NCBI GenBank assembly: GCA_964615185.1 | Contig: CAZTOS010000009.1 | Location: forward strand, 1-45,631 | Direction: 5' to 3' | Length of the DNA: 45,631 nt | From: an uncultured Thermococci archaeon | Lineage (GTDB): Archaea; Methanobacteriota_B; Thermococci; Thermococcales; Thermococcaceae | Shown: piece after piece, positions 1 to 45,631 of the stretch | Layout: each line of letters begins with the position of its first letter | Numbering within the stretch: position 1 is the first letter of the stretch | The notes under the pieces: generated by a model | Seen by the model: only the letters and a program-made list of their open reading frames with translations | The model's database searches: none | Told to the model about the DNA's origin: nothing | Translations under genes and position numbers: made by a program

Positions 1-1
1 A

Positions 2-601
2 ACTACAACGAGCTTTACAGCCCTTTACGCTGCTCCAGAGCAGTTCAGCAAATCGTCCACCGACGAGAGGACTGATATTTATCAGCTTGGCATCATCTTC
101 TATCAGCTTGTTACTGGAAAATTACCCTTCGAGAGCGACGACCCATTTGAACTGATGTTCATGATAATGAATGAGGAACCGAACAAGCCGGGCGAGCTCA
201 ATCCTGATGCCGGGGATGTTGAGCCAATAATTCTTAGAATGCTGGCGAAGCACAAGGAAGACAGATACGAGAGTGCGGCGGAGCTTCAGAGCGATTTAGC
301 CAGCTACCTTGGAATAGAGTTCAGGCGTGAGCTGAAAAGGAGCAGGACGATGGGGGACAAGCGTTTGATTATTTACTACCTTGGGAATTTGCTTGTGATG
401 AGCGTTAAGATGGGCAATTTAACTGGCGCTTACAAGTACGCGAGTGATTTCACAATGCTGACGAGTGGAGAGCTCAAGCAGGAATTTGAAATGCTTGCGA
501 AACAGTTCAAGCTCCGCCTCGAAGAAGGGCTCGAAATCCCAACGGAGCTAATAGAGAAAACGGACATACTCGTACACAAAGTTATGGTTAGGATTAGGTA
601 G
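2..601 (+). CDS. Hanks-type Ser/Thr protein kinase, C-terminal part (gene starts before the window)
   Basis: The frame is open from base 2 and reads ...FTALYAAPEQFSKSSTDERTDIYQLGIIFYQLVTGKLPF...KEDRY. This gives kinase subdomains VIII (APE), IX (DIYQLG) and XI (R), followed by a helical tail. The ORF track only shows the part from the internal Met at 155. Confidence 0.9.
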   Translation, partial: TTTSFTALYAAPEQFSKSSTDERTDIYQLGIIFYQLVTGKLPFESDDPFELMFMIMNEEPNKPGELNPDAGDVEPIILRMLAKHKEDRYESAAELQSDLASYLGIEFRRELKRSRTMGDKRLIIYYLGNLLVMSVKMGNLTGAYKYASDFTMLTSGELKQEFEMLAKQFKLRLEEGLEIPTELIEKTDILVHKVMVRIR

Positions 602-617
602 CTTTCTTTTCTTATCG

Positions 618-668
618 TTATTTCCTCATATAAAAGGAAAAATTTAAATATTATTTCCTCATATAAAA
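618..668 (+). promoter_or_regulatory. Promoter of the ATPase gene with an 18-bp direct repeat flanking the TATA box
   Basis: TTATTTCCTCATATAAAA occurs at 618-635 and 651-668. The TATA-like TTTAAATA at 643-650 lies between them and the ATG is at 673. The first copy extends into the palindrome TTTCCT-N8-AGGAAA (621-640). Confidence 0.65.
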
Positions 669-672
669 AACC

Positions 673-1926
673 ATGCTGAACAAAAATCTCGTGCTTCAGT
701 ATTTGGCGGATTTTCAGGAAAAGAAGCTTCCAGAACTGATTGAGAGGGAACTAAAAACCCCCATAAAAAAGGACTACGTTATATCAATCATTGGACCGAG
801 AAGAAGTGGAAAAACCTTTTATTTTTACCAGCTGATGAGAGACCTCCCAAGGGAGAGCATAATATATATAGACTTTGAGCATCCAATCTTTGAGGGATTT
901 GAGGCTAAAGACATCATTGACGTCCTGAAGCTTCACCGCGAATCTTTCGGGGAGCCTCAGTATATTTTTCTCGATGAAGTGCAGAACGTTCTCAAATGGG
1001 AAAAGATGGTGAGATACCTCAACGACGAAGGTTATCACGTCTTTGTAACTGGCTCCTCTTCAAAGCTCCTCTCCAAGGAGATAGCGACATCGCTGAGAGG
1101 AAGGGCTTTAAGCTATATCCTCTTGCCATTCAGCTTTCGAGAATTCCTGAAAGCCAGGAAATTCACCTATAAAAAGCCGTTGAGCTCAAAAAAAGAAGCT
1201 CGGGTAAAATCTCTGCTTCTTGAATACCTAACCTGGGGCGGCTTTCCAAGGGTGGTGCTTGAGGAAGATGGGACAATCAGGGAAAGGCTTCTCAGGGAGT
1301 ATTTGGATATGGTCATCTACAAGGACATCGTGGAAAGATACAGCGTTAGGAATCTGCACGTTATGAAGCTGTTAATCCGCTCCCTTATGTGTTCATTCTC
1401 AAAGGAGTTCAGCGTTCACGGCTTCTACAATACCCTGAAGTCTCAGGGAATTAAAGTAAGCAAGGGTATCCTATATGAATACCTAAGCTACATTGAGGAC
1501 TCCATGAGCATCTTTCTCCTGAGAAAGTTCAGCTACTCGTTGAAAACTTCCGAGCTTTCAATTCCCAAGGTTTATCCCGTGGATATGGGATTTGCAAGAA
1601 TGTTTTCGTTCACTCCAGATGTAGGTAGGCTGATGGAGCTTGTCGTACTCCTTGAACTAAAGAGGAGAGAGAGGGAAGTTTATTACTACAAGAATCACAG
1701 GGAAGTTGACTTCGTTATTGTCGAGAAAGGTGCTCCCACTGAAATGATTCAGGTAACTTATGCAAGAGATAAAGATGATATAAAGCCAAGAGAGATGGAG
1801 GCGCTGGAGAAAGCCGGGCAAAAGCTGAATGCAGAGAAGACCGTTATTACATGGGACTATGAAGATGAAAAGGATGGGATAAAATTCGTACCGCTGTGGA
1901 AGTGGCTCTTGAAAGAAAAGCTTTAA
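673..1926 (+). CDS. AAA+ superfamily ATP-binding protein (AAA_14 + DUF4143 type, COG1373-like)
   Basis: Walker A GPRRSGKT, Walker B IFLDEVQ, TGSSS and LRGR motifs, GGFP, and a C-terminal EVDFVI..IQV nuclease-like fold. Confidence 0.9.
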   Translation: MLNKNLVLQYLADFQEKKLPELIERELKTPIKKDYVISIIGPRRSGKTFYFYQLMRDLPRESIIYIDFEHPIFEGFEAKDIIDVLKLHRESFGEPQYIFLDEVQNVLKWEKMVRYLNDEGYHVFVTGSSSKLLSKEIATSLRGRALSYILLPFSFREFLKARKFTYKKPLSSKKEARVKSLLLEYLTWGGFPRVVLEEDGTIRERLLREYLDMVIYKDIVERYSVRNLHVMKLLIRSLMCSFSKEFSVHGFYNTLKSQGIKVSKGILYEYLSYIEDSMSIFLLRKFSYSLKTSELSIPKVYPVDMGFARMFSFTPDVGRLMELVVLLELKRREREVYYYKNHREVDFVIVEKGAPTEMIQVTYARDKDDIKPREMEALEKAGQKLNAEKTVITWDYEDEKDGIKFVPLWKWLLKEKL

Positions 1927-1957
1927 TTGGAAAGGGTAAACTCTTAGTGGTGATTAA

Positions 1958-2764
1958 ATGGGGGTAAGTGAGGTATTCCAGGAGTACTTTGTGAACCCGA
2001 TAAAATACAACACTGGCTATAACGTCGTTAACACACTAACCTACGCAATCATTTTGGGAATAGCGGCCTTAGGAGTTTATAAAATCCTAAAACGGCTGGG
2101 AATAAAATACGACAACGCATTTTTTAGAGCACTAATCCCTTACATGATATTTGGAGCATTTACAAGGGCATTAACTGATGCGACCATATACCCAAGAACG
2201 TATTTGACGGTGACTCCCGGAATATATGTGGTTGTGGGGGTAATAACATTCACTGCACTGCTCATTACACATAAGCTCTTTGAAGACTGGAGAAAGGTGT
2301 TTCTCTACTTCGGCTGGACGCTGGTAGGCTTTGATTTCGTCATGCTGCTGACACACTTAGATAAACTCCACTTCACTTGGATTATGCTGAAGTATTTCAT
2401 TCCAGCTGTAATAATAGCGGAGAGCGTTATTTATTTGATGAGTAAAAAAATTGAGCTCGTCAGAGAAAACAGCTACCTCTTCTATGCCCATTTTTATGAT
2501 GCAACGACTACTTTTGTTGGAATCCAGTTCATGGGCTATTGGGAGCAGCATGTCCTTCCAAGATTTCTGATGAATCTAACTGGAACAGCGGCAGTTATGT
2601 ATCTTTTAAAATTTGTAACCCTGACGATAGCACTCTATCTCATGAAAGAACTGCAAGAAACCGAAAGTGACAGAGAGCTTATGGATTTCATCAAAATGGT
2701 GATTTTTATTCTCGGATTTGCCCCGGGAACGAGAAATCTATTAAGAATGCTCATGGGGGTTTGA
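1958..2764 (+). CDS. DUF63 family membrane protein
   Basis: Multi-TM protein with GYNxVNT, AHxxDAxxT and YxEQHV motifs; GGTGA RBS upstream. Confidence 0.8.
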   Translation: MGVSEVFQEYFVNPIKYNTGYNVVNTLTYAIILGIAALGVYKILKRLGIKYDNAFFRALIPYMIFGAFTRALTDATIYPRTYLTVTPGIYVVVGVITFTALLITHKLFEDWRKVFLYFGWTLVGFDFVMLLTHLDKLHFTWIMLKYFIPAVIIAESVIYLMSKKIELVRENSYLFYAHFYDATTTFVGIQFMGYWEQHVLPRFLMNLTGTAAVMYLLKFVTLTIALYLMKELQETESDRELMDFIKMVIFILGFAPGTRNLLRMLMGV

Positions 2765-2766
2765 AA

Positions 2767-3531
2767 ATGTATGAAATGTATGAGTGGAATGAAATTGCCC
2801 TGAGTATTGCAAAGGAAGTTGAAAAGGAAATACTTCCTCTTTTTGGTAAGCCTGAGGGTGGAAAAGTCATTGGAGTTAGTCCCAGCGGAGATAAGACAAA
2901 GCTCGTTGATAAGATCGCCGAGGATGTTGTTCTTAACGCACTAAAACCCCTTGATGTGAATATTGTCAGCGAAGAAATTGGGAATATTGATGTTGGAAGT
3001 GATTATACAGTTGTGATTGATCCCGTTGATGGTTCGTTCAACTTCATCCACGGCATTCCAATTTTCGGCTTCAGTCTTGCTGTATTCAAGGGCAGCAAGC
3101 CAGAGTATGCAATGCTCTATGAATTCATGACAAAGAGCGTTTATGAGGGAATTCCTAAAGAAGGTGCTTACCTCAATGGTAGACCAATTCATGTTAGGGA
3201 ACTCAACGAGAAAGCAATAGCGATAAGCTTTTACACGAGGGGAAGAGGAGTAGGACTGATAAACAAAGTTAAGAGAGTCAGAGTGCTTGGAGCCATTGCG
3301 ATAGAGCTTGCTTATCTGGCAAAAGGTTCTCTTGATGGAGTTTTAGACATTAGGAATTACGTGAGGCCGACAGACATAGCGGCGAGTGCTTTAATAGCCA
3401 AAGAAGCCGGAGCAATAATAACTGATGACACCGGGAAGGAGCTGAAATTTGACTTAAGCGCCTCCGAAAAGCTGAACATCATAGCAGTTAACGATGAAAA
3501 GCTGCTTAAGCTGATGCTGGAGAGTATTTAA
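2767..3531 (+). CDS. suhB: Inositol monophosphatase family (IMPase/FBPase/NADP phosphatase)
   Basis: SEE, DPVDGSFNF and D-I-A-A motifs. The exact start (2761 TTG, 2767 or 2776 ATG) is uncertain. Confidence 0.85.
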   Translation: MYEMYEWNEIALSIAKEVEKEILPLFGKPEGGKVIGVSPSGDKTKLVDKIAEDVVLNALKPLDVNIVSEEIGNIDVGSDYTVVIDPVDGSFNFIHGIPIFGFSLAVFKGSKPEYAMLYEFMTKSVYEGIPKEGAYLNGRPIHVRELNEKAIAISFYTRGRGVGLINKVKRVRVLGAIAIELAYLAKGSLDGVLDIRNYVRPTDIAASALIAKEAGAIITDDTGKELKFDLSASEKLNIIAVNDEKLLKLMLESI

Positions 3532-3579
3532 CACAACGAAAGATTTAAAAATGCATCACAAGGAGGTATATGCGGGCGT

Positions 3580-3687
3580 GCCGGGGTAGCTTAGCCTGGT
3601 CAAAGCGCCCGGCTCATAGGGCGACTCCCCTTCGAGGGAGCCTGAGAAACCGGGAGATCCGGGGTTCGAAGCCCCGCCCCGGCACCA
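3580..3687 (+). tRNA. tRNA-Met(CAT), elongator type, with a 30-nt canonical intron (3619-3648) and encoded CCA
   Basis: Acceptor stem GCCGGGG/CCCCGGC, then A and CCA. Anticodon arm CCCGG-CT-CAT-A [intron] A-CCGGG. T-loop GGTTCGAAG. Bulge-helix-bulge helix CTCA/TGAG. Upstream TATA-like TTTAAAAA at 3544. Confidence 0.95.
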
Positions 3688-3691
3688 TAAC

Positions 3692-3713
3692 AAACTTTTC
3701 TAATAAAAAGTTT
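3692..3713. terminator. AT-rich inverted repeat just downstream of the tRNA (possible terminator)
   Basis: AAACTTTT-CTAATA-AAAAGTTT immediately after the CCA end. Confidence 0.35.
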
Positions 3714-3768
3714 AACTAAAAAACTCCGGACACGTCATATTTTTAAACTTGCCTTCCAAACTTAACCC

Positions 3769-4260
3769 ATGCTTCTAACGAACCATGCAAAGCAGAGAAT
3801 TGTCAAAAGGCTGTCAAAGAGGAGAAAGCTTGAGCGAGTTTATTCTGCACTTTTGGATTTCCTCAAAAATGCAGAAAGGATTGAGGTTAATGAAAAAATC
3901 ATCATCTTCACCGATAAAAGGAAATCTCTTGTATGTACCAGACTCGATGCCGAGTTCTTGAGTTTTAATGAAATTATGGAAAGAGTCAGAGATATCAATG
4001 AGACTTACGAGTGTGTTTTCTGGGGGAAAGAGAAGTTTACAAAAGTTACAACACCCAAGAAATTTCTGGAGCAAATTCCTGAGGGTAGATACTACTTCTA
4101 CATAAACAAGGAAAAGAAAGCGCTCTACATTGGAGATGAACCTCCGCTGTTGGCAATAACTCTAAGACCGGCAAAGAGAAAAGAGAGAATTTTGGAAGAA
4201 GAAACCAATCCTCAAGCTTCCAGTGGAACGACGTATATATCTCCAAATGGCTCCTCCTGA
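3769..4260 (+). CDS. Hypothetical protein (MLLTxHAKxR N-terminus)
   Basis: 163-aa ORF with TATA-like TTTTAAA about 25 bp upstream. Its 3' end overlaps scpA convergently by 49 bp. Confidence 0.7.
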   Translation: MLLTNHAKQRIVKRLSKRRKLERVYSALLDFLKNAERIEVNEKIIIFTDKRKSLVCTRLDAEFLSFNEIMERVRDINETYECVFWGKEKFTKVTTPKKFLEQIPEGRYYFYINKEKKALYIGDEPPLLAITLRPAKRKERILEEETNPQASSGTTYISPNGSS

Positions 4261-4868
4261 ATAAGGTCAACCTTCCCCATGTTTGCTAAAAACAGCAGGT
4301 AGAGGAAAGTCCTTGCAACTATTTTTGGACTTGGGTCAAACACAAGCTCCCAGAAGTTTATCTTTTCCTTCGTTTCCTCATAGAGCTTCTTAACAATCGC
4401 ATACAGTCTATTCACGTGCTTTTCGATGTCAACTCTGAAGTCATCAACAACAAAGATTTCTTCTTCAATCTCTACCTTCTTCTTTGCCTTTAGCTTCCGC
4501 TTTTCGACATCTTCAAGAGCATCCATGAGAGCCTCTATGAGATCATCTAAGGTATAGTAGCGCTCGACTCTTCTAAGGGGTGGGACATAAGGCTCAACAT
4601 CAACCCTTATGCGCTCCTCCTTCTTCTCTTCTTCCTTCTCCTCATCTGCATAAAGTAAAGCCTCAGTCTTCATTCTCAAAAGAATTGACGCTGCAAGGAT
4701 GGCTCTCGCTGAAAGCCTCAGGTCAAGTTCTTTCATTTCCCTTAAACGCTCAATGTATTTTTCTGTTAAGTCCACTATGTCAATGTTCCAAGGGTCCACT
4801 TTGCCCATTATGACAAGCTGGAGGAGGATGTCGATGGGAGTTATCTCATCTTCATATCTGCGCTCCAT
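4212..4868 (-). CDS. scpA: Segregation and condensation protein A (kleisin)
   Basis: DPWNIDIVDLT, ILLRMK and C-terminal FLYLLFL...QEEPFGDI motifs; lies downstream of smc. ATG at 4868 follows a GGTGA RBS. Confidence 0.92.
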   Translation of the reverse strand: MERRYEDEITPIDILLQLVIMGKVDPWNIDIVDLTEKYIERLREMKELDLRLSARAILAASILLRMKTEALLYADEEKEEEKKEERIRVDVEPYVPPLRRVERYYTLDDLIEALMDALEDVEKRKLKAKKKVEIEEEIFVVDDFRVDIEKHVNRLYAIVKKLYEETKEKINFWELVFDPSPKIVARTFLYLLFLANMGKVDLIQEEPFGDIYVVPLEA

Positions 4869-5196
4869 TTTGGTCACCCTTGAGTTCGGATAATGTCATA
4901 CTCCAATAGCCTCCCTGAATACGGATTGTCTCAGCTCTTCTCTAAGAGCATTTTTTGGCACAACATCAACTTTTATTCCCAACTTTTCCGTCAGAAATTC
5001 CTCCAGAGCTATGAGGTCAAATAGATCGGCATCTTCTGAGAATTCAACGAGAACATCCACATCGCTGGTCTCCCTTTGTTCTCCCCTAACATAAGAGCCA
5101 AAGAATGCTAAGCTCTTGACTTTGTACCTGCTTTTCAGTTCGGGTTTGAGTTCTTCAAGAATTTTTAATATATCTTCAAGCTCCATTTTGGTCACC
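4862..5196. repeat. 17-bp direct repeat (RBS plus start codon) shared by scpA and the adjacent MNT gene
   Basis: GCTCCATTTTGGTCACC at 4862-4878 and 5180-5196 (minus strand GGTGACCAAAATGGAGC). Confidence 0.85.
4896..5186 (-). CDS. Minimal nucleotidyltransferase (MNT, COG1669-like antitoxin)
   Basis: FGSYVRGEQ..SDVDVLVEF and KVDVV motifs; about 96 aa. Confidence 0.9.
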   Translation of the reverse strand: MELEDILKILEELKPELKSRYKVKSLAFFGSYVRGEQRETSDVDVLVEFSEDADLFDLIALEEFLTEKLGIKVDVVPKNALREELRQSVFREAIGV

Positions 5197-5605
5197 GTTC
5201 AATCCTCATCCAACCTTTCTCTATTCTCTTAAACTTCTTCTTTGCATGAACAAACAGCTTCTTAATATCTCTCAGATAGTCTTCATCGGCAAAAAGCACA
5301 ATACCCTCTTCAAGAGCATCAAGAGCCAGGGGATGTCCTTTTAATATCATTCTCTGAAATTCCTTGGTGGTATATCCCTTGATGTCTATAGGGGCGGAAG
5401 TTTCATCAAGCAGATAGAGAAGTTTAAGTCGCTTATTGAAGTTTTTAGGCAACTCATCGGAGATAACCAAGATGTCAACATCGCTCCCAACTCCAAAAGT
5501 TCCCCTGGCAATTGAACCATGAAGGATTATGAGCTTTGGATTGAGCTTTTCCTTAAGGATTTGCATGTATTTGTCAATCTCTTTTTTGTATGGAAGCATT
5601 TGCAC
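5192..5605 (-). CDS. Nucleotidyltransferase domain protein (MNT, COG1708-like)
   Basis: HGSIARG....SDVDILVI and DIKGYT motifs; overlaps the upstream HEPN gene. Confidence 0.88.
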   Translation of the reverse strand: MQMLPYKKEIDKYMQILKEKLNPKLIILHGSIARGTFGVGSDVDILVISDELPKNFNKRLKLLYLLDETSAPIDIKGYTTKEFQRMILKGHPLALDALEEGIVLFADEDYLRDIKKLFVHAKKKFKRIEKGWMRIER

Positions 5606-5996
5606 TCTCCCTCACAAAAGTTAAGATTTCTTCAGCAGCTTTGATTGCTTCTTCAGCATCAATCCTATCGTAATACTCGTAAGGCGAACCTTCAATATAT
5701 GCATCTGGATAACGCGGAGGTATGTAGTGTCTGTCTAACAATCGGGCATTTCTAAGCAAATTCTCTGGTACTTGTACTTCCTTAGATAAAATGTCCAGAA
5801 GTTTCTTAATAGAGTGTCCATACGCCATTATTCCCAAACCATACAATAATGCTTTGACTGCCAATTCAGCAGCCTGTTGTGCTTTAAAGCATGCCCAGCT
5901 ATAATCCCCACTGTCCTTGTCTCTAACTGCACTTCTTAATGTATACTCCGCATGCTTAAACCATCTTAGGAACTCTTCTTTATCAAACACCGTCAA
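5574..5996 (-). CDS. HEPN domain protein (COG2250-like)
   Basis: WACFxAQQAAExAVKA, GHS and YIPPRYPDA motifs; paired with an MNT. The true start may be the GTG at 5990. Confidence 0.9.
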   Translation of the reverse strand: MTVFDKEEFLRWFKHAEYTLRSAVRDKDSGDYSWACFKAQQAAELAVKALLYGLGIMAYGHSIKKLLDILSKEVQVPENLLRNARLLDRHYIPPRYPDAYIEGSPYEYYDRIDAEEAIKAAEEILTFVRESANASIQKRD

Positions 5997-8900
5997 ACAC
6001 CCAAGGCATTTCTCCGCCTCGCCTTCTCAAGGTACTCCATTGCCTTCTCCAAGCTCAAGCTGACGACCCTTGAAATTCCATCTCTCATCGAAACACCGAT
6101 TATCTTTTCAGCATTTGCCATCATAACATCTCTAAGGGTTATAACTATAAACTGACTGTGCTGTGATGCCTCTTTTATCAGATCAGCAACCCTCTTGACG
6201 TTTGCATCATCAAGGTGTGCATCAATCTCGTCAAAGAGGTAGAACGGAGCTGGCTTATATCTCTGAATTGCAAAGACAAATGCCAAAGCCGTCAAAGCTT
6301 TCTCTCCACCACTCATTGCTTCGATTCTCTTCACTTCCTTTCCAGCGGGCTTTGCCTCAATCTCGAGACCTCCACTGAATGGGTCATCTGGATTCTCAAG
6401 GATTAGCCTTGCAGAACCTCCCGGAGAAAGCTTGGCAAACAGCTCCGAGAAGTTCCTGGCTATTGCATTAAGCGTTGTCATGAAGACATTCTTCTTCTGA
6501 GCTTCAATCTCATCTATGAACTCCAGTATGCTTTCCTTCTCTGCCTCAAGTCTTTCCCTTTTTGACTTAAGCTCCATGTATCTTCTTTCCACAATCTCAA
6601 AGTCCTCAATAGCTTTCATGTTAACTGGCTCAAGTTCCTTGATTTCCTCTTCCATCTGCTCAATCTCTTCCCTCAGCTTTTCAAGGTCAAGCGGGATTTC
6701 CTTCACGAGCTTTGTATCGTGGTGCTTGAGCTCCCTGTTCTTCTCTTGGAGCTGGGCATTATACTGGGCAATCTTAATCTTGAGTGTATTTGCCTCAATC
6801 CTAAGCTCCTGCAGTCTGTTATTGAGCTTGTCTTTCTCCTCTCTGAGCTGGATTATTTCTTTCTTCAACTCCTCTCTCTTATCCCTCAAAGCTTTAAGCT
6901 CCTCTTTGACTTCACTTTCTTGCTCTTCTAACTTCTTCAGCTCCTCTTGGAGCTTTGCTATGTCCTCTTCATTCTTTGCTATGCTCTGCTTGAATGCATT
7001 AATCCTGTTCACAAGCCCTTCAATTTCCTCTTCAAGGCTCGCCTTTCTTGGAAGTAATTCTTCGTTAATTCTCACATTAAGACTCTCAAGCTTTGATTCA
7101 ACTTTGCTCAGCTCTTCCCTAAGCTTGCTTATTTCATGTTCAATTTCTCTAATCTTCTGATTGAGCTCTCTTGCCTCTGGATTATCTAAAGCTTTCTTCA
7201 ACTTGTCCTTCTTCTTTTCCAAGCGCTCAATCTTTCCTTTGAGCTTTGCAAGTTCACCTTTTGTATCATAGATTTTCTTTTCAAGGGCTTTAATCAGTTC
7301 TTCGCTCTCTTTAATTTCTTCGCTTAGAAGTTTATCTTCCTTCAGTAATCTATCCATGTCCTTTTGGAGAACATCCAAGTCTTTACTGACATCACTCTTC
7401 TTCATCCTGAGCTCAAACAGCTCCCTCTCAAGACCTCTATACTCAACCTTTAATGCATTAATCTCAGATTCAAGTCTCTCTTTTTCCCTTCCAAGGGCTT
7501 CCACCTTCTTTTTTAACTCTTCAGTGTTCACGGCCAATCTTGCCCTGGGCTTGTAATAACCACCAACTATAGCACCGCTCTTCTCGAGGAGTTCTCCACC
7601 AAGTGTCACCATTCTGACTTTTCCTATTCCAACGGCTCTTGCTTCATCCATGTCATTAACTATCAGGGTATCACCAAGGGCAAAAGCAACTGCATTCTTG
7701 AACTTGGGATCATAATCTACAACATCCATCGCTGGAATCCCAAGAGGAGCTTCCTTAAGGGAACGGGGCTTTATCTTGTTTAAAGGCAAGAAAGTTAATC
7801 TCCCAAGTCTATTCTCTTTTAGGAACTTGATTGCTTTCTCAGCTACCCTATCATCTTCAACAACGACATTATCCGCATGAGAGCCTAAAGCAACATCAAT
7901 GGCAACAAAATAATTATCATCTTTGACTCTGATTAATTCAGCCAAAGATCCGTAAACCCCTGAAATGTTTGCTCTCTTTAAAGCTTCAAGTGCTTTATTT
8001 TTGCTTACTTCTCTCTGAGCCTCTGCCCTAATTAACTCTTGTTTGACTTTTTCCAGGTCTGGAATGACTTTTTGGAGTTTCTGCTGTTTTTCCTTAAGTT
8101 CTTTTTCAACTTTTCTGAGTTGTGACTCTCTCTTCTGCATCTTGCTCTCTATTTCACCAAGCTCAGCTTTTTTCTCATCAATCTTTGTCTTAAGATCCGC
8201 TATTTTGTTTTTTAGGGTTAATCTTTTTGCATTATTTTGAACAACTTTGCTTTTCAGCCTCTCTATCTCCTCCTCAAACTTCTTTATGTCACTTTCCTTC
8301 ATGTAAAAGTCGCGCTTTGTATTTTCAAGCTCTTCTGTAACCTTATCAAATTTCTGCTTCGCTATAGTAAAGTTTTTGTCAATTTCGCCGAGTTTTACAA
8401 TTAATTCATTTCTTTCTTTCTCTTTCTCTTCTATTTCCTTAAGCAACTTTTCCTTTCTCCTGCTCCATCTCTGTATTGCAGATTTATTCTTTTCAATTTC
8501 CTCCGAAATCTTCTTGAGTTCTTCTTTGCTCTTTATGAGTCTCCTCTGGCTTTCTTCAATTTCTTTCTTGGCAAGTTCAATATTTTTCTTAGCCATCTCT
8601 ATCTTCGATTTTACATCGCTTATTTTTCTTGTAAGCTCTAAGATGCCATCTTCACTCTTTTCCTCCAGTTCTCTTTCTATTTTAGCCAGTAGGTTCTCTT
8701 TTTCAATTATTCCCTTTGCAATTTCCTTTAATTTATTCTCGACTTCTTTAGCTTCCCCTTCTATCTGTTTGTCTCTTTCTTCACTTTCTTTAATGAGCTT
8801 TTCAAGTCTCTTGATTTCCCCAACAAGGAGGGTAACCTTGGCTTTTTCTAATCTCTCCTTCAAATCCAAGTAGCGTAATGCATCATTTCTCTCTTTTTCC

Positions 8901-9520
8901 AGTTTGTCCAGTTGTCTCTTAACCTCATGAATAAGCAAATCCACTCTTGCAAGATTTTCTTCTGCTTGCTTGAGTTCTTCCATAGCTTTCTTTTTCTTTG
9001 CATCATATTCTGCAATCCCAGAAATCTCGTCAATTATCATTCTCCTTTCAAGAGGACTCATTTTGATGAACTTTGTGATATCACCTTGGAGAACCAAGTT
9101 GTATCCTTCAGGAGATATCATTGCAGCACTTAACATATCAAGAATATCGCTCCTGCTTGTTCTTTTACCATTAAGCCAGTATGTGCTTCTGCCATCTGGA
9201 TATACTCTCCTCTTTATCACAACTTCATCCTCATCCACTGGAAATCCTCGATCTTCATTATTAAAATAAATTACAACTTCAGCATATTTTGCAGGAGGTT
9301 CTTTTTTAGTCCCTGCAAAAATTAGATCGCTTATTCTTGTAGCACGCATTGCTTTAGCAGAAAGCCCTCCAAGGACAAAAAGGATAGCATCACCAATATT
9401 ACTCTTCCCGCTTCCATTGGCACCCACTATTGCCGTAAAGCCCTTAGAAAAGGGCACAACAACTTTCTTACTTCCATATGATTTGAATCCTTTCATCTCA
9501 AGTTTTTCGATGTATGGCAT
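5993..9520 (-). CDS. smc: Chromosome segregation protein SMC
   Basis: GFKSY, Walker A GANGSGKSN, long coiled coils, hinge (GRLTFLPL, GAIVGG), signature MSGGEK and Walker B FDEIDAHLD. Confidence 0.98.
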   Translation of the reverse strand: MPYIEKLEMKGFKSYGSKKVVVPFSKGFTAIVGANGSGKSNIGDAILFVLGGLSAKAMRATRISDLIFAGTKKEPPAKYAEVVIYFNNEDRGFPVDEDEVVIKRRVYPDGRSTYWLNGKRTSRSDILDMLSAAMISPEGYNLVLQGDITKFIKMSPLERRMIIDEISGIAEYDAKKKKAMEELKQAEENLARVDLLIHEVKRQLDKLEKERNDALRYLDLKERLEKAKVTLLVGEIKRLEKLIKESEERDKQIEGEAKEVENKLKEIAKGIIEKENLLAKIERELEEKSEDGILELTRKISDVKSKIEMAKKNIELAKKEIEESQRRLIKSKEELKKISEEIEKNKSAIQRWSRRKEKLLKEIEEKEKERNELIVKLGEIDKNFTIAKQKFDKVTEELENTKRDFYMKESDIKKFEEEIERLKSKVVQNNAKRLTLKNKIADLKTKIDEKKAELGEIESKMQKRESQLRKVEKELKEKQQKLQKVIPDLEKVKQELIRAEAQREVSKNKALEALKRANISGVYGSLAELIRVKDDNYFVAIDVALGSHADNVVVEDDRVAEKAIKFLKENRLGRLTFLPLNKIKPRSLKEAPLGIPAMDVVDYDPKFKNAVAFALGDTLIVNDMDEARAVGIGKVRMVTLGGELLEKSGAIVGGYYKPRARLAVNTEELKKKVEALGREKERLESEINALKVEYRGLERELFELRMKKSDVSKDLDVLQKDMDRLLKEDKLLSEEIKESEELIKALEKKIYDTKGELAKLKGKIERLEKKKDKLKKALDNPEARELNQKIREIEHEISKLREELSKVESKLESLNVRINEELLPRKASLEEEIEGLVNRINAFKQSIAKNEEDIAKLQEELKKLEEQESEVKEELKALRDKREELKKEIIQLREEKDKLNNRLQELRIEANTLKIKIAQYNAQLQEKNRELKHHDTKLVKEIPLDLEKLREEIEQMEEEIKELEPVNMKAIEDFEIVERRYMELKSKRERLEAEKESILEFIDEIEAQKKNVFMTTLNAIARNFSELFAKLSPGGSARLILENPDDPFSGGLEIEAKPAGKEVKRIEAMSGGEKALTALAFVFAIQRYKPAPFYLFDEIDAHLDDANVKRVADLIKEASQHSQFIVITLRDVMMANAEKIIGVSMRDGISRVVSLSLEKAMEYLEKARRRNALGV

Positions 9521-9593
9521 TTTATACACCTAAGGGGAAAGATTAGATGTGAGGTTATATATAAGTTACTGAAGTGAGGGAAAAATCAAAATA

Positions 9594-10046
9594 TCACCCC
9601 TCAACAATGCGTTTAAGAAGAGCAACGGTTCTATCATCAAGCCCCTCACTAATAGTAACAATAAACCCTGAATTGTTCAAAAGTGCAATATCTCTGAGCT
9701 TCCCTGCAAACTTCAGCGCCGTTTCAAGCCCTTGCTCCATCATCAGATATTCAAAGGCATCCAAGACAATTATTGGGGACTCGTTAATAAGTTCCAATAT
9801 TTTCTGCTCGATAATGTGAAGATCAGAAGGAGAAACTGCATCTGGATGTTCAATTTTGCTCACCCAAATACAGAGAGTAAAACGGTCTCGACAATCTGAG
9901 GGATTCCTTGTTATCAAAACTTTCTTTCTGTTGGAAAATCTCCTCAGGATTTCTGATACTTTAGAATAATGAACCACTTGGAAAAGTGAAGTATTACCCA
10001 TTAACTCTGAGTTAAGATGTTCCTCATTCTTAAACATTCTAAACAT
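9594..10046 (-). CDS. DUF835 domain protein
   Basis: ITRNP, WVSK, AVSP.L, LDAFEYL..E.G....KF...LRD pattern typical of Thermococcales DUF835. Confidence 0.8.
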   Translation of the reverse strand: MFRMFKNEEHLNSELMGNTSLFQVVHYSKVSEILRRFSNRKKVLITRNPSDCRDRFTLCIWVSKIEHPDAVSPSDLHIIEQKILELINESPIIVLDAFEYLMMEQGLETALKFAGKLRDIALLNNSGFIVTISEGLDDRTVALLKRIVEG

Positions 10047-10249
10047 TGCTTACCCCTCTAAATATAACCTTAAGAGGAATTTTGCTCTGATAAAATATCT
10101 TGATACGTATTGGAACATGTAGATTTTAGGAATGGGGCATCTTGTTAATAATTAATTAAACCTTGAATTTTATAAAATTTTGTCCTTATTTTTTAGTAAA
10201 AGCATGCCCAAAAATATAGAAAAGGTGCAAGTTTTTAATACATAATTAG

Positions 10250-10651
10250 TCATTCTTCCCTTTCACATAATTCCAATAAAACCCCGTTAACACTTTTTGG
10301 ATGAACGAATGCTATTTTTGCCCCGCCAGCACCAATTCTCGGCTTCTCATCAATTAATCTAAATCCTTCCTCCTTAAGCTTTTCCAAGTGCTCTTCGATG
10401 TTCTCAACGCCAAGAGCAATGTGGTGAATACCCTCTCCCCTCTTGGCAATGAACTTCGATATTGGAGAATCCTCGCTCGTCCCTTCTAAAAGCTCAATTC
10501 TGCTTTCACCAACCTTGAACACTGCCACCCTAACCTTTTGGTCCGGAACTTCCTCAATCTCAGCAACTTTCAGCCCAAGCTTTTCCCAAACTTTTACAGC
10601 CTCATCTAAGTTCTTAACGGCAATACCAACATGGTCAATTTTCTTTATCAT
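10250..10651 (-). CDS. mce: Methylmalonyl-CoA epimerase
   Basis: [19 protein letters not shown] and FVHPKS..GVLLEL motifs (VOC fold); clustered with meaB. Confidence 0.93.
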
Positions 10652-11616
10652 ATTTTCACCCCCAGAGTTTCTTTCAAAACAACTTCAGCGGCAGAGTAAG
10701 GGTCAATTTCCCTCTTCACGATTTTATCAATAAGTTTTGATAACTCTTTGTCTCCAAGCCTTTCACTAATTTTTCTTGCAACAGAGTCGGAAACAATCGT
10801 CTTTACTTCCTCTTCTGCCCTAAACTTCCTCTTCCTCTCAATTTCGCCACTTTCCTCAAGGAACTTCCTGTGTTTCTTTATTTCTTCCCAGAGCTCTTTA
10901 ATTCCCCTCATAGTGACAGCCACGGTTTCGACAATCGGTGGCCTCCAGCCACGCTTCTCCCACTTCTCTGTTTCAAGGTCAAGCATTAGATTAAGCTCAA
11001 AGAAAGTTGCATCCGCCCCCTCTTTATCAGCCTTGTTTATGACAAATATGTCTGCAATCTCCATTAAACCCGCTTTGATTGCCTGAATATCATCTCCCAA
11101 ACCGGGAACTGTGACGAGGACTACAGTATCAGCGGTTTTTACAATGTCAACCTCAATCTGCCCAACACCAACAGTTTCAACAAAAATAACGTCGCACCCG
11201 TAAGCGTCAAGGACTTTAATGGCATCATTCGTTGCTTTAGCCAAGCCTCCGAGTGATCCACGAGTAGCCATGCTCCTAATGAAGACTCCAGGATCTGTCG
11301 AATGCCTTTGCATTCTAATCCTATCCCCAAGCAATGCTCCACCAGTGAATGGTGAAGTCGGATCAATGGCAATAACCCCAACTATAAGCCCTTCTTTCCT
11401 TGCTTGTTTTATCAGCTTATCAAGAAGAGTTGACTTCCCAGAGCCTGGCGGACCAGTAACACCAACGATATAAGCCCTTCCAGTATACTTGTAAATCTTT
11501 TTGATGATTTCGCGGGCCTTTTCCTCATCGTTTTCAACGAGGGTTATCAGTCTTGCAGTTGCCCTCTTATCCCCTTTGAGCATCCTCTCAATTAAGTCGT
11601 CAATCATTGGCATCAC
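10648..11616 (-). CDS. meaB: Methylmalonyl-CoA mutase-associated GTPase MeaB/ArgK
   Basis: [34 protein letters not shown] and NKAD motifs. Confidence 0.95.
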
Positions 11617-11652
11617 TTGGTTTAATTATCCAACTAAGAAATATAAAGTTTA

Positions 11653-12093
11653 TCAGGCTCCCCTGAACTTCTTGAGCTTTGGAAGGCTCTCATCAATAAA
11701 CCTAATTATCTCATTAATTGGGCTTCCAGGACCAAAAACTTTTGCAACTCCTATTTTTTCAAGCTGTTCTGCATCGTCTGGTGGAATAATACCCCCAGCA
11801 ATCACTAATATGTCTTCATTCGGCTTAAGTCCTTTCTCTTCAAGAAGTTTGAGAATCTTCGGAATTAGAACCATATGAGCACCAGAAAGAATGCTAATCC
11901 CCAAAACGTCCACATCTTCTTGAATGACACTCTCAACAATCTGTTCGGGAGTTTGTCTAATTCCCGTATAGATAACTTCAAAACCTGCATCCCTCAAAGC
12001 TCTTGCAATGACTTTAGCACCCCTATCATGACCATCCAAGCCGGGTTTAGCTATGAGGACTCTAACTTTCGAGCGCTCAACCATTTCCACCAC
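11653..12093 (-). CDS. Methylmalonyl-CoA mutase, cobalamin-binding small subunit
   Basis: [11 protein letters not shown]12-binding motif, SILSGAH and GGIIP. Confidence 0.93.
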
Positions 12094-12349
12094 CGAAATT
12101 TCATTTGAGTAAAATAGTATTTAAAGGTTGTCAAAACTAAAGGGTCAACTTTACATTGGATATTTTGTCCAAATGTTTGGAAAGATAAAATTTACAAAAC
12201 TCGGCTCCTGCATGGTCGCAATATGACAGAAAACAAAATAGAAATGTGTCATTTCTAATCCAAATCTCTACAAATATTTACCATGTTTTGAATCTTAAAC
12301 CAAAAAGCATTTAACCGGACAAAGTACTACAATACGTCTGGTTTCTAAG

Positions 12350-13000
12350 ATGATGGATCTCCATACTCATACCCAATATTCTGATGGCATTGGAATGATT
12401 AGGGACAACATTGCTGAGGCAGAAAGGAAGAGGCTCAGGATAGTTGGCATAAGCGATCATATCCATTACTTCACTCCCAAACGACTCAATGCATATATTT
12501 CAGAAATTGAACAGATAAAAAAGGAGAGTGACATCACTGTTCTGGCTGGAATTGAGGCTAACATTCTCACAACAGGCGTTGATATAACCAGTGAAATGGC
12601 AAAAAAGCTTGATTATGTTATTGCTTCTGCTCACGTATGGCTTGATCCTGAAGGAATTGGTGCTTATCTTGATTTAATTAAAATAGCAATCCAAGACGAA
12701 GATGTGGATATAATCGGACATTTTGGTAATGTTTTTCCCTATATCGGATACCCAAGCTATGAGGAATATCTGGAAATTGTTGAGCTTGCTGAAGAGTATG
12801 ACAAAGCCTTTGAAATCAGCTCCCGCTATAGAGTTCCAGAGCTCGATTTCATCAAGCTATGTATTAAAAAGGGGATTAAGCTGACATTTGCAAGTGATGC
12901 CCATATGCCCAGTGAGGTAGGGGCCATTAGGTGGAGCGAAAAGGTCTTCAAAAAAGCTGGAGGAACGAAGGAAGACCTGCTATTTTCAGAACTGCTTTAG
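12350..13000 (+). CDS. PHP domain phosphoesterase
   Basis: DLHTHT.YSDG, SDH, GIE and SDAH motifs. Confidence 0.9.
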   Translation: MMDLHTHTQYSDGIGMIRDNIAEAERKRLRIVGISDHIHYFTPKRLNAYISEIEQIKKESDITVLAGIEANILTTGVDITSEMAKKLDYVIASAHVWLDPEGIGAYLDLIKIAIQDEDVDIIGHFGNVFPYIGYPSYEEYLEIVELAEEYDKAFEISSRYRVPELDFIKLCIKKGIKLTFASDAHMPSEVGAIRWSEKVFKKAGGTKEDLLFSELL

Positions 13001-13546
13001 TGGAAATCCGAGATTTTTAAGCTCGAGTACAACTTTAATTGGCAAGCCGACGACGTTGTAAAAGTCTCCATGAATCCACTCTATGAAAATGGCAGCTTTT
13101 CCTTGAATTGCATAGGCTCCAGCTTTGTCTAAAGGCTCTCCTGTGCTTACATACCACCTAATTTCTTCCTCACTAAGCTCCCTAAACTTAACTTTCGTGA
13201 CTTCAGAGCCGGTAATTTCTTTTCCTTCGTGAATTATGCAGTAACCAGTGATAACTTCATGAATCTTCCCGCTTAACAGCTTGAGCATTTTCTCTGCTTC
13301 TTCTTCATTTCTGGGCTTTTCAAGGGCTTTGTTCTCAAGGACAACTATTGTATCAGCTCCAAGAACAGTACCTCCCGTTCTGTTGTAAACTTCCCATACT
13401 TTCTTCCTTGCAACTTCAATTGCTTTTTCTCGTGGATTTTCCGCAATAACGCTTTCATCAGCGTTACTCGGCACTACCTCAAAGTTCTCAAAGAATCTCT
13501 CCAAAATTTCCCTTCGTCTCGGACTTTGGGATGCCAATATGAACAT
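12986..13546 (-). CDS. maf: Maf family nucleoside triphosphate pyrophosphatase
   Basis: ILASQSPRR, GADTIV, DKAGAYAIQG and NVVGLP motifs. Confidence 0.95.
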   Translation of the reverse strand: MFILASQSPRRREILERFFENFEVVPSNADESVIAENPREKAIEVARKKVWEVYNRTGGTVLGADTIVVLENKALEKPRNEEEAEKMLKLLSGKIHEVITGYCIIHEGKEITGSEVTKVKFRELSEEEIRWYVSTGEPLDKAGAYAIQGKAAIFIEWIHGDFYNVVGLPIKVVLELKNLGFPLKQF

Positions 13547-13582
13547 CGAAAGGGACTTAAGAACTTAGGATAAAAACCTTTC

Positions 13583-13641
13583 GGGCGATGATGATAATTT
13601 CGCTAGCTGAAGGTGATGACTACCCTCGCAACTGAGCTCCC
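13583..13641 (+). ncRNA. Archaeal C/D box 2'-O-methylation guide sRNA
   Basis: C box ATGATGA 13588-13594; 12-nt guide TAATTTCGCTAG; D' CTGA 13607-13610; C' GTGATGA 13613-13619; 12-nt guide CTACCCTCGCAA; D CTGA 13632-13635; short GGG/CCC terminal stem. Confidence 0.92.
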
Positions 13642-13654
13642 AAAATATAAAAAT

Positions 13655-16600
13655 TCAGAGGGAAGCCCAAATTTCAATTCCCGCTTCAAGCAGGCGTTTA
13701 AGCTCCCTTCCAATTGGCGTGTTCTTGTTCACCTTAACTATGCCCTTTTTTGATGGCGTTGCTGTGAACACATACTGCTCTCCGCCGAAGAACTTCAAAG
13801 GTTTCTTTGCGTAATCTGGTGAAACTCTTAGGACAATCTGCTTTTTCTTTTCTTCAACTTCAACTGGTATCTTCTCTTTTGGCATCTCTTTCATTTTCTC
13901 TTCAAAGCTCCTTACATCAATGCTTATGCCCAGTCTCTTCTCAATCTCTGTGATCCTCTTGCCTTTCTTTCCAATTATTGTAGGAATATCGAACTCATCT
14001 GCATATATCACCGCTTTGTGTGGACTCACAAGTTCGACCTCAGCATAAACATCGGGCAAGAATTTCTTTATTTCCTGCTTTAACCTCTTCTCAGCCAGTT
14101 TCATTGCAGGTGGCTTTTCCTTCTTTTTCACTGGAACAACACTTATTTCCTCACCGTAGGTGTAGATTTCATATTCAAGTTCTCCAGTCTCAAAGTCCCT
14201 AACCTCAATCACTGGCCTTGCCAAGTCTTCCTCCGTCATTCCGCTTGGTACCTTAACTTTATACTCAAGCGTAAGAACTTTATCAACCCTTCCCGCTTTG
14301 ATGAAAATCACTGTATCAACTATCTGCGGTATCATGCCCAATTCAACTCTCCCAATGAAACGCTGAATTGCATCTATGGGCTTAGTTGCATGAACCACAC
14401 CAACCATGCCAACTCCAGCCAGCCTCAGGTCAGCATAAATCTTGAAGTCACTTGTCTTCCTCATTTCGTCGAATATTGTATAATCAGGCCTAACTAAGAG
14501 TAAAACGTCTCCAGTTTTTTCCATTCTGCCACCAAGGGCTGTATATTGAGTTATTTCCTCGCCTACCTGCAAGTCTCTTGGCTTTTCCATTGTCTTAACT
14601 ATCTTGCCCATTGAAGCATAGTATTCAGCCAAGGCCTGAGCAAATGTCGAATTATGAACCAGCACCGGTGTGCTTCCAGCAATGAAGTTGTGGTTTGCCA
14701 CTGTTATATCATAAACCTCAAAGTTGCCCCTCAGCTCTTCAATTTCTTTGATCCTATCCCAGAAGATGTTTTCGTCAAGCATCAGGGTGAGATGGGAAAG
14801 ATACTCTTCAATTAGCTCGGCTCTGGTGTAGTACTCCTTAATTGCCATTTCAATTAGATTTTTGAGTGTTGAAACTCTTATCTCGGCTCCCGAAAGGAAA
14901 AGACTGAGCATCGATCGGGACATTGTACCCCATGTTAGCCGTCCAGTTTTTCTGAACAGCATTGTCAGCAGAGCTCTGACCTCATCACTGAGAAATTCCC
15001 AGATTTCAACTTCACGTTTCAGAAGGCCAGTTTCTTCATAAAAAGCCTTTATGAGTTTGGCTATTGTTGATGGCATAGGTATTCTTTCACCTTTAAGCCA
15101 CAGTTTGGGTCCTAAAGGATCAATTCTGTTTCTCCTATAGAAATCATTGGAAACATTAGAATGCACGAACTCCACAAGCTCTTTCCAACGGTTAAGCTCT
15201 TTTGCATACTCAGCGAGTTTTCTAACTGAGTTTTCAATTGAAAGATACTCTTTATAGAGTTGAAGGTATTCCAGGTAAACCTTCCTGAGTCTTTCTGGAG
15301 AATAAGAGGCCTTAAGCGGATCCTTGAAGGGTGTCCTAAGGAGAAGTCCAAGGTTTTTTATCGTTTCTCCAGCTGGAATTGTGCCAATGTTGGGATTAGA
15401 CTGAACATTGAGATGCTTTTCAAACCCATTAACTTTGAATCTTGGTTGGATGAGCTCATAAAACCTTCTTATATCTTCGGAGTTTTTTATAAGCACTCTG
15501 TAGTAGGGGATGCCCTTAACAAATTTCTCAGCTATTATTGATGGAATTCCAAGACGGAGGAGTAAGTAGTGAATCCCAAAAGCAAAGTCTCTGCTTGCCG
15601 TTACTATTTCAAGCTCCCTTCCGATGTGGCCGTCTCCTTCGAATACACCTCTAATGAAGGATGCTATTCTTCTCTCATCGGCACGGAATACAAGTTCTGG
15701 GACTCTTATTGTCCTTGCTTTTTTCTTCTTAGGGTACCCCAAGGCTTGAAGAAGCTTTTCAATTGTTTTTGATCTTCTAACACGCAATCTGCCTGGAGCA
15801 ACAAAGTAGAAGTCTCCCTCATCTACCCCGAAAACAGACATGACCAGATGTTTAAAGTGCTCCACCAAATTCTCATCAAAGTTGTTGAACTCAAAGGAAC
15901 TTCCAGAACCCTCAGCCCACATCAGTCCAAGGAGCTCAAAGAATTCATCACCAAGCTCAATGAACGGAGGTATCTCGCGTGAATCTCTGTGGTTTTTTCC
16001 TCTGTAAAATACTCCAACCGCTTCTTTGGGAGATGCTTCACTAAGTGGAACGATTCTGCCATCTCTAAGCCGCGCAAAGAAGCCCTTCTCAACCAGCTCT
16101 CCAATCCAGAGCCTTTCAGGGAGAGTGGAATTAACTCTGATTTTTCTCGGAACGGCTATGGGAGAGCCAACTTTGAGGTCATGAGCATCCTCCCAAATTA
16201 CAAATCCATTTTTTATAGTCAAGACAGGATGATTGGGGGTGAGGATTATTTCCCTACCCGTAGCAGTTTTTATCCTAAGAAGCCGGGTTTCGCTCCTCTT
16301 GTAAACTCGCTCAATTCTCTGTGCTTCAATTCTGTTATGAGACAACGTTAAGACTTTCATTCCTGGTCTTAACGAAGAAATTGGGGCAAAAGTCCCGTCA
16401 GCGAGAAGCACCGGTGTTTCCGGTGGTAAACACTTACCCTCTCCAGGGGCACCTGCTATAAGTATTCCTTCTGCTTTATCAGTCAACCTCTCCAAGAGCT
16501 TCTCGCTCAGCTCATAATCCTCAATGCTGAGCTTTACAATTGGTCTCACTGCTGTAATTTCAATTCTGTCAGCAAATGGTGGCTTTGCGATTACAATACG

Positions 16601-17245
16601 GTAGTTTCTAAGTTGAACAACGGTTGCTCCTGGCTCATCAAGTTCAATGAAAGATTCTGGATCTCTCTTTGCTCTCTCTACAATATCATCGGCAATCTCC
16701 TCAAGCTCCTCGTCTGTTAGTGGTTCCTCTCTAATCGGAACCAAACGCCATTCGCCAGGTTTTCCTTTCTTAGCTAATGGCCTTACACCAGCCTTAAGGT
16801 GAACGCTCATGGTGTGCTCATCAAAGAAATCTTCCAAACGGTGCTTTACCTCTTTTCTGCCTGTTAAATAGACAACTTCAATTCCCTTAGCTATTGCAAT
16901 ATCCCTCTGGACTTTGTCTCCAGTAATGAGAACTGCATTGAGCTCTCTTGCAACTTCTCTGACCATGTGGTCTATCTCTCCGGCTTTTGCTCTCTTAATC
17001 TGCCAAAGTTCTGGTCTCTCTCCATAGAATTCAAGTAAAATTTTGTTTTCATCTGCCATTTTTCTGAGCTTTTTGAGCTCTTCCAATCCTACATGACCTA
17101 TTGCTTTGCCCTCGTTAGCCTGATGCTCAATCTCAGCAATGACAGCCTCTGGAATGACAACCTTAACCTTCTCACCCAGACTCCCCAGATATTGAGTCAA
17201 TCTCCCATCTACAATCACACTTGTATCTGCCACAAACACTTTCAT
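13655..17245 (-). CDS. PIN domain-ATPase-KH protein (PINA-type), intein-containing; about 602 aa after splicing
   Basis: N-terminal PIN domain (DTSVIVDG, ELE, ITGD), split Walker A GAPGEGK/ST, FDEMR, GVVHAT and KH motif IIGKKG. Confidence 0.92.
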   Translation of the reverse strand: MKVFVADTSVIVDGRLTQYLGSLGEKVKVVIPEAVIAEIEHQANEGKAIGHVGLEELKKLRKMADENKILLEFYGERPELWQIKRAKAGEIDHMVREVARELNAVLITGDKVQRDIAIAKGIEVVYLTGRKEVKHRLEDFFDEHTMSVHLKAGVRPLAKKGKPGEWRLVPIREEPLTDEELEEIADDIVERAKRDPESFIELDEPGATVVQLRNYRIVIAKPPFADRIEITAVRPIVKLSIEDYELSEKLLERLTDKAEGILIAGAPGEGKCLPPETPVLLADGTFAPISSLRPGMKVLTLSHNRIEAQRIERVYKRSETRLLRIKTATGREIILTPNHPVLTIKNGFVIWEDAHDLKVGSPIAVPRKIRVNSTLPERLWIGELVEKGFFARLRDGRIVPLSEASPKEAVGVFYRGKNHRDSREIPPFIELGDEFFELLGLMWAEGSGSSFEFNNFDENLVEHFKHLVMSVFGVDEGDFYFVAPGRLRVRRSKTIEKLLQALGYPKKKKARTIRVPELVFRADERRIASFIRGVFEGDGHIGRELEIVTASRDFAFGIHYLLLRLGIPSIIAEKFVKGIPYYRVLIKNSEDIRRFYELIQPRFKVNGFEKHLNVQSNPNIGTIPAGETIKNLGLLLRTPFKDPLKASYSPERLRKVYLEYLQLYKEYLSIENSVRKLAEYAKELNRWKELVEFVHSNVSNDFYRRNRIDPLGPKLWLKGERIPMPSTIAKLIKAFYEETGLLKREVEIWEFLSDEVRALLTMLFRKTGRLTWGTMSRSMLSLFLSGAEIRVSTLKNLIEMAIKEYYTRAELIEEYLSHLTLMLDENIFWDRIKEIEELRGNFEVYDITVANHNFIAGSTPVLVHNSTFAQALAEYYASMGKIVKTMEKPRDLQVGEEITQYTALGGRMEKTGDVLLLVRPDYTIFDEMRKTSDFKIYADLRLAGVGMVGVVHATKPIDAIQRFIGRVELGMIPQIVDTVIFIKAGRVDKVLTLEYKVKVPSGMTEEDLARPVIEVRDFETGELEYEIYTYGEEISVVPVKKKEKPPAMKLAEKRLKQEIKKFLPDVYAEVELVSPHKAVIYADEFDIPTIIGKKGKRITEIEKRLGISIDVRSFEEKMKEMPKEKIPVEVEEKKKQIVLRVSPDYAKKPLKFFGGEQYVFTATPSKKGIVKVNKNTPIGRELKRLLEAGIEIWASL
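14651..16432 (-). mobile_element. Intein (594 aa) with LAGLIDADG homing endonuclease, inserted in the Walker A motif
   Basis: Starts CLPPETPVLLADG; block B TPNHPVL; endonuclease motifs LLGLMWAEGS and FIRGVFEGDG; ends VYDITVANHNFIAGSTPVLVHN followed by Ser+1. Confidence 0.96.
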
Positions 17246-17349
17246 AATCTCACCTCACAAGCCGTAATTATCTTGACTTATAATCTTTGTCATTTTCTAC
17301 GGCTAAAACTTCATAAAGGTTTAGGAATACAAAAAAATAAGGTGAGAAG

Positions 17350-18081
17350 ATGGGAAGGTTAATCTCAATAGTTTCTGGCAAAGGAGGGACTGGAAAAACC
17401 ACCACTACTGCTAATCTTGCGATTGCCCTCGGAAAATGCGGTTATAAAGTGTGTGCAGTTGATGCTGATTTGACAATGGCAAATTTAAGTCTGGTCATGG
17501 GATTGGGTAATGTTGATGTCACAATTCATGATGTTCTTGCCGGAGAAGCAAAGATAGAAGATGCCATATACCCCAGTAAATATGAGAATGTTGAAGTTGT
17601 TCCTGCAGCAGTAGACTGGAAAAATGTTATAAAAGCAGATCCAAGGAATCTTCCAGGTACAGTTAAACCTTTGAAAAATAAATTTGATTTTATTTTAATA
17701 GATTGTCCTGCAGGTCTACAGATGGATGCTATGAGTGCCATGCTTAGTAGTGAAGAAACAATTATAGTGACAAATCCTGAAATATCATGTATGACAGATT
17801 CAATGAAGGTTGGAGTTGTATTAAAAAAAGCGGGTTTAGTGATATTGGGATTCATCCTAAATCGCTATGGAAGGAGTGAGAATGACATACCTCCTGATGT
17901 AGCTGAAGAAGTCATGGAGGTACCGCTATTAGCTGTGATTCCAGAAGATCCCTCAGTCAGAGAAGCTACACTTGAAGGCATACCTGTAGTCGCTTATAAA
18001 CCAAAATCCAGAGGAGCAAAAGCATTCATGCTGTTGGCAGAGAAGATAATTGAAATTGGAAAATGGGTGACTCAAAAATGA
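17350..18081 (+). CDS. minD: MinD family ATPase
   Basis: SGKGGTGKTT, DADLTMANL, IDCPAG and GFILNR motifs. Confidence 0.88.
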   Translation: MGRLISIVSGKGGTGKTTTTANLAIALGKCGYKVCAVDADLTMANLSLVMGLGNVDVTIHDVLAGEAKIEDAIYPSKYENVEVVPAAVDWKNVIKADPRNLPGTVKPLKNKFDFILIDCPAGLQMDAMSAMLSSEETIIVTNPEISCMTDSMKVGVVLKKAGLVILGFILNRYGRSENDIPPDVAEEVMEVPLLAVIPEDPSVREATLEGIPVVAYKPKSRGAKAFMLLAEKIIEIGKWVTQK

Positions 18082-18620
18082 TAATCCGCAGGCTATGCAT
18101 TTGGAGAGTATTTGAAGAAAAAAGGGTACACAGTTGATGTGGATGTTAGAAAAACTGTAACTGTCGAAAGGATTATGGAAGTAAGGATATGAACCCAATG
18201 GAGCAATTGTGGAAAGTTATGATAGATTATTGCCATGCCTTGAGGAGTATACAGCCAAGATTTTGGAACTTAAGCAGAATATGTTCTTATTGATACTCCC
18301 GGTCAAATGGAAATTTTACCAGAGCCGCTTGTTGTCTATTATTTAGTCCAGAGGTCTAAGGCTCGGTTCAACCACAATTCTCCGCTTTGAATAAAATAGA
18401 CCTAACAGACGATTAAACAGACACAAGCAATATCTTATGGAATATTTAACATCCAGACTAAAGCTTAATCCCTCAACACGGGGATTGTTGGCATATAAAT
18501 TAGCCAGAAGTTTCTCCACCTGTTGGGATCTTGTATCTCTCAGCAAAGAGTGGGAAGGGATTCGAAGACTTAGAAACTGTTGCATATGAGCACTATTGCA
18601 CCTGTGGAGATTTGCCCTAA
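18078..18620 (+). pseudogene. Degraded GPN-loop GTPase gene (multiple deletions and frameshifts)
   Basis: Fragments in shifting frames: AFGEYLKKKGY, DVRKTVTVERIME, GYEPNGAIVESYDRLL, YVLIDTPGQME, LPEPLVVY, YLTSRLKLNPSTRGLLAYKL, LYLSAK and GFEDLETVAYEHYCTCGDLP*. The P-loop is missing. Confidence 0.88.
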
Positions 18621-18816
18621 GTAGACATTAATTTAAGCGTTATGTTGATAAATATTACGTTACACCTTTGGTTAAGAAAAAATATTTTTATAAACTTATC
18701 AAAATTTAAGAAAAAGATTTGGATTAATTCAGAAAAGGGCTCTTCTTGAAAGAGTCCTCCAATTTTGAATCAAGATGTTTTAGAAAATATAAGATAGAGA
18801 GTATGGAGGTTATCTT

Positions 18817-21800
18817 ATGGGAAAGTCTATTTCCCATAAGGTGATAACATTAATGGTTGTTTTTCTAGTAATTACCCTTCCAGTAGCTTATGCGAACAGT
18901 TTGCCACATTCAGTTTTTGATGGACAAAAAGTCGAAACCAATAAAGAGACGTCCATAACTCCCGCATATATCTCTCAAGATAGTTACACAGATAAGGACT
19001 TAAAGAAGGAACTTGAACTCAAGTACACATACAATCTCGATGAGTTCATTGAGATGCTGAATAGGGATCCTGTGGAAATCTTTTGGTACATAAGGAATAA
19101 TTTTGATTATGAACCCTACTATGGAAGTATGAAAGGTCCTGAAGGAACGTTTCTACAAAGAAGTGGAAACGATTTAGACTTGGCAAATCTTTTGGTGGAG
19201 ATTTACCGTCAGTTGGGGATCCCCGCGAGATACGTTAGGGGGAACATAATCCTAAGTGAGGAAGAACTTCAAAAATGGTTTGGTCTTGATGACGTTGAGA
19301 GGGTTTTAAAGGCTGGACTAATTCCCTACGAAAAGAATGGGAATAGATACATAGTGGAGCACTTTTGGATGGAGGCTTACATAAACGGAACTTGGATTCC
19401 ACTTGATCCATCATTTAAGGAGTATGAATATATCGCTCCAGAGGTAACATCTGAGGACATTAGCTTGGACTTTGGGGAGATGATAAACAGAACAATTGAG
19501 AACACCGTTTTTGAAAACGGCAGTGCGATTTTACCCATGGTATCTTCCGATGTTTATGAAGAGCTCTCTCCAGATGTATATGAACCCTTTGGAGAAAACC
19601 TGTCCAAGATAGCCGAGAGGTACATAGGAAACGTGAGTCAACAGAGCGTTTACAGAACGTTAAAGAACTTGGAAAACTTTGAGTATGGAGTGTTTGGCCA
19701 GTGGAGAATAGTCAAGGTTGTTAGTGGTGAATTCCCAAGTGAACTTCCCTATGAAGTTAACAACGTGTTGGAGGAATTTTCTTCAATCCCAGTGGAACTC
19801 AGGTATCAGGTAAACATCTATCTCCCAATTAACGGGTTAAACATTACACTAAACATAAGTGAAATAAACGGCAAGAGGGTTGTCTTGACTTATCTTCCCT
19901 ATAACCAGAGCGATATGAAGTTTCTAAGGAATTATGAATCAATAGAGGAAGTCCCAATAGACAAGGTCAACGTTACTCCTGCCCTCTTGGTAGATGGAGT
20001 ACCCATAAGGGTTGGAGAGAAAACGCATTTAGGAACTAAGGACAACTTAACGATAGAAGTTCATATTGGAGAGTATTCCTTTGGAAGAGATAGAACGGAA
20101 ATAACGATAGGAGGAGATTACGTCATTGGAATAAACGCCCTTAGGGTCAGTGACCAATTCCTCGATTACCGTGTGAACAGGTTTAAGATCACTAAATTCA
20201 TGATTGACAATGGGTTTAGAAACGTTACAAGAGAGGAAGTGGCAGGGGAACTTTTGAATTTAATAGCCCTAACCTATTGGTATAGATTGGATCGCTATGC
20301 CAGCAGGTTATCGAGAAGCTTAGAGATTAAGTGGATCAGAATGCCCTCAATTCTGGTCACAGGCTCTGCATGGCGGATTGAGAACAACACGATCAAAATG
20401 ATAGGAATGTTCATGGACATTCACAAGGACTACTACATTCCAATCCAAAAAGATGGAGACAAAAACAAAGAAAGGGCATTCATGATAGAGACTGGCCTTA
20501 GAGGGGCTAAGCTCGAATATGAAGTTTTTGAGGATATTCTCGGAATAACAGCAGTCTCAACTGCAAAGATATTTGAGATATCCCAAGAACTCGGCATTCC
20601 AATTGTGATAGTGAACTCGACCAACGCAAACACTACAATCCCAAGCTTGGAAGTTAGTGACTTTGTTAAGGAGAAGGTTAGGGAAGCAGTGGAAAAGGGT
20701 TACGTTGTTCTCATTCCTCAAAGGAACATCGTCATAAACGACTGGGAAGGAACGGGGTATTACATAATCGATCCAGAGACCGGTGCAATGGCCTACATGC
20801 TGAGCGAGGGCATTAGAGGTGGGTGGTCGTGGTCAAGCGTCTGGGAATGGGCAAAAACTGCCGCGGACATGTTACTCACGGTTGCGATTGAGTCCTTAAA
20901 GGTAAAATGGAAAGGGATAGGAGAGGTAGTGGATAAAATAGTAGACACAATAAAGAAGATCATAACAGTGGGATGGTCTGATTATGAGGGTATGAACACT
21001 TGTGAAGTCTGGGTGAAGGTTATCAATGTTCTTATGGATATTATAGCCGATTTTGGATTTGCCGCAATGTCAACCGTGGAGATGGCAGAAATCGTTGCAA
21101 TGTACTCTGGACCTCAAGGATGGTTGGTCGCCATTGCTTTAAAGGCTGCTGAAATTGCTGTGATGGCATTATGTTCTAACCTAGTAACGGGACTCCTCAG
21201 GAAGATATTTGGACTTGATGACCCAAGGAGCAAATGTGCCGGGCCTGAGCTTGTTGTCCATGAACGTAGTAGTCTTGAAGAGATAAAGTACGGAGAAAAA
21301 AGGTACAACTTCTATGCCTTCCGTATCGGTAACAAGGGGTCCTGGAATACGGAGCTGAAGTGGGAGATACCAGAGGACTTCAACTGGAGAAAGGCAGAAA
21401 GCAGGGCTGGTATATGGTACATATCCCCCTCAAAGGGCACTATCTGGGGTTCTTCCTCTAAGTACAGAATAAATTTTGATGAAGTCTATTTGAGCATAAA
21501 TACAAAGTGGATAAGCAAAAAGTATCTAACCAAAATCATGAAAAACCAAGGAATAGTCGAATACAAGATCCCGATAAAAACGAATGACATCCATGCTCCC
21601 CTATACGTGGTGACGGTAAGATATCGGCTGGTTGAGGATCTGGCGATTAGTCTGGACCACACACTTATTACCCTGAGATATCCTGAGGGAAGTGAAGACA
21701 CGGATTACATCTATATCAAAACTTACATGACCAATGCATCATTAAAAATAACCCCAGAAAAGGTTAGCAGAGTCGGACTGACAGTTTCTTATCCAAAGCA

Positions 21801-24800
21801 CCTTGAGGTAGGAGAGTGGCACAAGATAGAAATAACCTCATCGAACGCTCCAAAAGGAAATCATGAAGTCATGTTGACACTTGTGGTCACCTACAAAAAG
21901 ACTACAAAACGGATAAATGTTCCTATTTTCATAGATGTGTATGGAAAAGAAGAACGCGAAGACGGAGGGGAGTCCCCTGATACCAGTGTTCCAGGGAATG
22001 ACCATCCAGATGATAATTTTGATGTTCCAAGAATTAGTCTAACTAAGGAAATCTCCTTCTATAGCTTGCTGAGGGAAGGCATTAAGAAAAACATAAGTGA
22101 GGCAAAGGAGCTTTACACTCTGGCGAACTACCTTTCTATGCTCTCTAACGCGACCTCAATCAACGTAGGGGATTATAGGGAACTTGCCATGGAGACCTCA
22201 AAGCTGTACAAAATGCTCTCAGCGAACCTTGAGTTCTTGAAGGACTTAAACGAGAAAGCACCATCCGTTGCCGTCTTTAAGAAAGGCTTCTATGTGGGGA
22301 CAGAGAACCTGTTGAACAGTGCGAAGATAGCTTTTAGAGAGGTTGAACCTGAGGAGTTCGATCCCCTTCAGTTGGTTAAGCATCAAAAGATACTCATACT
22401 GTCGAGTGGTTCGCTCTTTGGAATGAATACTCAATCGTTTAAAGAAAAGCTTAGACTATACCTCGAGAATGGAGGCAACATAATAGTCTTCGACCAGCAG
22501 TATGGTGAAGATTATTCGGTTATCCCCGGAGGATTGAATGGTTATGGATGGGCCCAAGATCAAATGTGTCATAGCTTTTCCTTATATGCCGCTCAAGATC
22601 ATCCAATACTCTCAACATTAACGAGAAACGAAATAAGCGAGGAAGTTGATGGATACTTCGATACGTATCCACCCAATTCAATAGTGCTGATGAGAAGAAC
22701 TAAGAATCACTTCCCGGCAATGCTCCTTTACGAGTATGGTAAGGGGCATGTTTTAGCTACAACACTCTATTCCGATTGGAAGAGCCAAGATAGTATTTCT
22801 TGGTTCATGGTTAACATTCTGAGGGATGCAATTGCATATTTGGAGCTCAAAGGAAACATATATGAGATCGGGACGAAAAAAGCATGGTTCGGTTTCTACT
22901 ATACAAACGCCACGTACTTGATTCCAATAAAAGTGAACAATCCCACAAACGTTGATGCAGAACAGATTAAGCTGAGGTTGATACGGCCAGACGGAAAAAT
23001 CACAACAGAGATAATCATAAACAAGAGCATAAAGGCTGGAGAAGAGAGTGTTATACATGCCAATATCTCAAAGGAGAACTTAAAGCCACTGCAGTTTGGC
23101 ATCTGGACGGTTGATTATTCCCTAATCGACCACAACGGCAGAGAAATTTACTCTAAATACGATGCAAAAGGGATATCAGTAAACTACTATACTGACAATG
23201 ACTACATCTTCAACTATCAAGGGGGAGAAAAGTATCTGGTTTGGATAACTTCATCCAAAGAGAACACCCTTTTCGGTGAACCGATAAACATGACGCTTCA
23301 CATAATAAACAATGACGATCAAGCTTTGAGTGGACAGGTTGGTATAGGACATCACATAGGTGGGTGGCGTGTTCTCGAAGTGAAAAACGTGACCATCAAT
23401 CCGGGTGAATACAAGAAGATAACCTTCACGGTTTATCCATATGCAGATGTTCGCTCATGGGGTGGGCATGAGCCCGGCTTGACTTACTACATAGGCTTTT
23501 ACAGGGACAAGTCTCCCTATGAAGGGCATGGCAACTTCAATGATGCGTTCTTGAGAGCGGAGAAAGGAGTGTATGTGAGGTATCCAGATGTTTCACTAAG
23601 AGGGAGTGTGGATAAGACTTCCTATGCTCCTGGAGAAACCCTTCAAGCTCTTGCAAATATAACGAATGAGAATGAGATAGACTGGAAGTTGTACTTGAAA
23701 GTGAACATCTTCAGATGGAAGTGGGTGGGAGATGAAAGGGTGAAGGAGCTCATAGTATCAGAAGGGAAGCTCATTCAACTTCCCGCATTTTCAAACACCT
23801 TAGAGAATCTTGAACTAAAGCTCCCGGATTCGTTGGAACTCGGTTATTACACTGTCGAGTTTCTGTTGATGGATGAATACAAGAATGTAACCGCTGCATT
23901 GAGCTATAGCGGATTTTCAAAAACAAAGCCAGAAGTGTTGTTCATGCAAAGGTTTGACTACAACCCCTTAACGTTCATCCTTCAAACGGAGGTGACCAAC
24001 AACATAAGCCTCAATTTCCCAGTCTTAAGAATCCACGAGTCCATTCGTGAATTTAACCAAGAGATCACGTATAAAGATTATGAGTTCAACTTAACCTTTG
24101 TGGACTTTAAGAACATCACTACAATACCAATCCAAGACGACATCTTTGGTGTGTACTCTTTTGCATACCAATTATACGATGGAAATGAATATATAGACAG
24201 TGGATATGCCACTTTTGAAAGAAAAATCATCTTAGAGCCAGAAATAGAGTTTAATGGGAGAGAGCTAAGCAATCTAACTTTAAGAATAAACATGACCAAC
24301 CCAACACAACTTGAAGAGGAGTTCGTGCTGAACGTAACCATCCCGGACATTAACTACACCTATACTACTCCATTAACACTCAACGCCAATGGAAGCAGGC
24401 TTCTCAACTTTACTATATTCATCCCCGAGATTGGGGAAGGAAGTCACGAGATCATTATAAGGGCACAAAAGGAAAGGGGGTACATAGAGAAGAAGGCTTA
24501 CTTCCACATCAGGTCTTCATGGTTAAGCGTATCTTTTGAAAGTAGGGACTACTCAGCTGGAGAGAATGCGACTGCCTATATAGAGAACGAGGGAGGAGTG
24601 TCAACGACTGCAAATGGGACACTCTACATCGAGAAGGATGGACAAATACTTTCAAAGAATGAATTCTCCATTTTAATTAAACCTGGTGAGAAGAAAGAGG
24701 TTAAAGTTCCGATTCCACTCAACATAACCCGTGGAGCATTGCTCGTTATAAACGTCACTGATTTGAAGGAAGGAAGAACTATTTCAAGGTGGACATGGCT

Positions 24801-27800
24801 TAGCTTAAAAGAGGCAATGCTTGAAGCAACTTATGAAACTGAAGTTTATGCCATGGACAACATGACCATTACCCTCACAAACGTGGGTGGATTGAGAGAT
24901 ACCCTAAACGTCACCATAACACTTAGGAGAAGCTGGTGGGATGTCGTGAAAACTCAAGAATACCACAATCTAACGTTTGGTATTGGAGAAAGCAAAAACG
25001 TCACTTTTGAGATTCCAAATGTTCAAAGCGGAGAATATGAGCTCATCATAAGTTCAATTGGAGAAGAAAGCAGACGTTCAAGCTTCCATGGAAGCTTAAA
25101 GATAATTGGAATGAACTTAACTTTCGAGACAGATAAGGATATTTACAATGCTGGCGAAAACATAACTCTAACAATTACGAACCATGGAGGGGGATATAGG
25201 CAGCTGAGATTAGAGGCTTGGCTTAGAGACAGCATGAACTTCAACTTGGAAAGCGAGCAAATAGCCATTGGGAAGCTCGAAAGCAAGCAAGTTGAATTTA
25301 ATATTCCAATAAGAACACCAACGGGAGAGTATATCTTTGTAGTCTATTATGATGGGAAGAGTTACTCAAAGAGGATTACCGTTAAAGGCCTTGAACTAAA
25401 TGTGAGTCTGGTAAGAGATTTCTATGACGTGGATGAGAGTGTGGAGCTCTTAGTGAACAATACGGGAAGCATAGATGCTGATTTAATCATAAATTACACG
25501 ATTGGAGGTATTAAGGACAACATTAGCACTTTTGTAGCGGCCGGCTCTTCAAGAGTTGTCCACTTAGATATTCCAAAATCTTTGAGAAGCTTAACCTATC
25601 AACTATCCCTTGAGATACAGGAAAGGAACACGGGGAAGATGTTCTATGAACAGTTCTACATTAGAGTTAGAGGTGCAGAGCTTGAGATAACTCCAAAAGA
25701 GACAAGCCTAACTACTGGAGAGAATTTACCAATCACGTTTAGGAACGTTGGAGGAATAAATCTCAACTTGAGCGTTGAACTCAAAGTCGAAGATTACACA
25801 ACAATCACAGCGTTTAACTTAATGAAAGGCGAAGAGAAAAATGTAACGTTTAGCTTGCCAGCTCTTTCTAAGGGTGAATATACTGTTTGGGTCATAGCGA
25901 ATGATAGCGTAACAGGAAGACAGTTTTCAACTTCATTCATGATTTCCGTGAGTGGATTCGTTATTAGGGCATCTCTAAACAAGGATACCTTCTCAATCGG
26001 AGAGATAGTAAATATAACACTCTACAACGAGAATCCAAACTTAGATGCCCAATGTGATTACACGCTGTATTTGAGGGACAAAGATGGAAACCGCTTCGAT
26101 GTTGGGAGTGGAGATGTCGTGATTCCAAGAGATTCTCAAGCCTACGTAGCTTTCCAAATTGAAGGACTTGCAAAGGGCAACTATTCCCTCACTATTAGGC
26201 TTAGGGAGAAGAACACCAACGAAGTGTTCCTAATAACGAAAAGACTCCACATCGAGGGGCTTTGGGGAGAAATTGAAGTTGACATGCCAAACGAAGTCTT
26301 TGCGGGAGATGAAATTAAGGTCTTGGTGAACTTGACTGGAAACACGAATGGGACTCTGAGGGTTAGCAGAGGAGCTAAGCTTCTGGTGTATCCATCTGGA
26401 ATTGGGAACATAGAAGTTGATGAAAGTGGCATTTGGATATTCTTTAGACACTATCTTGGGCTGTACGATGGTGAAGGGCTTGAGCTCTTTAAGTATCCCG
26501 TCTCGATTGGGCCGGCCTATGAGAGCGCCTACATACCAGCCGTTAACTTAGAGAAAGAAATATGGATTGGGTCTGGAAAGTGGATTCTCAGGTTTGATAA
26601 AAGCGCAGAAGAGTGGAACGTTTACAGCACTGAATCTATAGACGGATTTCCGGCCTACATAGAAAACTGGTGGGGTAGGGAAGAGGTTCAAATAATGGAC
26701 ATAGCCTACTACAACAACTCCCTCTGGGTTGGCACAAATGGAGTTGGTTTGATCAGGGTGAACACCTCAACGATGAGAGTGATTGCCATTTATAACTCAA
26801 GCAACAGCATCATGCCTTTCGATTATGTCATGCAACTGAAGGTAAACGGAAGTGCCCTTTGGGTGGTCTCTTTGGGAATAATAAAAATCAGCAACGAATG
26901 GCAATACATAGATCCCAGCGAATTCAACCTTGATTACATAGATGCAATAGAAATCGTGAACGACGAGCTCTGGGCTGGTGGAGGCAACGATCAAGGGGTG
27001 GCAGCTTGTAAACTTGGTGGAGAGTGTATAACAAATCTTCCAGCTTGGAGAATAAGTAGGCTTGAGCACGATAATGAGTCGCTTTGGATAATCTATGTCT
27101 CATGGGAAAATATTGGCTCAAGCAGGTACTACTTTGAGAACGGCACAAGAGAAGATTATGGTATCAATACGTTCTGGGGAAGCTTGATTGACGTAGAGGA
27201 TAGCATCTACGCCTCGAGCAAGTTTGGAATAATACTCAATGGAGAGCAAAAGACGTTTGGCCCAATCGGGAGTGTGGTGGATATAGCTTACCATGACGAG
27301 AAGGCTTATTTACTTACAGAGAGTGGCATTAATATCTACGACTTTGAGAAGGATGAGTGGAGCTACCTAACGCAGGAGGAATTAATGTATGGAGGAAACA
27401 TTCATTATGCAAGCAATAGACTTTGGATAACTAGGTGGGACAGCCTTGTTTCCTACAACATAAACACTGGAGAAATAGTGGTTTACGATTCTTCGAATTC
27501 ACCATTCAGCTCTTCAAGAAACCCCACATCAATCACCGGAAACGATACTGTCCTATTCATTGGAACGAACGATGGTCTTGTGATCTTTGACCTAACGAAT
27601 AACATATTCAATATTGTGCACTCACCATTGCCGAGCAATGGCATTAGAGACGTTTACCTATTTGAAGATGAGCTCTGGATTGCGAGTGACGATGGTGCTG
27701 GAATTTACGATATTGAAAGCAATGTATACGAACCCTACTTAACGGGAGAGATGACGAGGAAGGTCATCGCAAACGGAAAAGAGGTATGGGTTGTCTATGA

Positions 27801-30800
27801 AAACAACAACCTCTGGAGGTACTTGAGGGACAGTGATACCTTTGAGATTTACAACTCAACCAATGGTTTGCGCGAAGGATACATCGAGGACATTGCAAAG
27901 TTCAACAACATGCTCTTCGTGGCGTATTCCGATGCTCAAAACATTTCGGTGTTCGATGGAAGCGGATGGTCCATACTTGATATTCCAGCATATACCATCG
28001 AGAGCACTGAGTCCATGATTTTCTTTGGTGGTAGTGAATTCATAGTTTATTCGGGAGACGTTTATGAGTTCCCGCTAACTTTAGGGGTGAATGAGATCAT
28101 CCTAAGTCCAATTGAAAAACCCGGGGAATTCGATTATGAGTTTGTCCTTCAAACCCAAAAGATGCAACTTCTTGATATGAAGAAACACCATATCAGAGCC
28201 TACGAAAGGGACATCTACGCTGATTTATACACTCCAAAACTTCTCTACAAGAAAGGGGAAGAAGCCATCTTTGAAGTGATACTTAGAAACAACGCACCCT
28301 TAAGGGACAACGTGACTTATGAACTCATCTTAGGTAATGAGACGTTTGAAGGGAGCGTCCTTCTTGAACCAGCACAGGAGATGAAGCGCACATTCACGGT
28401 AAGGTCTGAGGGTGACTTCAATGCAACCCTCAGGGTTGGGGAAAGGGAAATAGTTAAGAAGGTCACGGTGGTCGAGCCGAAGGGCGAGGTAAGAGTAGAT
28501 GCACCCGATATTGTCGGATACTTGGAGCCGTTCAACGTGTCTCTGAGTATAATCAACACTGGAGAAGTAAGTCTCGAGGTGAACGTTAACTTCGATGGAA
28601 GTGAATTCAACTTGACGATTCCAGTGAACAAGAGCGTTACATTGACCAAGGAGTTCAGGATAAGAGAGGACAAGAACGTGAGCATTGAGATTTCGGGGGA
28701 TATTAGAAAGAACGTTAAAGAGCTCATAAGAATGGGCGAGAGTGTTAAAGTGATCTTTGAAGATAAATACCTCCTTGCACCAGGTTACAATGAACTTCCG
28801 TTTGAAGTCAGGAATGAGGGGAGTTTAGACTCAACCTTTAACTTAAGCGTATCATCCGAGACCTTCAAGTATGTGAAAGAATTAACAATTCCAAAGGGAG
28901 AAAATACAACCTTATATCTGCCCGTTTATTTAGAGGCTGGGACTTATGAGGTCAACTACACAACGAAGTTCGAAAACGGGAGTTTTGTAATCGAAGTTGT
29001 GGAGGAGAAACTTGAAGTGAACGCCTCACTGGAGAGGGAGTACAACATAACAATTTCAAACTTAGCTCCTTTGGACTTTGTGGGGACTCTGGAGATTGTT
29101 TCCTCAATACTCTCAAACACGACAAACGTGACGATTTCATCTGGGTCTTCGATCCATCTATCATTTAATGTGGGTGATTTAGAGGCCGGAACTTACAACG
29201 TCACGGTTAAGATAACGAGGAACGGCAGGATGATATTGGAGAAAACGTTTACCTACAGTCTGAGCCCTATTTACTCCATTGAGATCGAGGGGACTAAGAA
29301 CGAGTACAAGCTTGATGAAAATGCAACGTTCACAGTCAAAGTCAAAAACGTTGGAAATGCTATTGGGGAAGATTTGCTAACGTTTGAGATTCCGGGGATC
29401 TACAAGAAGGAGAGTTCTCTAACATTGAAGCCCAATGAGGAGATTGAGAGGGAGTTCAACGTAACGATGCCCAAAGACTTGCCAAGCAGGGAATTTAAGG
29501 CAGTTGTAAGCATTGGAAACATGACAAGTGAGATGAGCTTCAAGTTGATTGGGGTTAACCTAACGGTTACACCTTCCCTTAATAAGGACTACTATTATGA
29601 GGATGAGAACGTGACATTCACCCTAACCATCAGGAACAATGAAAACATAACACTTAATGGAAACATAAGCGTTGTCTGCGGTATCTTCAACTCAACTGAA
29701 CCTTTTGAGATTGGGTACGAGGTTAAAACGTTCAACTTCACATTCCCAGCATGCGATAGGGTATTCTACAGTGTTAGATTGGATAGCGGAAGGCTGATTC
29801 ACATAGACTCAAGGAAGATTCCAGTGCATGAGAGGGGTTTAGAGGTGTTGCTCTACACGGATAAGAGCAGGTACCACATTGGAGAGAACATGACGATTTA
29901 CATTTCGTCGAACAAGCCAACAACGTTGGCAATAGTTGTTTTCGGTAATGTGACATTTGTGAACGTGACCCAAAACACCTCTCTAACGCTTCAAGTCCCA
30001 GACGTTCCCAGTGGAACCTATGAGATAGTCTATTCAACTGAAGAGGAAACGTATACGTACGAGTTCGATGTTATTTCACCCAGTGCCAAAATCTTGGACT
30101 TTGAACTCAAGGCAGAGACTCTAAATCCAGAACAGAACATCTCATTTAGGGTTAATGTTTACTCGGATGAAGAAGTTTTGGGCAAGATAAAGGTGTGGCT
30201 CTACAATGAGAGGAACTTGTTGATTGATTATTATGACCAGGTGATCACACTAAGTGCGGGAGAAAACGTGTTGGATGTGAACACCACGATGAGTGTTCCA
30301 AGCATTGGAAACTACTACCTACTTTATGCAATCTACAGGGGATTGAATTCAACGCTTTTAGCCTCTGGAGTTCAGACCTTACAGACCGAGGGGGCAACAA
30401 TAGTCAGCCTCGCATCCGACAAATCTGAGTACTATGAGAATGAGAACATTAATCTAACTGTTGTTGTTTCGGGAGATAAAGGGGAATACACAATAGTGAT
30501 AGAGGGGTTAGAGGAAGTTTTAAGGGAGAACATAACAATAGATGGCACAAGAACCCTTAATTACATCCTACCGGCTTCAAAATTTGAGAAGACCATAACA
30601 GTGAAGCTGATCTATAAGGAGTACACGGAAAGCGAGAGCTTGGACATTATGGTCATTAACTTGCCACCTAAAGCCAGCTTTGATATTAAAGGGGAACCAA
30701 AAGTTAATTCGACTTTGATTTTTGATGCTTCTTTGAGTTCTGACCCGGGAGATGATGCACTCACATACGTTTGGGACTTTGGAGATGGACATGAAATAAC

Positions 30801-31278
30801 AACTGAAAATCCAATAGTTGAGCACGTATATACTAAAGCTGGTAACTACACGGTTACATTGAGAGTCGTTGATGAACAAGGAGAATTCGACATTTATAGC
30901 GAGCAAATTGAAATTCTAAGTGTGGCTGAAGAAACTCCCATGGAGGAGAAAGAAGAGAATGCACTTGCAACGTTGCTCTTGTTGGCAAAGACATGGACAC
31001 TCAGATTCTTAAAGTTCCATAGAGAATATGAAGATTTAATAGCAAGAGCTAAAGAGCTCGAAATTGATAACGAAACACTAAGTAATATTACTACTATTCA
31101 CGAAAACGCTACAGATTTAATTGTAAGCGCATGGAGAGTTAACAGCTTGGAGGATGTTAAAAAGGTCATCCGTTATCAAGGAGAACAGAGATACGTGCCC
31201 AGGGCATGGGACATAAGGAAAGCATACCTCATGGAAAAAAGAATAGTAGAGATACTCAGGGAGTTGCTAAAAGAGTAA
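18817..31278 (+). CDS. Giant (4153 aa) exported multidomain protein: signal peptide, transglutaminase-like domain, hydrophobic helical segment, GATase-like domain, many Ig-like repeats, beta-propeller, PKD, pyrolysin-like C-terminal helical domain
   Basis: Uninterrupted 12.4-kb ORF with a GGAGGT RBS at 18805 and signal peptide ...LPVAYA. Motifs: GNDLDLANLL/ARYVRG/EHFWMEA/WIPLDPSFK; repeated DK..Y..GE...T..N.G units; LWVGT/LWIAS propeller blades; FDAS.S.D...WDFGDG...HVY...GNYTVTL PKD. Many N-x-S/T sequons. Confidence 0.9.
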   Translation: MGKSISHKVITLMVVFLVITLPVAYANSLPHSVFDGQKVETNKETSITPAYISQDSYTDKDLKKELELKYTYNLDEFIEMLNRDPVEIFWYIRNNFDYEPYYGSMKGPEGTFLQRSGNDLDLANLLVEIYRQLGIPARYVRGNIILSEEELQKWFGLDDVERVLKAGLIPYEKNGNRYIVEHFWMEAYINGTWIPLDPSFKEYEYIAPEVTSEDISLDFGEMINRTIENTVFENGSAILPMVSSDVYEELSPDVYEPFGENLSKIAERYIGNVSQQSVYRTLKNLENFEYGVFGQWRIVKVVSGEFPSELPYEVNNVLEEFSSIPVELRYQVNIYLPINGLNITLNISEINGKRVVLTYLPYNQSDMKFLRNYESIEEVPIDKVNVTPALLVDGVPIRVGEKTHLGTKDNLTIEVHIGEYSFGRDRTEITIGGDYVIGINALRVSDQFLDYRVNRFKITKFMIDNGFRNVTREEVAGELLNLIALTYWYRLDRYASRLSRSLEIKWIRMPSILVTGSAWRIENNTIKMIGMFMDIHKDYYIPIQKDGDKNKERAFMIETGLRGAKLEYEVFEDILGITAVSTAKIFEISQELGIPIVIVNSTNANTTIPSLEVSDFVKEKVREAVEKGYVVLIPQRNIVINDWEGTGYYIIDPETGAMAYMLSEGIRGGWSWSSVWEWAKTAADMLLTVAIESLKVKWKGIGEVVDKIVDTIKKIITVGWSDYEGMNTCEVWVKVINVLMDIIADFGFAAMSTVEMAEIVAMYSGPQGWLVAIALKAAEIAVMALCSNLVTGLLRKIFGLDDPRSKCAGPELVVHERSSLEEIKYGEKRYNFYAFRIGNKGSWNTELKWEIPEDFNWRKAESRAGIWYISPSKGTIWGSSSKYRINFDEVYLSINTKWISKKYLTKIMKNQGIVEYKIPIKTNDIHAPLYVVTVRYRLVEDLAISLDHTLITLRYPEGSEDTDYIYIKTYMTNASLKITPEKVSRVGLTVSYPKHLEVGEWHKIEITSSNAPKGNHEVMLTLVVTYKKTTKRINVPIFIDVYGKEEREDGGESPDTSVPGNDHPDDNFDVPRISLTKEISFYSLLREGIKKNISEAKELYTLANYLSMLSNATSINVGDYRELAMETSKLYKMLSANLEFLKDLNEKAPSVAVFKKGFYVGTENLLNSAKIAFREVEPEEFDPLQLVKHQKILILSSGSLFGMNTQSFKEKLRLYLENGGNIIVFDQQYGEDYSVIPGGLNGYGWAQDQMCHSFSLYAAQDHPILSTLTRNEISEEVDGYFDTYPPNSIVLMRRTKNHFPAMLLYEYGKGHVLATTLYSDWKSQDSISWFMVNILRDAIAYLELKGNIYEIGTKKAWFGFYYTNATYLIPIKVNNPTNVDAEQIKLRLIRPDGKITTEIIINKSIKAGEESVIHANISKENLKPLQFGIWTVDYSLIDHNGREIYSKYDAKGISVNYYTDNDYIFNYQGGEKYLVWITSSKENTLFGEPINMTLHIINNDDQALSGQVGIGHHIGGWRVLEVKNVTINPGEYKKITFTVYPYADVRSWGGHEPGLTYYIGFYRDKSPYEGHGNFNDAFLRAEKGVYVRYPDVSLRGSVDKTSYAPGETLQALANITNENEIDWKLYLKVNIFRWKWVGDERVKELIVSEGKLIQLPAFSNTLENLELKLPDSLELGYYTVEFLLMDEYKNVTAALSYSGFSKTKPEVLFMQRFDYNPLTFILQTEVTNNISLNFPVLRIHESIREFNQEITYKDYEFNLTFVDFKNITTIPIQDDIFGVYSFAYQLYDGNEYIDSGYATFERKIILEPEIEFNGRELSNLTLRINMTNPTQLEEEFVLNVTIPDINYTYTTPLTLNANGSRLLNFTIFIPEIGEGSHEIIIRAQKERGYIEKKAYFHIRSSWLSVSFESRDYSAGENATAYIENEGGVSTTANGTLYIEKDGQILSKNEFSILIKPGEKKEVKVPIPLNITRGALLVINVTDLKEGRTISRWTWLSLKEAMLEATYETEVYAMDNMTITLTNVGGLRDTLNVTITLRRSWWDVVKTQEYHNLTFGIGESKNVTFEIPNVQSGEYELIISSIGEESRRSSFHGSLKIIGMNLTFETDKDIYNAGENITLTITNHGGGYRQLRLEAWLRDSMNFNLESEQIAIGKLESKQVEFNIPIRTPTGEYIFVVYYDGKSYSKRITVKGLELNVSLVRDFYDVDESVELLVNNTGSIDADLIINYTIGGIKDNISTFVAAGSSRVVHLDIPKSLRSLTYQLSLEIQERNTGKMFYEQFYIRVRGAELEITPKETSLTTGENLPITFRNVGGINLNLSVELKVEDYTTITAFNLMKGEEKNVTFSLPALSKGEYTVWVIANDSVTGRQFSTSFMISVSGFVIRASLNKDTFSIGEIVNITLYNENPNLDAQCDYTLYLRDKDGNRFDVGSGDVVIPRDSQAYVAFQIEGLAKGNYSLTIRLREKNTNEVFLITKRLHIEGLWGEIEVDMPNEVFAGDEIKVLVNLTGNTNGTLRVSRGAKLLVYPSGIGNIEVDESGIWIFFRHYLGLYDGEGLELFKYPVSIGPAYESAYIPAVNLEKEIWIGSGKWILRFDKSAEEWNVYSTESIDGFPAYIENWWGREEVQIMDIAYYNNSLWVGTNGVGLIRVNTSTMRVIAIYNSSNSIMPFDYVMQLKVNGSALWVVSLGIIKISNEWQYIDPSEFNLDYIDAIEIVNDELWAGGGNDQGVAACKLGGECITNLPAWRISRLEHDNESLWIIYVSWENIGSSRYYFENGTREDYGINTFWGSLIDVEDSIYASSKFGIILNGEQKTFGPIGSVVDIAYHDEKAYLLTESGINIYDFEKDEWSYLTQEELMYGGNIHYASNRLWITRWDSLVSYNINTGEIVVYDSSNSPFSSSRNPTSITGNDTVLFIGTNDGLVIFDLTNNIFNIVHSPLPSNGIRDVYLFEDELWIASDDGAGIYDIESNVYEPYLTGEMTRKVIANGKEVWVVYENNNLWRYLRDSDTFEIYNSTNGLREGYIEDIAKFNNMLFVAYSDAQNISVFDGSGWSILDIPAYTIESTESMIFFGGSEFIVYSGDVYEFPLTLGVNEIILSPIEKPGEFDYEFVLQTQKMQLLDMKKHHIRAYERDIYADLYTPKLLYKKGEEAIFEVILRNNAPLRDNVTYELILGNETFEGSVLLEPAQEMKRTFTVRSEGDFNATLRVGEREIVKKVTVVEPKGEVRVDAPDIVGYLEPFNVSLSIINTGEVSLEVNVNFDGSEFNLTIPVNKSVTLTKEFRIREDKNVSIEISGDIRKNVKELIRMGESVKVIFEDKYLLAPGYNELPFEVRNEGSLDSTFNLSVSSETFKYVKELTIPKGENTTLYLPVYLEAGTYEVNYTTKFENGSFVIEVVEEKLEVNASLEREYNITISNLAPLDFVGTLEIVSSILSNTTNVTISSGSSIHLSFNVGDLEAGTYNVTVKITRNGRMILEKTFTYSLSPIYSIEIEGTKNEYKLDENATFTVKVKNVGNAIGEDLLTFEIPGIYKKESSLTLKPNEEIEREFNVTMPKDLPSREFKAVVSIGNMTSEMSFKLIGVNLTVTPSLNKDYYYEDENVTFTLTIRNNENITLNGNISVVCGIFNSTEPFEIGYEVKTFNFTFPACDRVFYSVRLDSGRLIHIDSRKIPVHERGLEVLLYTDKSRYHIGENMTIYISSNKPTTLAIVVFGNVTFVNVTQNTSLTLQVPDVPSGTYEIVYSTEEETYTYEFDVISPSAKILDFELKAETLNPEQNISFRVNVYSDEEVLGKIKVWLYNERNLLIDYYDQVITLSAGENVLDVNTTMSVPSIGNYYLLYAIYRGLNSTLLASGVQTLQTEGATIVSLASDKSEYYENENINLTVVVSGDKGEYTIVIEGLEEVLRENITIDGTRTLNYILPASKFEKTITVKLIYKEYTESESLDIMVINLPPKASFDIKGEPKVNSTLIFDASLSSDPGDDALTYVWDFGDGHEITTENPIVEHVYTKAGNYTVTLRVVDEQGEFDIYSEQIEILSVAEETPMEEKEENALATLLLLAKTWTLRFLKFHREYEDLIARAKELEIDNETLSNITTIHENATDLIVSAWRVNSLEDVKKVIRYQGEQRYVPRAWDIRKAYLMEKRIVEILRELLKE

Positions 31279-31429
31279 ACTGGCAAGGTAAAACCTGTTT
31301 CTTTTCCTCTTTAATTTTTAAGACCTTTGTTCATTATTTGTTTAAGATTATTGAAAACGCTTGCAAAGAGAAAGGAAAAAGTCTTTTCTACTCCAATCAT
31401 ATATCCTACTATGCCTGGAGGTGAGAGGA

Positions 31430-32875
31430 TTGTGTTTAATAGCGGGAGGAATCGGAAAGAACATCAAAGAAAAGGTCATCAGCATGATCTTAGCAGGCAA
31501 ACACAGAGGAGAGGACTCTTTTGGAGTATGGACAGATGAGGGAGTTTTGAAAAGTTATGATTTCTCTGATGTTTATGAAATTCCAAATGGAAATATAGCG
31601 CTTCTTCAATGTAGATTAGCAATGACAGGGTCAAAGGAATTCACTCAGCCGTTTTATAACGAATTTGTTCTTGTTCATAACGGAGAAATTTATAATCATA
31701 TTCAAATCCGGGAATATCTGGAGAAAAGGGGGATTTCATTTGAAAGTAATGTTGACAGCGAAGTTATTTTGAGACTCATAGAATTTTTAATTCATGATAA
31801 AGGGATGTCCCCAATTAAGGCGGTCCAAGAAAGCATGAAAATGTTAAACGGTGATTATGCTGTTTCTTTTTCTGATGGAAAGGAGATTTACATCTTCAGG
31901 GACCCTATTGGAATCAGACCTTTATACTATTCACCAAATGGATTCTTTGCTTCTGAAAAGAAAGTTTTGTGGAGTATTAATGAGAAAGCTATCCCAGTAA
32001 ACCCTGGTGAAGTTGTTAGGCTTTCAAAAGGAAAAATTGAGAAATTCAAAGTTTTTGATATTTTTGACCTGAAAGGTTCCTTCTTTCCCTATGAAAGGGC
32101 AAAACAATCCCTAATTAAAAGCTTGAAATATTCTGTAAAAATAAGGGCAGGAAAAAAAGTTGGAGTATTGTTTTCTGGAGGATTGGACAGCTCGCTTTTA
32201 GCTCTGCTCTTATCAAAACATGCTGATGTAACTCTCTATACTGCTGGAGCAGAAGGAAGTCAGGACATAGAGTGGGCACGCAAAGTGAGCGAGATGATGG
32301 GACTGGAGTTAAGGGAGTATGTTTTTGACATTAATGACGTTGAGAAAATTATTTCAAAAGTGGTCTTTGCTATTGAAGAGCCAAATCCAATGAATTTAGC
32401 AATTGGAATCCCCCTCTATTTTGCAACAAAACTTGCAAGAGAGGATAGATGCAAACTCTTGCTCAGCGGACAAGGGGCTGATGAACTTTTTGGAGGGTAT
32501 TTAAAGTACTTAAAGAACCCAGAGATCATGGAAAAGGACCTGGCGGAACTTGGAGAAAAGAATTTAGCAAGAGATGACAAAATAGCCATGCTTAACAGTG
32601 TAGAGGGAAGATTCCCATTTTTGGACTTGAATGTTGTCAGGACAGCACTGAGAACCCCTATTGAGTTTAAAATAAGAAATGGACTCAGAAAAGCAATCCT
32701 AAGAGAAATTGCTCTTAAGCTGGGGTTACCTAAAGAGGTAGCGTATAGAGAGAAGAAAGCCTGTCAATATGGAACAAACTCACAGAAAATACTACAGAAA
32801 ATTGCAAAAAGAAATGGAATGAAAACCAGAGAATTCGTTCATAGAGTGTTTAATGAAGTATTTAAACACTGGTAA
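31430..32875 (+). CDS. asnB: Asparagine synthase (glutamine-hydrolysing)
   Basis: TTG start after a GGAGGTGA RBS gives M-C-L-I-A-G (Ntn Cys). Motifs HNGEIYN, RDPIGIRPLY, FSGGLDSS, SGQGADELFGGY and RxPFLD. Confidence 0.93.
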   Translation: MCLIAGGIGKNIKEKVISMILAGKHRGEDSFGVWTDEGVLKSYDFSDVYEIPNGNIALLQCRLAMTGSKEFTQPFYNEFVLVHNGEIYNHIQIREYLEKRGISFESNVDSEVILRLIEFLIHDKGMSPIKAVQESMKMLNGDYAVSFSDGKEIYIFRDPIGIRPLYYSPNGFFASEKKVLWSINEKAIPVNPGEVVRLSKGKIEKFKVFDIFDLKGSFFPYERAKQSLIKSLKYSVKIRAGKKVGVLFSGGLDSSLLALLLSKHADVTLYTAGAEGSQDIEWARKVSEMMGLELREYVFDINDVEKIISKVVFAIEEPNPMNLAIGIPLYFATKLAREDRCKLLLSGQGADELFGGYLKYLKNPEIMEKDLAELGEKNLARDDKIAMLNSVEGRFPFLDLNVVRTALRTPIEFKIRNGLRKAILREIALKLGLPKEVAYREKKACQYGTNSQKILQKIAKRNGMKTREFVHRVFNEVFKHW

Positions 32876-33016
32876 ACGATCTTAAACTCTCTTTAACATC
32901 TACGAGTACATGGAGCTATTAGTAGACATTTTGTTAAACAATTTCAGAGTTAGAGCTATGATTTCATGAAAAAAGCTTAAATATTAGACTTCCGTACAAA
33001 TTAAAGAAGGTGAGCA

Positions 33017-34303
33017 GTGGTGGTAAACAAAAGAGTCTTAATAATACCTCTCATCCTAATTCTCACCCTTTCTTTAATCCCAAGATCATGTGCGGCGGAA
33101 ATCAGGATAGTAATCCTTGTGAGTGATAATGAAGCAGATTCAACCTTAGCTGATAGCGTTGCAAACATAATTGGAGCTTATGCGGTTATCAAGATACCTT
33201 GGGGAATTTACGACCCAACCTATTCCGCTGAGGTTTTAAAATACGCTCCTGATAAGGTTATAATAATTGGTGGTCCTACAGCGGTTCCAATTGACTATGA
33301 GAAAGATTTTGAAGAGATGGACATATCATTTGAAAGATGGTACGGAGAAAATAGATATAAAACCAACTTGGCAGTAGTTCAAAAACTTAAAAATGAATTT
33401 CCAGAAGAGTTCTCTCAAATAGAAGCAGTTTACATTGTACATGGCAGAGATGTTCTTAGCATGCTTATGCAGAAATGGCACGAGACACTACCTGATACTG
33501 CCAGATATAAATCAATCTGGGTCTTTACAGGGGATGGATATGAGAACCTAAGCCTTCAGATTCTCGAGGAAATACTCAAAGCATCACAGGGACGCCCATG
33601 GGTGGAGATAATAGTAACATCAAGATGGATTCCACTGACCCATAAAAAAGTTCCAAAACCTCTGTTCGATATTGATACAGATGCTGTGATTAATTTCTTA
33701 CAAGAATTGGGATATGAGGTAAATGTTGGGAACTATACACGAGGATCTCATTTTAGTATTAAGTACACTGGCCCAGCAAGTCCCCTTGTATTGGAAACAT
33801 TAAAACTTGTGGATAACAAAACACAGACCGCAGAAAAATTTCTTGATGGTTTGGATATACCAAAGGCAAAGAAGAGGTTGGATATGGCCAAAGAACAGAT
33901 TGCAAAAGCTTGGAAACTTTACAGTTTGGGTAACTATCAGGAAGCCTATCTTCTTGCAGTTGCAGCAAATAGAAATGCTGACTTCGTGATAAGCATGTCC
34001 GCCAGAGAGTGGGATAAAATTGCTCAAATGTCAATGAACTATGCACTTAATAAAGAAGTCCTTAGACTTGAAGCAAGGGTTAATGCATTAAAGAGCCTTG
34101 GAATTGATGTTGGGGATATAGAAGAGCTTTTAGCTGAGATAAAATCAGCGATAAAATCTAAGAATTATCCAAAAGCTCTCAAACTTATCAGAGAAGCAAA
34201 AGAGGAGCTTAGGAAAATGTTCATTGGAGAGAAGAGACATGTTCCCCACATGCCATCTGAGCATAAAGAAAGAGGGAAAAAGCCTGAAAATCTAAGACCA
34301 TAG
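33017..34303 (+). CDS. Secreted cell-wall-binding-repeat-2-like protein
   Basis: Signal peptide; ILVSDNEAD, PWG.Y, IIIGGPxAV and RWYGENRYKTN motifs; helical C-terminus. Confidence 0.75.
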   Translation: MVVNKRVLIIPLILILTLSLIPRSCAAEIRIVILVSDNEADSTLADSVANIIGAYAVIKIPWGIYDPTYSAEVLKYAPDKVIIIGGPTAVPIDYEKDFEEMDISFERWYGENRYKTNLAVVQKLKNEFPEEFSQIEAVYIVHGRDVLSMLMQKWHETLPDTARYKSIWVFTGDGYENLSLQILEEILKASQGRPWVEIIVTSRWIPLTHKKVPKPLFDIDTDAVINFLQELGYEVNVGNYTRGSHFSIKYTGPASPLVLETLKLVDNKTQTAEKFLDGLDIPKAKKRLDMAKEQIAKAWKLYSLGNYQEAYLLAVAANRNADFVISMSAREWDKIAQMSMNYALNKEVLRLEARVNALKSLGIDVGDIEELLAEIKSAIKSKNYPKALKLIREAKEELRKMFIGEKRHVPHMPSEHKERGKKPENLRP

Positions 34304-34387
34304 TGTGGGTTTTGCTTCGATTAGGACATCAATGAAGCGGTAACTTTTTATTTCTTTGTTTCTTTACTTGTGCAGAGGATGAAAACA

Positions 34388-35425
34388 ATGAGAATTCTCA
34401 TGGTCGGACATTATCCCCCTCATACTGGTGGAATTGCCAATCATCTTGACAATTTAGTCAGAGAACTTAGAAAGAGACACGAAGTGCACGTTCTTACATA
34501 TGGCCCTATAATCCCCAGAAAGTTTGAATCAGAATTCGTTCATCAGGTTAAACCCCCAAATATTTTTGGAATCAGGGGCATAAGCTTTACTTTCTTAGCT
34601 GCTAAAAAAATTTTGGAGCTTCATAAAAAATACAGATTTGATATTGTGCATGCTCATTACGTAGGTACAACCACTTATGCCGCAATCACAGTTAAGAGAA
34701 AAATTGGAACTCCTGTAGTTGTTACAGCCCATGGAAGTGATCTTGATTTTATGTCCAAACTACCATTGGGTGCATACTATGTGAAAAAGAGCCTAAGTGA
34801 TGCTGATAGTGTTATAACAGTCAGTCATTATTTGGCCAAAAAAGCAATCTCCCTTGGTGCGAAAAATGTTCATGTTATTCCGAACGGAGTGAGGGAATTT
34901 GAATATAGGAAAAATCAGAAAGAATTTGTCACTTTTATAGGGGCATTAAGACACTACAAATCTCCTGAAACAGTGTTGAAAATGGCGAAAATCTTCCCAA
35001 AAGAAAAGTTTTTAATCGTTGGAGATGGCCCACTTCGAAAAGTCTTGGAAAAACATTCTCCTCAAAATGTTCGTTTTCTTGGCTATAGAAAAGATATTGA
35101 AAGTATACTTTCAAGGACAAAAATATTGCTGCTGCCATCTAAACGAGAAGGTTTTGGACTTGTAATATTGGAAGCAAACAGCTTAAAGGTTCCTGTAATT
35201 GGACGAAAAATTGGCGGAATTCCAGAGCTAATTAGAGACGGAAAAAGTGGTATTATATTTCAGAATTTTGATGAACTGATTGACGCATTTGAAGAACTTC
35301 TTATTCCAAAAAAGCACGTAAAAATGGGTGCTCTTGGAAAGGAGATTGTCAAAAAGTACTTATGGGAAGATGTGGCAAGAAAGGTTGAGGAAATTTATGA
35401 AGTTATACTACGCTCTGCCCATTAA
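34388..35425 (+). CDS. Glycosyltransferase family 4
   Basis: YPPHTGG, HAH, TAHGSD, VGDGP and EGFGLVILEA (E-x7-E) motifs. The start codon is uncertain. Confidence 0.9.
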   Translation: MRILMVGHYPPHTGGIANHLDNLVRELRKRHEVHVLTYGPIIPRKFESEFVHQVKPPNIFGIRGISFTFLAAKKILELHKKYRFDIVHAHYVGTTTYAAITVKRKIGTPVVVTAHGSDLDFMSKLPLGAYYVKKSLSDADSVITVSHYLAKKAISLGAKNVHVIPNGVREFEYRKNQKEFVTFIGALRHYKSPETVLKMAKIFPKEKFLIVGDGPLRKVLEKHSPQNVRFLGYRKDIESILSRTKILLLPSKREGFGLVILEANSLKVPVIGRKIGGIPELIRDGKSGIIFQNFDELIDAFEELLIPKKHVKMGALGKEIVKKYLWEDVARKVEEIYEVILRSAH

Positions 35426-35649
35426 CGGATTTCGTTAAAAACCTAAAACTCTCAGTCAATTGAATATTCAGCCAAAAGTTTCAGCTTTTCATATTATAAA
35501 AAATCCCCCAAGAAACTCGAAAAATATAGGCATTTGAGAACAACCTTTTTAGCCCTCTATATTATGTATTTGAATGTATAGCCAAATCCTCCCATCATGA
35601 TAATCCACCAAACTGAACTCAGTGTATAGGTGTGTGGAAGTGATGCCTT

Positions 35650-36675
35650 ATGACAATAGTGATAAACATGAAAAAGGGACTGGACAGAAGAAAGATAAAG
35701 ATTGCTGCGAAATTTATTAGAAAGGGAAAGCTCGTTGCTTTTCCTACCGAGACAGTATATGGCTTAGGTGCCGACGCCCTAAATGAAAAGGCAGTTAAAA
35801 GAATTTTTGAAGCAAAGGGGAGACCTGCAGATAATCCCTTAATTGTACATATAGCCAATTTCGACCAGATATATGAACTGGCCAAAGAAGTCCCCAGGGA
35901 AGCTCAGATTCTTGCAGAACAGTTTTGGCCTGGCCCTCTGACAATGGTGTTACCAAAAAAAGAGATTGTACCAAAAATCACGACTGGAGGTCTTGATACC
36001 GTGGCAATACGAATGCCAGCTCATGAAATCGCCCTTAGTTTAATCCGTATCAGTAAAAGACCCATAGCCGCTCCTTCAGCGAACATAAGCGGTAAGCCCA
36101 GCCCAACTTTAGCTGAACATGTAGTAGATGATTTCTACGGAAGAATTGAATGTATAATAGATGGTGGGGAGGTAAAAATTGGAGTTGAATCTACTGTTTT
36201 GGACTTAACAACAACACCCCCAACACTTTTGAGACCGGGAGGCTTACCTTTGGAGAAAATAGAAAAAGTTATTGGAAAAGTAAAAATTCATCCAGCAGTA
36301 AAAGGTAAAGCTGTAGACATTGCAAAAGCTCCGGGAATGAAGTACAAGCATTACGCTCCGAATGCTCAGGTGATTATAATCGAAGGAAGTCGAGAAAAAG
36401 TCAGAGAGAAAATTAAAGAGCTTTTAAAAGAATACAAAAGAAGAGGAGTAAAAGTTGGTGTTATGGCTACAGGAGATTTTTATGAAGCCGATGTATATGT
36501 AAATTTAGGAAATAGTGAGGAGGAGATAGCAAGGAATCTCTTTAGAGCTTTGAGAGAGTTGGATAAAGCAGACGTTGAAATAATTCTTGCGGAGGGTATA
36601 GAAGAAAAAGGATTGGGACTTGCAGTAATGAATCGTCTCAGAAAGGCTGCCGGATACAAAATAGTTAAGGTATGA
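35650..36675 (+). CDS. sua5: L-threonylcarbamoyladenylate synthase Sua5
   Basis: FPTETVYGL, KGRPADNPLIVH, APSANISG, GVESTV and PGMKYKHYAP motifs. Confidence 0.97.
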   Translation: MTIVINMKKGLDRRKIKIAAKFIRKGKLVAFPTETVYGLGADALNEKAVKRIFEAKGRPADNPLIVHIANFDQIYELAKEVPREAQILAEQFWPGPLTMVLPKKEIVPKITTGGLDTVAIRMPAHEIALSLIRISKRPIAAPSANISGKPSPTLAEHVVDDFYGRIECIIDGGEVKIGVESTVLDLTTTPPTLLRPGGLPLEKIEKVIGKVKIHPAVKGKAVDIAKAPGMKYKHYAPNAQVIIIEGSREKVREKIKELLKEYKRRGVKVGVMATGDFYEADVYVNLGNSEEEIARNLFRALRELDKADVEIILAEGIEEKGLGLAVMNRLRKAAGYKIVKV

Positions 36676-36733
36676 TTTTTAAAGAATGAAGAAGTTTCGG
36701 AGGAGGAGACTAAATTTTCCCCATAAATGTAGT

Positions 36734-36959
36734 TCATTGAGTTATCCCTGCTCTTCTGTATCCTCTCCTCCTTGTATCTCCCAAAAAGAAAACCTCCTCA
36801 ACAAGTCCTTTCTGCTTTAGAATTCTCAACGCATAGCGAACGGTTCTTTCCGAAAGAGACGTCAGGCGGGCAATTTCCTTAGAAGAGAGTGGTCTATCAC
36901 CTAAGCTTTCAAAAACTCGTATTGCTGAGGTAGGTAAAGCAAACTACATCCCCCCTCAT
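36734..36959 (-). pseudogene. Small winged-HTH transcriptional regulator with a disrupted 5' end (absent from the ORF track)
   Basis: The frame reads ALPTSAIRVFESLGDRPLSSKEIARLTSLSERTVRYALRILKQKGLVEEVFFLGDTRRRGYRR...*. The in-frame ATG (36949) is followed directly by TAG, and the upstream ATG (36959) is one base out of frame. Confidence 0.75.
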
Positions 36960-37020
36960 CGTCACCACCACTGAAAAGTGGAAAAGGAGGGTTATAAAAT
37001 TTCCGATTAAGGCAAAAATT

Positions 37021-37452
37021 TCATTCTCTTGGCTTAAGTGCTACCCTCGGAAGAGGGATATGATACGGTATCTTCATGTCCTTAGCGGCAACCATCAGGA
37101 GTGGGGTAATTTCATTTGTTATGAAATTAACAATCTCCGCAAACATCTCTGGCCTGACTTTTTTCTCCTTCTCCCAGAGATCGAGGACTTCGTCAATCTG
37201 TTCCTTTTGTGGTGGCAGATAAAACACCATCCCCTTAACTACTGCGTTTGCAATTTCAGGGCGATAATTAATTCTGTACTCAAAAAGCACTTCAAGCCCG
37301 TTCACTTTTCCAGTGGGCATTCGGATTTCTCCCAGCCTAACTTCTTCAATTTGTGGAGAGAGATTAACTTCAACCCTACCAATCATTCCGTCTTTTTTCT
37401 CAATTTCTATTTTTGTAATGTTTATTCCCAGCACTGGCATCTTTTTCACCAC
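37021..37452 (-). CDS. Conserved hypothetical protein
   Basis: 143-aa ORF (probable start MPVLGINITKI) with normal codon usage and a GGTGA RBS. Confidence 0.75.
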   Translation of the reverse strand: MVKKMPVLGINITKIEIEKKDGMIGRVEVNLSPQIEEVRLGEIRMPTGKVNGLEVLFEYRINYRPEIANAVVKGMVFYLPPQKEQIDEVLDLWEKEKKVRPEMFAEIVNFITNEITPLLMVAAKDMKIPYHIPLPRVALKPRE

Positions 37453-37531
37453 TCCAACTTCAACTGATGCTTATAAAACCTTATTGGTTCCCTTAGCTAA
37501 AAGTTAAAAGCTCATGTAAATAGTCTAAATC

Positions 37532-38239
37532 ATGCCAAGAGAAAAAGTTGTTCGTGTCTGGGATGAGCGAGAGATAGTGTATCCTCCAAAAAGATGGCGT
37601 TATTTGTGGGAAAAGCGAGAGAAAGCGTTGCAGATTATGGAACGCTTAGCTCAGTTTGACCCTCACGTTTACGGGAGCGTTGCAAGGGGAGATGTTAGGA
37701 AAGATAGCGATATTGATATTGTTATTCCTTACAAAGTGCCAAGTTATCTAATTGAGCTTGCTCTTGAAGGGATACCAATTCAAGCGAGAAGAATTGTTAT
37801 GGCAACCCCCTGGCATCTCATAAAGGGCCACATTGAAATTGATGAAGAGACAACCGTAACATTCTTTTTGACAAATCCCACAGATAAAGAGCTAGAATTC
37901 TACAAATGGGGTGGAATGGTCGATATCTGGGGAGTAAAAACCAAGCAAAGGGTTCCAGGAGTTAATAAAAAGCTGATTTTGATTATTCCGACAGAAAAGG
38001 GACATATTGAGAGAGAGGTTGTTGGAAGGGAAAGCGAGGTTGCAAAGATTTTGGGAGTTAGTGTGGAGCTTGTTAAGGAGAGAGTGCACATCTTAACGAG
38101 AAGAGATGCAATTGGAAGGAGAGGAATCTACCTCAACGAAGAAGTCCCGGACTGGATGAGCTTTGAAGAAGCTTTAAAGATGATAGCTGACAGAGACCCG
38201 AACATCAGGAGGAAAGTCAGGGAGAGTGGAGGAATTTAA
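37532..38239 (+). CDS. Archaeal nucleotidyltransferase (COG2413-like, Pol-beta fold)
   Basis: YGSVARGDV..DSDIDI, RVPGVNKKL and RRD..GR.G motifs. Confidence 0.85.
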   Translation: MPREKVVRVWDEREIVYPPKRWRYLWEKREKALQIMERLAQFDPHVYGSVARGDVRKDSDIDIVIPYKVPSYLIELALEGIPIQARRIVMATPWHLIKGHIEIDEETTVTFFLTNPTDKELEFYKWGGMVDIWGVKTKQRVPGVNKKLILIIPTEKGHIEREVVGRESEVAKILGVSVELVKERVHILTRRDAIGRRGIYLNEEVPDWMSFEEALKMIADRDPNIRRKVRESGGI

Positions 38240-38802
38240 AGCAGCGCAATAGCCCTAACAGGGCTTCCGGAGCCGTTTTTAATTTTAAGCGGAAAAGCTA
38301 TGAAAGTAAAGTTTTTCCCAATCAGCTTTTCAAGGTTTGTCAAGTTTTCGAAAATTGGAATCTCAGCAGAGAGAAGGATTCTGTGGACTTCCTCGTTGCC
38401 AATGCTCATTCCATCAGTCCCAACAGCCTTAATCCCAGCATTGACTAAAAACTCAGCAAGCTCTACACTTAGCTCTCTGCCCTTAGAATAAAATAGTACA
38501 ATCTTGCCTTCTAAATCTGTTTTAGGGACTTCTTCAAGAGTTATCTCACCCTGACCATCAGGAGTGTCAATAACAACAGCTTTTCCAAAGAACTTCCCTA
38601 AAGACAGCTCATCTATTGTTTTCCCACCTTTTATGAAGTGTGCTGGAGCGTCAACATGAGTTCCGCTGTGCTCTCCAAAACAGAGGAGATTCATGTAATA
38701 TCCATCCTTTTCAAGGCTTGCCCATGTTTTAATCTTGATTTTTGGATCACCAGGATAAACCTCAAGCTCTTCGCTCAAGGTTTTTGTTAAATCTACCATC
38801 AT
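38236..38802 (-). CDS. Cyclase family protein (kynurenine formamidase-like)
   Basis: YPGDP, HSGTHVDAPAH, ENL and GSGSPVRA motifs. Confidence 0.92.
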   Translation of the reverse strand: MMVDLTKTLSEELEVYPGDPKIKIKTWASLEKDGYYMNLLCFGEHSGTHVDAPAHFIKGGKTIDELSLGKFFGKAVVIDTPDGQGEITLEEVPKTDLEGKIVLFYSKGRELSVELAEFLVNAGIKAVGTDGMSIGNEEVHRILLSAEIPIFENLTNLEKLIGKNFTFIAFPLKIKNGSGSPVRAIALL

Positions 38803-38812
38803 AAATGATCAC

Positions 38813-40000
38813 TCAAATGTTCGGTATTCCTAAGTTTTTCAATAATTGTTTCCAATTCTCTATAAGCTCAGTATATGTTATTATTTCATATCCTCTGAGT
38901 TTTTCATTTAAACTTTTGAGTCTTCTCTTTTCTTCATTAGACATCTTAGAACTTAGCCCTATTATTAAACGCCCCTCAACATTATTTACTGAAATATTAG
39001 GCAACTGTTGACGTAGAATTAGTATGTTCTCTCTAATTTTATCCAAATAATTTTCAATCTGAGCTTTTGCTTCTCTAAGCTCCTTACTTTCACAGAGATT
39101 TTTTGTAAAAAGTTTTTTAGTAGGTGACTCAATTTCTACAACGATATATTTTCCATCTGGAGTCTCCACAATAAAATCTGGATACAAATCCTTCTTAATG
39201 TCTGGAATACGGAATTTTGGAAAAAGGTTCTTATATTCAATATATAAGAGACATGGATTTTGTTCTAAAAATTCTTGTATTTCGTTTTCACTCACATTCT
39301 CTTTATGCACTAATTTTTCAAATTCCAATAAGGTACCTACTAGTCCTAGTACTCTATCAACAATCCCCTTTTGAAGCAGGTCCCTAATAACCTTCTCTCC
39401 TTTGAGGTATCTATTGAATTCTTGTTCAGCATGAAACTTTGCATTTCCTTCGTCAAAAAAGTCTTCGCTTTTTGTTTTAATAAGCCACAAAAATGGAAAT
39501 CTCTTGATAACTTTATTTCCATAAATATCTACACAACCAATTCCAACATCTATTACTTTTATATCAGCACCTTCATGTAATTTAATAAAACTTGACATGT
39601 CCCCAATTATGTTCGGAATTGATCTCGCAAAGCAAGAGAGGATATCTGCATATTTTTGATAAAAGTTTAAGTGAAACAGATTAATAGACTCTATCACTAT
39701 GGATTTACCCTTAACTTCAAAAAGTGTTTCCAATTTCCCATTCATTTCGGGGAATATCACTTTCTCAATAGAAGTACCAACTCTCCTAATTTCCATTTCC
39801 CATCTATCTCTTTTTTCTAAAAATTCGATTACAACCCCATCATTTCCAATAATAACAACTATATAATATGGATGAATGAGATAGTCTGGGAAAATTAATT
39901 TTGGCTCTATGAATCTTGAGTATGTAGAAACTTTCTCTTGGAGAGTTTTTATGAACATATCTACAAACTTTCTGACTTTTTCTTCTGATAATCCTGTCAT
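38813..40000 (-). CDS. Shedu (SduA/DUF4263)-like anti-viral nuclease with an unknown N-terminal domain
   Basis: The C-terminal ~165 aa read E..IQEFLEQNP.LL...PDF.....VVEIESP...LF.....S.EL..A..QI.NY...GRLIIG......L.......IITY.EL. The DNA is visibly AT-richer than its neighbours. Confidence 0.8.
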   Translation of the reverse strand: MTGLSEEKVRKFVDMFIKTLQEKVSTYSRFIEPKLIFPDYLIHPYYIVVIIGNDGVVIEFLEKRDRWEMEIRRVGTSIEKVIFPEMNGKLETLFEVKGKSIVIESINLFHLNFYQKYADILSCFARSIPNIIGDMSSFIKLHEGADIKVIDVGIGCVDIYGNKVIKRFPFLWLIKTKSEDFFDEGNAKFHAEQEFNRYLKGEKVIRDLLQKGIVDRVLGLVGTLLEFEKLVHKENVSENEIQEFLEQNPCLLYIEYKNLFPKFRIPDIKKDLYPDFIVETPDGKYIVVEIESPTKKLFTKNLCESKELREAKAQIENYLDKIRENILILRQQLPNISVNNVEGRLIIGLSSKMSNEEKRRLKSLNEKLRGYEIITYTELIENWKQLLKNLGIPNI

Positions 40001-40093
40001 AGTAACATATGTGATTCATTTGGATTTTAAATTTTTCTAGGGTTTTACAAAGAATTTTTAACGTCTAAACCTTAAAAGTGAGCAGGTGATGTT

Positions 40094-41359
40094 ATGGACT
40101 GCACGAAAGATTACTGCGTCAAAGATATTAACTTGGCTCCGGAAGGGGAGAAGAAAATTGACTGGGTTTCTCGCTTTATGCCCGTCCTCCAGAATATAAG
40201 AAAAGACTTTGAGAAAGAAAAGCCGTTTAAAGGCATTAAGATTACTACTTGCTTGCACTTGGAGATGAAGACTGCTTTTCTCCTTCTCACACTAAAAGCC
40301 GGAGGAGCGAAGGTTTCAGCAACTGCAAGCAATCCTCTAAGTACTCAAGATGATGTTGTCGCGGCTTTAGCCAAAAATGGAGTAAAGGTTTATGCCATAA
40401 GAGGGGAAAGCAGGGAAGAGTACTATGAGTTCATGCACAAGGCCCTTGATATAGAACCAAACATCCTCATAGATGATGGGGCAGACATGATAAGCGTTGT
40501 CCACAGAGAGAGACAAGAACTCATTGACAACATCTGGGGAGCAAGCGAGGAAACGACAACGGGAGTTATCCGCTTAAGGGCGATGGAAAAAGATGGAGTG
40601 CTTAGATTCCCAATCATAGCTGTCAATGATTCCTATACGAAGTATTTATTCGACAATCGCTATGGAACTGGCCAGTCAACGTGGGACGGCATAATAAGAA
40701 CTACCAACCTTCTTGTAGCGGGCAAAAACGTCGTTGTCGTCGGCTATGGCTGGTGCGGAAGGGGAATAGCAATGAGGGCAAGAGGATTTGGAGCGACGGT
40801 TATAGTGGTTGAAGTTGATCCAATTAGGGCATTGGAAGCAAGGATGGATGGTTTTTTGGTCATGCCAATGCATAAAGCTGCAAAAGTCGGAGACATTTTC
40901 ATAACGGCAACCGGTGATATAAACTGCATCCGCAAAGAGCATTTTGAAGTTATGAAGGACGGAGTGATTTTAGCCAATGCTGGGCATTTTGATGTTGAGA
41001 TTTCAAAGCCTGATTTAGAGTCTTTAGCTGTTGAGATCAGCAACCCAAGGGCTAACATAACTGAATACAAGCTCAAAGATGGGAGAAGATTATACCTCCT
41101 TGCGGAAGGGCGTTTGGTAAACTTAGCAGCAGCAGACGGACATCCAGCTGAAATTATGGACATGAGCTTTGCTCTGCAAGCCATGGCGGCTAAATACATC
41201 AGGGATAATCATGAGAAGCTTGAGCCTAAAGTTTACGTTTTGCCAAGAGAAATTGATGAGATGGTGGCGAGGATTAAGCTTAAAGCCATGGGTATTGAGA
41301 TTGAAGAGCTAACGGAAGAGCAAAAGAGGTATTTGGAAAGCTGGGAGCATGGAACTTAG
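40094..41359 (+). CDS. ahcY: Adenosylhomocysteinase
   Basis: [43 protein letters not shown] and GRLVNL motifs. Confidence 0.98.
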
Positions 41360-41386
41360 TTGAGTTTTGTTCTATTCTTTTATCAC

Positions 41387-41593
41387 CTAAAGACCCCAGA
41401 TGTTCCCAATGATCCAGATAACAACCGCTCCAAAAATCATATCAATTGCCATCCCGACAATCTTGAGGTTGGGATGTTTTGGTTCAAAGAGTTTTTGAAA
41501 TCCGGAAATGGACAGATCAAAGAACAAAAAGGCAAAGAACCACCATAAAAATAAATAAGGGGGCTCCAAAGATAGAGTATTCCTGAATAACAC
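41387..41593 (-). CDS. Small hydrophobic membrane protein, probably 5'-truncated
   Basis: Two TM segments. The frame continues upstream without a start (ESYLLAAGILT) up to a TAG near 41627, which suggests a remnant of a longer gene. Confidence 0.5.
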   Translation of the reverse strand: MLFRNTLSLEPPYLFLWWFFAFLFFDLSISGFQKLFEPKHPNLKIVGMAIDMIFGAVVIWIIGNIWGL

Positions 41594-41702
41594 TGTGAGA
41601 ATCCCTGCTGCAAGGAGGTAACTTTCCTATACGCTTTAAATACTGCACTTTGAGCACCCTATCTTGAAAGCTATTCTAAAGAGAGGAGCATAGTTGACAC
41701 AC

Positions 41703-42104
41703 CTAACTTTCCCTTCTCTTTTCATAGAAACTCATTATAAGCAAGATTACTACGACCATGCTTCCCATAAGAAAAGGTTTTGCTGATACAAGTAATGGCT
41801 TATCAGGTTTTATTATGAAGACTGGCCCAATCCAGTTGGTCACAGAATATAATATCAAAAATGAAAGCAGGAAAGTAGCTACACCCACTAATCCTGAGAT
41901 TTCTTTATAAGAGGAGTGTCGCTCGAGGTAGAGTATGACGAATAAAGGAAGCAACGTTAGTATAAGTGTTTCCGTTAGAGAGATTTTCATCGAAATTAGT
42001 AAAGAAAAACCCATTTTAATCCCTTCGACAATCCCAGTGAGGAAAAATATTGAAACGAAAATAAAAAATAATATCAAATTAAAATCATTTTTTGCTTTTT
42101 TCAT
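41703..42104 (-). CDS. Four-TM membrane protein (candidate immunity protein)
   Basis: 133 aa, highly hydrophobic; ATGA overlap with the upstream Cys-rich gene. Confidence 0.7.
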   Translation of the reverse strand: MKKAKNDFNLILFFIFVSIFFLTGIVEGIKMGFSLLISMKISLTETLILTLLPLFVILYLERHSSYKEISGLVGVATFLLSFLILYSVTNWIGPVFIIKPDKPLLVSAKPFLMGSMVVVILLIMSFYEKRRES

Positions 42105-42793
42105 GGAGCATCACCATAGTCCACGCATGTAGTGCCCTCCTCTTCGCAAAATTCTGCCAGACAATATGGACACCACGCCATTACACATGCCAAAAAGAAA
42201 CCTATACCTCCACTAAGTGCCCATACACAGGATAAACAGCACACCCTTATACTCGCTATGTCGTATTCACAACAATAGTCAGTACAATATTGGAATTCTC
42301 CACAGTCGGAATTACTTGAACACTCATGTCTACATGTGCCTGTTGGTGTAATTGCTCCGTTTGTTGTTAATGCTTCTGTTTTTATTTTGCCGTTTTGAAT
42401 TCCTAATAAGAATGCTCTTGTCTTAATTCCTTGTATTGGTTTTGAGAATTCGTAATAAGCTATTACGTGCTTGCCGTCTTTCAGGGGAATTCCCATAGCA
42501 AGCATGGTTATCTTCTCACCATTATAGTCTAAGGTGTGCTTCACTATTTTAACGTTTTTATAATCAATCTCCCAGGGTTTTGCCAATCCTCTAATATCCT
42601 TGCTTAATACCGCTTTAAAGAACACATGAATCCTTGACCAGTTCTCTGCAGTTTTACTAACAGGCTTAACTTCCCTAAAAGGATTCACGCATCCCTTAAC
42701 TTCTGGAAGCTTCGGATTGTTCAAGGCATACGCTGCATATGCTCCAACCACCAACAAAACCACAAAAATGCCCAACAATGTCCTCTTCCTCAT
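42101..42793 (-). CDS. Secreted/membrane-anchored precursor with a Cys-rich C-terminal peptide (halocin C8-like archaeocin candidate)
   Basis: Signal/anchor MRKRTLLGIFVVLLVVGAYAAYA, about 130-aa basic pro-region, and 14 Cys in the last 77 aa around a hydrophobic core. Confidence 0.7.
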   Translation of the reverse strand: MRKRTLLGIFVVLLVVGAYAAYALNNPKLPEVKGCVNPFREVKPVSKTAENWSRIHVFFKAVLSKDIRGLAKPWEIDYKNVKIVKHTLDYNGEKITMLAMGIPLKDGKHVIAYYEFSKPIQGIKTRAFLLGIQNGKIKTEALTTNGAITPTGTCRHECSSNSDCGEFQYCTDYCCEYDIASIRVCCLSCVWALSGGIGFFLACVMAWCPYCLAEFCEEEGTTCVDYGDAP

Positions 42794-42996
42794 TCGCCCC
42801 CCCCCAACGGATTATCATATAAATTTTGCAATTAAAAAATATAAAAATTTCGTGAACTAAAAGTTTAAAACTTTACAAAATTCCAAAAAGAAACTAGTAT
42901 TAAACCAAAAACAATTTTGAATAGTAATCATATCACAGAGTTCTAAAAAACAAAGATGAAGCAATACTTAAAACTCCCCACAGCCTACTTTCGGGC

Positions 42997-43705
42997 ATGA
43001 ACTGGCAATCTGCCTTGAACAAATTCCTCAAGGATTGGAAAGACAAGGACTTTGTCGAAGCAGTTCTGCTCACAAGGAGTTATGCTGTTGGATTACAAAC
43101 CAAATACTCTGATGTAGATGTTTACATCGTGCTTTCTGATAAAGTCGAATACTTTGCAAACCCGGTAAAACAAATTAGACACTACTTTGAAAAAGAATTC
43201 AAGCAAAATAAAAGGAGTACTACAAGAATCATCACAATTGGCAAAGTCCTCTTTGATAAGACAGGAATAGCTGAAGAACTCAAAAAAGAAGCGCTGAAAT
43301 ACATGAAAAAGCCCTTTGAGAAACCTGATGAAGTTTGGGTAGAGATTGCCAAATACTTTCTCTGGGATTAGCTACCTTTATTACCTAACGCTTATCAAGG
43401 CTCTTGAAGTTTACCCAAAGTTCCTCTGTGTTGAGGCCCCTCCAGCAAGCAAAGTTTATCGCCTCTTTACGGATGAGAAGTTTAGAAAAGCCTACATGTT
43501 CGAAGAATTTCCAGACAAAGAATTTGTTGGGCTGTTCCTGAGTGCTATGAAAAGTAAGGAACTAAAAAACCTCGAATTACTTATAAAGTACATCTTTAAT
43601 AAAATGGGTGGCTTCAACATTAATGGCTGGCGGCTGAGAACAAAAACCGAAAATATAAGTCAGCTGACTTCAATCCTCTCAACAAGTTTTCTTCGAATTT
43701 CATAA
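42997..43705 (+). pseudogene. Nucleotidyltransferase-domain gene split by a frameshift or deletion
   Basis: The first frame has LLTRSYAVG....SDVDVYIV (GS motif altered to RS) and EYFANP and stops at 43371. A second frame carries the apparent C-terminus (...FNKMGGFNINGWRLRTK). Confidence 0.7.
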
Positions 43706-45042
43706 ATCTTTTCCTTAAAATTCTCAGAGTACTCTCTGAGTCTTGCTATTTCAGAAAGCTCAAGACCTTCTTTGTATTCTCTCGCAGCCTTCTCTAAGTT
43801 TCCCTCTTTGATGCTTTTTTCTGCATTTTTATTTTTTCTATTAAAGAACTCCAAAAGATGGTCTCTAAAGTTAACCGTTATCAACCTAAGTGTGATATTC
43901 AAAAAAAGCTTGGAACGTAGCTCCACATTGTCAATATTCTCTGCTTCCTCTATTGCTTTTTCAAACAATATATTGTACCCATCCACATCTTTGTTGAAAA
44001 GCTCCAAACCTATTAAAGAGAAAGCATTTCCTCTGAAATAGCTGCTTTTAATATGTTTAACAACAAGGAGTGCTTTTTTAAATTCTCCCTTTTCAGCCAG
44101 AGCAACACTCATATTATTCAAAGCAAGATCTTTATGGATTGGATCTGTGATATTATTAATAATCTCCAGCACTTTTTCATAATATCCTTCTTTCATAAGC
44201 GTGCTTACACTTAGAGCCCAGAGCTTAGATATTCTTTTTCTATCTTTTATCATGGATATTAACTCCGAAATTCTGGACAAATCCCCCTTTTTTAAAAGTC
44301 CCAGAAAAGCGGACTCTATGACATGCATTCGGGCATCTTCTACTTTTAGCTTTTCTGCAAGTTTTAGACTCTCATCAACTTCTCCAGCTTCTGCAAGTCG
44401 TGAGATAACCTCTCCAAAAGTAATCTCTCTCGTCATCATATTATCTATTTCAGCAGCACTCTTCAGGGCTTTGGAGAACATAAGAGAGTAAAGTGGAATT
44501 TGAGCTTCTGCCAGTACCTTTCCGATTTCACTAAAAACTATCGCCTTATAATAGGGATCTGAGATTTTTTCTGCAACTTTAATTGCACCTTCAATATTCT
44601 CACTTTTGAGGAGAGTTTCCAATAAATGCATCACTGCAGCAATTCTATCTTCTCTGAGATCTATCCTAAGGATTAGATCTAACACTTCCTCAATAAGTTT
44701 AAGGGCAAGATCCTCATTAAAAGTAACAGCTTCAATTGCTACGTCTGGTAAAACCATTGCTTTGTATTTAGGATTAGCGATTTTCTCAGTCCCATTTATT
44801 GCCATCTGAATAAGTCCCTTATATAGCTCAATATCCATATCTCTGACTGCAATAGCTAACCTCAGAAGAGATAGAATCCTTTCCATATCATCATGTATAG
44901 TATCAATAATATCGAATCCCAAAGACAGCAATTGCTGATTATCACCTGAAATCTTCAGAAGGGTAGCGATAACCTTGAGTTTTTCACTTGGATTGCTGAT
45001 ATGGGATAGTAAAGCCAGAATATCATCAATTGATCTTTCCAT
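43660..45042 (-). CDS. Alpha-helical (TPR/HEAT-like) repeat protein
   Basis: Recurrent motif A..I.D...(K/R)......I...L...G, for example AEKISDPYYKAIVFSEIG, INNITDPIHKDLAL and AENIDNVELRSKLF. Confidence 0.75.
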   Translation of the reverse strand: MERSIDDILALLSHISNPSEKLKVIATLLKISGDNQQLLSLGFDIIDTIHDDMERILSLLRLAIAVRDMDIELYKGLIQMAINGTEKIANPKYKAMVLPDVAIEAVTFNEDLALKLIEEVLDLILRIDLREDRIAAVMHLLETLLKSENIEGAIKVAEKISDPYYKAIVFSEIGKVLAEAQIPLYSLMFSKALKSAAEIDNMMTREITFGEVISRLAEAGEVDESLKLAEKLKVEDARMHVIESAFLGLLKKGDLSRISELISMIKDRKRISKLWALSVSTLMKEGYYEKVLEIINNITDPIHKDLALNNMSVALAEKGEFKKALLVVKHIKSSYFRGNAFSLIGLELFNKDVDGYNILFEKAIEEAENIDNVELRSKLFLNITLRLITVNFRDHLLEFFNRKNKNAEKSIKEGNLEKAAREYKEGLELSEIARLREYSENFKEKIYEIRRKLVERIEVS

Positions 45043-45165
45043 CCCTGCTCACGAATTCTATTTTTGACCTTGAGATTTATAACTCTCTCGGCTTATGATA
45101 AATGATTTGCTACCTTGAGCAACATTTTTATCACTCTTTTCTTAATTTCTTATTTGGTGTTCTCG

Positions 45166-45631
45166 ATGATATACAAAGCCAAATTTGGAGCTCCCGAAAG
45201 AGGATGGATTGTTCTGGTTCATGGTCTTGGAGAGCACAGCGGCAGATATGAGAAGCTAATAAACATGCTTGTAAGTGAGGGATTTGCCGTCTATACCTTC
45301 GACTGGCCTGGACATGGGAAAAGCGGAGGGAAAAGGGGACACGCAACAATTGAGCAAACTATGGAAATAAGTGACAAGATTATTGAGGAAATTGGAGAGA
45401 AACCATTTCTCTTTGGACACAGCTTAGGTGGATTAACGGTCATCAGATATGCACAAACACGACCAGATAAGATTAGAGGAATTATAGCATCTTCACCAGC
45501 CTTGGCAAGAAGTCCAAAAACACCTATCTTTATGGTGGCTTTAGCAAAAATTTTAGGAACAATTGCACAAAGCTTGACTCTAAGCAATGGAATTGATCCA
45601 AATCTATTGTCTCGAAACAAAGAGGCTGTTA
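45166..45631 (+). CDS. Alpha/beta hydrolase, lysophospholipase family (runs off the window end)
   Basis: MIYKAKFGAPERGWIVLVHGLGEHSGRY...FDWPGHGKS.GKRGH...FLFGHSLGG (GxSxG). Absent from the ORF track because there is no stop in the window. Confidence 0.93.
   Translation, partial: MIYKAKFGAPERGWIVLVHGLGEHSGRYEKLINMLVSEGFAVYTFDWPGHGKSGGKRGHATIEQTMEISDKIIEEIGEKPFLFGHSLGGLTVIRYAQTRPDKIRGIIASSPALARSPKTPIFMVALAKILGTIAQSLTLSNGIDPNLLSRNKEAV

Follow-up and report, generated by a model that had tools for sequence, protein, structure and literature searches.

The window, a 45,631-nucleotide stretch of DNA from an uncultured Thermococci archaeon, carries at 18817..31278 (+) a single open reading frame of 4153 aa without an internal stop codon, the longest in its genome. 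Because contigs from three other DNA runs span all 30 bins of the ORF region and none of the 12 listed indels (of 24) from those runs falls within it, the ORF is no assembly artefact; these independent contigs, together with the existence of full-length orthologues, also rule out an assembly chimera. An RNA run gave short contigs in 16 of the 30 bins, several of them 87–94% identical, which is no evidence of transcription. A scan for sigma-70 promoters found nothing, though this bacterial-type consensus is unsuited to archaea.

The gene lies in a lone insertion of 12.7 kb (18622..31340). The site is empty in all five same-genus genomes compared, where the upstream gene directly adjoins asparagine synthase, and one contig in run X9 joins 18614 directly to 31350. 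Its conserved core was found in six of 97 family genomes, including its own, one copy being a broken fragment, and orthologues in other genomes occupy other sites. This patchy distribution, with the empty sites and differing locations, argues that the window gene is an accessory single-gene insertion. We rejected a mobile element or phage origin, as there are no terminal repeats (the longest match shared by the two ends is 8 bp) and no convincing viral fold; the insertion has a GC content of 41.9%, as compared to 40.6% for the genome. Immediately upstream (18082..18620, +) is the frameshifted remnant of a gene that we take to be GPN-loop-GTPase-like from its DTPGQME motif, and in which the other runs show three further indels. 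Elsewhere in the window, a low-GC stretch contains an anti-phage nuclease, Shedu SduA_C (38813–40000, −), a LAGLIDADG intein interrupts a PIN-ATPase-KH protein (13655–17245, −), smc and scpA are separated by inserted HEPN and nucleotidyltransferase genes (4896–5996, −), and a further nucleotidyltransferase is accompanied by a small partner ORF (42997–43705, +).

Full-length relatives of the giant protein are found among Thermococcus species, including a named homologue on a 2.29-Mb contig of Thermococcus atlanticus, and in a cluster of which one member bears the name Bathyarchaeota; a more distant related giant occurs in Methanohalophilus mahii. The named closest homologues point to a host of Thermococcaceae type. 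In a FastTree phylogeny of 101 cores, the fused giants form a group (support 96) with long branches. The initial annotation described one 12.4-kb ORF and its component parts, all of which were recovered by hydropathy, domain and fold searches, in some cases with corrections given below. The N-terminus is a putative Sec signal peptide (aa 1–~26; 18817..18894, +), recognized as a hydrophobic segment (KD19 2.2), with a presumed cleavage site. Two modules follow, each of which has relatives that occur without the other.

The first is a conserved toxin-carrier core (aa 60–669; 18994..20823, +), consisting of a transglutaminase-fold domain and ~370 aa without a listed PDB match; for aa ~330–669, searched as part of a larger model, no known fold appeared among the PDB matches listed. 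Transglut_core matches aa 86–198 (19072..19410, +) with an E-value of 1.7e-13, and the domain resembles the pseudomurein endoisopeptidase PeiP (Z 10.7, rmsd 2.7, 127 aligned residues). At position 119, which we equate with the catalytic Cys on the assumption of a G-x-C-x-D motif, the window protein has Asp, and it keeps His182 and Asp197. Among 165 aligned cores this position is D in 127, A in 25 and S in 7, with Cys outside the six commonest residues, and the His and Asp are kept in 155 and 153, respectively. An active transglutaminase was rejected because the nucleophile is absent at position 119, and the head is predicted to be inactive; the transglutaminase-like region of the initial annotation thus retains the fold but not the enzyme. 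The mean pLDDT of the core model is 83.6, with confidence falling at the GG motif (WxGxGY..DPxTG..AYMISGG..GG; aa 643–669; 20743..20823, +), where the family homology ends and a low-confidence linker begins.

Searching with aa 60–813 and accepting clusters at E-values up to 0.001, we obtained a carrier family of 6,512 clusters; in nearly all of the best 150 representatives the match ends at about aa 670, at the GG motif. Tails of at least 90 aa follow the core in 141 of 151 carrier sequences and fall into 72 clusters, whereas the core preceding them forms one. At least two TM-like segments occur in 75 of these 141 tails, whereas not a single such segment occurs in the 160 aa before any of them. 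Domain scanning of 67 of 147 new representatives, picked for non-hydrophobic or long tails, named M23 (four), NlpC/P60 (six), M15 (two), SLT, Tox-REase-5, HINT plus AHH, a deaminase, and RHS (six), while many of the 67 had no domain match. Of 81 genome loci examined for stand-alone carriers, 53 were evaluable, and 33 of these have a small ORF downstream; Imm11, SUKH or CdiI was identified in six of 32 such ORFs scanned, and for multi-TM tails the next gene is a small multi-TM ORF in eight of nine cases. Locus L075 (5170–10248) of the vent archaeon Ca. Pyrohabitans is a textbook polymorphic toxin locus, with a transglutaminase-core toxin, a TM ORF, an orphan GG cassette and a second TM ORF. Given the swapped toxin tails, the downstream immunity genes and the L075 layout, the core family is a true polymorphic toxin carrier. 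This agrees with the family behavior described in the initial annotation, namely a core ending at GG and then variable C-terminal regions or RHS modules; the alternative of homologues conserved straight through the motif was not observed, as homology stops there.

Polymorphic toxins with an inactive N-terminal transglutaminase, followed by RHS repeats with C-terminal toxins, are described in the available part of Zhang et al. 2012 (PMC3482391). Our results extend the known inactive-transglutaminase toxins beyond the RHS type, to a family that numbers thousands of clusters and has a sharp swap point at GG. The carrier core also occurs on 18 plasmid records. In two family members (P0035 and P0052) the core and a hydrophobic tail are fused to an alpha-alpha toroid domain in place of the second module of the window protein. 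In genome G124 an intact core toxin of 1391 aa is followed by a multi-TM ORF of 251 aa (L017), and in G010 the core gene is cut down (L013:6654–7544).

Directly after the GG motif, the window protein has a hypervariable hydrophobic helical block (aa 670–806; 20824..21234, +), with hydrophobic helices at aa 731–800 and five helices predicted at low confidence (pLDDT 50–73). Among 11 giants the block occurs as four allele types with a cross-identity of 10–28%, as compared to 36–50% identity in the core and 41–72% in the GATase-like region further along. Two closely related giants, P0007 and P0171, are 87% identical in the block and 98–100% elsewhere, and the window protein (P0001) and P0003 are 90% identical in the block and 59–75% in the stalk. 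A profile of the giants' block matches the tail of a stand-alone carrier, P0153, at an E-value of 1e-5 (the best of 2,740 shuffles scored 0.017), the only clear match among 137 tails. The block has no Pfam match and no usable Atlas match, NCBIfam has no model in the variable region, and no RHS repeats were matched by the domain scan of the window protein, although other members of the carrier family have them. Its hydrophobicity is modest (KD19 maximum 1.86 in the window protein and below 1.5 in three of 11 orthologues). We regard the block as a candidate membrane-active payload. The payload is internal, with 3,350 aa after it, and so departs from the C-terminal toxin position of polymorphic toxins. 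No candidate immunity gene or orphan cassette was found next to the window gene, on either side, or next to the two orthologues for which flanking sequence was available.

The same block admits a second interpretation, that a toxin chassis has been domesticated as an adhesin or a self/non-self recognition protein. In this case peptides, glycans or surfaces would be the ligands of the dead transglutaminase and the propeller, and an allele-specific recognition tip would be formed by the variable helices with the following Ig pair. The nearly constant length of the block (126–137 aa), its largely retained Cys pair and the missing immunity gene all favor this, and inactive transglutaminases may merely anchor by binding peptides, as the available part of Zhang et al. 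2012 (PMC3482391) suggests. Yet both parent modules are toxin carriers in stand-alone form, the payload resembles a stand-alone hydrophobic tail, and the region containing it is not enriched in N-glycosylation sequons (3 versus 4.4 in aa 670–1345). On balance we judge this interpretation unlikely, though deserving serious consideration.

Between the block and the second module lies a variable beta-rich region (aa 807–1045; 21235..21951, +), probably two Ig-like domains, with one weak Ig match; neither Pfam nor the Atlas gave a match for aa 807–1045. The acidic linker already recognized in the protein is present at aa 1045–1069, but it proves to contain a conserved family motif, PGNDHPDD (aa 1059–1066; 21991..22014, +), which signals the boundary between modules. 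Among 75 aligned rows, D1062 is kept in 66, P1064 in 66 and D1065 in 71, with DxPD lying outside the search patterns, while His1063 is kept in 46 and is Asn in 14. This motif surely represents both the start of a platform module and the boundary at which cargos are swapped.

The platform is a separate, widespread cargo-display module that the initial annotation did not recognize. It is defined by a DxPD[DE] motif, a GATase-like domain with DQxC, an MG/Ig stalk and a sorting C-terminus, all of which the window protein has. Its aa 1046–1520 also match proteins with unrelated N-termini, and a metagenome scan confirmed 248 platform stretches, of which 79 loci were kept. The N-terminal cargos (69 of at least 80 aa) fall into 21 clusters. 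Among 26 scanned, the domains found were Zn-phospholipase C (four), alpha/beta hydrolase (two), M23 (three), NlpC/P60, Amidase_3 (two), Amidase_6, RHS (two), Ig alone (three) and one benign-looking rhodanese-thioredoxin (L164), with no domain match in eight. Three platforms (L099, L100 and L119) carry RHS-DPxG-tail cassettes that end at the boundary motif, two of the tails being clearly hydrophobic. The stalk varies from roughly 1,800 to 3,300 aa across the family, and the C-termini vary, including TM anchors and other ends that we take to be sorting signals (presumed labels), as well as a T9SS-type tail (P0202) and PGF-pre-PGF plus TM (P0009). Some platform genes lack any cargo and still retain the DHPDD-type motif, a further point for the adhesin or recognition interpretation. 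NCBIfam has no model for the platform, and Pfam has no family for the segment, the best member matches being generic Ig units; in the Atlas it matches unnamed clusters at 0.89–0.91. We did not find the platform on plasmids. Neither it nor the window protein was found described in the literature, though Makarova et al. 2019, on archaeal toxin systems, or the supplements of Zhang 2012 may list members.

Considering the 51 non-redundant metagenome platform genes with room upstream, 43 have an exported ORF (up to 620 aa), tightly coupled, directly upstream; six have no upstream partner and two failed the signal test. Partner family tracks cargo family with an adjusted Rand index of 0.80 over the 43 pairs, among which kin are not independent. 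Identical cargo-partner pair types recur in separate platform clades, close platforms bear different cargos, and tandem truncated cassettes recur at platform loci. Platform loci thus have a layout that is the mirror image of toxin and immunity genes, with the upstream partners as putative immunity proteins. The window locus has no such partner, the broken housekeeping gene standing in its place. The platform's N-terminal slot and upstream partners can readily be mined for new enzymes that attack the envelope and for new inhibitors. In Hydrothermarchaeota, one platform gene (L196:1–6090, −) carries a helical cargo, and the three small exported ORFs upstream of it may form an immunity array.

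The GATase-like domain named in the initial annotation (aa 1148–1345; 22258..22851, +) has the expected fold (Z 17.0, rmsd 2.5, 176 aligned residues), in a model with a pLDDT of 85.2 in which the boundary motif is poorly placed, but the canonical nucleophile is absent. At the nucleophile elbow, which we placed by an assumed motif, aa 1226 is A, S, T, G or D and never Cys, and aa 1227 is Q in 74 of 75 rows. The protein shares its fold, though not its elbow Cys, with class I glutamine amidotransferase and DJ-1 enzymes, and an active protease or amidotransferase was rejected for want of that Cys. The best matches, the GH42 trimerisation domain, ThuA-like proteins and IFT52 (Z 15–17), are non-catalytic kin, which again favors the adhesin or recognition interpretation. 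The conserved DQxC contains Cys1251, the sole Cys between aa 808 and 2412, present in all 75 rows, a count inflated by one search pattern that contained Cys. A domain that cuts at or near DHPDD through Cys1251 would free a diffusible toxin of ~1,060 aa, a size fitting that of stand-alone toxins (~800–1,300 aa). The conservation of DxPD without its being a search pattern, its uncertain place in the model and the lone Cys all speak for such a launcher, and RHS cargos, whose autocleavage is described in the available part of PMC8636562, could not leave the platform without being cut a second time. We nevertheless consider a launcher improbable, as the elbow residue is not Cys, His1063 gives way to Asn in 14 of 75 rows, the Cys1251 count is inflated and the motif is retained in genes without cargo.

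Beyond the GATase-like domain, an Ig/macroglobulin-like stalk of 11 detected units (22897..26376, +), rich in sequons, leads to a beta-propeller region (26377..28071, +) with a PorZ_N_b_propeller match (E 7e-8), a second stalk of nine detected units (28222..30645, +), a PKD domain (aa 3950–4023; 30664..30885, +) and a C-terminal helical domain (30979..31278, +). An internal profile gave 20 Ig/MG-like matches in aa 1346–3945, of which eight were its seeds, and one match in 10 shuffles; ~15 or more units had been proposed. N-glycosylation sequons are ~3-fold enriched in the core and stalk (14 versus 4.2, 37 versus 12.8 and 34 versus 9.5). PDB sequence searches with the propeller and the C-terminal domain returned nothing significant. 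Matches to MG2 (E 5e-8) and A2M_BRD (E 1.5e-7) raise the idea of an alpha-2-macroglobulin-like protease trap or a surface-displayed nutrient enzyme, as does the sharing of the C-terminal domain with a large subtilase-like protein. We disfavor this idea as very improbable: the MG matches are generic Ig units, both enzyme folds lack their nucleophile, and unlike alpha-2-macroglobulin, which has a thioester domain, the window protein gave no TED match and has, at any of its nine Cys, no CxEQ, which we take to be the thioester motif.

Weak matches to the last ~100 aa occur in two further large exported proteins encoded by the same genome, a 2233-aa protein that we presume from its sequence to be subtilase-like (E 6e-4) and a second giant of 4134 aa (E 0.03). 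This suggests a Thermococcales envelope-sorting domain, for which neither Pfam nor NCBIfam has a match. A 4299-aa orthologue ends in PKD, a linker, a TM helix and a basic tail. Since orthologues have a membrane anchor at the position of this domain, tethering of the window protein to the cell, as the initial annotation claimed, is probable. The subtilase-like protein lies at C6:42052–48753 (−). The 4134-aa giant, on contig C8 (L191:2091–14495), has many CARDB repeats, PKD and an internal Gly/Ala-rich helical stretch (~aa 2740–3030) that is toxin-like in look; a gene labeled HTH-NTPase-TPR-like from its sequence follows it.

We lean modestly toward the view that the window protein is a cell-tethered contact weapon against non-self cells, in which a whole polymorphic-toxin cassette has been placed on a generic display platform. 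The chain would be exported by Sec through its N-terminal signal and held on the envelope by its C-terminal domain, as the orthologue anchors at that position suggest. The ~20 glycosylated Ig units and the propeller would then project the head, by up to ~80 nm if extended (an Ig unit spans ~4 nm), and help to grip a neighbor, although macroglobulin-type units may curl rather than extend. The dead transglutaminase carrier would bind envelope peptides of the target and shield the payload, with the propeller also contributing to target binding. Upon contact, the helices after GG would insert into the target membrane and permeabilize it, a role suggested by the pairing of family members with membrane immunity genes. 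The contact weapon is favored by the nature of the platform cargos, enzymes that attack the envelope and have cognate partners upstream, and by the accessory distribution of the gene; that adhesins are hypervariable too counts against it. Cleavage at GG and/or DHPDD is conceivable but rather doubtful, and the contact weapon does not require it. The lack of an immunity gene probably means that the target is a non-kin cell, or else that the tether itself protects the producer; the same non-kin argument is made, in the available part of a 2026 preprint, for a Thermococcus bacteriocin homologue without immunity genes (10.64898/2026.07.27.741052).

A broader proposal, to which we assign somewhat less than an even chance, is that the platform represents an undescribed ‘inverted’ class of surface-tethered polymorphic toxins in bacteria and archaea, in which N-terminal toxins and C-terminal sorting signals are both exchangeable and the cognate immunity genes and orphan cassettes lie upstream. 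By loading a second complete cassette onto it, vent archaea would have obtained a contact weapon that is nested and free of immunity genes, that may be directed against bacteria, and that a novel self-processing domain dependent on Cys may release. The window protein itself is predicted to work like a polymorphic toxin and appears to derive from two such families; it departs from them in the position of its toxin and in its lack of an immunity gene.

The likenesses to known systems are given here as the available parts of the cited papers describe them. Like the toxins of Zhang 2012 (PMC3482391), a family with immunity genes, the window protein has a signal peptide, a transglutaminase with a lost triad residue and swappable toxin parts; it differs in having no RHS and no immunity gene, in its internal payload after a ~600-aa core ending in GG, and in the fusion of this cassette to a C-terminally tethered platform of 3,100 aa, in an archaeon. 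Rhs toxins (PMC8636562) share the succession of carrier, boundary motif and payload, and RHS cassettes fill the platform slot in the three loci above, but the window protein has no RHS cage and no T6SS link. The X-Tfe/X-Tfi proteins of the Xanthomonas T4SS (PMC6536674) resemble the platform family in their variable peptidoglycan or phospholipid effectors, conserved C-terminal part and upstream immunity gene; that conserved part, however, comprises only ~120 aa and serves an injection machine as secretion signal, whereas the platform provides a ~1,800–3,300-aa stalk, a Sec signal and surface-sorting ends. VARTIG of the Thermococcales (PMC8416519) is likewise an exported Ig-domain protein with a hypervariable part, recent acquisition and toxin-like logic. 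It is, however, ~500–1,000 aa long with a variable C-terminal Ig domain, and heads an operon of small TM genes, whereas the window gene is a lone gene of 4,153 aa with transglutaminase and GATase-like domains; we rejected VARTIG membership, finding neither a downstream operon of small TM genes nor a hypervariable C-terminal Ig domain. The giant predatory proteins of Omnitrophota (bioRxiv 2023.11.21.568195) are likewise surface proteins of great length for which an attack on envelopes has been proposed, but they exceed 10,000 aa and bear multi-enzyme arrays, the available part of that preprint making no mention of amidotransferase, MG2 or macroglobulin. Very few cases of contact-dependent antagonism have been tested in archaea, and the window protein is a concrete candidate from the Thermococcales; its homologues in T. 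atlanticus and Methanohalophilus mahii make it testable in cultured strains.

Follow-up and report, generated by a model that had tools for sequence, protein, structure and literature searches.

The two genes described here form a polymorphic pair, in which a conserved carrier holds a strain-variable tip exchanged together with the adjacent membrane gene. On the evidence of comparative sequence analysis, we consider it likely, with a probability of about 0.75, that they encode an exported peptide toxin and its specific antidote, directed against kin.

The window, i.e. the whole stretch of 45,631 nucleotides that was analysed, is contig C9 of a 2.26-Mb genome of an uncultured Thermococci archaeon (95.6% complete). 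The 230-aa ORF P0001 (42101-42793) and the 133-aa ORF P0002 (41703-42104) lie on its reverse strand and are joined by an ATGA in which stop and start overlap (42101-42104 region), as the earlier note had seen. The features of the locus are the following.

42101..42793, minus strand: precursor gene P0001, 230 aa, with signal peptide, basic pro-domain and acidic cysteine-rich tip; single copy in the host genome (model)
42725..42793, minus strand: predicted signal peptide, hydrophobic, residues 1-23 (sequence; helix 2-24 in the model)
42689..42691, minus strand: C35, invariant unpaired cysteine in a GCVNPF motif (alignment)
42344..42688, minus strand: conserved pro-domain, residues 36-150 (alignment, model, charge)
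42104..42334, minus strand: variable tip, residues 154-230 (alignment, model, composition)
41703..42104, minus strand: P0002, 133-aa four-helix membrane protein, putative immunity protein (ATGA overlap, co-variation)
41387..41660 (about), minus strand: eroded membrane gene of 2-3 helices, intact copies in relatives 86-91 aa (comparison with relatives)
42797..42829, minus strand: TATA-like box (42817-42823), purine-rich upstream stretch and G-run ribosome-binding site before the start codon (by eye)
40094..41359, plus strand: flanking ahcY (S-adenosylhomocysteine hydrolase), convergent (family scan)
42997..43705, plus strand: flanking nucleotidyltransferase, broken, divergent, outside the system (PF01909, intact relative)

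The pseudogene formerly noted at the flank is the nucleotidyltransferase, which carries a 15-codon deletion, a stop and a frameshift in comparison with an intact 250-aa relative. The AT-rich flanks proposed earlier are present in part: the upstream intergenic DNA has 30% GC and the four-helix gene 33% (genome, 40.6%), whereas the precursor has 39-44% and the downstream ahcY 44%. A contig from another study (run X2) corresponds to 41333-42354 with zero differences, and the eroded locus is therefore no assembly error. The matching runs stem from hydrothermal vent metagenomes, and no RNA data set was among those listed. Scans for sigma-70 promoters and terminators, whose models are unsuited to archaea, gave results at chance level.

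The distribution of the family was then determined. A protein search with P0001 gave 53 hits in 185 candidates, of which 44 were aligned and 9, short or partial, were excluded; the close homologues carry the names Thermococcus, Pyrococcus and Palaeococcus. Named carriers include Thermococcus litoralis DSM 5473 (OCC_09164), T. siculi, Pyrococcus yayanosii and Palaeococcus ferrophilus. A narrower profile matched 48 of 97 Thermococcaceae genomes, a count that includes fragments and a few weak signal-peptide matches. With a broader profile and a stricter cut-off, 41 of 96 related Thermococcaceae genomes were matched, and 0 of 36 genomes from the other five families of the phylum. The family is thus patchily distributed among the Thermococcaceae genomes. 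Its neighbours, as judged from translations, change from locus to locus (ahcY, a TldD-like gene and others); the cassette therefore occupies several sites, the 3′ end of ahcY being one of them. No relative was found on viral contigs, and plasmid searches with L056, P0092 and L048 gave nothing. A defining Pfam or NCBIfam family was absent for P0001, for the 44 aligned members and for 34 + 39 distant hits; one member matched TIGR04292 (heavy_Cys_CGP) at E 0.013, which was dismissed as compositional. The set of loci used below comprises 93 loci, 70 of them distinct, 51 with a tip, and 23 tip groups.

Residues 1-145 are conserved across the 44 aligned members. The tip is hypervariable: its length ranges from 69 to 89 aa, and its cysteine scaffold is kept while the remaining residues vary, with an identity outside the cysteines of 31% versus 63% for the pro-domain. 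P0002, described earlier as a 4-TM protein, has indeed four predicted hydrophobic segments (hydropathy windows), and it contains no cysteine. It occurs in only 2 of 97 genomes, which are both of the genomes with a matching tip, and scored weakly (26; reversed-control maximum 23) against the TM5 and TM3 families. A membrane ORF was called within 60 nt of the precursor stop at 40 loci; in ten of the other loci that were read, most show hydrophobic or broken ORFs after the stop. Across the family, the adjacent membrane proteins are of 3-4 helices and about 90-140 aa, nearly all helix and devoid of a signalling domain. They split into many families with little or no mutual likeness, TM0, TM3, TM5 and TM21 being remote homologues of one another. 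Three candidate families, TM15, TM18 and TM25, were removed from the array counts, as they seem to be read from the antisense strand of adjacent genes (ahcY and the nucleotidyltransferase in the case of TM15 and TM25).

Using 39 loci with an intact pro-domain (741 pairs) and the tip identity outside the cysteines, we determined how closely the membrane gene tracks the tip. Among the 49 pairs with a tip identity of at least 50%, 46 had first membrane genes of one family, versus 5 of the 692 others; the three similar-tip pairs with differing membrane families all oppose L032 to the rest of its group. For pairs with a pro-domain identity of at least 80%, the family was the same in 20 of 31. The partial r of the membrane family amounted to 0.69 for the tip, against 0.07 for the pro-domain (0.69 versus 0.10 when computed on 26 loci). 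As the loci share kinship, permutation p-values are overstated and the swaps weigh more. On the well-supported branches of the pro-domain tree, 4 forced changes were counted for TM4, 3 for TM9, 2 for TM10 and 2 for TM13; TM0, TM11 and TM17 each form a single clade and are silent on swapping. L004 and L040 share 94% identity over the pro-domain, as against 25% over the tip and 24% over the membrane protein; for L023 and L040 these values are 52%, 73% and 46%. Both patterns that the earlier note had proposed to look for, a kept pro-domain beside a varying tip and the joint variation of the tip with the downstream membrane gene, were thus observed, tip and gene being exchanged together.

The units of tip and membrane gene are replaced by recombination where the pro-domain ends. 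L004/L075, L018/L029, L039/L046 and L001/L043 are examples of pairs whose DNA identity, 81-100% over the pro-domain, reaches background 280-340 nt ahead of the stop and does not recover within the membrane gene. At 15 of the 51 tip loci, at least two membrane ORFs lie downstream, and TM0, TM2, TM3 and TM10 each stand first behind one tip and second or third behind another. Tip stumps were detected in 7 of 50 downstream regions (9 matches), mostly just before another membrane gene, and none on the opposite strand; a match at L045 lay inside a membrane gene and was dropped. Of 90 ahcY sites, the 30 closest in similarity were examined; those of G089, G075 and G096 (99% complete) hold membrane genes with no precursor match in the genome. 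In G089, two membrane genes are intact and a tip survives as its final 17 codons. At L111, L113, L115 and L119 the precursor is internally deleted to signal and tip end, the membrane gene remaining intact. On its contig C21, the host genome itself has a solitary gene with 83% identity to the partner of the divergent L117 precursor, and a precursor of the L117 type is absent from this genome. The constant N-terminal part, the tip exchanged with its partner and the orphan arrays are the signature of polymorphic toxin-immunity systems, and the effector-immunity displacement described for Vibrio T6SS arrays in PMC5361080 has the same signature.

The co-variation bears equally on a rather unlikely alternative, a kin-recognition or signalling pair in which the tip is a strain pheromone or surface badge and the membrane protein its receptor, serving aggregation or the selection of a DNA-exchange partner, with no killing. 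Such a pair predicts the same tip-membrane co-variation and cassette exchange, a signal and its receptor co-varying alike, and acidic disulfide-rich peptides act as pheromones in ciliates. In addition, passages of PMC8416519 on VARTIG, another hypervariable module of Thermococcales, give self/non-self recognition as one of three hypotheses. VARTIG resembles the present family, as those passages describe it, by a variable C-terminus that is exchanged and by membrane genes matching each variant, but it consists of large Ig-domain proteins with no candidate toxin, whereas P0001 has 230 aa, a cysteine-rich peptide tip, no Ig family in Pfam scans and a different predicted fold. Three kinds of evidence speak against signalling: the small all-helix membrane proteins, in many dissimilar families and lacking a signalling domain, are like immunity proteins; in many cases the precursor is disrupted or missing next to an intact membrane gene; and the pro-domain is common to carriers of a known toxin domain (see below).

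The precursor was then considered in the light of its structure model. ORF, charge and alignment agree with the reading of the earlier note of a signal or anchor, a basic pro-domain and an acidic C-terminal peptide; residues 24-153 have a net charge of +10 and a pI of 9.8. The signal is predicted, by eye, to be of the Sec type with an A-x-A site, although the N-terminal helix may be an uncleaved anchor instead of a cleaved signal. Export by Sec is predicted because TatC was not found in the host genome (G000, 95.6% complete); P0001 also has no twin-arginine motif. The 14 cysteines counted formerly are those of the tip, and a 15th, C35, had been missed. It is invariant in 44 of 44 aligned homologues, as are Y19, Y22 and P38, and the cysteine count of the whole protein is odd in 42 of 44. 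The AlphaFold model of P0001 (pLDDT 86.9, pTM 0.80) presents a net basic pro-domain of one strand, two helices and a six-stranded meander, packed with the tip as a single unit. No Foldseek match at E<=0.001 was obtained, and the best VIA match (Z 5.0, rmsd 3.2, 88 aligned) is a generic sheet; the missing match among solved structures does not amount to a new fold.

Homologues exist beyond Thermococcales. A search of representatives gave 42 hits of the same architecture, often with a twin-arginine signal, including a Rubrobacteraceae protein and two plasmid genes, one from Thermomicrobium roseum and one from Curtobacterium that lies behind a MauE/DoxX gene; P0076 and P0079 were discarded as false hits, being cadherin and FG-GAP repeat proteins. 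The T. roseum homologue, itself no member of profile A2, scores 82 bits with it. Ahead of this homologue stand genes for an S8 peptidase, an MFS transporter and a response regulator; behind it come five small hydrophobic genes, and 3 of the 4 gaps contain cysteine-rich tip remnants that the gene table of the record lacks. This plasmid bears a homologue with a full orphan array. A DxxCxxC motif stands at the N-terminus of 56 of 58 long homologues; we take it to be typical of DCC-type thiol-disulfide oxidoreductases, an assignment that has no Pfam support for these homologues.

The N-terminal helix and the residues next to it are well conserved, including the invariant Y19, Y22, C35 and P38, no cleavage site or protease was identified, and the model packs tip and pro-domain as a unit. 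These features would suit an uncleaved membrane-anchored surface protein, whose tip acts by contact or serves virus evasion and whose membrane protein is an assembly partner. We regard this as improbable, since an assembly partner is expected neither after loss of its client nor in arrays, and many distant homologues bear Tat signals; its contact-dependent toxin form would be the preferred toxin-antidote explanation with another mode of delivery.

The tip of P0001 comprises 77 aa from C154, with 14 cysteines, a net charge of −10 and a mass of 8.5 kDa; the peptide quoted in the earlier note was 7 residues short, the protein ending in VDYGDAP. In the model, strands 168-177 and 216-225 frame a hydrophobic helical stretch (179-214). 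The GG turn of the central hairpin noted earlier is not conserved, the loop varying in length and sequence among tips. The cysteine count is even (14, 16, 18 or 20) in 71 of 74 distinct tips, and each of the three odd-count tips lacks one otherwise constant cysteine; 74 of 74 are acidic. C186 and C208 are both present in 67 of the 74 tips and both missing in 7, never singly, and the 181/215 and 193/200 pairs behave in the same way, less cleanly. Such paired gain and loss fits disulfides rather than a fixed metal site, and we infer that the tip is the mature toxin with seven disulfides. A metal- or Fe-S-binding cysteine-rich protein (for storage, detoxification or redox function) with a membrane partner, which 14 cysteines in 77 residues, the acidic tip and the metal-rich anoxic vent habitat would suit, is very improbable, as the tip is not invariant, its cysteines go from 14 to 20 in steps of two and are gained or lost pairwise, no ferredoxin or metallothionein family was matched, the distribution is patchy, and the MauE/DoxX neighbour in Curtobacterium together with the DxxCxxC motif (56/58) presumably points to disulfide handling.

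Several observations were counted against the toxin reading. A 19-residue stretch of span-level hydropathy was present in only 50 of 74 tips; the acidic tips differ from classical cationic antimicrobial peptides; and a conserved protease or transporter gene was found beside none of the Thermococcales copies among the loci inspected. The predicted complex of tip and P0002, which scored 0.00 with the controls unfolded and the fold of the partner uncertain, was used neither for nor against this reading.

Taking the toxin-antidote reading, the following mechanism is proposed. The precursor would be exported by Sec, many distant homologues carrying twin-arginine signals instead. Its 14 tip cysteines would form seven disulfides, with 186-208, 181-215 and 193-200 as nested staples across a helical hairpin, and the basic pro-domain (+10) would hold and mask the acidic tip (−10) until a protease, by analogy with halocin C8, frees the 8.5-kDa peptide at the linker (residues ~147-153). 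The hydrophobic hairpin might then insert in the membrane of a neighbour, probably via a surface receptor because an acidic peptide is a poor general membrane lyser, and the cognate membrane protein would neutralise the tip in the producer. At the DNA level, incoming units of tip and membrane gene are seen to displace earlier ones at the pro-domain border, leaving stumps and former membrane genes downstream, and some genomes have shed the precursor and retain the membrane genes. Pore-forming colicins likewise combine a hydrophobic helical hairpin with a specific membrane immunity protein of 3-4 helices; this is an analogy only, no sequence or fold match being found.

The earlier note had placed the peptide near halocin C8 and proposed an archaeocin with its immunity gene. 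The pairing of exported precursor and membrane gene passes the genomic tests (hypervariable tip, even cysteine counts, co-exchange), but membership of the halocin C8 family falls: TIGR04449 matched none of the 44 members (E<=1), none of the 34 distant hits and nothing in G000, the positive controls at other loci scoring 42-47 bits. True TIGR04449 proteins occur in 7 of 133 genomes of the phylum, at other loci. The tip profile scored 11.4 (reversed 9.9) and 8.6 against C8-type tips, with no alignment, and the lack of resemblance to halocin C8, the one relative that has been characterised, was counted against the toxin reading. The HMM of PF22862 (HalI-like) gave no match in the family (control Haloferax protein, 152 bits), and the Thermococcus TIGR04449 carriers likewise are without it. 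Aligned with a HalI profile built from three haloarchaeal sequences, the pro-domain is in register at the start of the domain, with a score of 13.8 that is not significant (shuffle maximum 15.5). TIGR04450 had no match in G000 nor among the 44 members.

We hold with moderate confidence, from profile and model comparisons, that the pro-domain is shared with the Thermococcus TIGR04449 carriers. Whole-profile comparison with these carriers gave a probability of 86.8% (E 4.3e-6), the narrow profile A1 alone giving 3%, and the pro-domain by itself scored 26.1 against one TIGR04449 group (60 shuffles, 11.1 ± 2.2, maximum 17.8; reversed, 16.3). A bridging protein in L117 links the pro-domain to the carriers. 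The model of a carrier (pLDDT 63) has the same order of secondary-structure elements as the P0001 pro-domain, and its Atlas structure match (TM 0.65 over 118 residues) lies in a cluster with the descriptors of the second hit of P0001, probably the same cluster.

The family follows the halocin C8 plan, yet is not a member. According to passages of bioRxiv 10.64898/2026.07.27.741052 and PMC11509114, halocin C8/ProC8 has, like the present precursors, a signal, a pro-domain and a C-terminal cysteine-rich tip, of ~76 aa. The tips described here have 14-20 cysteines and a predicted strand-helix-strand order, whereas three haloarchaeal halocin C8-type examples have 10 cysteines and the modelled C8-type tip is all helical. 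Halocin C8 is exported by Tat; G000 has no detected TatC, though distant homologues have Tat-like signals. Its immunity is reported from the pro-part (HalI), in contrast to the separate co-varying membrane gene and orphan arrays found here, which point to allele-specific immunity. By language-model features, the nearest named clusters were Gpos_C8-like putative immunity protein/bacteriocin (PF27906/TIGR04450), with scores of 0.86 and 0.80, which below 0.9 give a lead only.

Polymorphic toxin systems (CDI, Rhs, Vibrio T6SS; PMC5361080) have a constant N-terminal part, an exchangeable tip, a cognate gene behind it and, further downstream, displaced tip stumps and orphan genes; here, by contrast, the precursor has only 230 aa, the tip would be a disulfide peptide in place of an enzyme, and genes for a delivery machine are lacking beside it. 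We would give even odds to the broader proposal of an undescribed cross-domain class of miniature polymorphic toxins, with one carrier and at least two unrelated kinds of disulfide peptide, engaged in Thermococcales in a strain-level arms race of more than 20 tip types with matching membrane immunity, arrays of displaced cassettes and antidote-only strains, and present also in thermophilic and soil bacteria. Passages of bioRxiv 10.64898/2026.07.27.741052 report subtilosin A homologues in Thermococcus and TIGR04449-defined C8 homologues; they do not mention this family, and the survey methods given there required a TIGR04449 domain, so that TIGR04449-based surveys miss it. The literature search found no description of the family and no characterised Thermococcales archaeocin; it did not cover Makarova et al. 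2019 (mBio e00715-19), which may list the family, and the novelty is provisional. Little is known of conflict and mutual recognition among hyperthermophilic archaea, and the family yields a two-gene, allele-specific prediction for culturable strains. It joins two ideas mostly treated separately, microcin-like disulfide peptides and polymorphic cassette exchange with orphan immunity arrays, and, if the reading is true, would provide the first testable Thermococcales archaeocin and a natural collection of disulfide peptides that fold extracellularly in anoxic vents.

The third ORF of the cassette (41387 to about 41660) had been described earlier as a second, eroded membrane ORF and as an orphan immunity gene. 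The first point was borne out: compared with intact relatives, the ribosome-binding stretch ahead of it is gone, and one nucleotide has been inserted close to the 5′ end. The second was not, as its family is never the first gene behind the 51 tips; it also has no similarity to the other membrane families. It was found in 5 of 97 genomes, always at the ahcY end or in this cassette, and might belong, as an orphan, to a tip outside the sample or be a passenger without relation to the system. L095 alone has a duplicated ahcY end flanking the third ORF (21 of 24 nt); the window lacks it. In runs X3 and X4, the third ORF carries a separate 87-nt deletion.

A contig from metagenome run X4 matches the pro-domain of the precursor and then diverges, at window position 42423, into other sequence, which suggests that a second allele of the precursor is present within that sample. 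At another cassette locus, L095, the last 24 nt of ahcY are duplicated within the cassette (21/24 match), 362 nt from the true end of the gene, and the duplicated end brackets the family to which the third ORF of the window belongs. This second ahcY end is possibly an integration scar, and a comparable duplication of the ahcY end was not seen in the window.

Two more Thermococcus families of Cys-tipped precursors, one of roughly 320 aa and the other of roughly 260-275 aa, were found at loci L047-L067, and several of their members exceed the cut-off of the halocin C8 domain model TIGR04449. Their tips are likewise variable, with small membrane genes behind them, and locus L049 bears an extra partial precursor copy with a different tip. 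Further features located outside the window are the following.

Features outside the window
G000:C21:17519-17821, lone membrane gene on another contig of the same genome, 83% identical to the partner of a divergent precursor in L117
L162:5548-9584, precursor homologue with a full orphan array, Thermomicrobium roseum plasmid NC_011961
L165:3440-3646, 68-aa hydrophobic gene behind a haloarchaeal halocin C8-like gene
L166:3435-3641, 68-aa hydrophobic gene behind a haloarchaeal halocin C8-like gene

The lone membrane gene is adjoined by a 385-codon open frame, and no precursor matching it was found in the genome. In the Thermomicrobium array, Cys-rich tip remnants, absent from the gene table of the record, lie between small hydrophobic genes, and the genes upstream of the homologue encode an S8 peptidase, an MFS transporter and a response regulator. 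The long homologues (P0066, P0086, P0094-P0149) present an added N-terminal DxxCxxC domain preceding a twin-arginine signal, and the tips of some of them are basic instead of acidic. Given the 68-aa hydrophobic genes, the true C8 family may have separate membrane partners as well.

Two further genes of the window lie near the cassette.

Neighbouring genes in the window
38813-40000 (-), protein of 395 aa, Shedu SduA C-terminal nuclease domain at residues 236-380 (PF14082, 90 bits)
43660-45042 (-), 460-aa helical repeat protein, TPR scores weak and under the cut-off

The first, positioned directly upstream of ahcY with a GC content of 31%, is likely an acquired anti-virus gene. In genome G095 an ORF similar to the second directly follows ahcY, and the cassette is absent from that site.
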